Positions 1 through 64,000 of a DNA stretch of 64,000 nt are shown here, in pieces (within the stretch, counting starts at the first letter, position 1; each line of letters starts with the position of its first letter). Made by a program: the position numbers and the translations under genes. The notes beneath the pieces were generated by a model, which saw nothing but the letters and a program-made list of their open reading frames with translations, was not told where the DNA came from and ran no database searches. The stretch lies in the IMG/VR virus record IMGVR_UViG_3300037201_000018, positions 30,384-94,383 of that record; one strand, written 5' to 3'. The stretch is from a virus.

Positions 1-2
1 CA

Positions 3-1712
3 GCAGACGCCTCAGTCGACATCACGGGTTGTAGTTCAAACGTCGGAGCGTTTTTGGGAACGGTATCGAAGGGAGCAGCTGGTTACGCCGGAATGGACTG
101 GGGGCAGATGACGAACCTGACCGCGGTGACTACCCTGACGAATACGACGATCGCCACGAGCCAAGTCATCGCCACGGTCACTAATCAGCTCACCGCCGCA
201 GCAATTGCGACAGGAGTCTGGGAGGATACGACCGCGGGAGGAGACTTCGGGACGGCTGGCAGCATCGGTCTCCTGCTCGTCACGAACGTCAACGCGACGA
301 TCGGCAGCCGACTAGCGACCTCAGGATACACAGCCCCGACGAACCTGACAGCAGCCCAGATCGCGACTGGAGTCTGGCAAGACGCAACTGCTGGAGACTT
401 CACCGTCTCGGGGAGCATCGGTAAGAGCTTATTCACGAGTGGCAACGCCCCCGGAGCTGCGTCTGGTCTGGCACTCGTCGGTTCCAACATGGGAAGTGCC
501 AGTTCAGTCACTGCGGCGATCACGCTCCCCGCTATCCCGAACAACTGGATCTCAGCGGCCGGGATCGCCGCCAATGCACTCAACGGAAAGGGTGACTGGC
601 TCCTGGCAGTTAATTACACAGCACCTCCGACGTCGGCACAAACGGCTACAGCGGTGTGGCAAGACTCGACTGCTGGGGACTTCACCGCGGCTGGGTCTAT
701 CGGTAAGTCCCTCGCACCAGCAACCCTCGGAGCCGTACCAGGAGCCTCAGGCGGGTTCCTGATCGCGGGAGCCAACGCAGCGACGACGTTCGCCACGCTG
801 ACTTCGACGGGAGCATTTACGGTCAACGGCGTGTCAAATGTATCACAAACAGGGGACAGCTTCGCGAGAATCGGGGCGCTTGGTGCTGGACTGACTGGGA
901 TCACTGGAGTTACTCTGGCAGCGAGCCAACCAGGAGTTACGATCCCTACGGTTACGACAGTCACCAACCAGCTGACGGCAGCGGTCATCGGTGGGGCAGT
1001 CTGGGACGTCACCCTCTCGGGCCACCTGGTAGGCGGGTCGACTGGAGCGGCACTGAACGCAGCTGGCTCGGCCGGTGACCCATGGTCGACGTTGATCCCC
1101 GGTGCTTACGGAGCTGGGACAGCAGGGAACCTCGTCGGTAACAACCTGGCGACGATCCTGACGAACCTCAACTCGCTTGTCACGACTGTCGGAGCCGCCG
1201 GTGCTGGATTGACAGCACTCGCGTCTGCCACGAACCTGGCAACAGCCAACACGGACATCAACGCCCTGATTACGACAGTCGGAGTTGCAGGTGCAGGATT
1301 AACGGCGCTGGCCCCTGCCTCGACTGCCCTCTCCTCCGTCGTCTGGACGAACGCGAGAGCGGGATATCAGGACAATCTCAACGTCGGAGGCAATGTCGCT
1401 TCTTCGTCTCAGTCAGTCACTCTCCTCGGGGCGATCGCCACAGTTGATGCCGACGTCCTCACGAGACTCGCCGCGACGTCCTACACGGTTCCTCCGACAG
1501 CAGCAGCGATTCAGTTGCAAGTCTTTAACGGGCTCGTCGATGGGACTTACTCCCTGAGACAGTGTGTCAAGGCAGCGGCTGCTGGCGCAGGCGGGGCATT
1601 GACTGGCGGACCTGGACCGTCTCTCGCGTTTAAGTCTCTCGACGGAACAACTGCGTTCACTTGTACTGTCGACTCTTCGGGTGACAGATCAGGATTCAAC
1701 TACACACTATGA
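3..1712 (+). CDS. Ala/Gly/Thr-rich virion structural protein with internal repeats (5'-truncated by window)
   Basis: Frame is open from position 3. Repeated motif LTAAxIATxVWxD..AGDF...GSIG occurs about 4 times. Lies directly upstream of head-tail genes. Confidence 0.65.
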   Translation, partial: ADASVDITGCSSNVGAFLGTVSKGAAGYAGMDWGQMTNLTAVTTLTNTTIATSQVIATVTNQLTAAAIATGVWEDTTAGGDFGTAGSIGLLLVTNVNATIGSRLATSGYTAPTNLTAAQIATGVWQDATAGDFTVSGSIGKSLFTSGNAPGAASGLALVGSNMGSASSVTAAITLPAIPNNWISAAGIAANALNGKGDWLLAVNYTAPPTSAQTATAVWQDSTAGDFTAAGSIGKSLAPATLGAVPGASGGFLIAGANAATTFATLTSTGAFTVNGVSNVSQTGDSFARIGALGAGLTGITGVTLAASQPGVTIPTVTTVTNQLTAAVIGGAVWDVTLSGHLVGGSTGAALNAAGSAGDPWSTLIPGAYGAGTAGNLVGNNLATILTNLNSLVTTVGAAGAGLTALASATNLATANTDINALITTVGVAGAGLTALAPASTALSSVVWTNARAGYQDNLNVGGNVASSSQSVTLLGAIATVDADVLTRLAATSYTVPPTAAAIQLQVFNGLVDGTYSLRQCVKAAAAGAGGALTGGPGPSLAFKSLDGTTAFTCTVDSSGDRSGFNYTL

Positions 1713-1891
1713 ACTTCTGGTCCTCTAGCTTCTGGGCAGCTTGGCACTGGGTCAGCAACTACTGGCACGGCGGTGGATTCGTACCTCCACCGGTTCATCC
1801 CAAGCCAGCCAAGTTTCTGTTCGCCCAGTCAAGAACGGCGACACTGTACGCGACTCCCCGTACCTCACAGCTTTATGCGGAGCCAAGATAG
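1709..1891 (+). CDS. small Trp-rich hypothetical protein (probably structural)
   Basis: ATGA overlap with the upstream gene; tightly packed operon. Confidence 0.55.
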   Translation: MNFWSSSFWAAWHWVSNYWHGGGFVPPPVHPKPAKFLFAQSRTATLYATPRTSQLYAEPR

Positions 1892-2134
1892 GTGTCTCTC
1901 GATGTACACAAGCCTGGATCTAGAATCAAATTTAATAACAGCGGGAAGGACGAGATTGAGGCGACGATCACAGCTGTTTGCATCAGAGGGGATTCAAGAA
2001 CCGTTTATGTGACTTACGAAGTGATCTGGTGGAACGGAAGGACGAGGGAGGAGAAGTGGGTGACTGAGCACGAGCTGTGGAGTGTTGCCTCTCACGGCAA
2101 GGTCTCGATCGGATTCAATGGAGAATCTAAGTAG
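1892..2134 (+). CDS. hypothetical protein
   Basis: Abuts both neighbours in the operon. Confidence 0.55.
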   Translation: MSLDVHKPGSRIKFNNSGKDEIEATITAVCIRGDSRTVYVTYEVIWWNGRTREEKWVTEHELWSVASHGKVSIGFNGESK

Positions 2135-2508
2135 TGTCGACAGGAAGCCCGGGATTCGGATCGAACCAAGACCTCGTCGCGTCACCCGACGTGCTCGTTG
2201 CTGCACCGACGGATTCGTTCGATTTCTCCTTCGACTTCGTAACGCTTCCTCTGCTGCCGGGTGAGTACGTTTCGTCGATCGTTGCGACAGTCGTGACTTT
2301 ACAAGGAATTGCTCAGGCTCCCGGACTTATTACGAACGTCGCAGTCGGTCCTGGGTCGACTCCCACGGCGATCACGGCCCGAGTCAACTTCCCCATCGAC
2401 CAGTGTGACTACCTCGTGACAGTAGTCGTGACGACAGATTTTACAGGATCGTCGGGAGCGAGCGAGACGAGATCAGCTGTCTTTTGGGTTCAGGGGAGAG
2501 CGGCATGA
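2134..2508 (+). CDS. putative head-tail/virion beta-rich protein
   Basis: Beta-strand-rich ~120 aa ORF with D.FDFSFDF motif, located in the morphogenesis operon. Confidence 0.5.
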   Translation: MSTGSPGFGSNQDLVASPDVLVAAPTDSFDFSFDFVTLPLLPGEYVSSIVATVVTLQGIAQAPGLITNVAVGPGSTPTAITARVNFPIDQCDYLVTVVVTTDFTGSSGASETRSAVFWVQGRAA

Positions 2509-2810
2509 AACTCTCTCAATTGAATCCAGCTATCGGAAAAACAGCCGAGAAAGACGTACTCGAAATTTCATTCGATTGTCCGAAGTGCGGGATACCGTAT
2601 CGAATTCTGGCAAAAGGAAGAGTTCGTCAGCCAAAAGATGAGAGTCGGCATCTTTGGGGATTTGAAATTGGATTTAATTGGGACATCGATTGTAGTTACA
2701 TGATCGACTGGGACTCTATCACAGTAGACCCATCGATCATGAACCATCACCACGGTAAAAAACTCTGCGGGTTGGATGTCACAATCAGTAACGGCGAGAT
2801 TAAAGTCTGA
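2505..2810 (+). CDS. hypothetical protein (CxxC, HHH)
   Basis: ATG at 2505 overlaps the upstream stop; AT-richer codon usage. Confidence 0.5.
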   Translation: MKLSQLNPAIGKTAEKDVLEISFDCPKCGIPYRILAKGRVRQPKDESRHLWGFEIGFNWDIDCSYMIDWDSITVDPSIMNHHHGKKLCGLDVTISNGEIKV

Positions 2811-3292
2811 TGCCCAAGATCGAGAATCTGAACAAGCTGCTCTCAAAGCTCAGTCAGAAGCAGAAGGAGGCAGTCAAGGCGAGCGAGGCTTCGGTAACTA
2901 CCGGGTTCACACAGAACTACGCGGTGCACGTTCACGAGAACATGGAAGCTAAGCATAACGTCGGACAGGCCAAGTTCCTCGAACAGCCGGCGAGAGAGCT
3001 AAACAACAGTGGAGAGCTGTCCAATATCATGACGAAGGCACTCAAGCGGGGAGCGACAGTCGAGCAGGGGCTTCTCCTTGACGGATTACGAATCCAACGA
3101 GAGGCGCAGAAACTAACCCCGGTCGACACAGGAGCACTGAAGGCGAGTGCCTTTACGTCACTAACGAGAGACGAGGAGCAGGCAGCAGAAACAGCATTAG
3201 CAACCTCGAACGCAATCAAATTATCGGTGACGTCTCAGAGAGCCAAGAAGTCAGAGTCAAAGAAACTGAAGGGTTTACCGAGGACCTACTGA
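2810..3292 (+). CDS. neck/tail completion protein (HK97 gp10-like)
   Basis: Motifs YAVHVHE, QAKFLEQP and TPVDTGALKAS, typical of HK97 gp10-like proteins. Confidence 0.75.
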   Translation: MPKIENLNKLLSKLSQKQKEAVKASEASVTTGFTQNYAVHVHENMEAKHNVGQAKFLEQPARELNNSGELSNIMTKALKRGATVEQGLLLDGLRIQREAQKLTPVDTGALKASAFTSLTRDEEQAAETALATSNAIKLSVTSQRAKKSESKKLKGLPRTY

Positions 3293-3293
3293 G

Positions 3294-3764
3294 TTGAGTA
3301 TCCCCCTAGCTAACTCCCCCGCCGACGTCGTTCGCTACCTGCTGATCGCGCTCGGCTTGGGAACCTTACCGACAAACACTCCACAAGGGAACTGGCCTAT
3401 TAGTTCTGGTCAGGAGTTGAACGACCCTGATAACACTGTGACAGTCTACGACACGCTGGGAAACAAGCACGCGAGGATCATGATCGACGGGCAAGTCGTC
3501 GAGGACCCCGGCATCCAGATCAGAGTGAGAGCGACTGACAACCCTACCGCTCAGACTCAGGCGGAGATCATCAAGCAGGCGATCGACGAGAGAGCAACGG
3601 GATACAACGTCCAGATCCCCGACTTGAGCAACGTGCTTCACAACTTCACGGTCTACGCTCTCAATCGATCAGGGAACCCGATCCAGTTGGGGAAGGAGTC
3701 CCCGACGAGCAACAGAAGGATCTACACGATCAACGCCACGGTAACTCTCAGACAGGCAACCTAA
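3294..3764 (+). CDS. tail terminator / minor capsid-like protein
   Basis: VTVYDT..G, PGIQIRVRA and RRIYTIN motifs; position before the tail tube gene. Confidence 0.7.
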   Translation: MSIPLANSPADVVRYLLIALGLGTLPTNTPQGNWPISSGQELNDPDNTVTVYDTLGNKHARIMIDGQVVEDPGIQIRVRATDNPTAQTQAEIIKQAIDERATGYNVQIPDLSNVLHNFTVYALNRSGNPIQLGKESPTSNRRIYTINATVTLRQAT

Positions 3765-3782
3765 CTAACAGAGGAGAACGAT

Positions 3783-4259
3783 ATGGCTGCACCCCCGGTC
3801 ACCGCCCGAGTCCTTCCGACTCACGGCAAGATCTACAACGGATTCCCGACGACGATAGCATTGAGTCTCAATCCCGCGATCAACATCTACGAGAAGACCG
3901 TCATGCCACCTGGACTCGACGGAGGGGAGATGATCGACGTCACGACGATGCTGAACGTCGCCTGGCGGACGATGGTCCCCCGCTCCCTGAAGACCCTCTC
4001 ACCGATCACGATCGTCGGACTGTACTCAGCTTACCTGTACCTCGACATGCTGGCAGTTCTGAACTTACAGGGAGCCGCCTCGGTCCACTTCCCAGACGGC
4101 GACGTCTACTCGTTCTGGGCAACTTTGAACAAGTTCGAGACTCCCGCCCACGCAGAGGGAGTCGCACCTGAGGCGACCTTCACGCTGACCCCGACAAACT
4201 GGGACCCGGTCTTGCTTGTCGAGTCCGGCCCAATCCTTACCTCCGTCTCAGGGACCTAG
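3783..4259 (+). CDS. major tail tube protein
   Basis: Strong RBS (GAGGAG). IDVTT motif and FPDG..YSF. Size and position between terminator and chaperones fit. Confidence 0.75.
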   Translation: MAAPPVTARVLPTHGKIYNGFPTTIALSLNPAINIYEKTVMPPGLDGGEMIDVTTMLNVAWRTMVPRSLKTLSPITIVGLYSAYLYLDMLAVLNLQGAASVHFPDGDVYSFWATLNKFETPAHAEGVAPEATFTLTPTNWDPVLLVESGPILTSVSGT

Positions 4260-4328
4260 CAGATCGTAGGACGTGTTCGGACCCCTGAGTAGGGAATCCT
4301 AGCCTAAACACTTTAGGAGTTTCCTTCG

Positions 4329-4403
4329 GCGCGGCCCGTCTGAGTCAGGATTTTCCAGTTTCTCCAGGCTCGGATGGGCTGCGTCTTTCTCAAACTGGAA
4401 AGG
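4329..4403 (+). promoter_or_regulatory. predicted RNA pseudoknot in the leader of the tail assembly chaperone
   Basis: 18-bp stem 4329-4346/4367-4384 with 5 G-U pairs. Loop TTTCCAGTTT (4352-4361) is complementary to AAACTGGAAA (4392-4401), which overlaps the RBS. Confidence 0.6.
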
Positions 4404-4412
4404 TAGCGAGCG

Positions 4413-4844
4413 ATGACAGAAGTGATGGACTTCGAGTCCCTAGCCCCGATCGACGTCGAAGTCAAGTACAAGGGGCAGACGCTGACGTTGAGGAGCGCAA
4501 ACGGGGCAGTCGGTACACTCTTCAAAAACAAGATCATCCAGTATGAATCCTGCGACCGGAGGGACATGGCGGACATCCAGCCTTGGCTCGTCTCGGTCTG
4601 CCTCTTTCGTCGAGTTCCTGACCTGGCAATCCCTGGGGATCAGGGTGAACTGGTTCCAGTGTCGGTCGTGAGAACGTTCCCTCATCCAATGCTCAAGAAG
4701 CTGTTCGACAAGGCGGTCGAGATTGGTGAATTGATTCCCGAGGACGAGACGATCGAGTCACTGGAGAAGAAGCTGGCGATCCTTCGGAAGCAGGAGGCGG
4801 CGAGAAAAAACGGGCACGAGTCTACGGGGACTGGTTCGAGTTAG
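4413..4844 (+). CDS. tail assembly chaperone (gpG-like)
   Basis: Position between tail tube and tape measure. Slippery heptamer A-AAA-AAC at 4805-4811. Confidence 0.75.
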   Translation: MTEVMDFESLAPIDVEVKYKGQTLTLRSANGAVGTLFKNKIIQYESCDRRDMADIQPWLVSVCLFRRVPDLAIPGDQGELVPVSVVRTFPHPMLKKLFDKAVEIGELIPEDETIESLEKKLAILRKQEAARKNGHESTGTGSS

Positions 4845-5092
4845 CGGCTTATTACGGCCACTCGGGGCCGATCCACTCGTTCATGAGTTGCATGTCTTAC
4901 AGGGAGTTCCTGACTCGCGTCGACCTGATGAACGAAGAGCGTAAACGAGAGAACCAGGGAACTCAACCGAGTCAAGCTCCTCAACTCTCTCCCGAGGAAC
5001 AAGCGAGACAGTCCAAGGCGGCTTGGGCAGGGGCGTTGGGAATGACGAAGACTCAAACTGGAGAGATTCGTGGGGCACCCCTTGGAAGATAA
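4413..5092 (+). CDS. tail assembly chaperone long form (gpGT-like) via programmed -1 frameshift at 4805-4811
   Basis: The -1 frame is open from the slippery site (KRARVYGDWFELAAYYG...) into the 4883..5092 ORF. Confidence 0.75.
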
Positions 5093-5183
5093 CAAGACTG
5101 CGTTCACTGACAAGAACAACGCGACGACTGTCCTGAACAGTAAGTGGAGAACTCGCGTAGCAGAGTACAAGGGAGAAACTGAG

Positions 5184-5450
5184 ATGAAGATGAAGGAGTT
5201 CAAGAACGGGAAAGAGACGTTCAACACGCTCTCCCCGATCCCAGATCAGGACATCCAACTGGGAGACGGGAGAGTCCTTCGAGTCCAAGGTTGGCGACCC
5301 AAGGGAGACCCAGAGGTTTGGTCTCTGGTGAAGATCAAGATCACGGATTACATCTGCATGCCCGAGAAAGAGACGGACGACGACTTCCTTAAGAAAAGCT
5401 ACGGGATGCTGAGGGACCTGGCTCAGAAGAGAGAGGACGAGAGTAAATAA
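5184..5450 (+). CDS. hypothetical protein
   Basis: GGGAG RBS before ATG 5184; ends just before the tape measure gene. Confidence 0.5.
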   Translation: MKMKEFKNGKETFNTLSPIPDQDIQLGDGRVLRVQGWRPKGDPEVWSLVKIKITDYICMPEKETDDDFLKKSYGMLRDLAQKREDESK

Positions 5451-5452
5451 CG

Positions 5453-7804
5453 ATGGCTGGTGAGACCGAACTCGAAAGATTAGTCGTCCGCCTGACTGGC
5501 GACGGTAGCCAGTATAAGCGGATGTTGGATACGGCGATCTCAGCGACGACCTCCGCGGCCGAGAAGATCGAGCAGTCGACTGAGAAGATGGGCTCCGGGA
5601 TGGTCGCCAAGGGAGTCCTCATCGCTGAGGGCGTGACCCTGATGGTTGAGAAGTTCAAAGAATTCGGGAAGGAGGCTCTCTCCGCTTTCAGATCTCACGA
5701 GGACGCAGAGTTCAAACTGAAGGCGGTGATCGAAGCGAACGGGGAATCTGTCTCCAAGGTAACTGAAGAGTACGAAAAGTTTGCTGACACGATCGGCAAG
5801 ACAACGACTCACGGTAAGGTTCAAGTTCTTCAGTTACTTCAGATGGCTGAAACCTACGGTTTGACAGGAACTAAGGCAGAGCAGGCAGTCAAACACGCAC
5901 TGGGATTCGAGGATGCGTTAGGTCACAGCGCAGAGGGGGCCTTACGCCTGACTGCGAGACTCCAGCAGGGCAGCGCTGAGATGCTGGGGAGGTTCGTCCC
6001 CGGCCTTGACAAGGCGACGAGCGAGCAAGCCAAGCTGACTCTCGCGAACGACCGCTTCAACAAGATGTTCAAGGTCTCCGAGTCGTTGACTGAGACGACG
6101 ACCGGCGCAATTACGATGTTCCACAAATCGATACATTCGTTATTTGCGGAGCTGGGGGGACTCGTCGCTCTCGGCCTCAAGCCGATAGTCAAGCTACTCA
6201 CGGAGGGAATCGACGCATTCCAGAAGCTAGACCCAGAGATCAAGAAGGTGACGTCTTCCATCGCCGCGTTCACGGCGGTCACGCTGGCAATAGGAGCCGC
6301 AAGTACCTACGCACCGATTGTCGGGGCCTTCAAGCTGCTCGGGACGGTAATCGGATTCTTGACAGGACCGATCGGCCTCGTCGCGGCTGCCATCGTGGGG
6401 CTTGGATACCTTGTGGTTAAGCACTTCGGAGGGATCAGCGAGACGTTCACGGCGATCAAGACCAAGTTTGACGAGTTTGCGAACTACGTTCGGCCTGTTA
6501 CTACGGAGTTGGGTAACATCTTTCGTGTGGTGTGGGACGATATCCTAGAGGCAGGACAGACCACGTTCAATACCCTCTCACTGTTCATCAGCCCGATACT
6601 GGCGAAGCTCGGGGTCTTGATGACTGGATTCTGGGATACGTTCAGACGGGCGTCGATCGAGGCACTCATCGGAGCCGAGTTCGCGATCCGTAACTGGAAG
6701 GAGATGCTAGCCCTGGCAGCGACGTTTGCGCGTCTTAAATTTGAGACGTTCAAGGAAGACGCGAAGTATCTCTTCACTGACGAGATCCCTAACTACCTCC
6801 AGAACATGACAGGCGTGTTTAAAGCTACGTGGAAAGCCGTGTTTGATAGTGCGACGGACGCATTCAATCAGCTCGGAGCAAACTTAGTAAGCATCTCTCT
6901 CCACTTGCCGCAGCTGCTATCGGGCCGGATGGATTTCAGCCAAGTTTGGAATCCGCTAGTTGAGAACTTTGAGATTACGATCCCTAAGATCGTCCCTCTA
7001 GCCAAACGCGAACTGAGTTTCGTCGAGAAGGCACTGACGGCGGCTATGAAGGTGATGGGCGGTGGACTCGCCGCGTCGTTCATGGATTTTCGGGCCAAGC
7101 GGGTCGGTGAGTTACTCTTTCCAGACAAGGCGATCGACGCCGCCGTAGATAAGACGGCTAACAAACTGAATACGGACATCCTCCCAGTCGCGAAGGCGAT
7201 CAACAAGGAGCTGCGCCCGCCTGACGTCGTGTTCTGGAGCGCGACTGCGATCACCCACGCGAGGAACCAGCTGTTCGGCCTCGCCAGGACGATCAAGACT
7301 GTTCAGACCGTAGGCAACGCGACCGTCACCAACGTGGGAGGCGGCGTAGCGGGCCATGCCAGAGCAGCCCCTGCCGCTGTTGGAGCTGCTGCCGTTCACC
7401 CCGCGATCGCTCAGATCGTCCGTGCGGCGGTGGGTGCCTCTGCTGCCCCTGACCTGCCCGTAGAACTTGAAGAGGGTAAGTTCGGAACGGCAAATCTAAT
7501 TAGCAGCAATCGTAAGCAACGGCAGCAAGAGTTCCTCCGCAAGGCCGGCGTCGTACCAGCAGGAGCTGCCCCCTCTATCCGACAGGGTCTCATACGTCCT
7601 AAATTGCAATCTGGTTTTGGCTACAAGCAACGTCAGCAAGAGTTCCTCCGCAAGGCCGGAGTCACTCCCGTTACTCCGCCGCCGGGGAGTCTCTCTCCCC
7701 AACAGACGACAATGACGGATCAGTTACTTCAGCAGATCGTGACGTTGCTGAGTGACAAAAACAAGAAGAGGACGCTCGAAGTCAGACCCCTGGGGATAGC
7801 ATGA
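5453..7804 (+). CDS. tail tape measure protein
   Basis: 783 aa, helical Ala/Leu-rich. N-terminal ELERLVVRLTGD, central hydrophobic segments. Follows the chaperones. Confidence 0.85.
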   Translation: MAGETELERLVVRLTGDGSQYKRMLDTAISATTSAAEKIEQSTEKMGSGMVAKGVLIAEGVTLMVEKFKEFGKEALSAFRSHEDAEFKLKAVIEANGESVSKVTEEYEKFADTIGKTTTHGKVQVLQLLQMAETYGLTGTKAEQAVKHALGFEDALGHSAEGALRLTARLQQGSAEMLGRFVPGLDKATSEQAKLTLANDRFNKMFKVSESLTETTTGAITMFHKSIHSLFAELGGLVALGLKPIVKLLTEGIDAFQKLDPEIKKVTSSIAAFTAVTLAIGAASTYAPIVGAFKLLGTVIGFLTGPIGLVAAAIVGLGYLVVKHFGGISETFTAIKTKFDEFANYVRPVTTELGNIFRVVWDDILEAGQTTFNTLSLFISPILAKLGVLMTGFWDTFRRASIEALIGAEFAIRNWKEMLALAATFARLKFETFKEDAKYLFTDEIPNYLQNMTGVFKATWKAVFDSATDAFNQLGANLVSISLHLPQLLSGRMDFSQVWNPLVENFEITIPKIVPLAKRELSFVEKALTAAMKVMGGGLAASFMDFRAKRVGELLFPDKAIDAAVDKTANKLNTDILPVAKAINKELRPPDVVFWSATAITHARNQLFGLARTIKTVQTVGNATVTNVGGGVAGHARAAPAAVGAAAVHPAIAQIVRAAVGASAAPDLPVELEEGKFGTANLISSNRKQRQQEFLRKAGVVPAGAAPSIRQGLIRPKLQSGFGYKQRQQEFLRKAGVTPVTPPPGSLSPQQTTMTDQLLQQIVTLLSDKNKKRTLEVRPLGIA
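7514..7659 (+). repeat. 35-bp direct repeat in tape measure 3' end (KQRQQEFLRKAG x2)
   Basis: 7514-7548 vs 7625-7659, 34/35 identical. Confidence 0.9.
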
Positions 7805-8976
7805 CCGCGACTGTCCAAGGTATCCTCTCGTGGAGCGCGTCTGAGAACCAGGACGGGCACAAGGACTACCACATCGTCCTGGAGGTCGAGTCAGCTCTAA
7901 ATGACGGTCCCGACGCGATCCTCAACGCTGCTGGGATGCCGGCGATTGGTGCACCGTACCAAGGTTCTTCCCTGCCAATGGTCGCCAACGGCGGTAGCCC
8001 CTCGATAATCAACGACTTCAACCCTTGGGCCTTCCGTTGGCCGAACTGCGAAGTCAAGATTCACAGCGAGAAGAGCGGAGAGAACACGAAGTGGTACGAG
8101 GCGGACATCCTGTTCTCGACCCGGCCTCTCGAACGGTGCATGACGGCGCTACCAGCGAACCCGATCAGCGAACCTCCCAAAATCGGGGGGTCGTTCACCA
8201 AGTTCACACGGGAGGCGCTGGTCGACCGCTATGGCTATCCAATCCTCAACTCCGCGTTGGAGCCGATAACTGGGCAGCAGGTCGAGAGGGATTACAACAC
8301 GGCATCGGTTACGATCGAGATGAACTTCGCCACGTTCGGGGGTGGAACGTGGGCACCGATGATCGACACATTGAATGACTCAACTCTGTGGGGTCTTCCT
8401 CCCCGATGCGTCAAACTGAGTAACGTCAGATGGCAAAGAAAGTTGTATTCACTCTGTACGTTCTTTTACAACTTCACCTACGAGTTCGACATCAACTTTG
8501 AGACGTTTGACCGCCTGCTACCAGACATCGGGACCAAGATCTTGGCTCCGGGTGGCAACGTGTTCAACCCCAGTCACTTCGTCGCCTACCAGGATCTCCA
8601 GGGGAACACAGGGACGGTGACGCTCGACGGTTCTGGTAACCAGTGGACTGGGATCAGTTCTGGTGTAGTTATCGTCGGGTTTTCGGTCAGTACTAACTCC
8701 CTAATCTCGACAGCTGCACCGCACAATCTATCTATTGGGGATCAATGTATCATCGTCGGGACTGGTGGGACGGTAAACCTCAACGGAACATGGGAAGTAA
8801 CTGATACGCCTACATCGAACGAGATCATTATCGATAACCCTTTCGTTCCTTCAGCGACGCTCTCGGCAGCCAGTCAACTTGGTAGCTTTGCCAACTCGAC
8901 CCTACCCGGATCGAACTACGTGCAGTTCTATGACGAATCCAACTTCCTGCTGCTCGGGATTCCCTCCTCTCTCTAG
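7801..8976 (+). CDS. distal tail / hub-like protein with inserted beta domain
   Basis: Directly follows the tape measure gene. C-terminal insert TAAPHNLSIGDQCIIVG..G..NLNG.W resembles the FCCH-like domains seen in tail proteins. Confidence 0.55.
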   Translation: MTATVQGILSWSASENQDGHKDYHIVLEVESALNDGPDAILNAAGMPAIGAPYQGSSLPMVANGGSPSIINDFNPWAFRWPNCEVKIHSEKSGENTKWYEADILFSTRPLERCMTALPANPISEPPKIGGSFTKFTREALVDRYGYPILNSALEPITGQQVERDYNTASVTIEMNFATFGGGTWAPMIDTLNDSTLWGLPPRCVKLSNVRWQRKLYSLCTFFYNFTYEFDINFETFDRLLPDIGTKILAPGGNVFNPSHFVAYQDLQGNTGTVTLDGSGNQWTGISSGVVIVGFSVSTNSLISTAAPHNLSIGDQCIIVGTGGTVNLNGTWEVTDTPTSNEIIIDNPFVPSATLSAASQLGSFANSTLPGSNYVQFYDESNFLLLGIPSSL

Positions 8977-8986
8977 CGAGCGAACG

Positions 8987-9454
8987 ATGAAAGGTGAACA
9001 GCTGCCAGACACGACCTACCCAGCTGACGGGAGACTGAGGAACAACGACCGACTGACAGTGATCACCCAGATCCATCACGACCACACCGGAAGACCGACG
9101 TTCAGTGGCGACGTTAGATTTGACAGACTACTAAGAACGACTGAGCAGCCGCTCCATCGGGAGATCGAGATCGGTGAGGAGCCAACTCAGCTGGAGACCC
9201 ACTGGATGAAGGAGGTCGGCTACGTCCTGATCCACAACATCACTGGATCAAACTTCCAGATACATCCATCGAAAGCCGAGAAGGAAGACAACGAGAAGCG
9301 AATCGTCAAGGTGACGTTCGGACTTGACTGTGTTAAGGGCCTCCTGTTTCCTCCAGGGACTGGCTACCCGATCGAGGTTGAAGACATCACCAGCGTCTAC
9401 CTGAGGAGCCTGTACAAAAAGGCCCTCGTCAACGTCTACCTTTTCCCAGCCTGA
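8987..9454 (+). CDS. putative minor tail protein
   Basis: Position in the tail operon; ATG at 8987. Confidence 0.5.
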   Translation: MKGEQLPDTTYPADGRLRNNDRLTVITQIHHDHTGRPTFSGDVRFDRLLRTTEQPLHREIEIGEEPTQLETHWMKEVGYVLIHNITGSNFQIHPSKAEKEDNEKRIVKVTFGLDCVKGLLFPPGTGYPIEVEDITSVYLRSLYKKALVNVYLFPA

Positions 9455-9462
9455 AGTAAACT

Positions 9463-11898
9463 GTGACCGAACCTCTTCATTTCTTGACTGAGCAGGACCG
9501 GCAGAAGCTGGTCGACACGATCGACCAAGCGAAGAAGCTCCGTGTCAGCAAGCCAGTCATAAGTAAAGATCCAAAGCTCGCCGTCGCTCAGGACGTCTAC
9601 GTCGCCCGAGTCCCCTGCGGTCTCCAGATCCCTGCGAGCACGGCGACTCAGCCGGGATACCTCGACTGCTGCATCTTCAAGATCACGTGGCAGACCGACA
9701 TCAACAATCCCACGATGGTCTACCAGCCACTCCTGAACCCCGATGGTTCAGCGGTGCGGGAGCGGGTCTACAACATCTACGACGTCCCAGTATTGGACTG
9801 TCAGTACATCCAGATCTACAAGACAAAGGACGGACACTTCGTCAACGAGAACCCGGATTGGATGGACTGTCCTAACAATCCCGCGAGTACGTCATCAACC
9901 AGCTCAACTTCGAGTTCCACGACGACGGTCGCCCCGCAGAACACGTCAACGACGACTCCCAACCCGAACTATGCCTACTGCGCAGGAGTCTGCCAGTGGG
10001 TCTGGAGTGCCACAAACAAAACCTGGAGCGTCACGAGCAGCACTTGCTACATAGCAACGACGACCAGCTCGACGAGTTCTAGCAGCACCAGCAGCACGAG
10101 TACTAGCTCGACTAGCAGTACATCTAGTACGAGTACGACTAGCAGTACATCTAGTACGAGTACGACGAGTACCTCGACGACGACTCCTTGTCCCTGCCCG
10201 ACGACGTCAAGTTCCAGTTCGAGTTCTACATCGTCGACTAGCTCTAGCTCGACGTCATCGACATCTTCAACTAGTACGACGTCATCCACGACAACGAGCA
10301 GCACGACGACTCCTGCCCCCTGTCAGTGTCTCTATCCAACGACCTGTGGGACGAACGACGGGGACTGCACGACGACGTACTGCTCGACGGGGATCAATCA
10401 GCCCCCGAGCTGCGGTCAGTCGACGACCAGCTCATCCTCAACGACCTGCTCGCCCTGTCAGTCTTGTGCAGCTACGTCGACAACGCCATCGCCTGGAGGT
10501 GGAGGTAGCGGAAATAACTGCGGTAACTGCATAGCGACTTGTTTGGGAGTCGTGGCTGGGACGTGTAACGACAAGGCAGGAACTTGGACGTTAACGACTG
10601 GATGCATCTCACCAACCGGGTGCGGTTGCCCACTCTTCGGTCAGAACTTCGTTCCTGGGATCATCGGAACACCGTGTAGCACTAACGGTGCCACGATCTC
10701 GATGGTATGCATCACTGGGGAGACTATCCCACCTGGATCTAGCAGCAGCGGACAGTGTTGCTACAGTTGGACCGGATCGGCGTGGCAGTACAAATCTACC
10801 GCATCGACTCCCTGCGCCGTTTCGGGAATTGTGACTTCTGGCCTTACCTGTCAACCTCCATCAGCCCCCGGCGGGACTGTCTGCGGTATATCTTGTACGC
10901 CATGCGTGGCGGCGGGAGGAGGTGGTAGCCCAGGCAATCCAGCGACTACCCAAGCTCCATGCTGCACCGGATACTCTGGCCCCGTCTGCGGGGGCGTCCC
11001 TCAGACCTCAACGACAACTACGACTGCCCAGCCTTGCGGGACCGGCTGCTCCTACAGTTACACTACCAGTACCTGGTCTCTCGTCTCGAACAACTGCGGT
11101 CCCTGTTCTTGCGTCGCCCCAACTGGAACTCCGAGTCCTGCCTGTGCCGCTGGCTCAAATATCCAGGTAATGCCCTGTGGTCCCCAGACGTCCTCGACAA
11201 CTACCACAACGACTACGACGACTACCACAACGACTACGACGACTACGACGACTACTACGACCACGACGACTACTACGACCACGACGACTTGTGCTCCAAA
11301 TGGGTGCGTCCCAATAGCAACAGGATGCCCAAGTAGTGGAGGAGTTTGTGCAATTTATTGTGCAAATGGATGTGGAGGAGGCGGTCCCGGTTGGTATGGC
11401 CACGCTGAGGGTGCCGGATGTGCATCCAGTTGCGTTGTATATTCTCCCTCTCCTGGAAATTGTGTTTATCAGGCATGCGGCCCCGGCTGCCCCAATAATT
11501 TACCATCAAGCCCAACTGATGGGCAGACCGTTTGTGGAGGATGCATTCCAGGCGGCATTTCGTCACAGAATTCTTGCTTTGGTGCCATGAGTGGTTGCAC
11601 TACCTGCAACACCACCACGACAACTACAACGACCACCACTACCACGACGACGACGACCACAGCTGCTCCTTGTCAGTGGCAATGCTGTGAACCGGGCAAA
11701 GACAACCCTTACGGCTGGCAGCTGCTGAGCACCACCTGCGGAGGAGGATTCGCGTGTCTGCCACCTGCGACGGTCTGTAATGCTGGCACGGCGAACTGCC
11801 TAATCGCCACAAACAGTTGCGTCCCCAGCAGCACGCCAGGGTCGACAAACACGCCCTCCGGGTACACCAGCTGTAGTGGTGGTGGAGTCTGTAGTTAA
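9463..11898 (+). CDS. Cys-rich, Ser/Thr mucin-like protein (putative tail fibre / receptor-binding protein)
   Basis: Globular N-terminus, then Cys-rich modules (C.Y/W.W....W..) separated by S/T tracts, including 31-Thr and 17-Thr runs. Confidence 0.7.
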   Translation: MTEPLHFLTEQDRQKLVDTIDQAKKLRVSKPVISKDPKLAVAQDVYVARVPCGLQIPASTATQPGYLDCCIFKITWQTDINNPTMVYQPLLNPDGSAVRERVYNIYDVPVLDCQYIQIYKTKDGHFVNENPDWMDCPNNPASTSSTSSTSSSTTTVAPQNTSTTTPNPNYAYCAGVCQWVWSATNKTWSVTSSTCYIATTTSSTSSSSTSSTSTSSTSSTSSTSTTSSTSSTSTTSTSTTTPCPCPTTSSSSSSSTSSTSSSSTSSTSSTSTTSSTTTSSTTTPAPCQCLYPTTCGTNDGDCTTTYCSTGINQPPSCGQSTTSSSSTTCSPCQSCAATSTTPSPGGGGSGNNCGNCIATCLGVVAGTCNDKAGTWTLTTGCISPTGCGCPLFGQNFVPGIIGTPCSTNGATISMVCITGETIPPGSSSSGQCCYSWTGSAWQYKSTASTPCAVSGIVTSGLTCQPPSAPGGTVCGISCTPCVAAGGGGSPGNPATTQAPCCTGYSGPVCGGVPQTSTTTTTAQPCGTGCSYSYTTSTWSLVSNNCGPCSCVAPTGTPSPACAAGSNIQVMPCGPQTSSTTTTTTTTTTTTTTTTTTTTTTTTTTTTTTTCAPNGCVPIATGCPSSGGVCAIYCANGCGGGGPGWYGHAEGAGCASSCVVYSPSPGNCVYQACGPGCPNNLPSSPTDGQTVCGGCIPGGISSQNSCFGAMSGCTTCNTTTTTTTTTTTTTTTTTAAPCQWQCCEPGKDNPYGWQLLSTTCGGGFACLPPATVCNAGTANCLIATNSCVPSSTPGSTNTPSGYTSCSGGGVCS
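11197..11289 (+). repeat. poly-Thr coding tract (31 ACN codons); second tract at 11611-11661 (17 ACN)
   Basis: Mixed ACA/ACT/ACC/ACG codons, in frame. Confidence 0.9.
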
Positions 11899-11910
11899 GG
11901 AATCCGTAGG

Positions 11911-12363
11911 ATGAGAACTCTGCCGACGATCACCGCTGCCCAGCTGCTGGGGTTCGGTCCCTGTGCCGAGTATCTGAAGGGCGGCAAGCGAGAGAGCGTC
12001 ATCAGCCAGTCGCCTGAGTGGGACGCTAGGGGACTCCTGTCGTTGGACATCCCAGACGACCACAAGTTGTGGGCGGTCCTGAGACTCGAACTGCTACCGC
12101 AGGACTTGCTGGATAACTGCGTCAAAGCGATCCACGCGGACTATCCCGAGCTGAGAGGCGAGATCGTTCCCCCAGCCGGCAGTACCTACGAGCAAGACCG
12201 AGATGTCATCCTCTCCTCACTGAAGAAGAAAAAGTATCTCTCCGCCTGCGTCCACTGCACCCAACTGGCGAGACTGATCCCCCGCAACCGTAACGTGCGG
12301 CAGGAACTGGCGAGGCAGGTCGAAGTGATCAAGCAGCAGGTCCAGAACTGGATAGATGATTAA
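11911..12363 (+). CDS. hypothetical protein
   Basis: Packed ORF between the mucin-like gene and a glycosyltransferase. Confidence 0.6.
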   Translation: MRTLPTITAAQLLGFGPCAEYLKGGKRESVISQSPEWDARGLLSLDIPDDHKLWAVLRLELLPQDLLDNCVKAIHADYPELRGEIVPPAGSTYEQDRDVILSSLKKKKYLSACVHCTQLARLIPRNRNVRQELARQVEVIKQQVQNWIDD

Positions 12364-14272
12364 CCCCTCTCAAACTGGAGTGACAGAAGTGCCCAAACTG
12401 ACGATCGGGATGGCCCACCACGCGGACGTCGCGAGATTAGAGTCTACAGTTCAGTCTTTGAGACTGCATCACGCGGTCGACTGGAACTTTGAGATCGTGA
12501 TCGTCGACAACTCGGCGAACCTCCCCTGCACTCAGGACCTCGTCAACTTTATCAACTCGGCGACGTCTCACGATCGCTGCGTGATCAAGTACGTCCCCAT
12601 GACCGATCCCGTCGGTACGAGTCCCACGAGAGACCTGATCTTCCAGATCGCGACGGGCGACTTCGTGCTCGTGATGGATTGCCACGTCATGCTTGACAAG
12701 GATGCCATCTCTCGTCTCTTGAAGTTCTACTCTGAGCATCCCAAGACTGACGACCTCTACTCTGGTCCCTTACTGACTAACGACTTGAGAACCTCGTGGA
12801 CTCACTTCAACGACCAGTGGCGGGCGGAGATGTGGGGAACGTGGAGTACGGCCTGGATCTGTCCCTGCGGAGGAACGCGGTTCTCCACGCTCGACATGGG
12901 GACCGGTAAGATGATCCCGATCGCCCTGACGATGGGAGCGGTCAAGATCGACGGCTGCCACTACTGCGGCAAGCAGTTACCCAAGGACGGTCCCTGGAAC
13001 GGTCACGAGGACTACTTAGAACGACAGGGTTGGATTCCTCTCGGGAGAGATCCCGACGAGAAGCCCTTCGAGATACCGGGCCAAGGTTTGGGACTCTTCA
13101 CTTGCCGTCGGGAGTCGTGGCTCGGCTTCAACAAGGATTCGAGGTTCTTCGGAGGCGAGGAACTCTACATCCACCAGAAGTACAGGAAGGCTGGGAGAAC
13201 CTGCTGGTGTCTGCCCTTCCTCCGCTGGTGGCACGACTTCTACAAGGACCCCAACAAGCCAACTTACACCAATACGACATGGAACAAGTGTCGGAACTAC
13301 GTATTAGAGTCTCAAGAGTTGGGCGAGGAGTGGATGCCGCTGCTCGACGTCAAGAACCACTTCATCGGGCAGAACAACTTCACGGAGGCCCACTGGAACA
13401 AGCTGATAGCCGATCCCGTCAAGAGGGTCAACGAGAGCGACTGCCCTGGCTGTCAGGCGGCTCAGGCTGCCATGATGATCCAAGACGATCCTCAGATCAA
13501 GACCCTCGACGACGCATTCGACGTCGTCTCAAAGATTCCCCGTGACATGGAGCAGCACATGCCCAAGCTGCGGGAGCTGGCAGCCGACGTCTCGCACGTG
13601 ACGGAGATCAGTCACCGGCGGGAGGGGACGATCGCGTTCCTGGCTGCTCGACCCAAGTTCATCAAGTCCTACAACCTAGAGCCAGCTTCCCCTCAACTCA
13701 GCAAACTCGCGAAGGAGGCGGGAGTCTCGCTAGACATCCAAGCCCCCGCCGACGGTTACGTTAAAATAGAACCGACGGATCTGCTCTTCATCGACGACGT
13801 CGAGACGTATGAGAGAACCAAGCAGCACCTAGAGAGACTGTCGGGCTCAGTGAGTCGCTACATCGTCTTCCACGACACGATCTTCGCCCCTCCGATGATG
13901 CAGGCGATCAGGGAGTTTCTGTTCGTCAATCGTCAGTGGTCGGTCATCTACCACACGGTCGAGGAGCACGGGCTGACTGTCCTCGGTTGCAGAGACGAGG
14001 ACAAGCCAAAGCTGCCGCCCTTCACCGACGAGCTGAAGAATGTCACCCGGAGCATCTGGAAGGCGGCGACGAACTACGTTAAGGGAGGGCAGACGAACGT
14101 CGAGCCTGAGGTCTATGAGAAGCGACTCTCGATCTGTGCGACCTGCACCCAGCGAGTCAACGACCGCTGCGCTGCCTGCGGGTGCCGCATCGAACTCAAG
14201 GCGAGCTTGGCAACGGACACCTGCCCCCTCCTCTACTGGCCCCTACTGAATGCAGAAGGGAAGGTAGAATGA
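12356..14272 (+). CDS. multidomain GT-A glycosyltransferase (GT2/GT27-like) + class I methyltransferase-like domain + C-terminal Cys-rich (DUF6171-like) domain
   Basis: EIVIVDN; VMDCH (DxH); GLF...FGGEELYI...LP....HDF; DLLFIDD...YIVFHDT; C-terminal RLSICATC...CAACGC...CP. Confidence 0.75.
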   Translation: MINPSQTGVTEVPKLTIGMAHHADVARLESTVQSLRLHHAVDWNFEIVIVDNSANLPCTQDLVNFINSATSHDRCVIKYVPMTDPVGTSPTRDLIFQIATGDFVLVMDCHVMLDKDAISRLLKFYSEHPKTDDLYSGPLLTNDLRTSWTHFNDQWRAEMWGTWSTAWICPCGGTRFSTLDMGTGKMIPIALTMGAVKIDGCHYCGKQLPKDGPWNGHEDYLERQGWIPLGRDPDEKPFEIPGQGLGLFTCRRESWLGFNKDSRFFGGEELYIHQKYRKAGRTCWCLPFLRWWHDFYKDPNKPTYTNTTWNKCRNYVLESQELGEEWMPLLDVKNHFIGQNNFTEAHWNKLIADPVKRVNESDCPGCQAAQAAMMIQDDPQIKTLDDAFDVVSKIPRDMEQHMPKLRELAADVSHVTEISHRREGTIAFLAARPKFIKSYNLEPASPQLSKLAKEAGVSLDIQAPADGYVKIEPTDLLFIDDVETYERTKQHLERLSGSVSRYIVFHDTIFAPPMMQAIREFLFVNRQWSVIYHTVEEHGLTVLGCRDEDKPKLPPFTDELKNVTRSIWKAATNYVKGGQTNVEPEVYEKRLSICATCTQRVNDRCAACGCRIELKASLATDTCPLLYWPLLNAEGKVE

Positions 14273-14345
14273 CCCATGTTCACTGACAATACTCCGTGGG
14301 ATCATGCGGGTTGGGGCGGCGTAATCGTTCTCGCAGGTTTTAAGG

Positions 14346-14639
14346 ATGTTAAACTCTAAAGAACACGTATGTCATCACTGTGATAATCCGCCATGTTGTA
14401 ATCCAAAGCACCTGTTTCTAGGTAACGATAAATCTAATCGCCGAGACGCTACGTCTAAATTTAGAACGGAGCACGGAGAGGATCATCACTTCGCAAAGAT
14501 AACTGAGAGGGATGTACTGGAGATTAGAAAATTGGGGGCTGCTGGATCACACCGCCACCGGCAATTAGCTGAGATGTTTGGTATTAGTATTTCACAAATT
14601 GTCTCGATAATCCACCGAAGGTTTTGGAGGCACATATGA
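14346..14639 (+). CDS. HNH endonuclease (short, probably truncated homing endonuclease)
   Basis: VCHHCDNPPCCNPKHLFLG..N motif, GEDHHFAK motif and C-terminal HTH. The usual N-terminal part is lacking; AT-rich. Confidence 0.75.
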   Translation: MLNSKEHVCHHCDNPPCCNPKHLFLGNDKSNRRDATSKFRTEHGEDHHFAKITERDVLEIRKLGAAGSHRHRQLAEMFGISISQIVSIIHRRFWRHI

Positions 14640-15430
14640 GAAGTAACCCATTTATTGCGTGCTTGTGTGCAACTTACAAGAGACCGACTTGCCTGGCGAA
14701 CGCGGTCGCCTGTTTCTTGGCTCAGGAGTACGAAAATAAGGTATTGGTGATCGTAGATGACGCCGCGCAATACAACCCACGTGAGTACGATTGGAAGCAA
14801 CCCAAGAACATCCTGATGATCTCTTGGCAGCAGAGAGGACCGAGCCTCAGCGAGAAACGAAATGAAGTAGCTAGGATCGCTAAGGACGGATATGAACCAG
14901 AGATCTTTGCTGTTTGGGACGACGACGACGTTTACCTCCCGAATCATCTCAGCAACATAGCCGCGGGTTACGAGCGAGGGGGAGAGTTCTTCCTTCACAA
15001 GAAGGTACTGACGACCTACGACTGTGGAGAGACCGGAAAGACGGTTTTAGAACAGGCGGTGTATGAAGTCGCCGGTCCCTGGGAAACCCGGTTCCATTCC
15101 TCCTGGGCATTCACGCGGGAGCTGTTCGAGCGAGTCGGGGGTTATCCCCCTCCTATGCCTAACGGGCAATACGATGATTTTGAGACTCAGCTCGGAATAA
15201 ACCTAAAGCGAGTCGGTAAAGTAGAATATATCGACGGCGATGGACCGAGTTACGTCTGCCGGGTGTTCAACCAAGCCGAGTACCACTTGACGCAGACGGA
15301 CGGGAAGAGCTACCAAGAGAACTGGGAAAGGATCGGCAAGTTGCCATCTCCGTTCGTCGGCGAGTTAGTTCCAAAGATGGACGACTGGACCAAGCGACTG
15401 TACGTGAACTTAACTGGAGTAAAAGCGTGA
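14636..15430 (+). CDS. glycosyltransferase family 2
   Basis: CLCATYKRP, VIVDD, KRN and WDDDDVY motifs. Confidence 0.85.
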   Translation: MRSNPFIACLCATYKRPTCLANAVACFLAQEYENKVLVIVDDAAQYNPREYDWKQPKNILMISWQQRGPSLSEKRNEVARIAKDGYEPEIFAVWDDDDVYLPNHLSNIAAGYERGGEFFLHKKVLTTYDCGETGKTVLEQAVYEVAGPWETRFHSSWAFTRELFERVGGYPPPMPNGQYDDFETQLGINLKRVGKVEYIDGDGPSYVCRVFNQAEYHLTQTDGKSYQENWERIGKLPSPFVGELVPKMDDWTKRLYVNLTGVKA

Positions 15431-16248
15431 GCGACGAGCTTCCTTTCGTATCGTGCTTGTGCCCTACCTATCGTCACCCAAAGCTACTGGCCAACGCCGT
15501 CGCCTGCTACCTCTCGCAGGACTACCCGTTGGAGAGGCGAGAGCTGATCATCCTCGACGACTACGGCCAATACGAGAACAAGAGCTACGACGGTTACCAA
15601 GTCGTCTCCGTCTCTCGTCGATACGTTTCGTTCTGGGAGAAGCGGTGTGCGACAGCGGCTCTCGGGAGGAACTTGGGAGAGAACAAATCCCCAGACGTCT
15701 ACTGTGCTTGGGACGATGACGACGTCTACATGCCGTGGCACATCACAGCCCACATCGAGGCGCTGAAAGTCAGACGGCGGGGTAGGGACGCTGTTGCCTA
15801 CTCACATCCCATGAAGATATTCAGCACATATGGGCGAGTCTTACATGAGGAAGACGGTCGAGGTCGGTTTGAGGGTTCTTTCGCATTCACCCGAAGAGCC
15901 TACGAGAAGGCCGACGGCTGGCCAGTCACCAAGCGGGGAGGGGGTGACCAGATATTCATCGGTCGACTGGAGAAGGCCTGCGGAGGAAAGATCGACGACC
16001 CCTGCGAGGGATATGCCCCCAGCTACGTCTACCGTTGGGAGTCTACGAACAGTAATCATTCATCGGGGTACCATAAGTCGTTTGACGACGAGGAGTGGTA
16101 TGATCGCTACGCGAGAGAGGCGAACTTCGACGACGAGGGGGCCAGCAGGATCGTCTTACCCCAGTTCGATGCGGAGACGAAGCAGATCTACAGTCTAGTC
16201 GATCAGGAGAAAGGAATCGGCCTTGAGACACATCAGATACAGAGTTGA
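15427..16248 (+). CDS. glycosyltransferase family 2 (paralog of upstream gene)
   Basis: VSCLCPTYRHP, ELIILDD and WDDDDVY motifs. Confidence 0.85.
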   Translation: MSDELPFVSCLCPTYRHPKLLANAVACYLSQDYPLERRELIILDDYGQYENKSYDGYQVVSVSRRYVSFWEKRCATAALGRNLGENKSPDVYCAWDDDDVYMPWHITAHIEALKVRRRGRDAVAYSHPMKIFSTYGRVLHEEDGRGRFEGSFAFTRRAYEKADGWPVTKRGGGDQIFIGRLEKACGGKIDDPCEGYAPSYVYRWESTNSNHSSGYHKSFDDEEWYDRYAREANFDDEGASRIVLPQFDAETKQIYSLVDQEKGIGLETHQIQS

Positions 16249-16471
16249 CCCCGACGTCGAGATCAGTCGGGTCCTCAACCAACTCTTGGACTACTATGAC
16301 GATAAAAAGTACGAGGAACACCAGATCGAGAGGGCCAAGCGACCGCCGATCTACGAGAAGAGGCATGAGTACGGATGTTATCTTGACACTGGAAAGCCTC
16401 TCTCCGAGGAAGATCGCGAGAACTTGAGAAAAGAACTGGCAGGCGAGATCAGAGGAGACATCGACGAATGA
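16223..16471 (+). CDS. hypothetical protein
   Basis: Packed ORF. Confidence 0.45.
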   Translation: MRHIRYRVDPDVEISRVLNQLLDYYDDKKYEEHQIERAKRPPIYEKRHEYGCYLDTGKPLSEEDRENLRKELAGEIRGDIDE

Positions 16472-16629
16472 GTGAACCTACCCACTACCACTGCCCCTAC
16501 GGACACGAACATCCTCAACCGTGCGAACTGGAAGACGGCAGGGTCATCTGTCGGAAGTGCTTGTACGACGACGGCGTAGAAGTTGAATGCATTCTATGTA
16601 CGCCAGAGACCTGCGGAGAGCGAGCATGA
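16468..16629 (+). CDS. small Cys-rich protein (53 aa, not in ORF track)
   Basis: MSEPTHYHCPYGHEHPQPC...CRKC...CILCTPETC. ATGA overlaps on both sides; GAGGAG RBS. Confidence 0.55.
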   Translation: MSEPTHYHCPYGHEHPQPCELEDGRVICRKCLYDDGVEVECILCTPETCGERA

Positions 16630-17402
16630 GATGGGCTTACGGAGTGATGACTTGTAAAGAGCGAGCGACGAATATCCTAAGTAAGACTCTCACGTCACTG
16701 GCAACGGGGGGATTTGACAAGCCGCGAATTTTCCTCGACGATGGTTGGGAAGAGATCCCGATCGCAATCGAACTGGATTTCACAAATAGAAGTCCGCGAA
16801 TCAATCCGTTCGGTAACTGGCTGCTCGGGATTTGGGAACTCTACATCAGGAATCCCAACGCCGAGCGATACGCGATGTTCCAGGACGACATCGTATGCTA
16901 CAAGAACCTTCGTCAGTACCTCGAACAGTGTAACTTACTTCAGTACCAACCGATGACCGAATCAACCAGAACAGACACGATTCAAGAACCAAATAAACGA
17001 TACTGGAACCTCTTCACGTTCACGGCAACAGTCGACGTCGCTAAACACCAACCCTCGAACGAGGAACTAGCTCCGAAAGACAGAACAGGTTGGTACGAGT
17101 CCAACCAACTCGGTCGGGGGGCGGTCGCCCTCGTGTTCGATCGTCAGGGACTCCAGACGTTACTCAGCAGCCCCCTCCTCGTTCAGCACCCGATGGAAGT
17201 CTATCTGGGAACTAGGAGGATTGACGGGATTGTACGAGATTGCCTGAGTGCCGCTGGTTACGTGGAGTACGTTCATTGGCCTTCGCTCGTTCAACACGTG
17301 GGAGACCTCTCGACGATCGGCAACCCAACACAGAAGCCCGCCATCTCCTTCCGCGGCGAAGAATATGATGCTCTCAACTTACTGAAGAGGGAAACCGTTT
17401 GA
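16626..17402 (+). CDS. putative GT-A fold glycosyltransferase
   Basis: YGVMT..R, MFQDD and PSLVQHVG..S motifs. Confidence 0.7.
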   Translation: MRWAYGVMTCKERATNILSKTLTSLATGGFDKPRIFLDDGWEEIPIAIELDFTNRSPRINPFGNWLLGIWELYIRNPNAERYAMFQDDIVCYKNLRQYLEQCNLLQYQPMTESTRTDTIQEPNKRYWNLFTFTATVDVAKHQPSNEELAPKDRTGWYESNQLGRGAVALVFDRQGLQTLLSSPLLVQHPMEVYLGTRRIDGIVRDCLSAAGYVEYVHWPSLVQHVGDLSTIGNPTQKPAISFRGEEYDALNLLKRETV

Positions 17403-17575
17403 TCTATCTTATTCCGTTATCAATTATTGCGGGGGTACTTGTCTTTGCTACCTCTACCTTGTTTGACGTAGTGAAGCAAATCGAAAAAGTGGCGGACGAA
17501 CTGATGGGAATACACAACGCGATCATCGCCGAGCAGGTTCGGAGAGACGAACGAGAGAAGAGGTACGAGACATGA
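17399..17575 (+). CDS. small membrane-anchored protein (58 aa, not in ORF track)
   Basis: TTG start overlapping the upstream stop; N-terminal hydrophobic helix; stop overlaps the next ATG. Confidence 0.45.
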   Translation: MIYLIPLSIIAGVLVFATSTLFDVVKQIEKVADELMGIHNAIIAEQVRRDEREKRYET

Positions 17576-17898
17576 AGGCCCTCTGCATCTGTCAGTACGG
17601 TCACTCGCGATCGGTCGCTCTGAGTCGAGTGTTACACGGCAGGTCGATCGAGGCAGTCGCGATCGGCTGGTCTACTGCGGGACAAGACGCGATAGACGTA
17701 CTGTCAGAGTGGGCTCATTACATCTTCATGCTGGACATGACGAACGGACCCCATAAGATCCTACCGAGGCACAGAATCAAGATCGTCCCGTTCGACGTCG
17801 GACCTGACAGGTGGAGTAACCCCTACAACCAAGAATTGCTTGAGATACTCGGTAAGAAGTTCAACGAGTTCTATGCGACGCTACCGACGGAAGACTGA
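17572..17898 (+). CDS. low-molecular-weight phosphatase (LMW-PTP/ArsC-like)
   Basis: N-terminal P-loop CQYGHSRS (CX5RS); EWA..I; later D.W motif. Confidence 0.7.
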   Translation: MKALCICQYGHSRSVALSRVLHGRSIEAVAIGWSTAGQDAIDVLSEWAHYIFMLDMTNGPHKILPRHRIKIVPFDVGPDRWSNPYNQELLEILGKKFNEFYATLPTED

Positions 17899-17900
17899 CG

Positions 17901-18959
17901 ATGCCCGAACCCTGGACGATCGACGACACGATCGGTCGCTTGCAGACGACTCAGCTGCCGAGGCTCGTCAAGCCAGCTTACGTGCCGAAGGAGGAGAGTC
18001 AGCGTAGGATCATGCTCGCGGTCGAGTCGATGAAGCGGCACACCAGCGATGAAGGTTATCAGATAGCCCAGGGACTGGAGAGCGCGGGATACGATCTCGT
18101 AGGACACCGGATGACCTTCGACGTGACCGACGTCCGCAGGATCTACCAGAGTCTCAAGCCGGGGACAGTCGTCGTTCAGGACAAGCGGGAGTGGGACGTC
18201 CAGCCGGGAGACTTCCGCGAGCACGAGGCTCGATTCCACCACGTCTCCTGTCTGGCGTACCAACCCGAAGTCTTCAGACTGACGATCCTCAAGGACTCTC
18301 ACCAGCGGCCGGAGTGGCATCGAGAGAGTGCTGATGAGATCAACTGCCACGCCTGGATCGTCTATTACAACAAAAGGATCGTGCAGCACGTTGCTACCTA
18401 CGTCAGACCCGAGCACCTCGTGAGGACGTACCACAGTCTTGACCCCGACCTGGTTCCTCCCTACTCGGGCGATCGTAACCAGGAGTGCTTGTTGTCGGGG
18501 GCTGTCTCGGCAGCGTATCCTCTCCGACTGAGTATCGTGCGTAACCTCTGTAACACACCGGGAATTACTTACCTCTCACATCCGGGTTATCACCGTAACG
18601 GTTCTGCGACCCCCCAGTTCCTCAAGAACCTGAGTCACTTCAAGGTAGCGATCTGTACGGCGTCGATGTACGGCTACGCTCTCCGCAAGATCATGGAGGC
18701 GACGGCCTGCGGCTGCCGAGTCCTGACCGACCTACCAGTTGACGAGGTTCTGCCTGAGATCGATGGGAACTTGTTTAGAATTAGACCAGACACGTCAGCG
18801 TACCACGTTGGGATCTATGTCCGTCAGCTCGTCAAGGAGTACGACGCCGACAAGCAAAGGGACTACGCCGATAAGGCCAAGCAGTTCTACGATTACAGAG
18901 CAATAGGAAAGAGATTGTCTGACGACATCGAGAAACTGAGGAAAGGCTACAATGACTGA
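17901..18959 (+). CDS. GT-B glycosyltransferase (CgeB/Glyco_trans_1_2-like)
   Basis: C-terminal YALRKIMEATACGC..LTD motif. Confidence 0.65.
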   Translation: MPEPWTIDDTIGRLQTTQLPRLVKPAYVPKEESQRRIMLAVESMKRHTSDEGYQIAQGLESAGYDLVGHRMTFDVTDVRRIYQSLKPGTVVVQDKREWDVQPGDFREHEARFHHVSCLAYQPEVFRLTILKDSHQRPEWHRESADEINCHAWIVYYNKRIVQHVATYVRPEHLVRTYHSLDPDLVPPYSGDRNQECLLSGAVSAAYPLRLSIVRNLCNTPGITYLSHPGYHRNGSATPQFLKNLSHFKVAICTASMYGYALRKIMEATACGCRVLTDLPVDEVLPEIDGNLFRIRPDTSAYHVGIYVRQLVKEYDADKQRDYADKAKQFYDYRAIGKRLSDDIEKLRKGYND

Positions 18960-19185
18960 GCAAGAGCAATATCAAGAATACGAGGCAAAGAGAAAGGAAC
19001 ATCAGTACGAGATCCGCAGAGAACGATTTGCGTTAAAAATTTACGGGATACTAACTCAAGAAGAAGCCGCTGGAGAAGCATTTCCAGACTGGAAAGAGAT
19101 AGCGGAGAGGGCTGTTACAGCGGCTGACGCCTTAGATAACGCTCTCTATCCTGATCCTCATGTACTTCCCCCTTACGAGGCATAA
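18952..19185 (+). CDS. hypothetical protein
   Basis: Packed ORF. Confidence 0.5.
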   Translation: MTEQEQYQEYEAKRKEHQYEIRRERFALKIYGILTQEEAAGEAFPDWKEIAERAVTAADALDNALYPDPHVLPPYEA

Positions 19186-19187
19186 CG

Positions 19188-20357
19188 ATGAACGAAGCTG
19201 AAGCAATCGCGAAGATGATCGGACCCGGTCAGCGTCGACCGAGGAAGAGTTATCGTGAAGGCGTGATGCAGATCTGGACCACGAACGTCTGCGACAAGGC
19301 GTGTTTTGGATGTACCCAGCTCGGACAGATCAAGTCGCCGAAGAGGTTCATCACGCCGGAGCAGTTTGAGCAGGCAGTCATCAGTCTTGGATTCGAGAAG
19401 GGGGACGGTTTACCTTCTTGGCGAAACGGAATGCCCTCAGAATCTTATTTTGGAGTTGTTGGAGTTTTCGGTGCCAACCCCGCTCTTCATCCTCAGTTCG
19501 ACGATCTCTGCGATGTCTTGCAGACCTACGTCCCTTTCGAGCAGCGAGGACTCTGGTGCAACAACCCACTTGGTCACGGCAAGAAGATGCGAGAGACGTT
19601 CAACCCCGCGGTCAGCAATCTCAACGTCCACTTGGATCAGAAGGCTTATGACGAGTTCAAGCGAGACTGGCCGGAGGGGAACGTCTTCGGACTGCACGAG
19701 GACAGTCGTCACAGTCCCCCGTGGGTCGCGATGCAGGACATTATGATAAACATAGAAGATACTGTGACGCCACAGGGAATCGTCTCAAATTCTGAAGCTG
19801 AACGCCATTCAGTCAGCTTACGACACCTGACAGAAGAGGAGCGATGGACTCTCAAATCTGGCTGCGACATCAATCAATACTGGAGTGCGATGATCGGGGT
19901 CTTTCGGGGGGAGCTGAGAGGTTACTTCTGCGAGGTCGCGGGGGCTCAGGCGATCGCTCACCAGGACGATGATTGCCCCGACTGTGCGATGAGAATTGAC
20001 ACTGTGGACAGCGGTGAAGTCCTGCAACACTTCAAACGCAAGGACGGTTGCCCAACTTGCAAGGGAACCAGGCTCTATCCAGACCTCGGTTCAACGATCT
20101 ACGATGGCTGGTGGAAGCAGCCGATGGAAGCCTTCAAGGAACAGGCAAGGTTCCACTGTGACGCCTGCGGAGTTCCATTACGAGGCTACGGCGAACTGGC
20201 CCAATCCCACGAGGGACTCGAACAGGTCAGCAAGACCCACGAGGCGATCTTCAAGCCGAAGCGAAGCAGCCACCTCGTCCAGCTCGTAACCGACCGCAGC
20301 CAGCTCGGCAAACCCCTGGCGGTAATGACTCAATACCTGCAAAATTCTCATAAGTAA
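19188..20357 (+). CDS. radical SAM protein
   Basis: CDKACFGC (CxxxCxxC); FGANPALHPQF; C-terminal SPASM-like Cys. Confidence 0.8.
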   Translation: MNEAEAIAKMIGPGQRRPRKSYREGVMQIWTTNVCDKACFGCTQLGQIKSPKRFITPEQFEQAVISLGFEKGDGLPSWRNGMPSESYFGVVGVFGANPALHPQFDDLCDVLQTYVPFEQRGLWCNNPLGHGKKMRETFNPAVSNLNVHLDQKAYDEFKRDWPEGNVFGLHEDSRHSPPWVAMQDIMINIEDTVTPQGIVSNSEAERHSVSLRHLTEEERWTLKSGCDINQYWSAMIGVFRGELRGYFCEVAGAQAIAHQDDDCPDCAMRIDTVDSGEVLQHFKRKDGCPTCKGTRLYPDLGSTIYDGWWKQPMEAFKEQARFHCDACGVPLRGYGELAQSHEGLEQVSKTHEAIFKPKRSSHLVQLVTDRSQLGKPLAVMTQYLQNSHK

Positions 20358-20369
20358 TCGAGCAACGTG

Positions 20370-20675
20370 ATGCCTAAATTCAGAAAGAATCCGATTGTAA
20401 TTGAAGCGTTCTGCTGGCTTAAAAATGGAGATCACCCAGAAGACGGGCCGGCTGAGACAGAGGGTAAAGTCGTTCGATACTTTCGCCATCCACAAGTGGC
20501 TGCCGACAAGTGTTGTCCGCATTGCCTAAACGCCATGAATGACCACGGATTTATGGACACACACGAAGGCGGATATACTGTTTGCCCTGGCGACTGGATT
20601 ATTACGGGCGTGAAGGGCGAGCGTTATCCGTGTAAGCCAGATATCTTCAGGGCGACTTACGAGGAAGTGAAATAA
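20370..20675 (+). CDS. PGDWI/PGDYG-type phage protein
   Basis: RKNPIVIEA...PGDWIITGVKGE.YPCKPDIF..TY motif. Confidence 0.75.
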   Translation: MPKFRKNPIVIEAFCWLKNGDHPEDGPAETEGKVVRYFRHPQVAADKCCPHCLNAMNDHGFMDTHEGGYTVCPGDWIITGVKGERYPCKPDIFRATYEEVK

Positions 20676-20676
20676 T

Positions 20677-21441
20677 ATGGACTCGGACTTCCCCAGTGCG
20701 ATGCTCCCCGAGATCGAGGAGTTCCTCTCGAAAGACAGCGAGAGAGAATCTGGACTCGATCTCTACCCAGGCGTCTTCGACACACAGCACTTCTTCCCGC
20801 TTCAGAGGAAGGAGGAGCTGAAGAAGATGATCCAGACGGCTCGGAAGGTCGAGCCGAAGGTCATCATGGAGATCGGAGCAGATAAGGGGGGAGGACTGTA
20901 TCACTGGTGTAAGTGCTTCCCCAGCGTCGAGAGAATCATTGGATGTGAGATACGAGGGACACCGTACTCCAGCCTCTTCGAGCGGTCCTTTCCGAATGTC
21001 AACTTCCTCTGGCTGCCGGTGAGCAGCTACGACAACAAGACGCTGAACGCTGTTCACAGGTGGCTCGGCGAGGAGAGACCCGACAGGCTGAAGATCGACG
21101 TCCTGTTCTGTGATGGCGAGAAATCGTACTTCAAGAAGGACATCGACGCCTACCTACCCTTCATGTCCCCGAAGGGGGTTATGTTCCTGCACGACATCAC
21201 GGACTGGGATGGTCCCCCGCAGGCGTTCGAGTACGCCCAGAGTCTGGGTTTCAGGACCGAGACGATCATCGACAAGTCAGACACGATGCAGTCGCTCGGG
21301 AGGGCGATCCAGGGTCAGGCAGCGACGACTCCCTACGAGAGCTGGCTACGGCACTGGGCCGGGACCTCGTGCGGGGTCGGGGTCGTCTGGATGAGAGAAT
21401 CTCAATTTACTGTCAACGAAAGGAAGTTTAGAGATGAGTAG
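20677..21441 (+). CDS. class I SAM-dependent methyltransferase (Methyltransf_24-like)
   Basis: MEIGADKGG, DVLFCDG and MFLHDI motifs. Confidence 0.75.
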   Translation: MDSDFPSAMLPEIEEFLSKDSERESGLDLYPGVFDTQHFFPLQRKEELKKMIQTARKVEPKVIMEIGADKGGGLYHWCKCFPSVERIIGCEIRGTPYSSLFERSFPNVNFLWLPVSSYDNKTLNAVHRWLGEERPDRLKIDVLFCDGEKSYFKKDIDAYLPFMSPKGVMFLHDITDWDGPPQAFEYAQSLGFRTETIIDKSDTMQSLGRAIQGQAATTPYESWLRHWAGTSCGVGVVWMRESQFTVNERKFRDE

Positions 21442-21577
21442 CGGCAAACCAGTTCTACAGCCTCAGCCGACTTGCAAGCATGAGTGGGAGATCTCCCGCG
21501 TGAGGGTCGGCATCAACAAGTATGAGACCCGACATACCTGCAAGAAATGTGGGGAAACTAACCCACCAGGAAAGTAG
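21434..21577 (+). CDS. small Zn-ribbon protein (CKHEW...CKKCG), not in ORF track
   Basis: 47 aa ORF; same motif type as 22423..22614. Confidence 0.45.
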   Translation: MSSGKPVLQPQPTCKHEWEISRVRVGINKYETRHTCKKCGETNPPGK

Positions 21578-21578
21578 A

Positions 21579-22469
21579 ATGGCTAAAGAGTGCAAACTGA
21601 TAGGACAAGTTGGAGGAGTTTATCAGATTAGAAATACCTCAAACCAAAAAGCCTATGTTGGATCTACGAAGTGCTTTACTGGTAGATGGAAGACGCATAA
21701 GATCGCCCTTAGAAACGGCATTCACCCTAACAGATATCTGCAAAACGCTTGGAACAAGCACGGAGAAAAAGCATTCAAATTTGAGATCCTTATTAAATGC
21801 CGCTCTAGCTTGTGCTTGAAAAATGAGCAGAAGTGCATAGACGAAAGGACACTTAAAAATCTGTACAATCTTGCTCCAAAAGCTAACGGCGTTTTTGGAA
21901 TCAAATGGTCAGAAAAATCTAAAGAGGCTTTTCGGGCACGTTGGAATGAAATTTACTTAACTCCTGAATATATTCAGCACATGAAAGCTATCAAATTCGG
22001 AACAAAACGGTCAAAACAAGCCATAGAAAAACACAAACTGTGGATGAGTAAAAACCGAGCCAAACTCGGAGCAGCTATTAAGCGGGGTCTTGCCAATCCC
22101 GAGGCCAGAAGAAAAATGCGTGAGGCAGCTGCCAGACGTTGGGCATCGCGTAAGGCTGAGATTGCTAAAGTCAACGCAAATAATCGCAAAAATATAAACC
22201 CAGCGGTGTCAGAAGGTGCCAAGAGGGGCTGGATTACTAGAAAAGCTAATTACGGGACAGATGGGGGAGTCTCTGGGAAAATAGCAAATAAAGCTTTAAT
22301 AACCAGAAGACAGAGATATGGCCCCAGTGGAAGGTCTCCAAGAGCAGCGGCCGAACTAGAGAAGCATCGAAAGCAGGCAAAATTGAGGAAAGATAAATTC
22401 AGGAAGGAACTGGCAGAAATCTATGAAAATATTCTCACGAAAAGACGAAAAACCAACACCAGTATGTGA
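21579..22469 (+). CDS. GIY-YIG homing endonuclease
   Basis: GVYQIRN...AYVGS...RW..H...L..G.H.N..LQ.AWNK.G. Basic NUMOD-like tail; AT-rich. Confidence 0.85.
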   Translation: MAKECKLIGQVGGVYQIRNTSNQKAYVGSTKCFTGRWKTHKIALRNGIHPNRYLQNAWNKHGEKAFKFEILIKCRSSLCLKNEQKCIDERTLKNLYNLAPKANGVFGIKWSEKSKEAFRARWNEIYLTPEYIQHMKAIKFGTKRSKQAIEKHKLWMSKNRAKLGAAIKRGLANPEARRKMREAAARRWASRKAEIAKVNANNRKNINPAVSEGAKRGWITRKANYGTDGGVSGKIANKALITRRQRYGPSGRSPRAAAELEKHRKQAKLRKDKFRKELAEIYENILTKRRKTNTSM

Positions 22470-22614
22470 ACATCTATGGGTCAAGAAGTGTACTGGCGGA
22501 GTCTGTCAGGTCGTCTGCGTCCTCTGCGGTCAGAAGGGAACTAACGCCAGTTTACCCAAGATAGACCCAAAAGTGTTAGAGACTGTACGTAATCATCTAG
22601 GACCTTCAAAGTGA
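22423..22614 (+). CDS. small Zn-ribbon protein
   Basis: CEHLW...CVLCG motif. Confidence 0.45.
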   Translation: MKIFSRKDEKPTPVCEHLWVKKCTGGVCQVVCVLCGQKGTNASLPKIDPKVLETVRNHLGPSK

Positions 22615-22901
22615 ACGAGCAAGTGAGAAAAGAACGAACGCTGTCAGATGAAGAGTTAGGTGCAATTGAATTTCGTGTCAACGGTTGGTTGCCAACCGAT
22701 CCAGATTACGCAACAGAGGGGATGATCTCCCAAGAGATCCCGCTTCTCATCAGTGCATTACGTTCTACGAGAAATGCGCTCCGACAACAAACGGGACTCG
22801 TCGAGAACGCTCGTAAAGTTGTGGAAGAAGGACAATCTTGGTCGTTCTTTGAATTAGAAGAAGCTCGCCAAATCCTCCGAGCATTGGGAGAGGACAAGTG
22901 A
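22611..22901 (+). CDS. hypothetical protein
   Basis: Packed ORF. Confidence 0.5.
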   Translation: MNEQVRKERTLSDEELGAIEFRVNGWLPTDPDYATEGMISQEIPLLISALRSTRNALRQQTGLVENARKVVEEGQSWSFFELEEARQILRALGEDK

Positions 22902-23488
22902 ATGACCTGACCAAGAAGCTCGTTGAGATGTTCCCCAACGGCGGGTACTTCGTCGAGGCAGGGGCACACGACGGGATAGGCGACTCCCAGACCTATGAGT
23001 TAGAGCAACTCGGCTGGAACGGCCTCTGCGTAGAGCCCTCGTCAGCGTTCCACGGACTAACCGAGAGCCGCAGGTGCAGGCTAGACAACCGTTGCCTGTG
23101 GGACCACAACGGATTAGCTCCATTCACAGAGATCTCCGGAAATGACATCGAGCTAAGTGGTATCTCTGGGTCATTCAACTACGACGAACACGGCCGAGAT
23201 AACCTTTCTAGCTATGTCAGCTTAAAGCAGGCGGTCACTCTTACCGCGATGCTCAAGGATCACGACGCTCCCTCAGTCATCGAGTTCCTGGCATTGGACA
23301 CTGAGGGATCAGAATTGGCGATCCTCTCGGTTCACGACTTCGAGCGGTATCGGTTCCTGTTCATGGAGATCGAGTACCACACGGACAAGAGACGCGAAGA
23401 ACTGACTCAACTACTTGTACCGAAGGGATACCAACTCCACTCTGACGACGCGGTAAACTTGTTTCTGACCTACGGAAGGGAGATATAA
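22898..23488 (+). CDS. FkbM-family methyltransferase
   Basis: FVEAGAHDG..SQT, GW.GLCVEP and LDTEGSE motifs. Confidence 0.85.
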   Translation: MNDLTKKLVEMFPNGGYFVEAGAHDGIGDSQTYELEQLGWNGLCVEPSSAFHGLTESRRCRLDNRCLWDHNGLAPFTEISGNDIELSGISGSFNYDEHGRDNLSSYVSLKQAVTLTAMLKDHDAPSVIEFLALDTEGSELAILSVHDFERYRFLFMEIEYHTDKRREELTQLLVPKGYQLHSDDAVNLFLTYGREI

Positions 23489-23494
23489 TAGAAA

Positions 23495-23555
23495 TTGCGT
23501 GGCTAGGGTCGCTCCTGAAAAGCAGAAACCTCGCTGCCTGCCACGTAACTTTTTA
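23495..23555 (+). promoter_or_regulatory. structured leader (three-way junction followed by a U tract) upstream of HNH endonuclease
   Basis: TTGCGTGGC/GCCACGTAA outer stem with inner AGGG/TCCT and GCAG/CTGC hairpins, then TTTTTT. Confidence 0.45.
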
Positions 23556-23583
23556 ATTGAGGGCTACTGGGGGAGTAGAAAAC

Positions 23584-24234
23584 GTGACAGAGATTAAGGA
23601 CATTAAAGGACAGCGGTTTGGCAAGTTGGTAGTCTTAAGCTATGTCGGACAGAACAAGTTCAGGAAGGCCGAATGGAGGTGCCAATGCGACTGCGGTAAG
23701 ACTACAGTCACAACAGGAGGCGGATTAAGGTCAGGCAATACAACTAGCTGTGGCTGTTACCAGAGAGAAGCTAACAAAACCCACGGTGAGTCACGAGTCA
23801 ACAGTAAGGAATACAAAGCTTGGGGCGAGATGTTGAGCCGATGCCGGAACTCAAACGGGAAGGCATACCACAACTACGGCGGTCGGGGAATCAAAGTCTG
23901 TACTCGTTGGTTGTTATTTGTAAATTTCCTAGCTGACATGGGCCGTAAGCCAACTCCTCAACACAGCCTTGATCGTTATCCAAACAACAACGGCAACTAT
24001 GAACCCGGAAATTGCCGATGGGCGACCAAAAAGCAACAGGACACGAACCGCAGACAGACGCGACTGCACACATTCAATGGTGAGACGCTATGCGTTAAAG
24101 ACTGGGCTAAGAAATACGATCGAAGCTACGACGTGCTACTGAAAAGAATCCAGTCTGGATGGGACTTCGAGAAAGCCCTGATGACTCCCTACAAAAAATA
24201 CAAACTAAAAAGAAAGGAGGTGCACAATGGCTAA
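23584..24234 (+). CDS. HNH-type homing endonuclease
   Basis: GQRFGKLVV, W.CQCDCG, SCGC, YGGRGIKVC.RW and SLDR..NN.GNYEPGNCRWAT..QQ..N motifs. Confidence 0.85.
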   Translation: MTEIKDIKGQRFGKLVVLSYVGQNKFRKAEWRCQCDCGKTTVTTGGGLRSGNTTSCGCYQREANKTHGESRVNSKEYKAWGEMLSRCRNSNGKAYHNYGGRGIKVCTRWLLFVNFLADMGRKPTPQHSLDRYPNNNGNYEPGNCRWATKKQQDTNRRQTRLHTFNGETLCVKDWAKKYDRSYDVLLKRIQSGWDFEKALMTPYKKYKLKRKEVHNG

Positions 24235-24998
24235 TCCAATGGTGTTTAAGCATATCGAGCTGGAAATACTAACGGCTTGCGATTGTGCCTGCTTTTGGTT
24301 GTGATCGAATGAGCGACGTCACCAACGCACCGAACATGACGATCGAACAGGTCAAGCTGTTCGTCGACGAGAGCCTTGAACTCGACTGGGAGTGGGAGCG
24401 TATTCGATTGCTCGGGGGAGAGCCTACTCTACATCCCAAGTTCCGTGAGATCTGCGAAGAGCTGATTCGTTACCGTACCAAGTTCCCTGGCGTCTTCCTT
24501 CAGGTCCTCAGCAACGGACTCGGCAAGTTAGCCCAACACCAGGACTGGCTCGTCGAGAGGAACATCGACCCACACGTCGAGGCCAAGAACAAGACCGTCC
24601 AGCCTCACTGGTTCGTCAACACGAGGATCGTCCCTCTCGACAGAGACCCCGACTGCCCCGACCTACCGCCGTGCGGGATCTTCGGCGTTAGGGGCTGTGG
24701 GATCGGACTGACGAGGCACGGATACTTCCTCGATGGTGCTGGGGCCTCGATCGCTCGTATCGCTGGGTTCAACATCGGAGTCCAGCACCTCAAGAACGTC
24801 ACGATGGAGGCCATGCTCGAACAAGCCAAGCCAATCTGCAAGCGCTGCGGACACTGGAACGACCAAACGCCAGGAGTCCCATCAGTGACCAAAAAAGTTT
24901 CGGAGACCGGGATGACGACTGGGGCCTTCTGGACAGAGACCCTCGCGAAGTACAACAAGGAGAAGCCAGTCCTGACCGTCTACGGGAGCGACAGATGA
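24227..24998 (+). CDS. radical SAM protein interrupted by a +1 frameshift (extra T at 24293-24296)
   Basis: AGGAGG RBS + ATG 24227 gives MANPMVFKHIELEILTACDCAC; the next frame continues FGCDR...LLGGEPTLHP. The CxxxCxxC motif is split across frames. Confidence 0.75.
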
Positions 24999-25186
24999 CA
25001 AATGTACTTCAACGAGACACGACTAACGGCGTGCTGTTCGGCGTGTGTGCTGGACTGGCCAACTACTTCAGCGTCGACGTCACGCTCGTTCGCCTGGCAT
25101 TCGTCGTCGGCTTATTCTTCACGCTCGGCCTCGACGTGATTGTCTATCTGGCGCTGTGCTTCCTAGAGAAGCGACCGGAAGAGTAA
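24995..25186 (+). CDS. pspC: PspC-domain membrane protein
   Basis: L.R...NGVLFGVCAGLANYF.VD.TLVRL.FV...IVYL is the PspC signature. Confidence 0.85.
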   Translation: MTNVLQRDTTNGVLFGVCAGLANYFSVDVTLVRLAFVVGLFFTLGLDVIVYLALCFLEKRPEE

Positions 25187-25187
25187 C

Positions 25188-25766
25188 ATGACTAGAGATC
25201 GTTACTGCCTGCCTCAGAACTACATTACGAGGCCTGAGCCGATCTTCCACGATGATACGACGTTGAAGGACGAATACCAGAAGGAAGTGTACGCCGAGGC
25301 GAGAGACTACTACGACAGATACGAGTTCAACACAGTCCTCGACCTCGGCTGCGGCTCGGCGTTCAAGCTGCTCAAATACTTCCCCGAAGCCCTGACAATT
25401 GGAGTCGACCTGCCTTCTACCGTAGATTGGCTCCGCAGGAATCATACCGAGAGAGCCTGGAGGGATTGGGACGACGGACCCACGAACGCGGAGTTAGTGA
25501 TCTGCGCCGACATGATTGAGCACGTGAAGGACCCCGACGAGGTCATCAACTTCATCGAACGCTGCAAGCCAACCCTCATCGTGATCTCAACGCCAGACCG
25601 CTCGTTACTGGAGAAGGGCAAGGAAGGTCCACCGAATAACGAAGCCCACGTCCGGGAGTGGACCTTCGACGAGTTTGGTGAGTACCTCCGTCAGCGGTGG
25701 GTGATCATCGATCAGAAAGTAGTGAACTACCAACAATCAACCCAAGTGGCGGTCTGCCGACTATGA
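25188..25766 (+). CDS. class I SAM-dependent methyltransferase
   Basis: VLDLGCGS, ADMIEHV.DP, ISTP and HVREW motifs. Confidence 0.85.
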   Translation: MTRDRYCLPQNYITRPEPIFHDDTTLKDEYQKEVYAEARDYYDRYEFNTVLDLGCGSAFKLLKYFPEALTIGVDLPSTVDWLRRNHTERAWRDWDDGPTNAELVICADMIEHVKDPDEVINFIERCKPTLIVISTPDRSLLEKGKEGPPNNEAHVREWTFDEFGEYLRQRWVIIDQKVVNYQQSTQVAVCRL

Positions 25767-26338
25767 AACTCACGATCCTCATGCCGACGCTCGTCGAACG
25801 TCGTGACACGCGGAAGAAGTTGGTCAACGAACTCCTGAGACAGACGAGAGGCCACAGGAGAGACGTCGAGCTGTCAGTCTTCGAGGACGATGGGACGATG
25901 TTCTATGGGCGAAAGATGCACGTGATGTACTCCCAAGCGAAGGGAGACTACGTCTGCTGCGTCGACGATGACGACTGGGTTGCAGGTAACTACGTCGAGT
26001 GGATACTGAACGCGATTGCAATTGGGCCAGACGTCGTCACGTTCGACCTCTATCGCGTCGATCTTGCCCAGACCTGGACGTTCGGAACCAAGTACCAGGA
26101 CCGAGAGGTTGTTGGATCTAAGATTGGGATGACGGCGAATCACCTCTGCGTCTGGCGGAGGGAACTGGCTCAGTCGGTTCCCTGGCCCGACGAGACACAA
26201 GGGGCCGACGTCGCGTGGTACACTGAGATGCAGCGAAAGTATCCAGACGCTCTTGAACAGCACATCGACGCGATCCTCTACCTCTACTTCTTCGACCGCT
26301 CGGTCAGCCGCTGCCACGAAAGGTTAGATGATGAGTAA
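25763..26338 (+). CDS. glycosyltransferase family 2
   Basis: LTILMPT, AKGDYVCCVDDDD and GAD..W motifs. Confidence 0.8.
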   Translation: MKLTILMPTLVERRDTRKKLVNELLRQTRGHRRDVELSVFEDDGTMFYGRKMHVMYSQAKGDYVCCVDDDDWVAGNYVEWILNAIAIGPDVVTFDLYRVDLAQTWTFGTKYQDREVVGSKIGMTANHLCVWRRELAQSVPWPDETQGADVAWYTEMQRKYPDALEQHIDAILYLYFFDRSVSRCHERLDDE

Positions 26339-26516
26339 GTGGAAGAAAGACAATCTAGCCGCTGTAGTTGACGACCTCGTGAAAGGAAAGATAGATGAGC
26401 AAAAGGCGAGAGAAAGATTGGCGGTAATCATTGACGAATACGTCGTTGAAGCACTACAAGACAGGGACCACAGCGAAGAGTCTGCATTACAGAGATCGTT
26501 TAGGAGAGAACTATGA
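26328..26516 (+). CDS. hypothetical protein
   Basis: Packed ORF. Confidence 0.45.
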   Translation: MMSKWKKDNLAAVVDDLVKGKIDEQKARERLAVIIDEYVVEALQDRDHSEESALQRSFRREL

Positions 26517-28120
26517 AGGCAATACTTGTTGCCGTTAATTTCCTTGATATCCTGTCAATCACGCTTCCTTACAATCGACATCACTTCGACGAGGTCTGGA
26601 TCGTCACGAACCAACTGGAAGTCAGCAGTCCCAAGATGATGCAGTTAGCTGCGGACAACCGAGCGACGCTGTTCGGGACCGACGCCTTCTACGAGGATCA
26701 TGCCGTTTTCAATAAATTCAAGGCGCTGGAGCAGGGACTCGACGCGATGGGAAGAGACGGTTGGTTATGTGTAGCACCCTGGGTCCCCGTAGAAGCTCCA
26801 TTCGTTAAAGGCGCATCGAGAAAATGGTACGTCGGAAATCTGATCACGATCAGGACCGTCAGTGGCCGGTCAGTGTCCGTGACACCTGATCACAACTTGT
26901 TTACCTCTCGCGGTTGGGTTCCAGCGAAATCGATTCGCAAAGGAGACAATCTCTTTCAGGTCAGCAGTCCCGATTGTCTTGGGGCACCAGACGTACACCA
27001 GCGTCCACCCGAGATTGGTCAAATAGTCGATGCGGCGTTTGAGAGATCCGCGATGAAGAAGGTGGGGTCCGTGAGGATTCGTATGGATCTCAAACCCCAA
27101 TTTCTTGACGACGATCGCGACGTCGATGTTATACCGTCTGACAGCGAATTGTCTGTCGACCTTGAACCGCTTCGACAGTGTGTCAGCGACGTCGCCTTCG
27201 TAGCGTCCGATGCAGACCTGGTTTGCGTGTCTAGTCTTAGCGATCTTCGACGAGACCTTCGCGGGACGCGCTACGCCGGTACGCACAGCCCTCATCGCAG
27301 CGACCCGCTTAGCGACGGCCGCCGGAGAATCGTGAGTCGCCCTAACTTTACCGGCTTGGCTATGACTCCGTTGTATTATTCCAGACAGTCTGAGTTGCCT
27401 ACTGATAACCTTGTCACTTGTATCAAAAACAGCGGCGATAGTTCTCAAGCTATCGCCGGCCTCATAACGCCTGACGACGTAGTCTCTATCGATGCCATCC
27501 CGTGGTCTGGTCATGTCTATGATCTCTCTACGGTTCAAGGTTGGTTCCTAGCAGATGGACTTATTATACACAATTGCATCATGGACGCCGACGTCCTCTG
27601 GCCTAAAGACATTGGCGGAGTGATGATCGAGAACAGTTCCAACAGGAACTTGATCCTATCAGATTGTGGTTGCTCATTTACGTTTGGCTATCTTTACACT
27701 CCCAAGCGGCGGATGTTCACCAATCTCACGAAGCCAATTCCGCCGGAGTCCGAGTGGAAGGACTACCCCTACCATCACTACTTGGCTGAGTGGAGTGGCT
27801 ACACCCAGATATTCCACGGCAGCGACCCAGTCCTTCCGAATCCGCCTTGGCATGACACTTCGTGGTTACATGCTGGCGGCGGCGACAGCGGATTTCAGAG
27901 TCTGTGGCCACCAGACAAAAAGCTCCGTACACCCTTTGAATGCTTGCACTTGGGCGACTCGCTTAACTGGACAGGGAGAGTGACGAAATACGTCGACGGG
28001 TCTACTCCGCCGGGGGCCGAAGCAAACCGCCAGAAGCTGGTGAGGTTCCTGCACGAGCGAAGTCTGAAGGGCAGCAGGTCAGATCGCTACGACCACGAGA
28101 AGATACAAAGGACTGAGTGA
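26513..28120 (+). CDS. GT-A glycosyltransferase containing an intein
   Basis: Removing 26768-27574 restores GWL-CIMDADVLWP (DxD motif). FNK..A, GYTQIFH and GGGD..F are GT-like motifs. Confidence 0.8.
   Translation: MKAILVAVNFLDILSITLPYNRHHFDEVWIVTNQLEVSSPKMMQLAADNRATLFGTDAFYEDHAVFNKFKALEQGLDAMGRDGWLCVAPWVPVEAPFVKGASRKWYVGNLITIRTVSGRSVSVTPDHNLFTSRGWVPAKSIRKGDNLFQVSSPDCLGAPDVHQRPPEIGQIVDAAFERSAMKKVGSVRIRMDLKPQFLDDDRDVDVIPSDSELSVDLEPLRQCVSDVAFVASDADLVCVSSLSDLRRDLRGTRYAGTHSPHRSDPLSDGRRRIVSRPNFTGLAMTPLYYSRQSELPTDNLVTCIKNSGDSSQAIAGLITPDDVVSIDAIPWSGHVYDLSTVQGWFLADGLIIHNCIMDADVLWPKDIGGVMIENSSNRNLILSDCGCSFTFGYLYTPKRRMFTNLTKPIPPESEWKDYPYHHYLAEWSGYTQIFHGSDPVLPNPPWHDTSWLHAGGGDSGFQSLWPPDKKLRTPFECLHLGDSLNWTGRVTKYVDGSTPPGAEANRQKLVRFLHERSLKGSRSDRYDHEKIQRTE
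26768..27574 (+). mobile_element. intein (269 aa, Cys1...His-Asn, +1 Cys) with no sense-strand endonuclease motif
   Basis: Block A CVAPWVPV; block B SVTPDHNLFTSRGW; block F GHVYDLSTVQGWFLADG; block G IIHN/C. Confidence 0.9.
26870..27514 (-). CDS. antisense intein-embedded endonuclease (HTH + DUF559/Vsr-like PD-(D/E)XK domain)
   Basis: HTH RRYEAGDSLRTIAAVFDTSDKVISRQL. Nuclease E...L...RQFAVRRYNIDVA...KLGFEI...RRIDYLTNLGWTLVYVW. Minus-strand TATAAT at 27563-27568. Confidence 0.75.
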   Translation of the reverse strand: MTRPRDGIDRDYVVRRYEAGDSLRTIAAVFDTSDKVISRQLRLSGIIQRSHSQAGKVRATHDSPAAVAKRVAAMRAVRTGVARPAKVSSKIAKTRHANQVCIGRYEGDVADTLSKRFKVDRQFAVRRYNIDVAIVVKKLGFEIHTNPHGPHLLHRGSLKRRIDYLTNLGWTLVYVWCPKTIGTADLKEIVSFANRFRWNPTARGKQVVIRCHGH

Positions 28121-28326
28121 TGAGTAAGGGGATAGCAGACGCTACGGCGATGGAGAATGGAGTCGAGATCTTTCGCAAGGCCGCTGATGGAGTCCCGCCG
28201 TTCTCCCCAGAGCACAAGGAACTGGATCGAGAGACTTGCCTGAGGATGATCAACGGGGACGTAGCGGAGATCGGTCGAATAGACCAGCTCATCGCCAGCC
28301 ACGAGGAAGCCGAGCGGGGCAAGTAA
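28117..28326 (+). CDS. hypothetical protein
   Basis: Last ORF of the + strand operon. Confidence 0.45.
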   Translation: MMSKGIADATAMENGVEIFRKAADGVPPFSPEHKELDRETCLRMINGDVAEIGRIDQLIASHEEAERGK

Positions 28327-28505
28327 ACTAAACAGAACGACCGTTGCAGACTGGGATCGCACGCCGTAGGAGTCGAGGTGTGTAATCTGGAAGGCGACAA
28401 GCGTCTAGAGACCGTCAAGGATGAAGTCCGGGCGGTTACGTCTGACCGTCGTTCCGTTTTAACTAAAAGAGCCGCCGGCACCACGGCCAGAGAGCGGGCC
28501 GCAAA

Positions 28506-28691
28506 TCAGGACTGCTTTGAGTGAGGCCGGCCTGGCCTCGTCGGAAGGTCCCGCTTGCCCTTGCCTATGCGGCGCCGGATGCACTCGCGGAAAAACTGCG
28601 AATAATCCATGTCTCCGCGGGCCGCGTTGATGGATGCGATCCAGTCGTCGGGCAGGCGGAGGAGGAAGTCGGTGTAGCCGGGGCGTCTCAT
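28506..28691 (-). CDS. putative ribbon-helix-helix DNA-binding protein
   Basis: FLLRLPDDW...INAARG..YSQFFRECI pattern; basic tail RPGRP. Confidence 0.5.
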   Translation of the reverse strand: MRRPGYTDFLLRLPDDWIASINAARGDMDYSQFFRECIRRRIGKGKRDLPTRPGRPHSKQS

Positions 28692-28716
28692 GAGTCACCT
28701 ATGTCACCGACGACAA

Positions 28717-29040
28717 TCAGATGATGAAGCTCAGCGTAGCGCATGGAGCGTGAGTGTGGATCGTTCTCTTCTCTCCGTGACGAGAGCTGTTATAGACCTC
28801 GATCTGAAATTCACGACCATCAAATGCAGCCCAGTCGCGCTCTACATCGGTCTTGACCTGGGCTGCGATGTCGGCGGCAGAGGCGCCCACCTCATGCTCC
28901 ATATAGTCGAATTTCAACGAGCCTATCGTTGTCCACGTCGGATACAGTGGCGAGTGACGAAAAAATACTCCCACCGCCGTGCAATGTCGCCCAGACTCGG
29001 TCCTCACGGCGTCGCCAAGTTTTACAGTTGTAGTCATCAT
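28717..29040 (-). CDS. hypothetical protein
   Basis: ATG with AAGGG RBS, downstream of the minus-strand promoter. Confidence 0.5.
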   Translation of the reverse strand: MMTTTVKLGDAVRTESGRHCTAVGVFFRHSPLYPTWTTIGSLKFDYMEHEVGASAADIAAQVKTDVERDWAAFDGREFQIEVYNSSRHGEKRTIHTHAPCATLSFII

Positions 29041-29146
29041 CGTTTCACCCTTTTCTCTTGCGGTTTCTTGTGGCACACGCGGAGAAATAACGGACGGCCT
29101 CAATCAGCGTCTGCGGGATTGTGTCGGTCATTGCGATCTCCTCTCA

Positions 29147-29425
29147 TTAGTCACGGTATCGAGAGATGCGCGTCGCCTCGACGGCGTCACGGACTTCGTC
29201 TGTCCACGCCTCGATGACTGTCTCCTCGGCCTCTCTGCACGCACGCACGGACAGCTCGTCAGATTGCTCAGCGCACTCGGCCAGCGTCGTCTCCAGGCAT
29301 TGCATCGCGGCGAGCAAATCGGCGTCATCGGTGAGGCCCGATTCGATCGCCTTGCGAATTGTGTTGATCGTGGTGTCTTCGGCGCTCTCGTAATTGCAGT
29401 TCGCGATGATTGGGTAGGTCGTCAT
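29147..29425 (-). CDS. hypothetical acidic protein
   Basis: GAGGA RBS before ATG 29425; directly downstream of a sigma70 promoter. Confidence 0.55.
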   Translation of the reverse strand: MTTYPIIANCNYESAEDTTINTIRKAIESGLTDDADLLAAMQCLETTLAECAEQSDELSVRACREAEETVIEAWTDEVRDAVEATRISRYRD

Positions 29426-29489
29426 GTTTTCCTCTTGGCTTGTGGCAGCCTTCGTTTTTCCCTTTCCCGTTGTTTCCTTCACTGGCCTA

Positions 29490-29518
29490 ATTGTATAGCC
29501 ATTTTCGTTCGGCGACAA
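29490..29518 (-). promoter_or_regulatory. sigma70-type promoter
   Basis: TTGTCG-N17-TACAAT on the minus strand. Confidence 0.6.
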
Positions 29519-29585
29519 GCCAGGAAACGAAGAAAAACGACAGAATTCCAAAATAATTGGCTAGCCGTTACGTAGATTACCCAAA

Positions 29586-29963
29586 CTACCGAGCCACCGC
29601 CGGAGATTTGCGAAGGCTCTCAACTGCTGCCGTGGCGAGCGCTTCGTAGCTCGGATACTTTACGCACCACGACTGATAATCGGCACGCGGTTCCGTGTCC
29701 GGCAGATCCACGTCGGCCGTCACGGTGATAAACAGCTTCATCATGCGGCCAAACACGTAATCGCCGTAGGGATGTCCGGGGCGATCAAAGCTCATTGGAT
29801 AATCACCCTGCCCTCGAACGTTGTTCCAGACCATCTCTTCGGTCACGCTTCTGCGCTCCTGAAGCACTCCCATGCCCGATGCACGGCCGCAGGCTTCGTA
29901 AGCGAGGAAGAAAATCCGTTTGGCCAATTGCTCACCACTAAAACCTTCCACTTTGAACTTCAT
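29586..29963 (-). CDS. hypothetical phage protein (DYVFGRMMKL motif)
   Basis: GGAG RBS; coherent ORF. Confidence 0.55.
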   Translation of the reverse strand: MKFKVEGFSGEQLAKRIFFLAYEACGRASGMGVLQERRSVTEEMVWNNVRGQGDYPMSFDRPGHPYGDYVFGRMMKLFITVTADVDLPDTEPRADYQSWCVKYPSYEALATAAVESLRKSPAVAR

Positions 29964-29998
29964 AACTTTCTCCAGTTTTGAAAAGTCACCACTGAACG

Positions 29999-30274
29999 CT
30001 ACCCTACCTTAGTGCGCTTACGATCTAGGTCGGCTCGGTCAAGAGCCGCTTCCCAAGCAACTGGATTCTTGTAGCTCTGATCGTCGCGTAGAGATAATTC
30101 CTCATCTTCGTATTCATCCTCGTCGTCGTCTTGGTAGTCATCAGGGTCGTCTGGACCTTCGTCCTCCTCGTCAACCAAGCCCAACTCATCGACAACGTGA
30201 CCCGTCGTGTCCTCGTGCTTGTTCGCTTCAAGGCCGTCGTTTGTCGTAAAGTTGCAGTGTCCGCAGGTGTACAT
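29999..30274 (-). CDS. acidic protein with N-terminal C2H2-like Zn motif
   Basis: CGHC...KHEDTTGH followed by an Asp/Glu tract. Confidence 0.5.
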   Translation of the reverse strand: MYTCGHCNFTTNDGLEANKHEDTTGHVVDELGLVDEEDEGPDDPDDYQDDDEDEYEDEELSLRDDQSYKNPVAWEAALDRADLDRKRTKVG

Positions 30275-30501
30275 CAGCCGTCTCCCATCATAACACATTC
30301 CAGTGGAATCTGATACAGCTTGTCCTTGTCGAACGTATCTAACCTGACGATCGCGTCGGTCGAGATCGTGTCCAGCTCGCTTTTACCTAATATGGTTCTG
30401 GTCGTAACGCCGGCCGCCGCTGGGACGAATGCGATTAGCGTCGCTTCGATCGGACTCCGCCAGTCCTTGTTCAACCTGACGACGCATTTGAGATTGAGCA
30501 T
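30274..30501 (-). CDS. hypothetical protein
   Basis: Coupled start/stop with neighbours. Confidence 0.5.
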   Translation of the reverse strand: MLNLKCVVRLNKDWRSPIEATLIAFVPAAAGVTTRTILGKSELDTISTDAIVRLDTFDKDKLYQIPLECVMMGDG

Positions 30502-30731
30502 CAGTTCTTTCCTTTACTGGCTGATCTGTAGACGTGAAAAGAGTCAGACGTCTGCCCCTCCTTTCTCGGTCTCACGGAGACTACTTCGTTGTTCGTGAAC
30601 GCCGTTACCCAGCAGTAGTGCTTCCCGTGCTTGTGCTCGCTGATCCTCCCCTGCTTGACGACGTTGGAGACTCTCTGGATCGCAGTCTCCTCGTCGATCT
30701 CCGGTCCGAACGTGATGATGATCCTCTTCAT
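30501..30731 (-). CDS. hypothetical protein
   Basis: AGGAGG RBS before ATG 30731. Confidence 0.55.
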   Translation of the reverse strand: MKRIIITFGPEIDEETAIQRVSNVVKQGRISEHKHGKHYCWVTAFTNNEVVSVRPRKEGQTSDSFHVYRSASKGKN

Positions 30732-30814
30732 GGTTCCTCCTTGGTTAGAAGATGCTGGGCTTGACCTACCTAGCATGAGAAGCCGTCCGAGATGAGTTTG
30801 GCGGCTCCAAGGTT

Positions 30815-31039
30815 TCAGACTCGGTAATTCCCACACGACTGACTGAGGTAAACTACGTAGCCATCTTGGTCTTGGAATTCCGTTCGACAGGTAATGTCGT
30901 CAGATTCGTGTTGGGGAGACAAAACCGAGTAGGCGGTAATCGTCTTGTCGCCGTTCGTCCAGTTGAGACGATCCCAATCATATCGCCACTCCCCAGGGAA
31001 CATCTTACGGAGTTGGTCAATTACTCGCTTACGAGGCAT
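30815..31039 (-). CDS. hypothetical protein
   Basis: Packed ORF. Confidence 0.45.
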   Translation of the reverse strand: MPRKRVIDQLRKMFPGEWRYDWDRLNWTNGDKTITAYSVLSPQHESDDITCRTEFQDQDGYVVYLSQSCGNYRV

Positions 31040-31042
31040 AGA

Positions 31043-31321
31043 CTAAGCTTCCTGACTTGGTTCCTGAATCATGTCGTGACCGAACGTCCTAAAGAACTCG
31101 TCCCTGATCTGCTTCTCGATGTAGCGGAGATCATCTAGAGATAAGCTCAAATCTGCCGAGTCTCTACCTGATCTTATAAGTTGTAACATCAGACCTAGAT
31201 CTTGAGCTAAGTTAGCAACAACCAGAGGGAATTTGGCGACTGCCCCTAGTCGGTTCAGCTCGCTCATCGCGAGGATCTCTTGGGTCTTCGCCCCTTCCAG
31301 CTTCTTGCGATCAACTGACAT
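31043..31321 (-). CDS. hypothetical protein
   Basis: Packed ORF downstream of the helicase. Confidence 0.5.
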   Translation of the reverse strand: MSVDRKKLEGAKTQEILAMSELNRLGAVAKFPLVVANLAQDLGLMLQLIRSGRDSADLSLSLDDLRYIEKQIRDEFFRTFGHDMIQEPSQEA

Positions 31322-33059
31322 AGATAAGCTCCTCGATCGCCCTCGTTATGGCGATGTAGCGACAATTCCATTCTTGCTCGACCTGCCACTTGCTCTTGGC
31401 CATCGGATGTGGAACGGTCGCCCCTTCCGGTTCAAGTAAGAAAACTCTCTTGTTTTCGAGGCCCTTCGCTTTGTGAATCGACGACAGTCTAATCCCGGTT
31501 CCGTTCTTGTCGTCGGTGAACACGCTCTCGATCTTCGCGACGACTCCCGCAACCGTCGTCTGGTCTTCACAGAATGCAATTAAGCAGTCGTGACGATCTT
31601 GCAGGGCGATCAGTCGGGTGTCGGACGGGTTGCGCTTCGAGTTCTCCTTCGTCTGTTCCTTGTGAAGCCAGTCCTCCAATTTGACGAGCAGTTGCGAGAC
31701 GTCGTCACACTTCATCTTGTTGATCGTGCTGATGAGCCCCTGTCCGACGTCTCTGCCTTGAATTACGGCTTTTCGTCCAGCCTTGAGGAACTTGAAACAC
31801 TGCGAGACGAGAGGTGCGTTACAGCGACAGAGGATCATGTCTCCGTCTTGGACGTAACCGCGGTAGTTACTTTGAGCAGCCCCGTCCTTCGCTTCCTTCT
31901 CGTCATCCTTGTACTTGAGTCCGTGACGAATCGCCCCGTCGCAGTTTGACTCGTGCGCCTCGAAGTCAGGCACGATCCTCTGAGCTTCCTTGACGATCGC
32001 CTTCCCGCACCTCCGAGTGACGGTGAGCGGGAGAGTGACGCAACCTCGAACTGAAACTGGCGGGTCTATTTTTTGAGCAGCGTAGATGGCTTGAAGCACA
32101 GATCGACTACGCGGTACACCGAAGCACTCACTGAGTTCTTCCGCCATCCGCTTCATGCTCTCGGAGTCGGCTCCTGCGAAACCGTAGATCGCCTGCTTCG
32201 GGTCTCCACATAGGATGAGACGCCTTCCCGACATCTTCGCGAGGGCTTGTTGAACTTTTGAAAGGTCCTGGCACTCATCACAAAGCAATACGTCGTACTT
32301 CTGGACGTTCAAGCCGAGAGCGACCGGAATCCACACCATGTCGTTGAAGTCCACGCAGTTATCGCGAGCGACGTCCTTGCACCGTTCGAGGACTCGCGGA
32401 ACCAGCGAAAAGACCTCTTCCTGCGAGCTGTTCAGGTCGACGTCGTAGTACGAAGCCAAATCCCGAAGAGTCTCATTCCAGTCTGGATCTCCGGGTTTCA
32501 TCGAGTTACCACAAGGATCGAGGTGAGAGAGGTTCATCTTGCAGAGACCGACCAGCTCCTCCGTCGCCTTGACGAGGACCGGCTTGGTACGTCGGAGTTC
32601 GCGGATGTCGCGTTCGAGCAGCTCGGAGACGACGTCCTGCACGCGGTAGCTGTTTACCTTGACGTTGCCGAACGCCCGCTTGACTGAGGAGAAGCCCAGG
32701 CTGTGCATCGTCATCGCGTCACAGCCTGCGGGGACTCGCCGCTTCAACTCCTCAGCTATGCTCTTGTTGAATGCCACGAAACCAACAGTCTGTGCTTTCC
32801 CCTTCGACAGGCAGACGGCGTCGAAGATCGCCTGCTGCTGCGGGGAGGGGACGATGTCCGAGGGGAGACCCTTCAGCAACTTGAGGGACTCAATGAGAGT
32901 TGTCGTCTTGCCAGTCCCCGCTCTCGCCTCAATGATCAGGTGGGGGGTGGTGTCCGCGCCGGTATCTCGCTTCGTCTTTAGCCGGTCCGCGAGAGTTTTC
33001 CGCCCGTCTTCCCGTACCACCTGATCCTGTGCTTTTTCCTCAACGCGATCAGTAACCAT
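31311..33059 (-). CDS. UvrD/Rep-like superfamily 1 helicase
   Basis: ARAGTGKTTT, AFNK, DECQD, GDPKQAIYGF.GA, SIHKAKGLE and YIAITRA motifs. Confidence 0.92.
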   Translation of the reverse strand: MVTDRVEEKAQDQVVREDGRKTLADRLKTKRDTGADTTPHLIIEARAGTGKTTTLIESLKLLKGLPSDIVPSPQQQAIFDAVCLSKGKAQTVGFVAFNKSIAEELKRRVPAGCDAMTMHSLGFSSVKRAFGNVKVNSYRVQDVVSELLERDIRELRRTKPVLVKATEELVGLCKMNLSHLDPCGNSMKPGDPDWNETLRDLASYYDVDLNSSQEEVFSLVPRVLERCKDVARDNCVDFNDMVWIPVALGLNVQKYDVLLCDECQDLSKVQQALAKMSGRRLILCGDPKQAIYGFAGADSESMKRMAEELSECFGVPRSRSVLQAIYAAQKIDPPVSVRGCVTLPLTVTRRCGKAIVKEAQRIVPDFEAHESNCDGAIRHGLKYKDDEKEAKDGAAQSNYRGYVQDGDMILCRCNAPLVSQCFKFLKAGRKAVIQGRDVGQGLISTINKMKCDDVSQLLVKLEDWLHKEQTKENSKRNPSDTRLIALQDRHDCLIAFCEDQTTVAGVVAKIESVFTDDKNGTGIRLSSIHKAKGLENKRVFLLEPEGATVPHPMAKSKWQVEQEWNCRYIAITRAIEELIYVS

Positions 33060-33192
33060 CGCTCTTCTCCCGCTTCTGTTTGGCTCGGGTCATGTCGTCG
33101 CTGATCTGCTTCCGCATCGTTCGCGTCTTGTCGACTGCCTTCTTCGCGTTCGTCTGCGATCTCGTCGGCTTCTTAGTCTTCTTCGGGTGCAT
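33049..33192 (-). CDS. small basic protein (47 aa, not in ORF track)
   Basis: AGGAG RBS; MHPKKTKKPTRSQ... Confidence 0.45.
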   Translation of the reverse strand: MHPKKTKKPTRSQTNAKKAVDKTRTMRKQISDDMTRAKQKREKSDGY

Positions 33193-33413
33193 CGCGTCGC
33201 TCCTGTTCCTGAGTCAACTAAGTAATAGGACCAAATTCACTTGGCGTTGCAAGCCGTAAGTTGCCTTATGATATTCTTTATCCTCTTCTCGTGAAGTTTC
33301 CAGTGACGCTTTTGCTTATGCAGGTCGTCAATGCTCTCGGGAAAGGATTGAACTTTCTGGTTCTATTAGCCTGGATTTTTGGGGATAATTACAAGCCATT
33401 ACAGACCAACGAC

Positions 33414-34907
33414 TTACGGCTCTTCCGAGCGGAGGTTGGCTGCGGGAACCTCCCAGATTTTGCCGTTGGCCGCCTTCACTTTGGCGACCTCAGCCCCAAC
33501 TTTGCCGTAGACCTCAACTAACACACCTTGCCAGTTATCCCCATCCTCGTCGAGGACCCAAACGACGTCCTTCGGTTGGGGGTCGAACTTCGGGGCCTTC
33601 CCCTTACCGTTTTTCTTCGGCGGTTTACTGACTTCTTGGTCTTCGTCAGCTCTCATCTCCTGATCTGAATCGGCATCTGGATCGTCGCCCACGTCTTCAG
33701 TCGAGTCGGGTTCTTCATGTTCTTGCGGCTTGCCGATGTCGATCCCGCCGACCGTGGGGCACTCGACGAGCACCTTCTTGCCGTCCTTCTCGCCGAACTC
33801 GGGCTCGATTGCGTCGTAGGTGATCCGCTTGCCGTGAGCGACACACAGCCACGATTTAACAATGAGCAGGATCATGACCTCTCGGGTCACCCTGCCGTCG
33901 GACGAGTCGTGACCTAGCTTGCTGATCGCCGCGTCCAGCGCAGCCATCTCCTTCCCGCCCTTCGCGAGCTTGACCCAGAAGTCGCAAGCCTCGTCCCACA
34001 GGCTGAAGTCGAGGTGGCTCTCGCTCTTGGTCTCCTCGGTTCGGTACTTCGTCGGCTCGGTCTTGCCCTGGCCCATGAGGTAGAGCATCCCGGCAGCGTA
34101 ACCCGCGGGAAGGTACTTGCCGATCTTGCCGTCGCCGTCCTCCTCGAACATGTGCTTCGTTGCATCGACAAGGTGATGATGGTGATGAACGAAGTCGAAC
34201 AGCTCGGCGTGACTCGGTCGAGGGGCGAAGGCGTTGATCTTCATCCCCGTCCGGTGCCAGACGACCTTGACTGCGCACTCAAGTATCCTGGAGAGTCTTC
34301 CCCTGTCTCCCTTGTTGGAACCCTCGAAGACCCCCGACCGGAAGACCGCGTCGGCGAACGACCTTCGCCTGCCGGTGTTGATCGTATTCACTGTTAGGTC
34401 ACTCTCATCAATTCCTAAAACAACGATACATTCGAGAGTCGGCTGAGTCTCCCACTTGTACCACTTCTCTTTGTCTCGTTCCCAAGCCTGAACCGCTAGA
34501 ATGAGAGCAACTCCTCGGTGTTGGAAGTCGATCGTTTCTCCGGTCCTACCAATAATGATCGTTTCTCCGTTCAACTTCCAGTTCTTGTTCAGGATCTCGT
34601 ACTGCAACGTCCTTGCGTTACCAGGATCGTACATCCGGTTCTTCGTGTTGTTGTGTAACCGTACCTTGTGCCCATACTCGTCCGTAAGTACGTAATCAGG
34701 CCCGAACTTGACCTTGTCGGTCTCCTCTTCCCAGCCAAGCAACTTCTTGGCCTTGGACGCGGTCAGCGCCTTCTCGCCAACACAAGTCCAGACCTGGATC
34801 GCTGGATAGAGAACCTCTCGCTCGGCGGACTCGACCTTCCCATTGGCTTCGACGGGAGAGGCTTTGGGAGTCGGCTTCTTCGTGGGGGCTTTCGGCATCG
34901 CAAACAT
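33414..34907 (-). CDS. ParB/DGQHR-like nuclease-fold protein with acidic linker and C-terminal SH3-like domain
   Basis: N.KNR...W.LNGETII......IDFQHR..A motif; NTG.RRS..D. Confidence 0.6.
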   Translation of the reverse strand: MFAMPKAPTKKPTPKASPVEANGKVESAEREVLYPAIQVWTCVGEKALTASKAKKLLGWEEETDKVKFGPDYVLTDEYGHKVRLHNNTKNRMYDPGNARTLQYEILNKNWKLNGETIIIGRTGETIDFQHRGVALILAVQAWERDKEKWYKWETQPTLECIVVLGIDESDLTVNTINTGRRRSFADAVFRSGVFEGSNKGDRGRLSRILECAVKVVWHRTGMKINAFAPRPSHAELFDFVHHHHHLVDATKHMFEEDGDGKIGKYLPAGYAAGMLYLMGQGKTEPTKYRTEETKSESHLDFSLWDEACDFWVKLAKGGKEMAALDAAISKLGHDSSDGRVTREVMILLIVKSWLCVAHGKRITYDAIEPEFGEKDGKKVLVECPTVGGIDIGKPQEHEEPDSTEDVGDDPDADSDQEMRADEDQEVSKPPKKNGKGKAPKFDPQPKDVVWVLDEDGDNWQGVLVEVYGKVGAEVAKVKAANGKIWEVPAANLRSEEP

Positions 34908-34938
34908 CCTTGAAGTTAGGGAAATGGAATAACTAAAA

Positions 34939-35178
34939 TCAAATCTTCTTTTTCGGTCTACCGGGGCCTGAAAATTTTGGAAACTTCTTGATTGTCCTCG
35001 TTACTTTAAGTCCTAAAGTTGCCGCTATCTTGTCAAGACACGCACTTCGCAATCCACGCTCACCGGCCTTAAAATGGCAAAGAGTTGCCTGCGAAACTCC
35101 CGAGAGTTTTCCAAGGCGATACATAGAAAGTCCGCTCTCTTTGATTTCATGCCTAACCTGCGAGCTAAGTAACTCCAT
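34939..35178 (-). CDS. XRE-family HTH transcriptional regulator
   Basis: SGLSMYRLGKLSGVSQATLCHF..GERGL....LDKIA..LGL. Confidence 0.8.
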   Translation of the reverse strand: MELLSSQVRHEIKESGLSMYRLGKLSGVSQATLCHFKAGERGLRSACLDKIAATLGLKVTRTIKKFPKFSGPGRPKKKI

Positions 35179-35207
35179 ACGATACTCCTCAAAATTTTAG
35201 TTATGAA

Positions 35208-35402
35208 CTAACGAGCTTCTTCAACTACTTCTTTGACTTCGAACGAACAGTCACCGTGACACGGAAGTCCGTCGGTAATCTGGTGTCGCCCAAGAAATAA
35301 CTCCATTTGTCGTTTGACAATTTCAGGAGTCAGATACGAGCGATCTCCAATTTGTACGTCAGACTGAAGAACAACGGTGATCACGAACCGCTGCGGATTC
35401 AT
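35208..35402 (-). CDS. hypothetical protein
   Basis: AAGGA RBS; packed. Confidence 0.4.
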   Translation of the reverse strand: MNPQRFVITVVLQSDVQIGDRSYLTPEIVKRQMELFLGRHQITDGLPCHGDCSFEVKEVVEEAR

Positions 35403-35444
35403 CGGAGATTCCTTCAAAACAGATTGTTGAAAAGTCGGACAGAG

Positions 35445-35630
35445 TCAAATGAGTCGCTCGCCACCCTCGAACGGTTCGGGCTTGGGAGGAGGGGGAACGA
35501 CGTTGACGAGGGGCTGGCGTTTACGACGGGGGAGGGGACGAGAGACGTACTCTCGCTCTCGCAGCTCTCGGGGGATGGGTTGCCAGTTGACTTGGCGGAA
35601 GACGTCGGGAGTCGCCACAACACGTACCAT
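35445..35630 (-). CDS. hypothetical protein
   Basis: AAGGA RBS; first gene of the leftward unit. Confidence 0.4.
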   Translation of the reverse strand: MVRVVATPDVFRQVNWQPIPRELREREYVSRPLPRRKRQPLVNVVPPPPKPEPFEGGERLI

Positions 35631-35800
35631 GACTGATTCCTTGCTCTGGTGGGTGTCGGTTCGCGGCCAGCCGTCCTTCGGCCGACCGTCTAGGCGTGAA
35701 ATATAATAGCTGGTCTCCGAAAAGTAAAGCCGGTAAAGCGAGATTTACTTTTTCGGCTAAAGAGAATATAACTGTAAACGGTTTTGATAGAGGACTCAAA

Positions 35801-36388
35801 ATGCCCGTTCCACCGTTCCCAACCGACAAGAAGAAGCTGGCCGCTCTCGGTGTCAGACAGATCATGAGGTTCTGTAGGATCAACGAGATGCCGTCTCCGG
35901 CCGTGAAGATCATTCCTCGGGAGGATTGGCACGTCAGCACCTGTGCCTACTACCGGAAGGAGACGATCTCCATCTGTCTGGAGGAGTGCCAGTGGCCCTG
36001 CGGTGAAGCGATGTCTCGTAACTGGACGTGGCCCGGCAACACGGTCGATCGGGAACCCTACGGAGTCATCTGCCACGAGCTGGGTCACCACGTCGACTGG
36101 CTGACTGGAAAGGAGAGACACGCTTATTCGAGCGAGTTCAGCGAGGAGCTGATGAAGGAGTCGAGGGAGAAGCCTTTGACGGGATACTGCCCCAACCCGG
36201 CTGAGTGGTTCGCCGAGATGTTCCGGCTGTTCGTCACGAACCACTATTTATTGAAGGCAGTTAGGCCCAAGACCTGGAAGTTGTTCAGATCGAGATGGAA
36301 GCCGGTGAGCGGAGAGGACTGGGAGGCGGAGATGGGAGGTAACGTACCTTCGAGGATCGTTAAAGCGGCACGTAACAAGATATGCTGA
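35801..36388 (+). CDS. zincin-like metallopeptidase
   Basis: HELGHH plus downstream EWFAE.F motif. Confidence 0.7.
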   Translation: MPVPPFPTDKKKLAALGVRQIMRFCRINEMPSPAVKIIPREDWHVSTCAYYRKETISICLEECQWPCGEAMSRNWTWPGNTVDREPYGVICHELGHHVDWLTGKERHAYSSEFSEELMKESREKPLTGYCPNPAEWFAEMFRLFVTNHYLLKAVRPKTWKLFRSRWKPVSGEDWEAEMGGNVPSRIVKAARNKIC

Positions 36389-36394
36389 TGAAAG

Positions 36395-36500
36395 TCTTTT
36401 ATCTCTACTATATACAGTAGTATAATAGTAGTAGAACCTGACCCTCCTGACCTTAACAGGAACTACGTTAGTTTAGTCGTGGGGGTGGGGGAAGTAAAGG
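36395..36500. repeat. intergenic element copy 1 (related to 53859-53975)
   Basis: Shared ATAGTAGTA, CCCTCC, ACTACG..AGTTTAGT and GTGGGGGAAGTAAAG blocks. Confidence 0.6.
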
Positions 36501-36574
36501 GACCTACGAGGAAATCTTTCGAGGAGCTACGAGATGCCCGAGTTAACTGACCCACCGACGGCGGAGGAGCAGCC

Positions 36575-36772
36575 ATGACACCGACTGAGATCAACGCCAT
36601 TCAGTTTCAAGTTGTTAATCATGTTTTCGCAACGTCCGAAGAATTCGGCGTCACACTGAGTGCCGAAGGCACGACCGTTGAACTGGCGCGGGGAAAAATC
36701 GATTTATTTCTCATCGCAATGCAGAAGCGTGGATGGGGTCCGCGGATCGAGCCGCCAAAGGGGCAGACATGA
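36575..36772 (+). CDS. hypothetical protein
   Basis: GGAGGAG RBS. Confidence 0.5.
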   Translation: MTPTEINAIQFQVVNHVFATSEEFGVTLSAEGTTVELARGKIDLFLIAMQKRGWGPRIEPPKGQT

Positions 36773-37164
36773 CACCAGAAGAGTTCAAGCAGGCTCGCGA
36801 GACGATCGCAGAGCCTTTGTGTGGGGAAGAGCGATTAGACGGTGTACGCCAGAAATTGCTACTCGCACTCGCCGAAGCCGAGAAGGTGCCAGTGTTGGAG
36901 GCGACTCTCTCAGCGATAGGTGCCGTCCTCAAAGAATTCAAATCGGAAGAGGACGAGATCAAACGGCTGAAAGATGAGAACCAAGAGTTACGGAAAATAA
37001 TTTTCCATTGTCAGACGTCAATTTGCTTTGAGTGGGGTAGAAGGACTGACACTTCTCGTAAGGCGTTCTTGGAGATGTTGCTTGTTAAGGTAAATCCAAT
37101 TGTTGAAGCTGTAGTCGCCAATACAGTCACGGAGGAACCATGTCCGAAGTCGTCTACTGGCTGA
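36769..37164 (+). CDS. hypothetical coiled-coil protein
   Basis: ATGA overlap. Confidence 0.5.
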   Translation: MTPEEFKQARETIAEPLCGEERLDGVRQKLLLALAEAEKVPVLEATLSAIGAVLKEFKSEEDEIKRLKDENQELRKIIFHCQTSICFEWGRRTDTSRKAFLEMLLVKVNPIVEAVVANTVTEEPCPKSSTG

Positions 37165-37255
37165 GGATCTCGGTCTACGCCGTGGCGTTCGCGATCCTCG
37201 TCTACTACACAGGGGCGAACGTCGTCTGGACCTACAAGCACTGGGGAGACAAAAA

Positions 37256-37444
37256 GTGAGCAAGAAGGGAGTCACCCTGATGTCTGAAGTGTTCAACGTG
37301 CTTCAACAGACTCGGCACGAACTCATGAAAATGGGAACTAAATGGCCAATAAACAAGCAGGACCTACTCCTTGCCCAACTCTGTGAGGACGCCAAGGAGT
37401 CAGTCAAAGGTAAGTTCCTCTCAGCACTTGAGGAGGAGAAGTGA
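37256..37444 (+). CDS. hypothetical protein
   Basis: Packed ORF. Confidence 0.4.
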   Translation: MSKKGVTLMSEVFNVLQQTRHELMKMGTKWPINKQDLLLAQLCEDAKESVKGKFLSALEEEK

Positions 37445-37683
37445 AGAAGCTCAAGATACTCAGTAAGCCGAAAGTCAAGCACCCGTGGGACAGGTGGTTC
37501 AAGCGGCGGAAGTTCAAGCTCTACCGATACAAGGACTTCCTCTGTCAACCGCCGATCATGGCGCAGCAGGTCAGGAACGCGGCGAGTAGTCGAGAGGTCG
37601 GGGTCAGCGTCGACGTCGAAGGTGGTACTGTCCTCGTAACGGTCTGGGGGAGGAAGGATGCCAAGAGCACCAACGAAAACTAA
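37441..37683 (+). CDS. hypothetical basic protein
   Basis: GAGGAG RBS; KHPWDRWF motif. Confidence 0.5.
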   Translation: MKKLKILSKPKVKHPWDRWFKRRKFKLYRYKDFLCQPPIMAQQVRNAASSREVGVSVDVEGGTVLVTVWGRKDAKSTNEN

Positions 37684-38200
37684 CTTAGGTCCGTTTATCG
37701 GGATCGATCCGGGGAAGAGTGGAGGGATATCGACCGTGTTTCAGAATTGTGATCCACTCGTCATTCCGATGCCACTGACTGAGCGAGACATCTGGGACAG
37801 TCTCTCGGGGCATATCCTCGGGACCGTCGCAGTGATCGAGAAGGTTGGTGGATACACTGGGGAAGGTCAGCCCGGATCTCGTATGTTCAATTTTGGCAAG
37901 AACTATGGCAGCCTGTTGATGGCTCTCACAGCGGCTGAGATAAGTTTCGAGGAAGTCGCTCCGCAGAGATGGCAGCAGGCGTTCGCGGTCGCTCCGAGGA
38001 AGTACAAGAAGGTCGGCAAGAAGAAGGTCTGGATTGAGACGAAAAGGCAGTTCAAGGAGCGACTCAGACGCAAAGCACAACAGATCTTTCCGCAGTTACC
38101 GATCTGGAGCGAGCCGAAGTCGAGGGGTCGTCAGTTGGCGATCGCCGACTCATTGTTGATCGCCGAATTCTGTCGTCGCAAACACGAAGGAAAACTGTGA
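37658..38200 (+). CDS. RuvC-like Holliday junction resolvase
   Basis: IGIDPGKSGG, VIEKV, FNFG..YG, V.PQ.WQ and ADSLLIAE motifs. Confidence 0.85.
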   Translation: MPRAPTKTNLGPFIGIDPGKSGGISTVFQNCDPLVIPMPLTERDIWDSLSGHILGTVAVIEKVGGYTGEGQPGSRMFNFGKNYGSLLMALTAAEISFEEVAPQRWQQAFAVAPRKYKKVGKKKVWIETKRQFKERLRRKAQQIFPQLPIWSEPKSRGRQLAIADSLLIAEFCRRKHEGKL

Positions 38201-38640
38201 CTACTAAAATCGTATTGACGGCCGAACGCAGCTGGATCTCGCCGAGAGAACTGGAAATCATTATCAAACAGGGTGTTGAAATCGACGGGATGATACAAGG
38301 TTTAGTCTCAGAGTTCTCGCGGGAGGTCTACAACTTGCGAGATAAGGCGATCCACGCGGGACTCATCGAACTCGGTTGGACGCTGCCAGCGCGGACGTGG
38401 TGTTCAGCGCGTGCTTCGAGTCGTCAGGAAATCTCCACGGAAGATCAAATGACAATCTACGAAGCTGAAGAATACCTGATACGGATACTGATCCCGAATG
38501 CGTGTATGAACAGGACGTCTAACGGGGCTCCTTGGTGCCTTCCCTGTACTCTTCCTAAAAATCACTCGGGTCCGTGCCTGTTCGATTACAAGCTGCTCAG
38601 GGAAGCGAGAGAGAAGCAAGACAGATTGGAAATTAAATGA
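38197..38640 (+). CDS. hypothetical protein
   Basis: Packed ORF. Confidence 0.45.
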   Translation: MTTKIVLTAERSWISPRELEIIIKQGVEIDGMIQGLVSEFSREVYNLRDKAIHAGLIELGWTLPARTWCSARASSRQEISTEDQMTIYEAEEYLIRILIPNACMNRTSNGAPWCLPCTLPKNHSGPCLFDYKLLREAREKQDRLEIK

Positions 38641-39191
38641 CTCTGTATCAGAATCACGTCAGAGATTGGGAGTTGTGTACTCGCTGCGACCTTTGCAAGC
38701 AGCGGAAGCACGTCGTCCTCGCTCGTGGGTCTGTGCCCGCAGATGTGCTCTTCGTTGGAGAAGCTCCTGGGTCGAGCGAGGACGTTCTCAGTCAGCCGTT
38801 CCGAGGGCCTGCTGGAATCCTACTTGATCACATCGTTCAGTCGGCTCTACCCGATCCAGAACCTTCGATCTGCTTCACCAACTTGGTCGCCTGCATTCCG
38901 AAGGGGGAGAGCGGGACCAAGATGGGGGAACCTCTTCCAGTGTCAATCGAAGCCTGCGCCCCTCGTCTCATCGAGTTCATCAAGATCTGCAAGCCTCGTC
39001 TGTTCATCTGCGTCGGAACTCTGGCGACGAAGTGGCTGCCGAAGATCCTCAAGAATGTCGAGTGGTATCGAGATCAGGCGACCGTCTCAATCGTCCACCC
39101 GGCATTCATCAAGAGAGCAGAAGAGTACGCTCAACCACTCATCATCAAGAAGTGCATAATTACTTTGAGTGATTCCTTCGCGGAGTTATGA
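38637..39191 (+). CDS. uracil-DNA glycosylase family 4 (Fe-S)
   Basis: CTRCDLC, FVGEAPG..ED...PF.GPAG..L, TNLVAC.P and HPA motifs. Confidence 0.9.
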   Translation: MTLYQNHVRDWELCTRCDLCKQRKHVVLARGSVPADVLFVGEAPGSSEDVLSQPFRGPAGILLDHIVQSALPDPEPSICFTNLVACIPKGESGTKMGEPLPVSIEACAPRLIEFIKICKPRLFICVGTLATKWLPKILKNVEWYRDQATVSIVHPAFIKRAEEYAQPLIIKKCIITLSDSFAEL

Positions 39192-39343
39192 ATATGGAGA
39201 TACCTCAAATAAAATTCTGCCCGTTCTGCGGCTCTGACAATGTGAAACAAGTTGGTTCGGTTCCTCGTTGTATGAACTGTCGATGCACTTTCTTTGTTCG
39301 GTTCAGTAGATGGGTGCGTCGGTCACCCCGTAAGGTAAAATAG
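39188..39343 (+). CDS. small Zn-ribbon protein (CPFCGS...CMNC), not in ORF track
   Basis: ATGA overlap; two CxxC pairs. Confidence 0.5.
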   Translation: MNMEIPQIKFCPFCGSDNVKQVGSVPRCMNCRCTFFVRFSRWVRRSPRKVK

Positions 39344-39485
39344 GTATGCCGCTTCCACCGAAGAAGAGACCCAGTCGTGAGCAGGACGAACGAAGACGCT
39401 GGGTCTGCGAGGACTGCAAGGCCGTCCATCAGTTTAACTTCAGCGGCGGGTGCCGGAGGTGTGGCGGTAAACTGGAGGAGGTAAA

Positions 39486-39794
39486 ATGAAACTGGAAGAC
39501 ATCTGTAAGTACCTAGAACGACTTGAGGAATCAACTGATGACTCACTGGTGCAGATTGAAATATGCTCGGACTATTCAGGTTGTGTTCGCTTAAGTAATG
39601 ATAGGATATTGAATAGATTTGGTGACTTGAAAGAACTAGAAACTCTGATTCAGGAGCAGACAGATGCCGGTAGCGAACCAAAAGACGAAGCTGGGACAGA
39701 AACTTGCGAAATCTGCGGATGCGAAAATAGGGAACACTACTCGACCTGTACCATCGGCTTCCCCGAGTCCAGTCTGGGCTGGACCGGAGAGTGA
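39486..39794 (+). CDS. hypothetical protein
   Basis: GGAGG RBS; the 3' part overlaps the next gene. Confidence 0.4.
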   Translation: MKLEDICKYLERLEESTDDSLVQIEICSDYSGCVRLSNDRILNRFGDLKELETLIQEQTDAGSEPKDEAGTETCEICGCENREHYSTCTIGFPESSLGWTGE

Positions 39795-40872
39795 CGCAGC
39801 GAATGGGGGATGCACTTTTTCATTATTGAGTCGCTGGCTCGTATGTAGAGAGAGATTCCGGCTGAGAGTCGTCGAGGGACTCAAGCCCGTTGACTCGTTC
39901 AATCACCGGATCGAGTTCGGTTCCTGCTGGCATATTCTGGAAGAGAACTTCGCCAGAACCGGTCAAACAGAGAAAGCGTTCAGTGATCTTCATACCTACG
40001 TCGCTTCTCTCTGTAAGAAGTACCCGCTTCAGCAGGAGCAAATTGTTCATTGGCACGACGTCTGTAAAACGACCTTTCCAATTTATTGTGACTACTGGAA
40101 AAATCATCCGGACGTCAAGGACCGAACACCGCTGCTTCAGGAGCAGGTGTTCAAGGTTCCCTACAAACTACCTTCGGGGAGGGTCGTCTACATCCGAGGG
40201 AAGTGGGACTCGGTCGACCTGATCGGGAAGGGTAAGAACGCGGGGATCTTCCTCCAGGAGAACAAAACCAAAGGAGACATCAAGGAGGAACAGATCGTTC
40301 GCCAGATGTCATTTGATCTTCAGACGATGATCTACCTAATCGCGTTAGAATCTGACAGATCAGACAGTATGGGGCATCTAGCTGCCAATGAAGAAGCAAA
40401 CGGTTTTAATCGTAAAGTACCGATTAAAGGAGTTAGGTATAATGTGATCCGTCGTCCGCTGAGCGGTGGCAAGGGATCGATCGTTCAGCACAAGCCAACG
40501 AAGAGCAACCCCGCAGGAGAGACAAGGGAGGAGTACTACGCTCGTTTAGGTACAATAATTAAGGAGAACTCCGCCGATTTCTTCGCCCGCTGGCAGGTAC
40601 TGATCACACCGCAGGACGTCGAGCGATTCAAGAGGGAGTGCCTCGACCCGATCCTCGAGCAACTCTGTGATTGGTGGAATTTTGTAGCTGGTAACTCACC
40701 CCCATACTGTTTTGATTATACACATACGAAGGGAATCCACTGGCGACACCCGTTCGGCGTGTACAACGTCTTAAACGAAAATGGGAGTAGCGATGTTGAT
40801 CAGTACTTGGAGTCAGGCAGCGAACTTGGTCTCGTGAGAGGGGCCAAGTTGTTCGAGGAGTTGGAGACATGA
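39664..40872 (+). CDS. PD-(D/E)XK exonuclease (RecB/Cas4-like)
   Basis: FS.L..W..C; FGS.WH; RGKWD.VD...ENKT; Q...Y motifs. Confidence 0.8.
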   Translation: MPVANQKTKLGQKLAKSADAKIGNTTRPVPSASPSPVWAGPESDAANGGCTFSLLSRWLVCRERFRLRVVEGLKPVDSFNHRIEFGSCWHILEENFARTGQTEKAFSDLHTYVASLCKKYPLQQEQIVHWHDVCKTTFPIYCDYWKNHPDVKDRTPLLQEQVFKVPYKLPSGRVVYIRGKWDSVDLIGKGKNAGIFLQENKTKGDIKEEQIVRQMSFDLQTMIYLIALESDRSDSMGHLAANEEANGFNRKVPIKGVRYNVIRRPLSGGKGSIVQHKPTKSNPAGETREEYYARLGTIIKENSADFFARWQVLITPQDVERFKRECLDPILEQLCDWWNFVAGNSPPYCFDYTHTKGIHWRHPFGVYNVLNENGSSDVDQYLESGSELGLVRGAKLFEELET

Positions 40873-41810
40873 AACCAGAAAATCTTGGAGAGCTAACATT
40901 GGGGGACTTTGAATTGCTGGGTGAGTTAGCTCAAGACGCGATTGACGAAGTAGACTTACGACCAAGGAGAAAACTGGTGCCTCAAGTACAAAAACAGAGT
41001 AACACGAGACCCAAGAAGAGCGGGAGCGTGCTTGATCGAATCTCTCCAGTCTCGGAGAGTGAGGTTGGCATACGGATGACGATCTACGGACAAACCAAGA
41101 CCGGGAAGACGAGGCTCGCCTGCACGTTCCCCAAGCCGTTACTTCTGATCGGGGCGGAGGACGGGACGAAGTCGGTCAGCAACGTCAAGGGAGTCGACTT
41201 CGTCCGTTTACAGGCGAGTAAGGAGGTGAAGGATCTAATCGACGGGGCGATCACCGACGGCAAGTACAAGACAGTCGTACTGGACACCGCGACGAGCCTT
41301 TACGACATCGTCGTCAAGGAGATCCTGAACCTCGCGGAGCTGCCGTTGAGTCGGTCGTGGGGGATGGCGAAGAGGGACCAGTGGACGCAGGCCGCCAACA
41401 TCATGAAGGAGCGACTATGGAGCTTGCTGCACGTCTCGGAGGTCCAGGGCACGAGTATCCTAATACTCGCACAGGAGAAGAACGCTAACGAGGAGAGCGA
41501 GGGGCAGTCCTCTGAGCTACTGACTCCCAACATTGGGGCGTCGGTCTCCAAGTCAGTGCGGGGCCTGCTCGACATGACGTGCGACTATATCTGCCAGACG
41601 TTCATCCGGGAGCAAACGGTCGAGGAAGTCATCAAGGGAACGAGCACGGTGATGAGCAAACTGACTGGGAAGAAGGAGTATTGCCTCCGCGTTGGTGCTC
41701 ACGCTCTCTACAAAACTGGCTTCAGATTGCCTCCGGGCGGAGACGGGCTTCCGGAGGCTATAATAAATCCTACGTGGACCCAAATCGAGAAGCTAATTCA
41801 AGGAGGTTGA
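40869..41810 (+). CDS. AAA_24 / Sak4-like ATPase (recombinase)
   Basis: IYGQTKTGKTRLA.TFPKPL; VVLDT. Sits between the exonuclease and the SSB-like gene. Confidence 0.8.
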   Translation: MKPENLGELTLGDFELLGELAQDAIDEVDLRPRRKLVPQVQKQSNTRPKKSGSVLDRISPVSESEVGIRMTIYGQTKTGKTRLACTFPKPLLLIGAEDGTKSVSNVKGVDFVRLQASKEVKDLIDGAITDGKYKTVVLDTATSLYDIVVKEILNLAELPLSRSWGMAKRDQWTQAANIMKERLWSLLHVSEVQGTSILILAQEKNANEESEGQSSELLTPNIGASVSKSVRGLLDMTCDYICQTFIREQTVEEVIKGTSTVMSKLTGKKEYCLRVGAHALYKTGFRLPPGGDGLPEAIINPTWTQIEKLIQGG

Positions 41811-41811
41811 C

Positions 41812-42117
41812 GTGCCCAAGGCACCTAAACGACGACAAGAGACGCCGGGATACGATCCCAAGTTCACTGGGAATGGTGAGCACAAGATCCAAAAGAGTCT
41901 GAGGGTTCTTAGCTGGAGATTCGGTGGAGCCCAATATATAACTCTTCACGACGTATTCGTGCCGGACGTCAACCCAGCGCTCGACAAGTACGAGCGAGAC
42001 GTGATTTCAGGTAAAATCGAGTGCCCGTTCAAGGTCGAGCACAAGAACAAAGATGGTAAGATCGTCGCTCAGATGCCATTGAAAGTCTCGACCGCTCGGA
42101 AGTTGTACTTCAAATAA
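41812..42117 (+). CDS. hypothetical protein
   Basis: AGGAGG RBS + GTG. Confidence 0.55.
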   Translation: MPKAPKRRQETPGYDPKFTGNGEHKIQKSLRVLSWRFGGAQYITLHDVFVPDVNPALDKYERDVISGKIECPFKVEHKNKDGKIVAQMPLKVSTARKLYFK

Positions 42118-42131
42118 GCAAGGAGGTTGAC

Positions 42132-42311
42132 GTGCTGGTACTCAGCAGGAAGAAGAACGAGGTGATCAGGATCGACGACAACATCAAAGTGACAGTCGTT
42201 GCCATTCGAGGTGGCAAGGTTCGCTTGGGAATCGAGGCTCCTTCCGAGATCAGAGTTCACAGGGAAGAAGTTTACTTGGCGATCAAAGTTGGGATTGAGA
42301 AGGCGAGTTAG
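42132..42311 (+). CDS. csrA: carbon storage regulator CsrA (59 aa, not in ORF track)
   Basis: MLVLSRKKNEVIRIDDNIKVTVVAIRGGKVRLGIEAPSEIRVHREEVY; AGGAGG RBS. Confidence 0.95.
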   Translation: MLVLSRKKNEVIRIDDNIKVTVVAIRGGKVRLGIEAPSEIRVHREEVYLAIKVGIEKAS

Positions 42312-42352
42312 AGTAGTTTTTGTTTCAGGTTTCCTAATCAAGAGGATGAGTC

Positions 42353-43369
42353 ATGCCAGTCCAGAAGAGCAAGAGTGCGTTGGCAGCGAAGATCGGGGAG
42401 AAGGGAAGGAAGAGCCACGAAGCTCACAAGGCCGAGCCTCCCAAGACCGGTGGGGGCGGTGACCTACCAGGTGGGATCACTGGCGGAGTCGCTCGGTTGA
42501 CGAAGTGCGGGTTCAGCAAGTATGGGACGGGGGACAACAAAGGACAGCCGTTCTTCATGGCGATGGGAGTCGTTGTTGAACCTACCGAGTATGCAGGTAG
42601 GCATACAAAAGTTGGGCCAATCGGTTTGTGCGACACGAAGAACTCTGACGGAAAAGTTACCCCATTCGACGATAACTACGCCAAGATGCTGAACGAGTTT
42701 AAGCTGCTCGGGATCAAGACCGAGACGATTGGCTTCGATGACCTTGAGAACGTCGCTTCAGCGCTGGAGACTGAGGGACCTCACTTCAGGTTTAACACGA
42801 GCGAGGGAAAGCCGACCGAGAAGTATCCCACTCCAAAAGTCTGGGAGAACTGGCGGGGTCGCTGCGAGTACAATGGCGAGGTCCAGAGCGGCGTCGAGGA
42901 CAACTCGGGAGATGGGTCGGTGCCCGTAAAGGAAGAGGACCTTCCATTTGGCGATGGGCTGGATATGCTCGCGCAAGACGCCGAGAAGGGGGACAAGGCC
43001 GCTCAGACGACGATCGGTGAGCGAGCAGAGGCAGCTGGGGTTGCCGAGGAGTCGGGGAAGGCCTCGACCTGGGAGGCTTCGGTCGAGATCATCCGAGAGG
43101 CCGAGAAGAGCGCAGGGAACGGAGAAGCAGCGAGTGAGGATGCCTCCGAAGAGCCGACGAAGCCCGATCCCGTCAAGAAAGAGATGTACTACTACAAGTC
43201 GGCGAGGAACAAGACCGAGACGGCCAAGCAGTACAACTCCCGCAAGGCAGTTGAGGTCGAGGTCCTCTCAGTCGACCAGAAAGCTCGTACCGTCAAGCTG
43301 AGGGATGTCGACACGCAGAAGGAGATCAAGGAAGCGGTCGACTTCGACGACTTGCAGGACGAGGCTTGA
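42353..43369 (+). CDS. putative ssDNA-binding protein with acidic linker and C-terminal SH3-like domain
   Basis: Position after the Sak4-like gene; beta-rich N-terminal domain; acidic region with EDLPF. Confidence 0.5.
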   Translation: MPVQKSKSALAAKIGEKGRKSHEAHKAEPPKTGGGGDLPGGITGGVARLTKCGFSKYGTGDNKGQPFFMAMGVVVEPTEYAGRHTKVGPIGLCDTKNSDGKVTPFDDNYAKMLNEFKLLGIKTETIGFDDLENVASALETEGPHFRFNTSEGKPTEKYPTPKVWENWRGRCEYNGEVQSGVEDNSGDGSVPVKEEDLPFGDGLDMLAQDAEKGDKAAQTTIGERAEAAGVAEESGKASTWEASVEIIREAEKSAGNGEAASEDASEEPTKPDPVKKEMYYYKSARNKTETAKQYNSRKAVEVEVLSVDQKARTVKLRDVDTQKEIKEAVDFDDLQDEA

Positions 43370-43691
43370 ACGAACTTGGTTCCTGGGCGTGATGTAAAGA
43401 ACTCTTCTGCTTCGCCGTAGAGCGTTGCTCCATCCCCCAGGAACCTTTTATTCACATGCTCTGAGTGACTCGGGACGATCTATGACTCGACTTTACACCT
43501 CATCAGGCAGATGTCTTCCGCTGACCTCAAAATGAAGTCCGCAAGTCTGAGATCATCCCAGTTACTTTACTTTGACTGACGGTACTCGAAAGGGCCAAAG
43601 TGACGAGAGGCGAGTAAATACCGCGGATAGGTTTGCTCGTGGGTAAGTCATTCAAATGGGGCCTAAAGCCTCGCCGTTTTACCTTTATTTT

Positions 43692-43921
43692 GGCACTTAC
43701 ATACTTGACTCATCAGCAACGTCATCGCGGAAGGACGCGAAGATAACCTGCATCGGTGGTAGTTGACTCCCTGAGTCGCTGAAAGTGGCAGTGGCAAGAG
43801 ACCGCAGAGGGTAAATCCGGGGACCCACACATACCCCCGGCGAGGCCCCAAGATGAAATATCTGAAAATGGGAGAGCGGGTGTCGAGTCCCGCACGTCGC
43901 TGATGAGTCAAGTATGCAAGT
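43692..43921. mobile_element. MITE-like element / long hairpin bounded by GGCACTTA(C/T)ATACTTGACTCATC-type inverted repeats
   Basis: 43695-43722 vs 43894-43921 are 26/28 complementary. Same motif as the 55642-56026 ends. Confidence 0.6.
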
Positions 43922-43945
43922 CTGAGATATTCCCAGTCACTATCT

Positions 43946-44076
43946 TCCCCCGATAGGCGGTCCGAACACGAATGTGTAGGCTGCAACTATCTTTGACACC
44001 CCTGACAACCTGGACGCTAGCGCGGCGAGTCAGAAAGGACGTCGGTAGGCTGGGGTTCAATTCCCTGGCGGGGGAC
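43946..44076 (+). ncRNA. tRNA-like structured RNA with expanded interior
   Basis: Acceptor-like TCCCCCG/CGGGGGA; T-arm-like CTGGGG-TTCAATT-CCCTGG; no canonical D or anticodon arms. Confidence 0.45.
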
Positions 44077-44154
44077 TTTCATTGATTGTCGCACCGACCG
44101 CTCGTCCAGGGATGGGACGGGTGGAGGTCCTACTTGGACAAGGTCGGTGTTTTT

Positions 44155-44228
44155 AGCCCTGTAGCTCAATTGGTTAGAGCAGCGAACTCATAATTCGTTG
44201 GTTCTTGGTTCAAATCCAAGTGGGGCTA
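44155..44228 (+). tRNA. tRNA with CAT anticodon (probably Ile2; Met not excluded)
   Basis: AGCCCTG/TGGGGCT acceptor; D-arm TAGCTCAATTGGTTAGAGC; anticodon loop CTCATAA; GGTTCAAATCC; no encoded CCA. Confidence 0.9.
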
Positions 44229-44447
44229 CTGACTTCGAGGCGTCACTGAGACGCGACGCTTGGAGAAGGAGTTTACTCAGAACCTTCGCGAACTGGCGTT
44301 TACGAGATTGGTCGTACTCGGAGTCTCTTTCTTTATGCCCCTTCCTCCTCCCAAACCGAAGTCAAACAAGTGCGTTGCCTGTCAGGGAAGCGGCCGGAAC
44401 AGTCGCGGAAATCTCTGTTCTCCCTGCAAGGGAACTGGAGTCAAGCA

Positions 44448-44672
44448 ATGACGGAATCGAAGCGAGTAGGTATCGAGCAGAGTTTGACTGAAGAACTCAG
44501 GCCGATCTTTAATCAACTTTGTGAGGAATACAGATTCATAGCTCACGTTCAAGGTGGGTTTCCTTGGGTCGCATACAAGATACTGGCAGAACTTGTTCGC
44601 GGGGGATGGAGGCATACTGAAGAAGCCGAACCTGGGAGTCTACTCGCTCCGAAAAACGAGAGTGTTAAGTGA
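44448..44672 (+). CDS. hypothetical protein
   Basis: ATGA overlap with a small upstream CxxCxGxG Zn-finger ORF. Confidence 0.45.
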   Translation: MTESKRVGIEQSLTEELRPIFNQLCEEYRFIAHVQGGFPWVAYKILAELVRGGWRHTEEAEPGSLLAPKNESVK

Positions 44673-45226
44673 CTCTCGGCGACAAGCTACGGAAGGTGGC
44701 AGCGCTGAGTCCCAAGCGGGAGTGGAAGAGACGTCCTGAAATACTTCTGTTCTCGGGGGTCGTCCAGCCCCTGCACGAAGTCTGCCCGCGGGAGATACTT
44801 GGCAGAAAATGGTGGGACCAGACCCGAAAGGAATCTTACAAGTCGACGAACTACCACTGCGTCGCTTGCGGGGTTCACAAGTCTGTCGCTGCGTATCACA
44901 AGTGGCTCGAAGGCCATGAACGCTACGAGGTCGACTACGTCAGAGGGATTCAGACGTACCTGGACACTCAGCCTCTATGTCACTTCTGCCACAGCTACTG
45001 CCACCTTGGAAGACTCAAGGCGCTGCTCGACCGAGGGGAGATCTATCATGCTAAATTCGTCGACATAGTTCAGCACGGGGACCGAGTGCTTGCGGAGGCT
45101 GGGCTGACGAAGATCGTTTACAATGGAGCGATGGCTCCGTGGTCCAAGTGGCGACTGATCCTATTCGGGAAGAAACACCGGCCGAAGTACAGATCTCTGA
45201 AGGCTTGGGAGAAGGCTCACCGATGA
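44669..45226 (+). CDS. HNH-like Zn-binding nuclease
   Basis: CVACG...HE.Y...LCHFCH..CH pattern. Confidence 0.6.
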   Translation: MTLGDKLRKVAALSPKREWKRRPEILLFSGVVQPLHEVCPREILGRKWWDQTRKESYKSTNYHCVACGVHKSVAAYHKWLEGHERYEVDYVRGIQTYLDTQPLCHFCHSYCHLGRLKALLDRGEIYHAKFVDIVQHGDRVLAEAGLTKIVYNGAMAPWSKWRLILFGKKHRPKYRSLKAWEKAHR

Positions 45227-47322
45227 TGCTTGCACTGGACACGGAGGACACTGGTGTAGATTTGCATCATGGGGCGCATCCGTTCTTTGTTTCCTTCTGC
45301 GACGAGGAGGGGAACAACATCTACAGAGAAGACGGAAGTCCCTTCGAGTGGAACGTCGATCCTCTCACTCGCAAGCCCCTCGTAATCTACAACGACCTGA
45401 TCGAGATCCAGAAGCTGATTGATTCAGCCGACGAGTTAATTTTACAAAACCCTGGTTTCGATTGGAGAGCGTTACAGACCGTCTTTTGTGGACGACTCAA
45501 GTGGGACTGGGGTAAGGTTCGTTGCACGTTGAAAGCAGGGCATCTGCTCGCGTCTAACCAACCCCACGACCTAACGACGATGGCTCTCGTCTACTTAGGG
45601 GTCAACGTCCAGCCTTACGAAGACCGCTTGAAAGCTGCTTGTAACGAAGCACGTAGAATCGCTCGGAGCAAGTACCCCGAGTGGCGTATTGCTAAGGAGG
45701 GTCTCCCCGAGATGCCCTCGGCCAAGACAGGGTCGAAGAAGGACAAGAAGGGGGTCGAGTCGGAGAGTCCTTGGAAGTTCGATTGCTGGCTCCCCCGAGC
45801 GATCGCTCTTAAAGAGGACTACCCCAAAAATCACGCATGGTGGACAGTCTTGAGCGAGTATGGCAACTCTGACTCGACTGTAACTCTCCCTCTCTACAAA
45901 ATACAAAAACAGCTCTTAGAGGAAAAAGGACTCTGGAAAATCTACGAAGAGAAGCTGAAGCTCCTCTCGATCATCACGGACATGGAGGAGCGAGGGGTTA
46001 CGGCGAGCCAAAAGCGATGCCGAGAGTTGGGGAAGAGGTACAAAGACGAGTCAGCGCAAGCAGGAAGGCTCTGCGTCAACATCGCAAAAAGCTATGACTA
46101 TGACCTCACTCTTCCTAAGTCCGGAAATAATGGGTCGCTTGTTAAGTTCTGCTTTGGGCCTCTTGGTTTGGAGTCTCTCAAGAAAAGCAAGAAGACGGGT
46201 GAACCTTCGCTCGACAAGGAGGTGCTTGAGCAGTACGAGATTACGCTCTCAACTCGCAGCAAGCCGTTCCACTTTGTGAGGGCAATACGGGGCAAACGTA
46301 AGAGGGACACCGCGATCGGGTTCATCAACTCCTACGCTGATAAGTTTGGAATACCGTTCTTGGATGACCCAGACTGGATGACTCTCTATCCGGGTCTCAA
46401 CGATACAGGAACTGGAACTCTAAGGGGTGCGTCGTCAAATCCGAATGGACAACAAATTAGTAAGAAGGAAGACTTCAACCTCCGGTACTGCTTTGGGCCA
46501 GCACCCGGTCGGGAGTGGTACTCCTGTGACTATGAGAACATTGAACTACGCATCCCCGCTTACGAGTCGGGAGAGCGTGTGATGATAGAACTCTTCGAGA
46601 AACCGGACGAGCCTCCATACTTCGGTAGCTATCACCTGATGAATGCCTCTATTGTCTATCCTGACATCTTTTGGCCTCTAGCCGAGAAGAAGGGCGAGTT
46701 CAAAAAGAAATATGCTTCGACTTGGTATCAATACATTAAGAACTTTGGGTTCGCTGTAGGTTACGGAGCGATGCTTGGAAGCGGCACGGCTGATAGGGCT
46801 GCACACTATGCGGAGTATCTAATTCTCTACCCCAATCGACGAGGATCGGGTGGGGCGCAAGAGCAAGTTGTTAGCCGCCTTAAAGAACATTCAAAACTCA
46901 ACAAGAAATATATCGACTTCGCTGAGAAGCATAACTACGTCGAGACGCTACCGGACAAGACCGTCGATCCAACTCGTGGCTACCCGATTATGTGCTCACG
47001 ATCGCCGTGGGGAAAAATCAGTCCTACAATCCCCCTGAACTATCACGTCCAATCGACTGCGATGTGGTGTACGACGAAGAGCATGATTCGCTGCGCCGAG
47101 TATCTCAAGTCTTATCCATCCCACTTCATGACCCTCCAGGTTCACGATGAAATCGTCTTTGACTTCCCTCAGGGAGATAAGCGGAACGGAAGGATCATCA
47201 TGATGGTAAAGAGCCTGATGGAACAGTCAGGGGAAGACATCGGTATTCCGCTAACTGTCGCTGTAAACCGCCACTCGAATAACTGGAGTGAGTCGGATTC
47301 AGATTGGAGTGTTGCAACCTAA
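45223..47322 (+). CDS. polA: DNA polymerase family A (3'-5' exonuclease + polymerase)
   Basis: ALDTEDTG; T.TLR..SSNPN.QQI; DYENIELRI; K..GFA..YG; LNY.VQSTA; LQVHDE. Confidence 0.92.
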   Translation: MMLALDTEDTGVDLHHGAHPFFVSFCDEEGNNIYREDGSPFEWNVDPLTRKPLVIYNDLIEIQKLIDSADELILQNPGFDWRALQTVFCGRLKWDWGKVRCTLKAGHLLASNQPHDLTTMALVYLGVNVQPYEDRLKAACNEARRIARSKYPEWRIAKEGLPEMPSAKTGSKKDKKGVESESPWKFDCWLPRAIALKEDYPKNHAWWTVLSEYGNSDSTVTLPLYKIQKQLLEEKGLWKIYEEKLKLLSIITDMEERGVTASQKRCRELGKRYKDESAQAGRLCVNIAKSYDYDLTLPKSGNNGSLVKFCFGPLGLESLKKSKKTGEPSLDKEVLEQYEITLSTRSKPFHFVRAIRGKRKRDTAIGFINSYADKFGIPFLDDPDWMTLYPGLNDTGTGTLRGASSNPNGQQISKKEDFNLRYCFGPAPGREWYSCDYENIELRIPAYESGERVMIELFEKPDEPPYFGSYHLMNASIVYPDIFWPLAEKKGEFKKKYASTWYQYIKNFGFAVGYGAMLGSGTADRAAHYAEYLILYPNRRGSGGAQEQVVSRLKEHSKLNKKYIDFAEKHNYVETLPDKTVDPTRGYPIMCSRSPWGKISPTIPLNYHVQSTAMWCTTKSMIRCAEYLKSYPSHFMTLQVHDEIVFDFPQGDKRNGRIIMMVKSLMEQSGEDIGIPLTVAVNRHSNNWSESDSDWSVAT

Positions 47323-48089
47323 TGCCTTTACCTCCGTCGCCACCAAAACGGCAACCTCAATTCCGTCCAGTCAGACTGCACGAATGCACCCCCCTCGTGC
47401 TTGAGCATCACTACTCTCGAAGGCTACCATCGATCGTGAAGGTTTGCTACGGAGACCTAGACTACTCGCCCGTTCGTAAGTTGTGGGCTTGCTGTTTATT
47501 TTCGGAAGCAACCGGCCGTTGGGATAACGACGAGGATCTTTGGGAGTTGACGAGACTCGTGCGTTTACCATCCTATCAGACTCCTCTGACGAAGCTGATT
47601 GGTAAGGCAATCGGCTACCTCCGCCAAAACAAGTTGATGGACCTCGTCATCTCGTTCGCAGACTTGGAGGAAGACCATCATGGAGGCATCTACCAAGCGT
47701 CCTCGTGGGTCTACGACGGCCTACGCAGTGAAAGGTTGGATGGATTCAATATTGATGGGGTCTTCGTGCCGGCGAGGACGTGCAACGGTCGGTATGGGAC
47801 GAGTTCCTTCAAGCAACTCGCTCAGAAGTTGGGGGCTGAGCATGTTGAAGCGCACTTTGATAATGGGAAACATTGCTATTGGAAGGCGTTGAGTAAGGAG
47901 GGGATGCAAAAGGCAATGCGACTCGGACTAAGGAGTCGTAGTTATCCTAAACCGATGCTCGGAAAGGAGATAGAGACTAACTTGTCAGTGACACCTCAGC
48001 TGAGGAAGGGGGTCATTCAATTACCGCAAACACAACGCACGTACATTAAGCCCGAGACGTTTGAGGGGGGAGTAGACATCACTGACTAA
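47322..48089 (+). CDS. Mom-like (GNAT-fold) DNA modification protein
   Basis: EHHYSRR; WELTRLV; VISFAD....H.GGIYQASSW.Y.G; K..Y. Confidence 0.75.
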   Translation: MPLPPSPPKRQPQFRPVRLHECTPLVLEHHYSRRLPSIVKVCYGDLDYSPVRKLWACCLFSEATGRWDNDEDLWELTRLVRLPSYQTPLTKLIGKAIGYLRQNKLMDLVISFADLEEDHHGGIYQASSWVYDGLRSERLDGFNIDGVFVPARTCNGRYGTSSFKQLAQKLGAEHVEAHFDNGKHCYWKALSKEGMQKAMRLGLRSRSYPKPMLGKEIETNLSVTPQLRKGVIQLPQTQRTYIKPETFEGGVDITD

Positions 48090-48091
48090 AC

Positions 48092-48133
48092 AAAAACGCC
48101 CACGAAGAGTTGTACCTCGTGGGCGTTGCTTTG
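48092..48133. terminator. bidirectional rho-independent terminator
   Basis: AACGCCCACGA/TCGTGGGCGTT stem between convergent genes, with A and T tracts on either side. Confidence 0.7.
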
Positions 48134-48148
48134 ATGGGATATGAGTGA

Positions 48149-48694
48149 TTACTCAGCCTTGGATGCAGCCTTCTCGGCTCGTTCGAGGACCTTACGACCG
48201 TCGGCCGTGATGGAGTGCATGTGGTGGCTACGTTGATTCTTGTCCGGCTGATATTCGGAGATGAACATGAGGGGTGGCTTTTGCTCCATCAAATTCCAAA
48301 GACTCTTCAGCCACGTTCCGCTGTACTTTTTGTCGATTCCGATCCCGACGGCCTCCTTGATTTGGTTCCGGTTCAACTCGCCTCGTCCGTGGTCGCGAAG
48401 CACTCGGAGGATTCGCACTTGGTCGACGTTCAGCGATCCATCGCTGTGCTTAGAGACCTTACGAGCATCGTCCTTCGCCGGCCGCTTTGTGCTCGTCTTC
48501 GTTGGCTTGGCCTTTGCCTTGTGAACGGTTGCGTGCGATTTGCCGTTCGATTGGACCTTCGCTGCTTGCTTGGCCTTCCGATTGGCTTTCTTCTGGACCT
48601 TGGTGGGAGCAGCCTTGTTGGTCTGTGTCTCTTCGGTAACGGGTTGCTCGATTGTGGGTGACTCTCCGACTGCGACGGGTGCTTCGGGTGCCAT
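48149..48694 (-). CDS. Lys/Ala-rich histone-like + winged-helix DNA-binding protein
   Basis: Basic disordered N-terminal half; C-terminal QVRILRVL...LNR.QIK...ITADGRKVL. Confidence 0.55.
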   Translation of the reverse strand: MAPEAPVAVGESPTIEQPVTEETQTNKAAPTKVQKKANRKAKQAAKVQSNGKSHATVHKAKAKPTKTSTKRPAKDDARKVSKHSDGSLNVDQVRILRVLRDHGRGELNRNQIKEAVGIGIDKKYSGTWLKSLWNLMEQKPPLMFISEYQPDKNQRSHHMHSITADGRKVLERAEKAASKAE

Positions 48695-48831
48695 TGTTTC
48701 GCTCCAGTTTGGTTTGAGATGTTGCTGGCGTAATTGCCATCCCTGATTGTAACGGAAGACCAGTCACGTGGGATGAGAAAATCCCAGGAATTTTGCTAAA
48801 ATTACGTAAGTCTTTACATAATAAGGAGAAA

Positions 48832-49115
48832 TGATGCCAAATCAGGCGTGGTGTTCGATTTGCGGGCCATGTCCGCACCAACTCCGGGAGATTCAACTGG
48901 CGAATGAAGCTGTTGAGCCTAAACAAAAAACAGGCGGACCTCACGCGATGCTCGACCTTGAAAATGGGTTCGAGGTTGCTCGGCGAATCGCGTCATGGCT
49001 ACCTCCAGCCGACAAGACACGAGCGATGAGCCAAATTGAACGAGCCGAGAAGCGGTACACTGAACAGACGAAGGCTGCAAAAACGATGGAGCAAGTACGT
49101 CATGCCAAGAGTTGA
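48832..49115 (+). CDS. hypothetical protein
   Basis: AAGGAG RBS. Confidence 0.45.
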
Positions 49116-52100
49116 AGCGAAGGAGCCAGAGAAGTTACGTCCTTATTTATTTCATGGAGTTGATCTCTCGTGGAAGGATGGGGACGACCAGGCGACCGGG
49201 GACTGCCCCTGGTGCGGAAGAGAGGGGAAGTTCTCGATCCTGATCGAGACGGGTCAGTGGAGGTGCTTCGTCTGCTCGGAGGGCAACGAGAAGGGAGGCG
49301 GCAACGCGGTCGTCTTCCTCCGGATGCTGCATCTCAAATCGTATGAATCAACGGGTCTCCCTGCTTATTCTGAGCTGGGTGAAGAGCGTCGGCTGCTGAA
49401 CGACGAGTCGCTCCTGCTGTGGGGGGCTGCGAAGTCGATCACGACTGGGGATTGGCTGCTTCCTGGCCACGGGGCCGACGGCAAGCTAAACCAGCTGTAC
49501 CGCTACTCTTCGGCGGGAGGACGCAAGACGCTGCTCGCGACTCCTACGTTGGGTCACCAGCTGTTCGGCGTCGACCTCTATCAGTCGGACAAGGACGTCG
49601 TCTACCTGTGCTATTCAGATGATACTGAGGTTCTTACGTCCGGAGGGTGGACGTTATTCAAAGACCTGAGGAAGACCGACGAAGTAGCTTCATACCTCAT
49701 CGACGGGTCGATCGTATTTGAGGTTCCGAAAGCGTCTCAGTGCCTAGATTACTCCGGCCCGATGGTGAATTTCAAAGCCGAATGGTGCGACCTCCTAGTG
49801 ACCCCTGACCATCGGATGCTCTACAAATACTCGGGGATGAGTGTCGGAAAAGTGAGACTCGCTAAAGACCTAGGATCTCAGGTGAAACTCCCAACTACAG
49901 GAGTCTATGACACTTGGTCGACGTCGATAAGTGAGGTCGAGGCAAGACTCTTGGTAGCTTTCGTAGCCGATGGGTGCATCCGTCGCGGGTTTCAACTGGA
50001 GTTCAGTTTTCACAAAGACAGGAAGAAAGCCAGACTGAAGGGACTGTTAGACGAGGCCGGAATACCCTACAAGATCGCCGGCTATTCAAAGGGTAGGCAA
50101 GAATCGATCTTAGTCGACCGTCGTGAGGCCCCATTCTTCATGGACCACTGTCCTCAAAAGACGTGGACTGGCGAAGAGGTCAACTGGCCTCTGCCAGCTC
50201 GCCGAGCGATGATCGACGAACTCCGATACTGGGACGGCGACAGTAGCAAGAACAACATTCGGTACTTCACCTCAAAACACGAGCAGGCTAACGCAGTCTC
50301 TCGTGTCGCTGCCATCTCTGGCTACTCGTGTCAAGTGAGAGTAGAGAAAAGCGAGAGGCCGGAGTGGAGCGACGAAATCATAGTGAGTCTGATGGATAGG
50401 CAATGGAGAGGCATTAGTGCCGTTCCGATCCGTCAAGATTACCGAGGCAAGGTGTACTGTGTCACGGTTTCCTCTGGATTCGTGATAGTGAGACGGAACG
50501 GCAAGACAGTTGTCTCTGGAAATTGCGAGGGGCCTTGGGACGGGATGGCCTTGTGGGAGACGCTGGGGCAGGCGAAGGACACCGAGAAGGGATTGGCGGC
50601 GACGTCGAATCGGGACAGGAGCCTCCTAGCCACGGCGAACGTGCTCGCGGTTCCCGGCTGTACGACGTTCCTTGAGTCCTGGTTGCCGCTTTTCGCCCGC
50701 AAGCACGTCTGTCTGATGTACGACAACGACTATCCTCGGACCCACCCGACCTCCGGCAAGACGGTCGCTCCCGCAGCCTACTCAGCGATGCAACGAGTCG
50801 CTAGTATCCTCTCGGCCGCTGAGGAGCCTCCCAAGTCGATCAAGTGGCTGCGGTGGGGGCCGGACGGCTACGACAAGGACCTCGCGTCGGGATTCGACGT
50901 CCGCGACTTCCTAACGTCGGGGAGGAAGCCCCTAGCCGCCCGCCTAACGAATCTCTCGTGGCTACTCGGGAAACTATCCCCTATCCCGTCCGAGTGGCTC
51001 TCAAGTCAACCTCGCAAGCCTAGCAAGGGGTCTAAATCAACCGACCTAGAGTGCCTACCTTGCCAAGATTGGAAGACGCTGATCTCGGCCTGGCGAAAGG
51101 CGATGAAGTGGACTCCGGGACTCGACTATGCTTTTTCGGTGATGCTGGCGTCGGTCACCTCCACGAAGTCAGTCGGAGACCAGCTCTGGATCAAAGTGGT
51201 CTCGCCTCCATCGACTGGAAAAACATCGTTGTGCGAGGCAATCTCGTTGGCCAAGAAGTGGATCAAGTCGATCGACACCCTAACAGGGATCGTGAGCGGG
51301 TACCAGAAGGACAGCGAAGGTTCCGAAAACATGGGCCTCGTGTCTGAGATTAAAGATAAGACGCTGATCATCAAGGATGGCGACACGCTGCTGAGCGAGC
51401 CGAACCTTGTGAAGATCCTGTCCCAACTCCGGGCCTTCTACGATCGGTCGATACGGTCAAAGTATGGGAACATGATGTCAGCCGACCACGAGGGGATCAA
51501 CACGACGGTCATCATCAGCGGTACGTCGTCCCTGCGACAGTTGGATTCGTCTGAGTTAGGGGAGCGGACCCTCGATTGTGTCATCATGGAGGACATCGAC
51601 GACGAGCTGGAGGACGAGGTATTGCTAAGGGTTGCCCACCGAGCCGAGCGTAGTGCAATGATCGCATCCGATGGCTGTCCGAGCACGCACCAAACCCCTG
51701 AGATGCTAGAGGCGATGCGTCTAACTGCCGGTTACGTCAACAACCTCCGTGAGAACTCGATAGAACGGCTCTCTGAGATCGTCGTGACGGACGAAGACAA
51801 GTACCGCTGCACCCGACTCGGTAAGTTCGTCTCGTTCATGCGGGCGAGGCCCTCGAAGCGGCAGGAAGAGATGGCCGAGCGTGAGTTCGCGGCTCGGCTG
51901 GTCTCGCAGCTCGTGCGATTAATGATGTGCATGGCGGTCGTCCTTAAAAAGAAGCGAGTCGACGCAGAGGTGATGAGGAGGGTCAAGAAGGTCGCGATGG
52001 ACACGGCTCGGGGGCAGACGATGGAAGTCGCTCGACACCTCTATAGAGCAGAGAATGAACGCTGCAACGTCTGCGAGAGGGTCCCGCCGAAGGTAGGAGA

Positions 52101-52335
52101 GACCTGCAACGTCTGTCTATCAGGCGGTCTCACAATCGGATCGATCGCCTCGTTCACGAACCACACGGAGGACAAAACACGGACGATCATGAGGTTCCTG
52201 AGACGAATCAGAGCCGCCGAGAGCTTCCAGGTCAAGACGAAGGGGATCGGTGGCGGGGTCCGCTGGAGACTGACGAAGCGGGTGAGCAGACTCTACGCCG
52301 AAGTAATGGAGGAACCTGTCCATGAGAATATGTGA
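49102..52335 (+). CDS. primase-helicase (Zn finger + Toprim + AAA+/MCM-like ATPase) containing an intein
   Basis: CPWCG...CFVC; spliced YL-CEGPWDG; YDND (Toprim DxD); SPPSTGKT; IIKDG. Confidence 0.85.
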   Translation: MPRVEAKEPEKLRPYLFHGVDLSWKDGDDQATGDCPWCGREGKFSILIETGQWRCFVCSEGNEKGGGNAVVFLRMLHLKSYESTGLPAYSELGEERRLLNDESLLLWGAAKSITTGDWLLPGHGADGKLNQLYRYSSAGGRKTLLATPTLGHQLFGVDLYQSDKDVVYLCYSDDTEVLTSGGWTLFKDLRKTDEVASYLIDGSIVFEVPKASQCLDYSGPMVNFKAEWCDLLVTPDHRMLYKYSGMSVGKVRLAKDLGSQVKLPTTGVYDTWSTSISEVEARLLVAFVADGCIRRGFQLEFSFHKDRKKARLKGLLDEAGIPYKIAGYSKGRQESILVDRREAPFFMDHCPQKTWTGEEVNWPLPARRAMIDELRYWDGDSSKNNIRYFTSKHEQANAVSRVAAISGYSCQVRVEKSERPEWSDEIIVSLMDRQWRGISAVPIRQDYRGKVYCVTVSSGFVIVRRNGKTVVSGNCEGPWDGMALWETLGQAKDTEKGLAATSNRDRSLLATANVLAVPGCTTFLESWLPLFARKHVCLMYDNDYPRTHPTSGKTVAPAAYSAMQRVASILSAAEEPPKSIKWLRWGPDGYDKDLASGFDVRDFLTSGRKPLAARLTNLSWLLGKLSPIPSEWLSSQPRKPSKGSKSTDLECLPCQDWKTLISAWRKAMKWTPGLDYAFSVMLASVTSTKSVGDQLWIKVVSPPSTGKTSLCEAISLAKKWIKSIDTLTGIVSGYQKDSEGSENMGLVSEIKDKTLIIKDGDTLLSEPNLVKILSQLRAFYDRSIRSKYGNMMSADHEGINTTVIISGTSSLRQLDSSELGERTLDCVIMEDIDDELEDEVLLRVAHRAERSAMIASDGCPSTHQTPEMLEAMRLTAGYVNNLRENSIERLSEIVVTDEDKYRCTRLGKFVSFMRARPSKRQEEMAEREFAARLVSQLVRLMMCMAVVLKKKRVDAEVMRRVKKVAMDTARGQTMEVARHLYRAENERCNVCERVPPKVGETCNVCLSGGLTIGSIASFTNHTEDKTRTIMRFLRRIRAAESFQVKTKGIGGGVRWRLTKRVSRLYAEVMEEPVHENM
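49609..50523 (+). mobile_element. intein (305 aa) with LAGLIDADG-type endonuclease, ending Gly-Asn/+1 Cys
   Basis: CYSDDTEVLT; VTPDHRM; LLVAFVADG; LRYWDG; VYCVTV...VVSGN/C. Confidence 0.92.
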
Positions 52336-52528
52336 TCGCTGTAAAGATGATAAAGGCGTGACGCAAGTCCGTTTGTCTTTGCACTCCGTATTTGTTGACG
52401 GTGGGACAGAGAAGGCAGCGTCCTTACGAAGCTACGACGCCGATCTTTGCAGCTGCTGCGTCGCATCTCTAAAAGAAACGAAGCTCGCCCAGCTGTGGCT
52501 TTCTTTTCTTAAACTTCCTCAAGGCTAA
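52322..52528 (+). CDS. small Zn-binding protein
   Basis: ICDRC...DLCSCC. Confidence 0.5.
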   Translation: MRICDRCKDDKGVTQVRLSLHSVFVDGGTEKAASLRSYDADLCSCCVASLKETKLAQLWLSFLKLPQG

Positions 52529-52531
52529 GAG

Positions 52532-53098
52532 ATGAACAGAGAGCAGTGGCTGACTGAGGTGAGCGAGCTATTGAAACCCGTGTTCCTGCTTCGGGGAGTC
52601 CCGATTAAGCATCGGTACAGAATCACCTGTGGCTGGCCGTGTCGGTTCGGACTCTCTATTCGGCAACGTCGCATCGGCGAGTGCCACTCGGGGTCGGTGA
52701 GCGGCGACAAGGTCTCAGAGGTCTTCATCAGTCCAACCATCGACGATCCGATCGTAGTTGCGGGGGTCGTCTGCCACGAGCTGATCCACGTCGCGGTCGG
52801 GACCAAGGAAGGTCACAAGGGGAAGTTCCGACTCGGTTGCAGATACCTCGGGATGACGGGCAAGATGACTCAAGCAATTCCCGGAGAGAAGCTAGAGGAG
52901 ATACGGAAGTTGATCGAGCCTCTGGGAGAGTATCCGCACAAGGCGATGACGGTCCCCACGAAACTCGTCGCTCGGTCGATCCCGCTCATGAAGCTCATCT
53001 GCGAGTGCGGTTGCGTCGTCAGGATCTCCCAGACTGACTTGGATACGGTCGGCTTCCCGACCTGTGGCTGTGGGTTACTTTTTGGATCTGAAGAATAG
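52532..53098 (+). CDS. SprT-like Zn metalloprotease
   Basis: HELIH...GH.G.F; C-terminal CECG...CGCG. Confidence 0.75.
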   Translation: MNREQWLTEVSELLKPVFLLRGVPIKHRYRITCGWPCRFGLSIRQRRIGECHSGSVSGDKVSEVFISPTIDDPIVVAGVVCHELIHVAVGTKEGHKGKFRLGCRYLGMTGKMTQAIPGEKLEEIRKLIEPLGEYPHKAMTVPTKLVARSIPLMKLICECGCVVRISQTDLDTVGFPTCGCGLLFGSEE

Positions 53099-53355
53099 TG
53101 CCCTATCCTCCCGAACGTAAGCAGACTGAGCCGACGCACCTGTACGCTCTCTGGTCGGACAAGCGGAAGTGCTACCTGAAGGAGGTCGTCAGCGTCATGA
53201 CGTTCGAGGAGAGGGAGTGGGCAGAGAGGTACGCGGGGTTCGAGCACAACCGGAAGTTGAAGTACAGAGTCGTTCGGTTCGTTAAGGAGATGAGTCACTT
53301 GGCGGGAAGGAAGATGGAGAGGTTTGAGGGAGGGGAGGACGTCACTGAGAGATGA
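53098..53355 (+). CDS. hypothetical protein
   Basis: Packed ORF. Confidence 0.45.
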   Translation: MPYPPERKQTEPTHLYALWSDKRKCYLKEVVSVMTFEEREWAERYAGFEHNRKLKYRVVRFVKEMSHLAGRKMERFEGGEDVTER

Positions 53356-53858
53356 TGAAAAACAAAGGATCTCTTAAAGTTAGGTTTCTGAAAAAAGTTA
53401 ATAAGCATGGCCCTCGCGTACCGTTACTTGGAAGATGCTGGGTCTGGACTGGCAGCTCGTTTACTACTGGATACGGTTCGTTTTGGATGTTTGGTAAGCT
53501 GCTTCTAGCGACTAGAGTTGCTTACGAAATTTGGGTCGGCCCTATCCCAACCTTTAAATTCGTTCTACATAAGTGCGATAATCCGTCATGTGTTCGGCCT
53601 TCCCATCTCTACGTTGGAACTCAGCAGGACAACGCTGACGACCGCAAGGCCAGAGGAAGGGGAAGAGCCCACGGTGTAGAGGATAACCTGAGAACAAGGA
53701 GCCTAAACGGTAAGAGGCTAGAGGCAAGGGCGATCAAGGAAATCTGCGATATGAAATTAAGGGGGATTTCAATCGAAACGCTGGCTCATCGATTTGCCGT
53801 AAGAGAGGAAACTATCAAGGCGGCTCTAGAGCAATTAAGTCAGAGGCTTGTTGAGTGA
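53352..53858 (+). CDS. HNH homing endonuclease
   Basis: CWVWTG..GYG; VLHKCDNPSCVRPSHLYVGT..DN..D. Confidence 0.85.
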   Translation: MMKNKGSLKVRFLKKVNKHGPRVPLLGRCWVWTGSSFTTGYGSFWMFGKLLLATRVAYEIWVGPIPTFKFVLHKCDNPSCVRPSHLYVGTQQDNADDRKARGRGRAHGVEDNLRTRSLNGKRLEARAIKEICDMKLRGISIETLAHRFAVREETIKAALEQLSQRLVE

Positions 53859-53975
53859 CTTTCTCTTTACCTCTTACTGTACTCTAAGTAGAGTATAGTA
53901 GTAAGAGCCTCCCCCTCCCTAGCCGAAAGAGGTACTACGAAAGTAGTTTAGTTGGGGTCGTGGGGGAAGTAAAGC
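53859..53975. repeat. intergenic element copy 2 (related to 36395-36500)
   Basis: Shares the GTGGGGGAAGTAAAG 15-mer and upstream TAGTAG-rich blocks. Confidence 0.6.
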
Positions 53976-54017
53976 CCAAAACGGTGGAGCAGTTAAAATA
54001 AACCCGAAGGAGTCCAA

Positions 54018-55469
54018 ATGACGATAGCCCCAACAACTTTCTGGTTTCCCACAGGCAGCTCTCAGCCTCCGATCATCTCCGGCCAGTTCGTCACGACGTC
54101 CGGCACGAACATGATGCTCGGGGCGAATCGCTTCGTCGGCATCGGTGTGAACTGCACCATCTGGTCGATCGCCCGCACGACTGCTGCCAACCTCACGTCG
54201 CAGGTCAAGAACCTCGCGGTCGCTGGCGTTCGTTACGTCAGGATCAACGACGACGACGGGCTCCTGACCGAGAACCTGTTTAACTCGGGCAACGTACCAC
54301 AGACGAGCACGCTTCAGCTCGACCCTCTGATGATGAACCAACTCTGCTTGTTTGTCTCGATCTGCCGGGCGAACGACATCAGGGTGCTCCCGACGTTGCA
54401 CGAACTTCGGCAATGCGTCCCCTCTGACATGCCGGCCGGGATCGGTCCCGAGTGGAACGAGTTGATGACGCTCCGTTCGGGGATCGGTACGTCACCGCTC
54501 GGCACGCTTCCGCCGCTGCACTGGGTCAGCGCTCCACTGCAAGCCATGATGCTAGCGACCGACACGCAGATCATGTCCTATCCTGATCCGTACAACGGAA
54601 ACAAGCCACTCGGTCAGAACGAAGCGATTCTCGGCTTCACGCTGTCGAACGAAGTGTCGCTCGTCAAGTACGGTCCCTACGGTAATCCGGTCTTCTCGTC
54701 GCTGGCATTGGCGGCCGAGCAGGCATGGGCCGCGGTTAACCACATACCGTGGACGGGACCGTACACCCTAAACAAAGCGAAAATTGCACAGTGCCTAGCG
54801 ACGATCGAATCGACCGTGCTCGCCGCGCGCGTCGCCAATGCACGCAAACTGACGCCGGCTCTCATCCTTGCTAGTACGTTCTTCGGAGACTCGCCATATT
54901 CGACCCTCGTCTCACAGGAAGTCGGCGATGCCTACGACTGCCACGTCTACAGTTACGACTCGACCAGCGAGACGAACAGATTCTTGGTCGTGCCACCTGG
55001 TGCACAGCGGACGCCGTTCGCCGCAATCCTCGGCGGGTGCTCGTGGCCCGGCAAGCCACTGTGCTGCACCGAGTTCGGCTTCGTGAATCAGGCCGGCAAC
55101 GCACTCGACCCACCAGCCGAGCAAGCTGTCGAGATGGCAGCAGCGATCGACACGATGCGAGAGCAAGACGTGCAGCTTGGCTCCTGCTACGCCTGGGGCG
55201 AGGGTCCGATGCAGGACGACGCATTCACGAAGACCGGCGTGTACGACATCCGCGTGAACGCTCTGCTCTGCGGCCAGATGCTGGCAGCGATCGAGCGATT
55301 CAACGATCTTACGCAGCGACCGACGACGTCAGTGAACGTGTCGCCGACGAACGGCGTCTACGGTGCACTGGTCGGGTCGCCGCTCGAATACTCGATCTAC
55401 GGGCCGACGAATGACCCAGCGTTGCTGAATGTCCCAGCTGGGCAGAAGATCGTGATGGTAATCCCATGA
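54018..55469 (+). CDS. clan GH-A glycoside hydrolase (GH5-like)
   Basis: FVGIGVN, GVRYVRI, L.NE (acid/base), DCHVY, TEFG (nucleophile) and YAW motifs. Confidence 0.7.
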   Translation: MTIAPTTFWFPTGSSQPPIISGQFVTTSGTNMMLGANRFVGIGVNCTIWSIARTTAANLTSQVKNLAVAGVRYVRINDDDGLLTENLFNSGNVPQTSTLQLDPLMMNQLCLFVSICRANDIRVLPTLHELRQCVPSDMPAGIGPEWNELMTLRSGIGTSPLGTLPPLHWVSAPLQAMMLATDTQIMSYPDPYNGNKPLGQNEAILGFTLSNEVSLVKYGPYGNPVFSSLALAAEQAWAAVNHIPWTGPYTLNKAKIAQCLATIESTVLAARVANARKLTPALILASTFFGDSPYSTLVSQEVGDAYDCHVYSYDSTSETNRFLVVPPGAQRTPFAAILGGCSWPGKPLCCTEFGFVNQAGNALDPPAEQAVEMAAAIDTMREQDVQLGSCYAWGEGPMQDDAFTKTGVYDIRVNALLCGQMLAAIERFNDLTQRPTTSVNVSPTNGVYGALVGSPLEYSIYGPTNDPALLNVPAGQKIVMVIP

Positions 55470-55641
55470 CAAAAGACCAGGGGAACCTAGTTATTGGCCT
55501 GTTGCTGATCCTCATCGGTCAGACGGAGACGAGCGGAATTTGGTGGAAGAGCGGTTGGTATCTGATCGCTGGGATCTTCTTGCTGCTTTCGTCCTTCGAT
55601 CACGATGTATTTACTTCAGTCACTCGAAAAGGTTAAAATAG

Positions 55642-56026
55642 GGCACTTATCTACTTGGCTCATCACGGTTGAAAAATGGCGAATAAAGCTCCCAGACCTC
55701 GCAAGCCGAACATGAGCCACGATCACGGCGGCCTGGATTATGGAATCGCCCAGGCCGTTGAGATTCTCAGGGGCGGCGGCATCGAAACGATCCAATCGTG
55801 CGAGGGGGGGCCAGGCCATTCCTATCCTGAGCCAACAGTTGAGTTCCGCGGTTCGGACGCTGCCGGTTGGCATGCGATTGGTATCTGCCTTGACCACGGA
55901 TTGCCGGTGTTGGAGCTGCGTCGAGTCTGGACGGTCGGAGGACTTGATCGCGTGCCGACCGGGCCTCACTGGGCGATCGTGTTCCGAGAGAGAATTGGTT
56001 TGAGATGAGTCAAGTATATAAGTGCC
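55642..56026. mobile_element. non-autonomous IS-like cassette (23-bp terminal inverted repeats, 8-bp target duplication) carrying a passenger ORF
   Basis: GGCACTTATCTACTTGGCTCATC / GATGAGTCAAGTATATAAGTGCC (21/23). Flanks TAAAATAG / TAAAGTAG. Confidence 0.7.
55676..56008 (+). CDS. passenger hypothetical protein
   Basis: LD.GI..AV..L...GIET.QSCEGG.GH motif; stop codon lies inside the right inverted repeat. Confidence 0.6.
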   Translation: MANKAPRPRKPNMSHDHGGLDYGIAQAVEILRGGGIETIQSCEGGPGHSYPEPTVEFRGSDAAGWHAIGICLDHGLPVLELRRVWTVGGLDRVPTGPHWAIVFRERIGLR

Positions 56027-56063
56027 TAAAGTAGGTGCGTAGTCTCTCGTCGAGGCTGCTCCT

Positions 56064-56118
56064 GAAGACCGCGTCGGTCGGTTTGTTAAATGCTCATTCT
56101 GGCCGACGCGGTTCTTTA
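56064..56118 (+). terminator. stem-loop / probable terminator
   Basis: ACCGCGTCGGTC/GGCCGACGCGGT stem followed by TCTTT. Confidence 0.5.
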
Positions 56119-56312
56119 CTCGATTGAAAGTGAACTTAAATGATCGAAATCTTCAGCGAGTGGGTCGTCGTCGGGGCTTGCCGAGTGAAGTACGGCTCGT
56201 TCAACGACCGGAAGAGAGCCGACGAGTACGCCTCGTTCATGACATCGACGAGAGGACTTACGTGTCGAGTGGTGCATCGGGATCAATTGAAATCTGTCTC
56301 AGGAGCTAAGTG

Positions 56313-56636
56313 ATGAAGAGATTACTAATGACCGCAGCAGTGTGTCTATTTCTGGCTGGGGTGATTGCGTTTGGATTTGGAGCGATCTTAGCGTTTGGGG
56401 TTTATCACGAGGTGAACTTAACGCCGGGGCAACGGGTTGAGAGGAACCAGCAATGGAAGGTGGGGGGTGAACAAGAGGTTGCAGCGAAGGCTAAGGAGGA
56501 GCAAGATCAGAAGGATGTGAACGAGGTCATCGATTCAGTCAGAGGTAACAAGTCCCGTGAGGAGTGGAAGGAAGAACAGGCGAAGAGTTCAATTGAGCAT
56601 CAAAAGAAATTGTACGGCCCACACTGGAATGACTAG
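56313..56636 (+). CDS. membrane-anchored hypothetical protein
   Basis: N-terminal hydrophobic segment; AGGAG RBS. Confidence 0.55.
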   Translation: MKRLLMTAAVCLFLAGVIAFGFGAILAFGVYHEVNLTPGQRVERNQQWKVGGEQEVAAKAKEEQDQKDVNEVIDSVRGNKSREEWKEEQAKSSIEHQKKLYGPHWND

Positions 56637-56821
56637 AGGAAGACAGCTACTTAGGAACGAACGATGAAACTGGATGAACACGATAGAGCGGAAGCCCTCT
56701 CAATTCAGAAGATGGCAGGAAGCAAAAGAGGAAGAGACTGAGGCCGTAAGCAAAGTGTCGTTGGCAGAAGAAGAACTGAAATCGTTTGGCGTCGATCCGA
56801 ATGGTCCACCAGATTGGTTAG

Positions 56822-57100
56822 ATGACTGAAACTAAGATGTCTAAACTGGTAAGTCGGAAGTCTTCTACGGTTCTTGAGAGGGTGGTGGAAGAAATGATCT
56901 TCCTCAAGGAGGAGACCCCGTTCCGTCGTTGCTACGTCGTGGAGTGGAAGGTGAGCGGTATCGAAGGCGTCTTCAGCAAGGACTGGTGCATCAACACCCG
57001 TAGGTTTGACGACATGTGGAAAGACGACGCTCGGTTTCATCTCAAGAGAGCCGTGGAGCTGAGAGTCGCTGAACAAATTCTTGAAGGGAGCAAACGATGA
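56822..57100 (+). CDS. hypothetical protein
   Basis: Packed ORF. Confidence 0.45.
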   Translation: MTETKMSKLVSRKSSTVLERVVEEMIFLKEETPFRRCYVVEWKVSGIEGVFSKDWCINTRRFDDMWKDDARFHLKRAVELRVAEQILEGSKR

Positions 57101-57738
57101 AACTGTTACTGACGTTCTGTTGCGTGCTGTGTCTGAGTTCGGAGTGCCTGGCGGGTGAGCCCTCGGTCAAGGAGCTACGCAAGGCTGCTCAGGCGGCGGA
57201 ATCCAAGGAGAAGGACCGCTGCTGGAGGATCGGGACTCTCCATCTGGAAGCGACCAAGAAGTACTACGCGATGCCCGGCATCTCCGACAAGGTCTTCATC
57301 ATGGTCCGTGCGCAGGAGGAGGGTCTTGACAGGTACATCAAGGAGCTGGAGAAGGAGTTTGGTGTCAAGATTCAGAAGTTGGAGACTTACTGGGACGAGA
57401 AGGGCGTCAAGTCTGCCTTGGACTCGCTGACGGCCTCTCACTCCGAAGCCCAGTTCTCTGATCGGGAGCGGAAGTTCGTCGTACTGTGCGTGGCTCGGTA
57501 CTACTACAATGGGGTCTACCACTTAAGCCACTATCACGATCCTGCGGAGTCCTCTCTCGTCAAGGAGGATATTGACCAACACGGAGACAAGATCGTCCCT
57601 GGTCTGATCTACGGCAGTCGGGAGGACCTGACGAACTACGTCAACGAGCTGAGGTCTCAGGTTCGCACCGTCCACCTCTCGCTGCTGAATTCTGGTAAGA
57701 TCAAGGCCGAACGAGTGACCCAAAGACAGGAACGATAG
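57097..57738 (+). CDS. secreted hypothetical protein
   Basis: Signal-peptide-like MKLLLTFCCVLCLSSECLA. Confidence 0.55.
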   Translation: MKLLLTFCCVLCLSSECLAGEPSVKELRKAAQAAESKEKDRCWRIGTLHLEATKKYYAMPGISDKVFIMVRAQEEGLDRYIKELEKEFGVKIQKLETYWDEKGVKSALDSLTASHSEAQFSDRERKFVVLCVARYYYNGVYHLSHYHDPAESSLVKEDIDQHGDKIVPGLIYGSREDLTNYVNELRSQVRTVHLSLLNSGKIKAERVTQRQER

Positions 57739-58004
57739 TGATGGCTGTACAGTACATGGAGACCCTGGACACAGTGGAAGGAGTCAAGAGAGAGCTTGGG
57801 CGTCTGGAAGCAGAACGCAGTGGTCTCAACAGGCAGATATCAGAATTGAATAGTTCGCTAGAGTCGACAGTAGAAGGTGACAGGATATTCTACTTCGTTG
57901 ATGATGACACGTTGGCGCTCTCGGGCTCTGGTAACAGTGGATTCCTGAAACGATCCGCAGATGGTGAGGAATTAAAAGTTGTTCTCCATGTTTGGATGAG
58001 CTAA
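57738..58004 (+). CDS. hypothetical protein
   Basis: Packed ORF. Confidence 0.45.
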   Translation: MMAVQYMETLDTVEGVKRELGRLEAERSGLNRQISELNSSLESTVEGDRIFYFVDDDTLALSGSGNSGFLKRSADGEELKVVLHVWMS

Positions 58005-58096
58005 AGAAGAGACTGATGGAAATTACGATAGTTCAGTGGGAGATCAGTCCTCCGATTACACTACATTTCCAATGGCCCCCTTTAGGGAATAAACTG

Positions 58097-58417
58097 ATGA
58101 AAACTGAGACGAGTGAGAAGGTTCAGCTGAGGCCGATCGGGGAGCAGGTTCTGATCAGGAGGGACGACGCCGAGGAGAAGAGTCCAGGAGGGATCGCCTT
58201 CGCTGACAGTTCAAAGACGAAGCCCAGTCGAGGCAAGGTGATCGCGGTCGGGACTGGGCTCGTGAAGGAAGACGGGTTCGTCGTGCCGACGCAGGTCGCC
58301 GTGGGTGACCGAGTCGTGTTCGGGGTGTATGCCGCGCAGGAGGTCGAGATCGAGGGAACCGAGTTGCTCCTGGTCAAAGAGTCCAACATCTTCGCTGTCA
58401 TTGAAGGGAAAGAGTGA
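58097..58417 (+). CDS. groES: co-chaperonin GroES
   Basis: LRPIGEQVLIRR..AEEKSPGGI; G.VIAVG.G; V.VGD.V.F..YA..EV.I.G.E.LLVKE..IFAVI. Confidence 0.93.
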   Translation: MKTETSEKVQLRPIGEQVLIRRDDAEEKSPGGIAFADSSKTKPSRGKVIAVGTGLVKEDGFVVPTQVAVGDRVVFGVYAAQEVEIEGTELLLVKESNIFAVIEGKE

Positions 58418-58898
58418 TGAAGAACGAACGACGCATCATGCCTGAGGAAGCTTGGGAGGCCTACTGTCTATCAAGACTTGAGCCAGCGCATAATCAGTAC
58501 TCCAGGTGCATTATCGGCGCGATTTCTAGGGTTTCTGGCGTCCCTGAGGGGAAAGAGAGTTCAGCCGCTGAGAAGGCTTATGGATTCTCTTACTCAATCG
58601 GGTTCGGGATCTTCGGGGTGGGTCTTGGCGGGTCAAAAGACAGCCGGGTCAAGTTCAATAGGACGAGATCCGTTCTTCTCTAGCTGTCTATACCGATCTC
58701 ATTGCCGATCATCCTCCTGTTCTACCTGTTCTGTCTCTCCACGAAGCGAGGACGGCTCGGAATCGAGGACGGCAAGAACGCATGGACTTACGTTTGGGCG
58801 TGTTGGAACTTGATCGGCAGGAAGTGGCCCGAGATCCTAGAGAAGTCGTTCGTCAAGGAGTCCAACATTTTCGCTGTCATTGAAGGGAAAGAGTGATG
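58373..58898 (+). repeat. 47-bp direct repeat of the groES 3' end flanking an inserted segment
   Basis: 58373-58419 vs 58852-58898, 45/47 identical. Confidence 0.9.
58417..58896 (+). pseudogene. membrane-protein ORF interrupted by an in-frame TAG (58681-58683)
   Basis: ORFs 58414..58683 and 58702..58896 are in the same frame, separated by a single amber codon. Confidence 0.45.
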
Positions 58899-59270
58899 GC
58901 CGACAAGAGAAGCTTCGATCGATGTATTGACAACATCAGCTTCAACGAGGTTCGCGATGAGTTCAATGAACTGTGGGATCAGTCTCTTCAACTCGAAGCG
59001 GAGAGAGACTCACTGAAGGAAGAAGTTGAGAGCCTCAAGGAGCAACTCGAAGAGCAGGAGAAACTGATAAATGGCGAATTCGGTATGCGAAAGAAGGATC
59101 ATTACAACGACGTTGGACCGGGAGAGACCCACTGCGAAAAGGGCGATCCGATGAAAGAACAGACTTACATGGCACCTCAGCTGCATACGGCGCAGCATCT
59201 GCTCGCGCTCAGCGGGCATAACCTGGAGTATGCGATCCAGACGTTGCAGATCGTAGCTCATCTCGGTTGA
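58896..59270 (+). CDS. hypothetical coiled-coil protein
   Basis: TGATG coupling with the upstream stop. Confidence 0.5.
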   Translation: MADKRSFDRCIDNISFNEVRDEFNELWDQSLQLEAERDSLKEEVESLKEQLEEQEKLINGEFGMRKKDHYNDVGPGETHCEKGDPMKEQTYMAPQLHTAQHLLALSGHNLEYAIQTLQIVAHLG

Positions 59271-59486
59271 AAGGATTCTCGGCATGAATAACCTAACTAA
59301 CGATCCGCGATCGAATTTTTCGTTGAATCCAAATCTTCGTAAAGTAGTCAGCGTTGATGGTAGAGTTGTCGAGATTGATTCGATGGCTGCGAAGGACGGG
59401 CGGAGGTGTCCTGTGTGTGATAGTCAGTCGTGTACGAAGGCGTGGGACGATTGTGCGAGTTGTGACACGGAGCGAGGGAGCGGCTG

Positions 59487-59834
59487 ATGGCTTGGGACGA
59501 GTTCTATCGCAAGCTGGAGAAGAAGGTCTTAGGTGACGTCTTGGGAGAGTCCTCGTTCACGAACTCGGCTGTGAGTACATCTGACTTCAGTCTGGAGTCG
59601 GTCAAGCGGACGATGGACGAACTCAACGGGTTAATGAAGCACGGCGCTGACGTCCTCTTGCTGACGAGCGAGGTCTTCGATCTGCTGAAGGTCGTAGTGC
59701 CTGCCGCTGAGTCGGTGTCTGGCGTGTCTGTCTTCGGGATTCCGTATGAGGTGTTCCCGACTCTGGCTGAGTTGGGTGTCAGAGCGATGGAGCTGTACGA
59801 ACAAGGTAAGCGGGTTGCGATCGTCGACAGGTAA
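59487..59834 (+). CDS. hypothetical protein
   Basis: GAGGGAG RBS. Confidence 0.5.
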   Translation: MAWDEFYRKLEKKVLGDVLGESSFTNSAVSTSDFSLESVKRTMDELNGLMKHGADVLLLTSEVFDLLKVVVPAAESVSGVSVFGIPYEVFPTLAELGVRAMELYEQGKRVAIVDR

Positions 59835-60157
59835 TGTCCTATGCCAAATCAACTGATCAAGGTCTGCGATCACTGCGGTTACTACTACGTGAGCTGGCCA
59901 GGTCGAGAAGCTTCCTCTTACTATCGAAAAGAAATTGGATCTCGATTCTGCGGGCGCTATTGCTACCATGAAGCCCGAGTCCACGCCAAGGCGGGAAGAG
60001 AGATATACCTCTTACTGTATGAGTACGAAACTAGCTATCCAAGTGACAATCTTGTTGTTGGGGTGAGCTTGAATCCTAGAGTTTTTCATAGTACTGGTAC
60101 TCAGCAAGTCTTTGTGTCGTTTGTCGTAGAAAACTGGAACTTAAAGAAGGAAATGAC

Positions 60158-60472
60158 ATGGTTAAGAATTCAGGAACAGCAAGTGATCGTTTGTCGACTG
60201 ACGAAGATCGTAACGGAGTTGCTTCTCGTTCGGGCACCGGGCTTGACTCAATGCGAGGACTCCGAAGCAGAGAAGTTCTTGCGCAAGGCGTCGAGAGCGT
60301 TGCGGGAGCAGCTCGACTGGCTATTGCAACTGCAGAGGACATGGTCCATGGCTGCTTGAGTCCGCACGAGGCGACTGTGTTGAACACAACGGCTGGGAGG
60401 ATCTTGAAGGCATCTGAGTTGTACCTCAAATACGCGAGGGCAGACAATAAGCAACTCGGGCTTCCTAAGTGA
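60158..60472 (+). CDS. hypothetical protein
   Basis: AAGGA RBS; overlaps an alternative ORF at 59841..60359. Confidence 0.4.
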   Translation: MVKNSGTASDRLSTDEDRNGVASRSGTGLDSMRGLRSREVLAQGVESVAGAARLAIATAEDMVHGCLSPHEATVLNTTAGRILKASELYLKYARADNKQLGLPK

Positions 60473-60577
60473 CTACGCTTGTCAAACCAACGGGCGGAAA
60501 GGACTCCGCTCTTCTCTTGTTGTGATCTAATGTGGATAAGAGGTTAGAGTCAGTTAACTTCTATTTACTGAGATGCG

Positions 60578-61204
60578 ATGGGAACGACACTGCTGAAGAA
60601 CAAGAAGTCCGGTGTCAGCATTGATTCGCTGCCGCAGCAGATGCAGGCGTTCGTGATGGCGATCATGGGGCAGTCGCTCTGGAACTTCGCGGAGGCTGCC
60701 CGTACTGCTGGTTACAAGCACGCGAAGATCGCCGCCAATCGTCTGATCCACGATCCACGAGTCGCTGCTGTCTTGGGTCGGGAGATGCGTCGTCGCAACG
60801 AACGAGCGAGGATGACTGCCCTGGAGATCGAGGCTCAAGTCGAGTACGAGTCGTTCTTCGATTTCATTGACCTCTGCGACGAGGACGGGTTCATCGTGAC
60901 AGACGACTTGAGGAAGATTCCAGCTGAGGTTCGTCGTTGCATCAACGGCGTCGAGGCGATCGAGATCGAGCACCGAGATAGAGACGGAAACGTGACGGAT
61001 GTCGAGCGTAAGATGAAGCTGAAGGTCATCGACAAGATATCAGCACAGAACCTGTTAGCTAAGATCCGCGGGATGGTCAACCCGACCGAGAACAACGTGA
61101 CGTTGAACGTCGGAGTCGTTCAGCAGGTTCTCGCCGAGAGGGTCGAGGAGCGGGGCAAGAGTCACCTGATCAAGGCCAGGATCGAGCAGGAGAAGACGAA
61201 GTGA
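60578..61204 (+). CDS. terminase small subunit
   Basis: F......N..EAAR.AGY..A...A.RL...P.V; ...K.K..DK..A..LLAK..G. Confidence 0.8.
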   Translation: MGTTLLKNKKSGVSIDSLPQQMQAFVMAIMGQSLWNFAEAARTAGYKHAKIAANRLIHDPRVAAVLGREMRRRNERARMTALEIEAQVEYESFFDFIDLCDEDGFIVTDDLRKIPAEVRRCINGVEAIEIEHRDRDGNVTDVERKMKLKVIDKISAQNLLAKIRGMVNPTENNVTLNVGVVQQVLAERVEERGKSHLIKARIEQEKTK

Positions 61205-61536
61205 CATACGAGTTCGCTCTGTTCTTGACCTTAGTTGTCATGCTGCTACTCGCGATCTACTGCGGTCGTCCGGCTCTGGTCGACAGTTCAGGGATGAGGG
61301 TCTATTACCGAGGAAAGATCAGAAGCGCTCGTTGGGCTCTTGTTAATGGCGTGAGGTTGGGAGCTACAAGAACTGTAGACTTCAAGACTTTCATGCCAGA
61401 GAAACTGAGAGAGTACGACAGGAATCAGAACGCTCCTCCAAGGATGGTCGAGATCCCAATCGAGGAAGACCCAATCCACATGTACAAAGAACAGTACCAA
61501 GCAGAAGATGGCACCTGGTTAGATAGGGATTTTTAG
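61201..61536 (+). CDS. hypothetical membrane-anchored protein
   Basis: N-terminal hydrophobic helix. Confidence 0.45.
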   Translation: MTYEFALFLTLVVMLLLAIYCGRPALVDSSGMRVYYRGKIRSARWALVNGVRLGATRTVDFKTFMPEKLREYDRNQNAPPRMVEIPIEEDPIHMYKEQYQAEDGTWLDRDF

Positions 61537-61537
61537 T

Positions 61538-62194
61538 TTGATAGACGTCATACAGCGTACAGTCGGCGACTACGACCTTCACGAGTGGGCCATGAAGCCG
61601 CTCGCGTTCGCTAACTGGCTGTGGCCCGACGTCTCGTTCTACGAGCAGCAAGAAGAGATCATCGAGTCAGTGAGGGACGTCAAGGAGACCTACGTCGTCG
61701 CTGGGAACAAACTCGGCAAAGACTTCGTCGCCGGGTTCATCGTGCTGTGGTTCTTCCTGACCCGCAATCCTTGCAAGATCATCACGACGTCCGCCAAGGA
61801 CCAGCATCTCATCGTCCTCTGGAGTGAGATTAGTTGGTTCATTCGTCACGCTCGCTTCCCGTTGGACTACGAACGTGGTGGAGTCCTCAAGGTCAACCAG
61901 CGTGAGCTGTGGAAGTACGAAGGCAACGCGATAGACAAGGGGAGCTACGTTCAGGGCATGGTAGCCTCCGACGACTCAATCGCCGCGATGGGGGGTCACC
62001 ACGCGGTTCCCAAGATCCCTGACGGATTGCCTCACAGCCTGTTCCTGACGGACGAAGTGAGTTCAGTTAGGAACGCCTGCTACGACGTCGCCTCCGGCTG
62101 GTTCGAGCGGGGCTTCTTCTTCGGTAACGCTTGGGAATGTAACAACTGGTGGAAGACGAACTTCAAGAAGGGCGACCTGAGGATCTCGGTCTAG
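61538..62194 (+). CDS. terminase large subunit, N-terminal ATPase part
   Basis: Q.EII; VVAGNKLGKDF (Walker A); LFLTDE (Walker B); FFGN (motif III). Confidence 0.8.
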   Translation: MIDVIQRTVGDYDLHEWAMKPLAFANWLWPDVSFYEQQEEIIESVRDVKETYVVAGNKLGKDFVAGFIVLWFFLTRNPCKIITTSAKDQHLIVLWSEISWFIRHARFPLDYERGGVLKVNQRELWKYEGNAIDKGSYVQGMVASDDSIAAMGGHHAVPKIPDGLPHSLFLTDEVSSVRNACYDVASGWFERGFFFGNAWECNNWWKTNFKKGDLRISV

Positions 62195-62203
62195 GAGCGA
62201 GCG

Positions 62204-63280
62204 ATGTTGAGAAGAGACTTCCTGAAGTTCTTGGCGTGCGTTCCTATCCTACCAAATTTGATGACTGCTGGGTCTTCTCCGAGAAGGGCCGTGTCGATGG
62301 GTGTCGTAACGAGAGAGACGACTAGGCTCGTCAGGAAGTGCATTCGTATCAAGGCTGAGGACAGTCCCAACGTCCAGCTCGGATTGGCTCAGCGCGCGAG
62401 AGGGATTGCGCCAACCAATGAGGTGATCGTTCCTGGTGTACTGACTTATGCAGAGTATGTTGAGAGGCGAGCCACGAAGGACAAGGTTTGGCAGTGCGTC
62501 TCCCTCGACGCCGACTGGTATGAGGGTGCCGAGAACCTGCTGTATCCTCCCGAGTGGCTGAACTACGCTGAGACGGTCGCTGACCAATTGGAAGGAACGA
62601 ACCGAGTGGCGACTTCGATGGGCGTCGACCCTGGCGAGGGAGTCGCCTCGACCGTGTGGTGTATCATCGACAAGTTGGGCCTGATGCACTTGCTCTCGCT
62701 GAAGACACCTGATACCTCAACGATCCCAGCCCAGACGATTGCCTTGCTAAATACATTCCACCTGTCTCCTGAGAAGTGCTTCTTCGACCGCGGCGGGGGC
62801 GGCAAGCAGCACGCGGATAGACTGAGAACATTGGGCTACGACGTCCAGACGGTCGCGTTCGGTGAGACGGTGACGCAGGAGCTGAAGCGAGGGATGACGC
62901 TGTTTCCTGAACGTAAAGAACTACAGGAAGAGAAGTACGTCTACAAGAACCGGCGAGCACAGATGTACGGGGAACTCTCACTGCTGCTCGACCCCCAGTT
63001 TGACGTTTCAACGGGGCTTCCTAAAAGAGAGATAACCTTCGCGCTGCCGAGACGCTATACTGAGCTACGGAGGCAGCTCGCTCCCGTGCCGAAGTGGTAC
63101 GACGACGAGGGTAGACTGTTCCTGCCTCCGAAGCAGAGGAAGCCCGGACTGGTGAACGAGCAGAAAACCAAGACCATGATCGACTTGATCGGTTGCAGTC
63201 CAGACGAAGCTGACGCGCTCGTCTTGGCCGTCTACGGGTTACAGGTCAAGCCTCAGATGGTCGCGGGGAGGGCGTTCTGA
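62204..63280 (+). CDS. terminase large subunit, C-terminal nuclease part, with a Tat-like N-terminal leader
   Basis: I.AEDSPNV; MGVDPGEG; FDRGGGG...ADRLR; YKNRRAQMY; SPDEADALVLA. Confidence 0.8.
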   Translation: MLRRDFLKFLACVPILPNLMTAGSSPRRAVSMGVVTRETTRLVRKCIRIKAEDSPNVQLGLAQRARGIAPTNEVIVPGVLTYAEYVERRATKDKVWQCVSLDADWYEGAENLLYPPEWLNYAETVADQLEGTNRVATSMGVDPGEGVASTVWCIIDKLGLMHLLSLKTPDTSTIPAQTIALLNTFHLSPEKCFFDRGGGGKQHADRLRTLGYDVQTVAFGETVTQELKRGMTLFPERKELQEEKYVYKNRRAQMYGELSLLLDPQFDVSTGLPKREITFALPRRYTELRRQLAPVPKWYDDEGRLFLPPKQRKPGLVNEQKTKTMIDLIGCSPDEADALVLAVYGLQVKPQMVAGRAF

Positions 63281-63648
63281 TGAGAGCAGAAAAGGTTGGG
63301 GGTCGCTGGGATGGATTGAAATCCGAACTGACGTCTTCAAGTCCGTCCGAGTTGGACGAAGTCACGTCGCTCGGAGACTTTGACACAGAAGCGGCTCAGT
63401 TCAGGAAGATCCTCGAAGAGAAACCTGAGCTACCGACGAACGCCTTCTCTCGGTCTTGGTACAATCAGTTCAACAGGCTCTGCGTTCTAGTCGGAACTCA
63501 ATCTGGCGTCAGTCAAACCGAGGACTACGAAGCGAGGAAGCTACTTCGCGAATCTCACCCAGAGTACGAGGAAGTATGGAACCTGATGGATGACTTGATC
63601 TTCAGTGGTTATTTTCTCAAGCGACCGTCGTGGGAAAGAAACGACTGA
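63280..63648 (+). CDS. hypothetical protein
   Basis: Coupled to the TerL stop. Confidence 0.45.
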   Translation: MRAEKVGGRWDGLKSELTSSSPSELDEVTSLGDFDTEAAQFRKILEEKPELPTNAFSRSWYNQFNRLCVLVGTQSGVSQTEDYEARKLLRESHPEYEEVWNLMDDLIFSGYFLKRPSWERND

Positions 63649-63655
63649 CCAACTC

Positions 63656-63886
63656 ATGGACGACAAAGAACTTCTCGACCTTCTCAACCAAGTCAGAGAC
63701 TCGCCTGTCGCTCTTCCTCCTCAGTCGTCTACAGGACGCACAAAAGAGGCGACTGCCTACGACTTGGCCCTGCGGGAGTTCGATCTGAACCAAGCAGAGT
63801 ACGACGAGGAGATGCGACTGCTGAGTCAGCCGAACGACGAGAACGAGGCCTGGCGAGACGCGATGAGAGAGCAGGGGAGACTGTGA
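63656..63886 (+). CDS. hypothetical protein
   Basis: Packed ORF. Confidence 0.4.
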   Translation: MDDKELLDLLNQVRDSPVALPPQSSTGRTKEATAYDLALREFDLNQAEYDEEMRLLSQPNDENEAWRDAMREQGRL

Positions 63887-64000
63887 TGACTACCGAGAGT
63901 GAGAACGCTTGGGCCGACATTCACAAGGCTGAGTATGCCCGAGAGAATTGGACGTTCACGCGAGTCGTGTCTCTCTCTAGTTTCAAGCAACTACGTCGAT

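Follow-up and report, generated by a model that had tools for sequence, protein, structure and literature searches.

What is the acceptor of a phage glycosyltransferase that is encoded beside a mucin-like tail protein? The question arises in a 64,000-nt window, the whole stretch of DNA that we analyzed (positions 30,384 to 94,383 of IMG/VR record IMGVR_UViG_3300037201_000018), to which all coordinates below refer. The phage genome measures 94,383 bp and is 100% complete according to CheckV. The phage is of the siphovirus type, and its host most likely belongs to the Planctomycetota. An earlier note, made from the letters of the sequence, had proposed that a phage enzyme resembling polypeptide GalNAc-transferases glycosylates the tail fiber. 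We lean toward this reading, in which the cassette would carry out cytoplasmic O-glycosylation of the tail fiber's own Ser/Thr tracts.

The mucin-like protein in the tail module

The tail module begins with a tail terminator gene and includes a tape measure gene (Table 1). The 391-residue protein encoded next has no match in Pfam, PHROG or PDB sequences, and an Atlas lead to Phage_min_tail clusters is weak (score 0.85). Homologs of ~300 residues are found at the equivalent position, after the tape measure gene, in 13 related loci. The following ORF has BLASTP relatives of ~165 residues at the equivalent position in 9 related loci. The mucin-like gene is thus located downstream of the tape measure gene and two small tail genes, in the tail fiber position assigned to it earlier, and by gene position its product is probably a virion component. 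The cassette genes lie close together and run in the same direction as the tail operon.

The 811-residue reading frame is open, and its Ser/Thr tracts, including the 31-Thr and 17-Thr runs of the earlier description, could be located at residue level. The protein contains 20.8% Thr, 15.1% Ser, 10.2% Gly, 8.7% Cys and 8.5% Pro, and its Ser/Thr-only tracts are 14 (aa 142-155), 43 and 37 residues long. Neither a transmembrane segment nor a signal peptide is predicted. The 31-Thr run is encoded by a mixture of codons (ACG 14, ACT 10, ACC 4, ACA 3), which had been taken to indicate selection at the protein level rather than slippage. The tract DNA also has an imperfect 9/18/21-nt periodicity (78-87% matches, TRF), indicating that duplication or slippage contributed to the Thr tracts as well.

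Table 1. Features of the tail module and the adjoining glycosyltransferase genes (window coordinates)
Feature	Position	Strand	Evidence
Tail terminator, tail-module start	3294..3764	+	Pfam PF12691 Phage_tail_terminator_6 E 7e-8; PHROG head-tail connector E 3e-7
Tape measure protein, 783 aa	5453..7804	+	Matches to twelve PHROG tape-measure families, best E 1.4e-18
Probable minor tail/tail-tip protein, 391 aa	7801..8976	+	Homologs at equivalent position
191-aa ORF, function unassigned, between 391-aa gene and mucin-like gene	8879..9454	+	BLASTP relatives
Cys-rich Ser/Thr-tract (mucin-like) tail protein, 811 aa, proposed glycan acceptor	9463..11898	+	Translation, composition
N-terminal domain of tail protein, ~135 aa, probable tail-attachment domain	9463..9870	+	Alignment
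Two long Ser/Thr-only tracts, aa 199-241 and aa 247-283, PCPCP between	10057..10311	+	
Poly-Thr tract, 31 residues, aa 579-609	11197..11289	+	Mixed ACN codons
Poly-Thr tract, 17 residues, aa 717-733	11611..11661	+	
150-aa ORF between acceptor and enzyme genes	11911..12363	+	
Three-domain enzyme, 638 aa: GT27-like GT-A, O-methyltransferase-like and DUF6171 Cys4	12356..14272	+	
GT-A catalytic domain, aa ~12-360	12389..13435	+	Fold matches cover residues 10-358 of the model
Class I, cation-dependent O-methyltransferase-like domain, aa ~380-550	13493..14005	+	Model, fold searches
DUF6171 Cys-rich C-terminal domain (CxxC...CxxCGC...C)	14063..14239	+	Pfam PF19668 E 2e-8; phrog_13558 E 3.5e-12
GT2 glycosyltransferase, 268 aa, candidate elongating enzyme	14624..15430	+	Pfam PF00535 E 1e-7
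GT2-like glycosyltransferase, 273 aa, co-conserved	15427..16248	+	Weak NCBIfam GT2 equivalog matches (TuaG E 1.4e-5)

Fold and active site of the enzyme

A single 150-residue ORF separates the mucin-like gene from the enzyme gene, which accordingly lies two genes later, as described before; this ORF has no family match, and none of the fetched loci contains a relative. The true start of the enzyme is probably the GTG codon at 12389, because its relatives and a public 627-residue record (P0004) begin at the position of V12. The 638-residue frame holds all the motifs singled out from the sequence (DxH, GLF, FGGEELYI and LP....HDF), in the form of VLVMDCH (D108, H110), GLGLF, FGGEELYIH (265-273) and LPFLRWWHDF (286-295). 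Pfam identifies Glycos_transf_2 (PF00535; E 4e-9) over aa 28-132 and DUF6171 (E 2e-8) over aa 581-628.

We compared an AlphaFold2 model of the enzyme (pLDDT 85.7) to known structures. In a Foldseek search against the PDB, ranks 1-48 are all GT27 ppGalNAc-Ts (E 4e-13 to 1e-10). In a second look with VIA, the top 29 entries again are all GT27 enzymes (Z 20.0-23.3, 248-271 residues aligned, rmsd about 3 Å), and the best non-GT27 family is K4CP (Z 19.0). An independent fold search of 48,161 representative chains returned mGalNAc-T1 (Z 22.4) and TgGalNAc-T3 (Z 22.0), followed by K4CP (19.0), TarS (17.2), SpsA (16.8) and TarP (16.2). The nearest solved folds, over the whole catalytic domain, are those of eukaryotic GT27 enzymes such as human GalNAc-T2, mouse GalNAc-T1 and Toxoplasma GalNAc-T3 (Z 22-23), with about 260 residues aligned at 15-20% identity. 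GalNAc-T2 coordinates Mn2+ with Asp224, His226 and His359, and Trp331 and Glu334 also have key roles (PMC4432651). Their counterparts in our enzyme are D108, H110, F265-G-G-E268 and H293, and the distance from F265 to H293 (28) equals that from Trp331 to His359. The predicted metal site of the phage enzyme thus has the equally spaced DxH motif and downstream His of GT27. Where eukaryotic GT27 enzymes have WGGENLE, a GGE(E/N)L motif is present. D108, H110, F265, G266, E269, W291 and H293 are kept across 127 aligned relatives (126-127 of 127 rows, one gap).

The fold comparison thus upholds the resemblance to GT27 suggested earlier, whereas the sequence HMMs do not: they place the enzyme in the generic GT2 clan only, have no link to GT27-specific models, and PF02709 matches no member of the enzyme family. 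A profile search of PDB sequences yielded TarP (E 7e-7) and TarS, which are wall-teichoic-acid glycosyltransferases, with GT27 absent, and the weak NCBIfam matches are all polysaccharide GT2 enzymes. These sequence matches, among them the phage-encoded GlcNAc-transferase TarP, favor a cassette whose acceptor is not a protein but, for example, a polysaccharide of the host envelope, a teichoic-acid-like polymer or a lipid carrier. Such a modification might function in superinfection exclusion or mask a receptor, and the adjacency to tail genes would be an inherited order with no functional link. We consider this unlikely. The matches to TarP and to S. aureus TarS are limited to the generic nucleotide-binding half (aa 2-128), whereas over the whole domain GT27 is ahead of TarP, TarS and SpsA by 3-4 Z units, and the enzyme has DxH in place of the DxD of generic GT2. 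Its neighbors are poly-Thr proteins, not polysaccharide genes, and the cassette is an extension of the late tail operon. There is no transmembrane segment in any of the three proteins checked. The complete genome yielded neither an integrase nor a resolvase and so shows no hint of lysogenic conversion.

The GT-A families GT27 and GT2 are related to each other, and a similar fold does not determine the acceptor. We refer to the modeled enzyme as GT27-like rather than as a member of GT27, because the HMMs see only a generic GT2 half at the N terminus and the enzyme lacks both a ricin-type lectin domain (Pfam) and a membrane anchor; the term does not imply GalNAc as the sugar. In contrast to the Golgi-luminal eukaryotic enzymes with their lectin domain and signal anchor, the phage enzyme would be cytoplasmic. 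It further differs in having, between the two halves of the GT-A domain, an inserted Cys4 segment (C169, C171, C201, C204) that is about 50 residues long and is restricted, among the aligned relatives, to a Planctomycetota-phage clade, and in its fused C-terminal domains. In a model of aa 370-638 (pLDDT 90.3), the methyltransferase-like domain finds SafC, PaMTH1, MeT1 and Rv0187 in Foldseek (E ~1e-6) and reaches Z 16.1-14.1 in VIA, with the sugar O-methyltransferases MeT1 and SpnH included. A Pfam RMNT_CmcI match is seen in 16/32 relatives. The fold therefore bears out the fused methyltransferase-like domain of the earlier note, but motif I (TEISHRREGT) lacks the usual glycines and is non-canonical; compared with its relatives, the domain of this phage also lacks 11 residues after the HDT motif. 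DUF6171 is found in 31 of the 32 relatives, with C594, C597, C605, C608, C610 and C623 invariant.

Gene linkage and candidate acceptors

The pairing of a Cys-rich Ser/Thr-tract protein with the glycosyltransferase recurs in dozens of other phages. We defined a partner as a protein with a Ser/Thr run of at least 8 residues and at least 3.5% Cys, encoded on the same strand as the enzyme and ending at most 1.6 kb upstream. A script located such a partner in 22 of the 25 full-architecture loci with upstream sequence, and a like Cys-rich tract protein was seen by eye in the remaining three (L030, L031, L044). A comparable Ser/Thr run is present in 13/1451 other genes of the fetched loci. In related loci, the tape measure gene is followed by genes for products of ~300 aa and ~165 aa, then by those for the mucin-like protein and the glycosyltransferase, and in most relatives the last two are directly adjacent, with no 150-aa ORF between them. 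The N-terminal domain of the tail protein can be aligned with the N termini of partner proteins in 11 loci (24-37% identity), the remaining partners having different N termini, and a reverse search with this domain found the glycosyltransferase downstream in 8/8 informative loci. The two downstream GT2 enzymes travel with the lead enzyme as well: among the loci that carry it, 25 viral and 21 genomic ones encode a BLASTP relative of the 268-residue protein, and 20 and 22, respectively, encode one of the 273-residue protein.

Main-clade partners have a mini-module in common, so their place beside the enzyme could in large part reflect an inherited gene order and not repeated, independent pairing. 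Among the cellular GT-only relatives, many, in Alphaproteobacteria and elsewhere, lack a Ser/Thr-rich neighbor. Both observations speak for a non-protein acceptor, but distant GT-only relatives of the enzyme (26-35% identity) directly follow different, Cys-poor poly-Thr proteins. The partners consist of repeat domains plus poly-T in L046 and L052, TTTTTTLAP/ARP repeats in L058, and T25 plus (TTTS)n in L061, and that of L078 matches a PHROG 'virion structural protein' family. The partners in L048 and L076 contain about 4% Cys, and the latter matches Hoc-like head decoration. The co-occurrence on which the earlier proposal depended is thus found in essentially all phage loci of the same architecture and extends to unrelated poly-Thr partners in distant phages.

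In some distant loci, the poly-Thr neighbor has its matches among head-decoration or structural families, not fibers, which is consistent with glycosylation of other virion proteins (capsid, tail tube, decoration), the tracts of the 811-residue protein serving as unmodified flexible linkers. Glycosylated virion proteins of mycobacteriophages include the capsid (PMC12363180), and a few other ORFs of our genome have short Ser/Thr runs (6-8 residues). We regard this explanation as quite improbable: no other acceptor candidate in the genome comes close to the 811-residue protein, the only one of its class (36% Ser plus Thr, runs up to 43 residues), and the conserved neighbor of the enzyme is always a tract-bearing protein. 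Very improbable, in our view, is a role in DNA hypermodification, that is, base glycosylation against restriction. The island at 12-28 kb of the window is rich in glycosyltransferase, methyltransferase and radical-SAM genes, and phage islands of this kind often serve DNA modification. However, the complete genome contains no gene of the thymidylate-synthase or dCMP-hydroxymethylase families, and the lead enzyme is a GT-A protein nearest to protein O-GalNAc transferases, whose gene lies in the tail module and co-occurs with those for poly-Thr proteins.

A proposed pathway for tail fiber glycosylation

Self-glycosylation of the virion has a precedent in mycobacteriophages. As PMC12363180 describes, citing Freeman et al. 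2023, phage-encoded glycosyltransferases glycosylate virion proteins in Che8 (gp110), Corndog (gp38) and Myrna (see also PMC12582341). In our proposal, as in that system, soluble glycosyltransferases encoded by the phage would act in the host cytoplasm on structural proteins of the phage itself. A Che8 glycosyltransferase (BFVD Q855A2) is among our viral fold matches, at rank 11 (E 8e-10), and the match is weak (TM 0.22-0.34). Our system differs in the host phylum, in its proposed acceptor, a Cys-rich tail protein whose poly-Thr tracts are 17-43 residues long, and in its lead enzyme, which joins a GT27-like GT-A domain to methyltransferase-like and DUF6171 domains.

The serine-rich-repeat adhesins of Gram-positive bacteria (Fap1, GspB, PsrP) are O-glycosylated by GtfA/GtfB plus accessory glycosyltransferases. 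There, very long Ser/Thr tracts of a surface fiber are modified in the cytoplasm by several enzymes encoded beside their substrate, which is exported by an accessory Sec system. This bacterial pathway is initiated by a GT-B (GT4) pair, whereas the phage enzyme is a GT-A protein with a DxH motif.

We propose that the cassette comprises late-expressed virion glycosylation genes. The tail protein would be made in the host cytoplasm, with its small, probable tail-attachment domain at the N terminus followed by small Cys-rich modules on pure Ser/Thr tracts; the absence of transmembrane segments from the three proteins is compatible with action in this compartment. The soluble 638-residue enzyme, with its Mn2+-type DxH...H site (D108, H110, H293), would then use a host nucleotide sugar and place the first sugar on Thr/Ser hydroxyls of the tracts. 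This is the reaction by which polypeptide GalNAc-transferases initiate mucin glycans, and the presumed acceptor, long Thr/Ser tracts, is alike. The two co-conserved GT2 enzymes would subsequently extend the glycan, and the fused O-methyltransferase-like domain may methylate it. For the phage, the benefit would be a mucin-like tail fiber that is protease-resistant, extended and hydrated, and that may, once glycosylated, approach the stiff, shielded rod envisaged earlier.

A mucin-like protein at the tail-fibre position

The source record is a single contig of 94,383 bp that CheckV rates as 100% complete, and the window is its right-hand 64 kb. A siphovirus-type tail module (see the table) includes two ORFs of 391 and 191 aa for which no family match was obtained in Pfam, PHROG or NCBIfam. 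For the 391-aa ORF the Atlas gave a weak lead (score 0.85) to lambda-type minor tail proteins, and a phmmer search of PDB sequences with the 391-aa protein returned no match. The 811-aa tail protein starts eight bases past the 191-aa ORF. It is composed of 20.8% Thr, 15.1% Ser, 10.2% Gly, 8.7% Cys and 8.5% Pro, and is the sole ORF of such composition in the whole genome. Short Cys-rich modules separate pure Ser/Thr tracts of 14, 43 and 37 residues, a run of 31 Thr and a run of 17 Thr; counted as uninterrupted Ser/Thr residues, the runs are 14, 43, 37, 34 and 17 long, and those of its counterparts in related loci range from 8 to 77. With long tracts dominated by Thr and Ser that are kept across relatives, the protein is mucin-like in the PTS-type sense. 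It has no signal peptide and no membrane segment. Searches of Pfam, PHROG and NCBIfam yielded nothing except a sub-threshold SPX match, which we judge spurious. Its N-terminal domain found no match in a word index of 5.8 billion proteins and none in the Atlas, and relatives of this domain were seen only among the loci that we fetched.

Features of the window, among them the parts of the proposed glycosylation system
Feature	Position	Match or remark
Siphovirus-type tail module	3-9.4 kb	
Tail terminator	within 3-9.4 kb	Pfam PF12691, E 7e-8
Tape measure protein, 783 aa	within 3-9.4 kb	PHROG, E 1e-18
Tail protein, 811 aa	9463-11898 (+)	putative glycan acceptor
ORFan, 150 aa	11911-12363	between tail protein and enzyme genes
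Enzyme, 638 aa	12356-14272 (+)	GT-A, O-methyltransferase-like and DUF6171 domains
Cys4 insertion of the enzyme (aa 169-204)	12860-12970	between the GT-A halves
Site of the 11 residues missing from the enzyme	13840-13880	right after the HDT motif
Glycan island	14346-29575	Methyltransf_24, FkbM and Methyltransf_23 domains
First downstream GT2 gene	14624-15430	
Second downstream GT2 gene	15427-16248	
GIY-YIG ORF	21522-22469	glycan island; looks like a homing endonuclease
Radical_SAM match	24285-24998	glycan island; sub-threshold
Further GT2 gene	25697-26338	glycan island
ORF of 535 aa	26513-28120	glycan island; Pfam Intein_splicing (E 1.7e-10, aa 91-354)
tRNA-Met (CAT) gene, one	44155-44229	

The earlier note had taken the mixed Thr codons of the runs as a sign of selection on the protein rather than of slippage. 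The mixed codons are indeed present; TRF also detects an imperfect 9/18/21-nt periodicity in the Thr runs, and tract lengths differ between near-identical phages. Among fetched loci encoding relatives of the enzyme (L numbers), we compared those with identical or nearly identical glycosyltransferase (GT) domains by the longest Ser/Thr run of the partner, the Ser/Thr-tract protein encoded beside the GT. These runs measure 30 residues in L014 and 26 in L035, 41, 38, 40 and 41 in L093, L094, L095 and L127, and 37 versus 34 in L084 and L090. Tract length thus changes fast while the tract itself is retained, and together with the periodicity this indicates that the tracts evolve by duplication or slippage, yet are kept as Thr. 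The Cys-rich tail proteins (the product of 9463-11898 and the partners in L001-L045 and L079-L084) also have in common a recurrent mini-module, roughly 20-25 residues long, with the pattern C..[WYF]x[WYF]..(4-12)..Wx[LVIY]..C (for example CQWVWSATNKTWSVTSSTC). Of 67 Cys-rich partners, 50 contain it, versus 2 of 1334 other genes. The mini-module may be a receptor-binding unit carried on the Ser/Thr linkers.

Fold and motifs of the neighbouring enzyme

The enzyme probably starts at a GTG at 12389, because its relatives and a public 627-aa record begin there. Pfam Glycos_transf_2 (PF00535) covers only aa 28-132 (37.1 bits, cut-off 23.3) and is matched by 32 of 32 family members; this model does not discriminate GT2 from GT27, the CAZy family of polypeptide GalNAc-transferases, which also match it. 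GT27 enzymes are retaining transferases that move GalNAc from UDP-GalNAc onto polypeptide Ser/Thr, and a type II membrane anchor keeps them in the Golgi lumen. A phmmer search of PDB sequences with the phage enzyme gave no match, and a profile search reached not GT27 but TarP (E 7e-7) and TarS, with matches confined to the nucleotide-binding half. Glyco_transf_7C (PF02709) matched 0 of 32 family members at E <= 1.

We next consider the fold, for which all comparisons use an AlphaFold2 model built with 32 relatives (mean pLDDT 85.7). In a Foldseek search of the PDB with this model, ranks 1-48 were all GT27 polypeptide GalNAc-transferases (E 4e-13 to 1e-10). A second look with VIA aligned the predicted structure to 29 GT27 entries over 248-271 residues at an rmsd of about 3 A (Z 20.0-23.3), with the chondroitin polymerase K4CP as the best non-GT27 entry (Z 19.0) and other GT2-type enzymes at 17-18. 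An independent alignment of the model to 48,161 representative chains placed mouse GalNAc-T1 (Z 22.4) and Toxoplasma GalNAc-T3 (22.0) ahead of K4CP (19.0), WrtF (18.1), B4GALNT1 (18.0), TarS (17.2), SpsA (16.8) and TarP (16.2). The predicted GT-A domain thus matches GT27 better than other GT-A families. The likeness to GT27 proposed in the earlier note is therefore favoured by all three fold searches, whereas HMMs give only GT2-type matches.

GalNAc-T2 uses Asp224, His226 and His359 as Mn2+ ligands, and its key residues include Trp331 and Glu334 (PMC4432651). The phage enzyme carries the motifs D108-C-H110, F265-G-G-E268-E-L and W291-x-H293, and the 28 residues from F265, at the position of Trp331, to H293 equal the distance from Trp331 to His359. 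We aligned 127 GT domains from viral and genomic contigs, and found D108, H110, F265, G266, E269, W291 and H293 conserved in all of them (126-127 of 127 rows, with one gap; D108 and H110 in 126, H293 in 127). The sequence FGGEELY lies at the position of the Gal/GalNAc-T motif (WGGENxE), with F, G and E invariant. Motif order, spacing and aligned ranges hence point to a predicted metal site made of DxH and a downstream His, as in GalNAc-T2. No match to a ricin-type lectin domain (Ricin_B_lectin) was found in the enzyme, nor a membrane anchor (maximum Kyte-Doolittle 19-residue score 1.48, no transmembrane segment). On its predicted fold, the enzyme is a GT27-like GT-A enzyme of the GT2 clan; we do not call it a GT27 member because sequence-only methods fail to reach that family and because lectin domain and anchor are lacking. 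The GT-A halves are separated by some 50 inserted residues with a Cys4 pattern (CxC...CxxC; C169, C171, C201, C204), an insertion that is present only in the main clade of Planctomycetota phages and absent from GT-only relatives. It may be a zinc ribbon that docks the acceptor in place of the GT27 lectin domain.

While GT27 enzymes possess a ricin-type lectin domain and a membrane anchor, the phage enzyme has an O-methyltransferase-like domain and DUF6171 as its C-terminal half. The first 180 residues of a separate model of aa 370-638 (pLDDT 90.3) adopt a predicted class I methyltransferase fold. Foldseek related this model to the cation-dependent O-methyltransferases SafC, PaMTH1, MeT1 and Rv0187 (E ~1e-6), and VIA to 8c9v (Z 16.1), the sugar O-methyltransferase MeT1 (14.5) and the rhamnosyl 4'-O-methyltransferase SpnH (14.1), with Z declining smoothly to 11.8 at rank 50. 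RMNT_CmcI (PF04989, rhamnosyl O-methyltransferase/CmcI) matches 16 of 32 relatives (best E 1e-4), the phage's own enzyme not among them, and Methyltransf_24 matches 14 of 32. The motif I position reads TEISHRREGT (family consensus TEFSKRREST); its residues are nearly invariant and the usual glycines (GxG) are absent. In addition, 11 residues are missing from the phage enzyme right after a conserved HDT motif; 31 of 31 aligned relatives keep them, among these the two nearest, at 59% and 58% identity. Given a motif I without glycines and this deletion, we rate SAM binding by the modelled domain as no more than plausible. DUF6171 (PF19668; aa 581-628, 35.1 bits, cut-off 27) has six invariant Cys and is probably zinc-binding; a literature search found nothing mentioning it.

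The two GT2 genes just downstream of the enzyme are co-conserved in about 45 loci each, as would suit a pathway in which one enzyme initiates and others elongate. They belong to a 16-kb glycan island, whose conservation in relatives was judged on 10-kb flanks reaching to about 24 kb in the window. Several island genes have relatives only in the loci L024 and L030.

Relatives, hosts and gene linkage

One database search yielded 705 relatives of the enzyme at E <= 0.001, most of which agree with it in length and architecture and come from contigs of 45-95 kb. A tblastn search of 50,697 GenBank phage records gave no match, and no cultured relative was identified. Among genome assemblies, full-length relatives occur mainly in Planctomycetota (Pirellulales, Planctomycetaceae, Schlesneria, Gemmataceae, Thermogutta, Thalassoglobus and Bremerella volcania), and the few in bins of other phyla probably stem from phage contigs that were binned wrongly. 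In a single Schlesneria MAG, three contigs (L083, L085 and L087) each end in a near-identical full-length enzyme copy with no Ser/Thr-rich upstream neighbour; the assembly may be broken there by a repeated element or by prophage junctions.

We analyzed gene linkage in 78 viral and 80 genomic loci. Upstream DNA was sufficient in 25 of the loci whose enzyme has all three domains. Of these 25, 22 encode a partner that ends no more than 1.6 kb upstream on the same strand and has a Ser/Thr run of 8 or more residues and a Cys content of 3.5% or higher. The remaining three (L030, L031 and L044) show by eye the same kind of protein, one with a run of 7 and two missed by gene calling. Such a Ser/Thr run occurs in just 13 of 1451 other genes across all loci. 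The gene order is tape measure, a protein of ~300 aa, one of ~165 aa, the Cys- and Ser/Thr-rich protein and the GT, the last two being adjacent in most loci. The partners have several distinct N-terminal domains. As they share the mini-module, inherited synteny and functional linkage are inseparable within the main clade.

The partners of distant GT-only relatives (26-35% identity) are more telling. These GTs lie directly downstream of Cys-poor or moderately Cys-rich proteins that are seemingly unrelated: repeat domains with poly-T at the end (L046 and L052), TTTTTTLAP/ARP repeats (L058), T25 followed by (TTTS)n (L061), a protein matching a PHROG 'virion structural protein' family (L078) and two proteins of about 4% Cys (L048 and L076), of which the latter matches a Hoc-like head decoration protein. 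In the far clade, 13 of 71 loci have a neighbour with a Ser/Thr run, where about 2% would be expected by chance (an estimate from the 0.9% background). When the N-terminal domain of the tail protein served as query in a reciprocal search, 11 loci were found, three of which end before the GT position; the GT is downstream in eight of the eight informative loci and none of these lacks it, a search of low power. The expectation that the GT and poly-Thr proteins co-occur is thus largely borne out.

Acceptor of the enzyme and meaning for phage particles

Is the tail protein the acceptor? Transfer to a polysaccharide or lipid would agree with the sequence matches to TarP and TarS and with cellular relatives that have no Ser/Thr neighbours. 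We consider it unlikely, as GT27 ranks first when the whole predicted domain is compared, there are no membrane segments, no integrase or resolvase was found in the genome, and distant relatives adjoin poly-Thr proteins. Lysogenic conversion was rejected for the absence of those two gene types. Another virion protein would be an even less probable acceptor, given that the 811-aa protein is overwhelmingly the best candidate in the genome. Glycosylation of DNA as a base modification is very improbable: no gene of the thymidylate synthase or hydroxymethylase family was found in the genome, the enzyme is of the wrong type, and its gene sits in the tail module. What the earlier note had observed is confirmed, and its reading, that the phage glycosylates its own fibre, is supported by anatomy, predicted fold and linkage, the level that computation can reach. 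By their gene positions, the GTs of this phage appear linked to the protein at the tail-fibre position.

The mycobacteriophages Che8, Corndog and Myrna are established cases of phages whose own GTs glycosylate the virion (Freeman et al. 2023, as cited in PMC12363180), and in the literature consulted experimental proof of particle glycosylation by phage enzymes is confined to a few mycobacteriophages. One Che8 GT (BFVD entry Q855A2) is a weak viral fold match to our enzyme. Systems of the Che8/Corndog type combine phage GTs with a glycan-bearing virion protein, a part for which the tail protein is here the candidate. A literature search yielded no report that connects GT27-like enzymes with phages. 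The type of system is thus already known, and the enzyme type, architecture, putative acceptor and host group are new.

It is possible, and we propose it tentatively, that phages of Planctomycetota, a large uncultivated group, and more distantly many others, harbor polypeptide O-glycosyltransferases that form a lineage of prokaryotic viruses, act in the cytoplasm and have no lectin domain. Outside the eukaryotes, these enzymes would be the nearest known relatives of GT27, and they would build methylated O-glycans on the poly-Thr linkers of modular Cys-rich tail fibres. Mucin-type glycosylation would then be common and functionally important in phage particles, and this large family would bear on the origin of the eukaryotic enzymes. 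The gene pair offers a simple testable system of a soluble enzyme and a poly-Thr peptide, and a compact, soluble ppGalNAc-T-like enzyme without a lectin domain could serve glyco-engineering in bacteria. If the proposal is true, virion glycosylation extends to another host phylum and to an enzyme type resembling the animal mucin initiators, and it reaches the receptor-binding end of the particle, where a coat of glycans could influence how the phage recognizes its host, resists proteases and sticks to surfaces, and how stiff the fibre is.

Follow-up and report, generated by a model that had tools for sequence, protein, structure and literature searches.

An intein with a predicted antisense Vsr-like endonuclease in a phage glycosyltransferase-like gene

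Introduction

Full inteins with anti-sense VSR-like endonucleases have been described in actinobacteriophages (Gosselin, Arsenault and Gogarten, bioRxiv 10.1101/2025.01.02.630785). The preprint deals with actinophages from PhagesDB, lists DNA polymerase, minor capsid, terminase and thymidylate synthase among the host proteins and cites anti-sense LAGLIDADG endonucleases in inteins from 1998 and 2002. A related arrangement is found in fractured genes, where split inteins are accompanied by a free-standing gene for a Vsr-like endonuclease (Dassa et al. 2009, PMC2677866); we found no opposite-strand endonuclease mentioned in that paper.

Here we analyze an element of this kind in a 64,000-nucleotide stretch of viral DNA (the window) from a metagenomic 94-kb phage. 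About 640 bp of the element read as protein on both strands, which are constrained in different ways. Inteins with anti-sense LAGLIDADG endonucleases were reportedly described by Gorbalenya in 1998 and by Gogarten et al. in 2002; an opposite-strand endonuclease is common to those inteins and to ours, the nuclease family being different. An earlier note on this DNA, made from the letters alone, had taken the architecture to be undescribed. This part of the note does not stand, as anti-sense VSR-like endonucleases in full inteins were already in the 2025 preprint (bioRxiv 10.1101/2025.01.02.630785). The arrangement is rare, was first described there for other phages, and occurs here in a new host gene. 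Taking all the evidence together, we consider it likely that the locus is an intein with an anti-sense VSR-like endonuclease belonging to the class described in 2025. Common to both are the contiguous intein, the antisense endonuclease ORF in the endonuclease region, a sense interior with no recognizable fold and a phage host. Our locus differs in its extein, a GT-A-like glycosyltransferase, and in that the antisense ORF overlaps splicing blocks B and F. Its family comprises about 1000 representative clusters, with every sampled locus nested in register.

Results and Discussion

A contiguous class-1 intein interrupts a putative glycosyltransferase gene

The intein coordinates given in the earlier note (C1 at 26768, blocks B, F and G, and the HN/C junction) all check out in the sequence (Table 1). 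The region is a contiguous class-1 intein: a single ORF runs unbroken through it, and alignment with 11 intein-less homologs reveals an exact 269-aa insertion. The residues expected of a class-1 Hint intein are present (C1, T39, H42, H268-N269 and the +1 Cys) and the Pfam Intein_splicing model (PF14890) matches at 41.4-43.5 bits, above its cut-off of 35.8. An RNA-level intron was considered and rejected, the reading frame being continuous and the set of protein-splicing residues complete. In AF2 models the Hint parts (residues about 1-97 and 230-269) reach pLDDT 90-98. The same splicing residues prevail among related inteins, with Cys at residue 1 in 74/77, a terminal Asn in 72/77 and a +1 Cys in 71/77; the sense-only N-terminal splicing part of these relatives has a pooled pN/pS of 0.16. 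The window intein is probably splicing-competent. A match of the sense intein to phrog_15127 ("head protein") over residues 16-149 was rejected as a sign of head-protein function, since it arises because related inteins sit in MuF-like head proteins.

Table 1. Coordinates of the intein locus within the window
Feature	Position	Strand	Basis
Host ORF, 535 aa	26513..28120	+	ORF list
N-extein, 85 aa, ending ...G-W-L	26513..26767	+	end-to-end alignment with 11 intein-less homologs of 246-274 aa
Class-1 intein, 269 aa	26768..27574	+	C1, block B T39-x-x-H42, block F G-H-V-Y-D-L (residues 248-253), block G ending H-N
C1 codon, TGT	26768..26770	+	
Block B, T39 to H42	26882..26893	+	
Block F His codon, CAT	27512..27514	+	
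H-N of block G	27569..27574	+	
+1 Cys codon	27575..27577	+	
C-extein, 181 aa plus stop, starting C-I-M-D-A-D (+1 Cys, DxD)	27575..28120	+	homologs, invariant residues
Minus-strand ORF, 222 aa	26870..27538	-	
Predicted homing-endonuclease gene, 214 aa plus TGA	26870..27514	-	ORF list, homologs, AF2
N-terminal helix-turn-helix DNA-binding domain, residues about 1-50	27365..27514	-	
Vsr/DUF559-type (PD-(D/E)XK-like) nuclease domain, residues about 100-214	26873..27217	-	
Terminator-like hairpin	27458..27433	-	
Weak Shine-Dalgarno-like GAGAG, 9 nt before ATG	27524..27528	-	sequence
TATAAT, candidate -10 box without matching -35	27563..27568	-	sequence; ends 48 nt before ATG

The intein-less homologs align across the junction, and the invariant C-I-M-D-A-D with its DxD motif follows it, as the note had described. 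In this alignment C355, D358 and D360 are invariant. The C-extein has 138 homologs at E <= 1e-3 (search range 99-317 aa; the 120 matches listed are 161-293 aa long). A Pfam scan of both exteins gave no match. In the ESM Atlas the extein family shows likeness to GT2 glycosyltransferases (TM 0.61-0.73 to GT2 clusters, feature score 0.99 against viral glycosyltransferase clusters), and a profile search weakly links the C-extein to the glycosyltransferase SunS (E 0.09), with the DxD motif aligned. These likenesses suggest that the extein is a GT-A-like glycosyltransferase, apparently in the late operon of a complete 94-kb phage. As such it is a new extein for inteins with anti-sense VSR-like endonucleases, indicating that antisense-endonuclease inteins also occur outside the capsid and DNA-metabolism genes. 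The window allele is the only intein-bearing one found in its extein family in a search of 5.8 billion proteins.

The opposite strand encodes a predicted nuclease

Counted from the ATG at 27514, the minus-strand ORF specifies 214 aa in codon register with the intein (27512-26768 = 744 = 3x248), overlapping blocks B and F as claimed in the note. Its ATG lies opposite the CAT of the block F His, and its stop is the complement of Ser35, four codons before Thr39 of block B. Block B is overlapped by the last 9 codons and the stop of the antisense ORF, and block F by its start codon and ribosome-binding region; the last beta-strand of the nuclease domain is the mirror image of block B. The predicted endonuclease is encoded by a separate antisense gene and is not an in-frame domain of the intein; the gene fills the canonical endonuclease insertion site between blocks B and F.

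An exhaustive HMMER search with the antisense protein returned 986 representative homologs at E <= 1e-3, 226 of them at E <= 1e-10, the nearest endonuclease relative being only 51% identical. A word-indexed homolog search gave no match, nor did scans of viral contigs that used single proteins, the window protein or its closest relative (P0001), as queries. A second copy sought within the phage genome was not found. On its own the window protein falls short of the Pfam cut-offs (PF18741, MTES_1575: 20.9 bits, cut-off 38.2; PF04480, DUF559: 14.2 bits, cut-off 20.6) and its helix-turn-helix match is also weak. As a family, the endonucleases clearly match MTES_1575, DUF559 and helix-turn-helix families, 25/38 relatives matching PF18741 at E <= 0.01 (best 1.2e-10). 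Pattern scanning was precluded by the diversity of one alignment (A1). The window protein keeps all family residues that are invariant or nearly so, among them the invariant N129, D131 and E142.

The AF2 model of the 214-aa protein has a mean pLDDT of 93.5 and displays a nuclease fold with acidic catalytic residues on core strands. Foldseek E-values for this model are weak (0.04-0.9, all >0.03), with target TM about 0.7 for 3r3p and 3hrl and 0.46 for Vsr (1cw0); the usable fold evidence consists of a second look with VIA-align and of the profile search, in which the family profile matched the DUF559 structure 3hrl with an E of 3.9e-6. A PDB search with the single sequence produced chance-level hits only. 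The minus-strand helix-turn-helix and DUF559/Vsr-type nuclease proposed in the note are upheld by the family matches and the model. The basic middle part, which the note had called NUMOD-like, is helical in the model, with no family or fold match. The note was also right about the sense interior (residues 98-222), which has no recognizable fold: a Pfam scan gave no match and pLDDT is 30-57, as opposed to the confident fold of the antisense protein. The sense interior is predicted to be unstructured and is kept stop-free, no more.

Among structural neighbors, 3R3P is I-Bth0305I, located in a group I intron; its family of homing endonucleases is named for the E-D-x-H-D catalytic signature. The window family keeps N-x-D ... 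E-x-H. Vsr itself functions in repair and contains a zinc site. With the fractured-gene systems of Dassa et al. (2009) our locus has in common a Vsr-related endonuclease bearing a DNA-binding part at its N terminus and candidate expression signals of its own, lodged at the intein's endonuclease site in phage genes. There the intein and host gene are broken into two ORFs; in the window they form one continuous frame of 535 aa, the endonuclease being antisense and the DNA fully dual-coding. Our locus presents the features of the 2025 class: a contiguous intein, a complete opposite-strand endonuclease ORF and a Vsr-like fold. The findings support the view that inteins gain endonucleases by capture of free-standing genes.

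Both reading frames are kept open and, in relatives, constrained

Among the long ORFs of this phage, an open in-register antisense frame occurs in 6 of 1213 segments of 214 codons. The probability of an open sense frame is 0.022 given the nuclease protein and the codon usage of the window, and that of an open nuclease frame is 0.001 given the sense protein; 6.3 stops would be expected across the 214 codons if the sense protein alone were constrained, and the window ORF is intact. The double open frame is not a product of chance. In related loci, the in-register opposite frame has no stops in 87/87 and 79/79 cases (166/166 phage loci). The other two opposite frames carry 3-29 stops, or none in one group of four near-identical loci.

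Selection was measured in the family rather than on the window lineage because of the distance to the nearest endonuclease relative. In 16 pairs of relatives, dN/dS is 0.23-0.69 in the endonuclease frame versus 0.58-1.32 in the sense frame, and lower in the antisense frame in every pair. Substitutions at endonuclease codon positions 3, 1 and 2 number 1526, 1115 and 723, respectively, and in 2898 of 2926 pairs the endonuclease frame shows the greater amino-acid identity. A dN/dS control with exteins was uninformative, exteins of different phages being too diverged or non-homologous. In relatives, then, the antisense interior and the sense splicing domain are each under purifying selection. On the antisense strand it is the endonuclease sequence that is constrained; on the sense strand, freedom from stops and the splicing blocks at both ends. 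Fold, open frames and selection are all favorable to what the note had proposed, a separate antisense endonuclease gene with the sense frame kept open.

These data bear directly on the possibility that the antisense ORF codes for nothing and merely shadows a conserved sense domain, the true endonuclease or another function residing in the sense interior. In-register antisense frames of coding DNA can indeed stay open, the sense intein has its phrog_15127 match, and motifs such as D-F-H-G-D-G and V-D-V-V are conserved in sense (alignment A4); these motifs occur because they are the complements of Y-N-I-D and A-V-E-I. A shadow ORF would not, however, have the lower dN/dS in 16/16 pairs, match curated nuclease and helix-turn-helix models as a family, fold with high confidence into a known nuclease opposite an interior devoid of Pfam matches and poorly modeled, or be preceded by a conserved start codon, ribosome-binding site and promoter. 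We give this explanation almost no credence.

The window copy may derive from a capsid-gene site

The window endonuclease falls within a 12-member clade (support 0.984), nine of whose other 11 members are found at W|[CS]TxD sites. Endonuclease clades correspond to insertion sites, and most of the nearest relatives of the window copy use the MuF-like site W-[LIVM]|[CS]-T-x-D. The DNA of the window site is identical at 15/18 bases to the MuF-type site of one relative (L100). Matches from tblastn fall in minor-capsid (MuF-like) genes of Gordonia and Mycobacterium phages; in none of the GenBank phage records inspected is the antisense gene annotated. The MuF-like gene of this phage itself is intein-free. 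On this pattern, ectopic homing from the capsid-protein site probably brought the window copy into the glycosyltransferase. On balance, we lean towards a broader picture in which these inteins, far from being rare accidents, form a large, old and always dual-coding lineage, with the whole endonuclease expression cassette in the antisense of blocks F and G, from which the window copy would represent an exit from capsid genes to a glycosyltransferase by virtue of target-site resemblance (W-L|C-x-x-D).

In the mechanism that we envisage, the plus-strand mRNA would yield a precursor spliced to a 266-aa enzyme, and a minus-strand transcript, starting at the TATAAT or reading through from the convergent genes on the right-hand side, would yield the endonuclease. 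During co-infection the endonuclease would cut or nick intein-less alleles near the W-L|C-I-M-D junction, and repair would copy intein and endonuclease together.

The fold alone gives no specificity, and an expressed antisense nuclease might serve mainly for something other than homing, as a DNA-binding regulator or in phage-phage exclusion by cutting competitors' glycosyltransferase or MuF genes. Free-standing endonucleases mediate marker exclusion in T-even phages, and the intein-free state of the phage's own MuF-like gene would suit such a role. Yet exclusion and homing are not mutually exclusive, clades follow insertion sites, and each of the 166 relatives lies within an intein, at the position canonical for endonucleases, as expected if nuclease and intein spread as one unit. 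A main role apart from homing is therefore improbable in our view.

Predicted expression signals are embedded in the splicing motifs

The family data predict how promoter, ribosome-binding site and start codon overlay catalytic splicing motifs. In relatives, the endonuclease start codon complements the block F His codon in 62/75 loci. For the block F Leu, CTC is used in 58/69 loci, compared with 27.5% in exteins, and this choice places GGAGG 8 nt before the endonuclease start. In the window, the GAG of GAGAG is the complement of the CTC codon of Leu253. Putative translation signals for the endonuclease are thus written into block F codons.

The note had reported a perfect TATAAT on the minus strand arising from ATT-ATA, the Ile-Ile codons of block G, and had proposed a promoter proper to the endonuclease. 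The hexamer is present, and its counterpart in a clade mate (L090) reads TACAAT. The proposal fares well in relatives, 30/80 of which have a near-consensus sigma-70 promoter (TTGACA-17/18-TATAAT, score 11-12/12) inside block F-G codons upstream of the endonuclease start, with control stretches scoring at most 8; an own promoter is strongly supported there. In the window itself, the case for a candidate promoter is weak: a sigma-70 scan of the region found no -35/-10 pair, the best combined score is 9/12, the -10 hexamer stands alone, and the ribosome-binding site is weaker. The main text of bioRxiv 10.1101/2025.01.02.630785 mentions neither promoter nor ribosome-binding site; the His-complement start codon, the Leu-codon GGAGG and the sigma-70 promoter in block F-G codons go beyond it.

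Could the endonuclease gene of the window be a recently silenced relic within a real, vertically inherited intein, the sense frame staying open only because the glycosyltransferase is needed? The lack of a -35 box, a ribosome-binding site weaker than that of most relatives, and the terminator-like hairpin lying within the ORF on its own strand would all agree with it. Our searches gave no close relatives for testing current selection, and the preprint (bioRxiv 10.1101/2025.01.02.630785) remarks on apparent vertical inheritance in some VSR-like cases. We nonetheless regard silencing as unlikely, given that the start ATG and all 214 codons are intact where sense constraint alone would predict 6.3 stops, that the invariant and nearly invariant family residues are all kept, and that the AF2 model is highly confident. 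Moreover, no other intein-bearing allele was found in the extein family, which speaks for an active element having invaded fairly recently.

Embedding a promoter in the splice region predicts a cost to the intein, loss of the penultimate His. In one subclade the -35 box lies opposite the codons for L-S-S-N or V-V-K-N at the C-terminal splice junction; occupation of its codons by the box would explain the replacement of the penultimate His by Ser or Lys. The promoter is present in 27/44 loci of the S/K type versus 1/28 of the H type.

A recently described class of intein

The locus belongs to a class recently described in a preprint (Gosselin, Arsenault and Gogarten, bioRxiv 10.1101/2025.01.02.630785), so the earlier note's view that the architecture was undescribed does not hold. 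It is real and mechanistically coherent, and it brings useful new family-level details. Locus and family analysis together add a new extein, a much larger, apparently always-nested family than the preprint's "rare" implies, and the overlap with splicing blocks B and F. Also added are embedded candidate translation and transcription signals, which the main text of the preprint does not mention. Vsr-like endonucleases are known to sit between the halves of split inteins (Dassa et al. 2009, PMC2677866); no mention of an opposite-strand endonuclease was found in that paper.

The intein and its host gene

The intein-bearing ORF is the second-last gene in a rightward series of genes for glycosyl- and methyltransferases (the genes next to it upstream match Glycos_transf_2 and Methyltransf_23) of a 94,383 bp virus record, complete per CheckV. 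Pfam recognizes an intein splicing domain within it (41.4 bits; cut-off 35.8). Eleven aligned homologs, 246-274 aa long, lack exactly residues 86-354; the gap falls after G-W-[LIT] and directly ahead of an invariant Cys and its x-x-D-x-D. On these features and its residues, the insertion is a class-1 intein of textbook form, lodged at a conserved site. No Pfam family matches the exteins; in the ESM Atlas their family looks akin to viral glycosyltransferases of the GT2 type (feature score 0.99, TM 0.61-0.73) and its profile aligns weakly with SunS at the DxD motif (E 0.09). These data make a glycosyltransferase likely, short of proof.

Features of the intein locus and of related loci (L numbers denote scanned loci; G000:C1 coordinates lie outside the window, elsewhere in the same phage genome)
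Feature	Position or loci	Strand	Remarks
Host ORF	26513..28120	+	535 aa
Intein	26768..27574	+	Cys first; block B T39 and H42; block F G-H-V-Y-D-L; H-N last; +1 Cys after
Antisense ORF	27538..26870	-	214 aa from ATG at 27514; exact codon register with intein
TATAAT	27563-27568	-	
Hairpin in endonuclease ORF	27433-27458	-	9 pairs, 6 G-C, then T-run
Hairpins, back to back	28431-28490	both	terminator-like
Convergent leftward block	about 28700-36000	-	
MuF-like domain, locus L169	G000:C1:9516-9833		within 1475-aa open frame
Sigma-70 promoter (predicted) and GGAGG, within the 70 nt upstream of endonuclease start	L157, L156, L155, L107, L106, L105, L038, L062, L058, L065, L059 and 19 more		antisense of block F-G codons

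The predicted antisense endonuclease

Searched alone, the window's antisense protein gave only sub-threshold matches (MTES_1575, DUF559 and HTH models). With it as query, an exhaustive HMMER search returned 986 representative proteins at a threshold of E <= 1e-3, of which 226 also pass E <= 1e-10; most are 215-300 aa long and the closest is 51% identical. The alignment of these homologs shows an HTH at the N-terminus, a helical, basic central part and a core in which N129, D131 and E142 never vary. MTES_1575 is matched by 25 of 38 family members (best E 1.2e-10) and DUF559 by 7, and the family profile aligns with the DUF559 structure 3hrl (E 3.9e-6). The AlphaFold2 model of the antisense protein, built with the homolog alignment as input, has a mean pLDDT of 93.5. 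For the sense-frame intein only the Hint parts are modelled confidently (pLDDT 90-98); residues 98-222 score 30-57 and have no family match.

Chance is rejected as the source of the window's double open frame. Among 1213 stretches of 214 codons taken from long ORFs of the same phage, only 6 have an open in-register antisense frame, and by a recoding argument the sense frame stays open over the nuclease gene with P = 0.022, the nuclease frame over the sense protein with P = 0.001.

Some family members, namely L011, L017, L015, L027, L034, L076 and many of the HMMER homologs that match in two stretches, are extended at the N-terminus by ~55-190 aa resembling another copy of the HTH. The inteins that hold them are correspondingly longer (314-369 aa).

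Relatives and selection on the two strands

A tblastn search of GenBank phages with the antisense protein found 25 records, always on the opposite strand of an annotated capsid-morphogenesis gene; no gene is annotated at that place in any record inspected, OP172873, NC_055775, NC_031239, NC_055762, OP434458, OP172877, MK511015 and JF314845 included. Two scans of IMG/VR, the second with nuclease-core motifs only, gave 410 and 183 confirmed loci, and 80 were kept from each. As the earlier note had anticipated, the two frames stay open together in homologs: the opposite in-register frame is stop-free across the nuclease match in 87/87 and 79/79 loci, counts that are not independent events since the relatives have common ancestry, and it is continuous with a long host ORF. 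Stops number 3-29 in the two remaining frames, except in four near-identical loci, taken as one group, where one further frame also has none. Intein_splicing was matched by 9 of 10 host ORFs tested, the hosts being Phage_Mu_F, Phage_min_cap2, VG15 or unassigned proteins.

With both frames in register, every aligned codon could be scored twice. The earlier note had proposed to ask which frame is under purifying selection; in 16 pairs it is apparent on the nuclease frame (dN/dS 0.23-0.69; sense frame 0.58-1.32). Substitutions are commonest at nuclease codon position 3 (1526 vs 1115 and 723), and 2898 of 2926 pairs share more amino acids when read in the nuclease frame than in the sense frame. 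Pooled sense-frame pN/pS is 0.16 in the stretch of the N-terminal splicing part that precedes the endonuclease stop codon. These data indicate that each strand is selected where it is functional, the sense interior being merely stop-free. Synonymous sites are near saturation in most pairs (dS 0.6-1.5), so that conservation of CTC, ATG and the promoter hexamers described below is meaningful.

In the MuF-like gene of Gordonia phages Fosterous and Angelicage (L002 and L005), pS is 0.86 in the intein splicing part and 0.10 in the flanking exteins. By this measure the inteins of these two close phages differ in age from the genes that house them, suggesting replacement or re-invasion.

Candidate signals embedded in the splicing blocks

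The endonuclease stop lies at block B or beyond. Block B is the reverse complement of the conserved endonuclease C-terminal motif G-Q-Y-R-V-I-R-G-x-G (Q-V-V-I-R-C-H-G in the window), modelled as the nuclease's last beta-strand. Opposite the His codon before V-Y-[DN]-L in block F, and complementary to it, lies the start codon, which is ATG in 50 of 75 loci and GTG in 12. The block F Leu codon is CTC in 58/69 loci, against 27.5% in exteins, and in relatives CTC and the next codon produce GGAGG 8 nt upstream of the start. The window keeps ATG and CTC; its neighbouring codons give only GAGAG.

Just upstream of GGAGG, 30 of 80 non-redundant relatives have a predicted sigma-70 promoter, TTGACA-17/18-TATAAT, matching at 11-12 of 12 positions; control stretches within the endonuclease ORF score at most 8. 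Sense codons for L-S-S-N or V-V-K-N at the intein C-terminus form the complement of the -35 box, and the predicted promoter accordingly tracks a penultimate Ser or Lys (27/44 loci; 1/28 with the canonical His). The near-perfect hexamer pairs make a candidate promoter belonging to the endonuclease well supported in part of the family. The earlier note had proposed such a promoter for the window, where the TATAAT is indeed present, no -35 box was found for it and the combined score is 9/12; in clade mate L090 the equivalent position reads TACAAT. Alternatively, the window's endonuclease transcript could be read-through from the convergent minus-strand block. The back-to-back hairpins, which separate that block from the rightward glycan genes, bear on whether such antisense read-through gets to the intein.

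Another terminator-like hairpin lies on the endonuclease's own strand, about 56-80 nt past its start. It may act as an attenuator of the endonuclease gene or have arisen by chance (3 terminator-like sites found, 1.4 expected).

Origin of the window's copy

In a region-restricted search for longer proteins with the C-extein, the sole intein-bearing allele was the window's own; C-extein homologs numbered at least 138 in a search range of 99-317 aa, too short for a 269-aa intein. A search for a second endonuclease copy in the same genome found none. The phage's own MuF-like gene (L169) is uninterrupted: both sites used by related inteins are intein-free and H-P-Q-C-R-C is intact. A FastTree phylogeny of 129 endonucleases places the window inside a 12-member clade (support 0.984), in which 9 of the 11 other members have the insertion site W-[LIVM]/[CS]-T-x-D (slash, insertion point), a "MuF-like site" by visible motifs and record annotation; the L001 host ORF, the only clade member run against Pfam, had no Phage_Mu_F match. 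The window site, W-L/C-I-M-D, is identical to that of the relative L100 at 15 of 18 bases. On the simplest reading, the intein would have reached the window's glycosyltransferase-like gene by ectopic homing, through resemblance between the targets.
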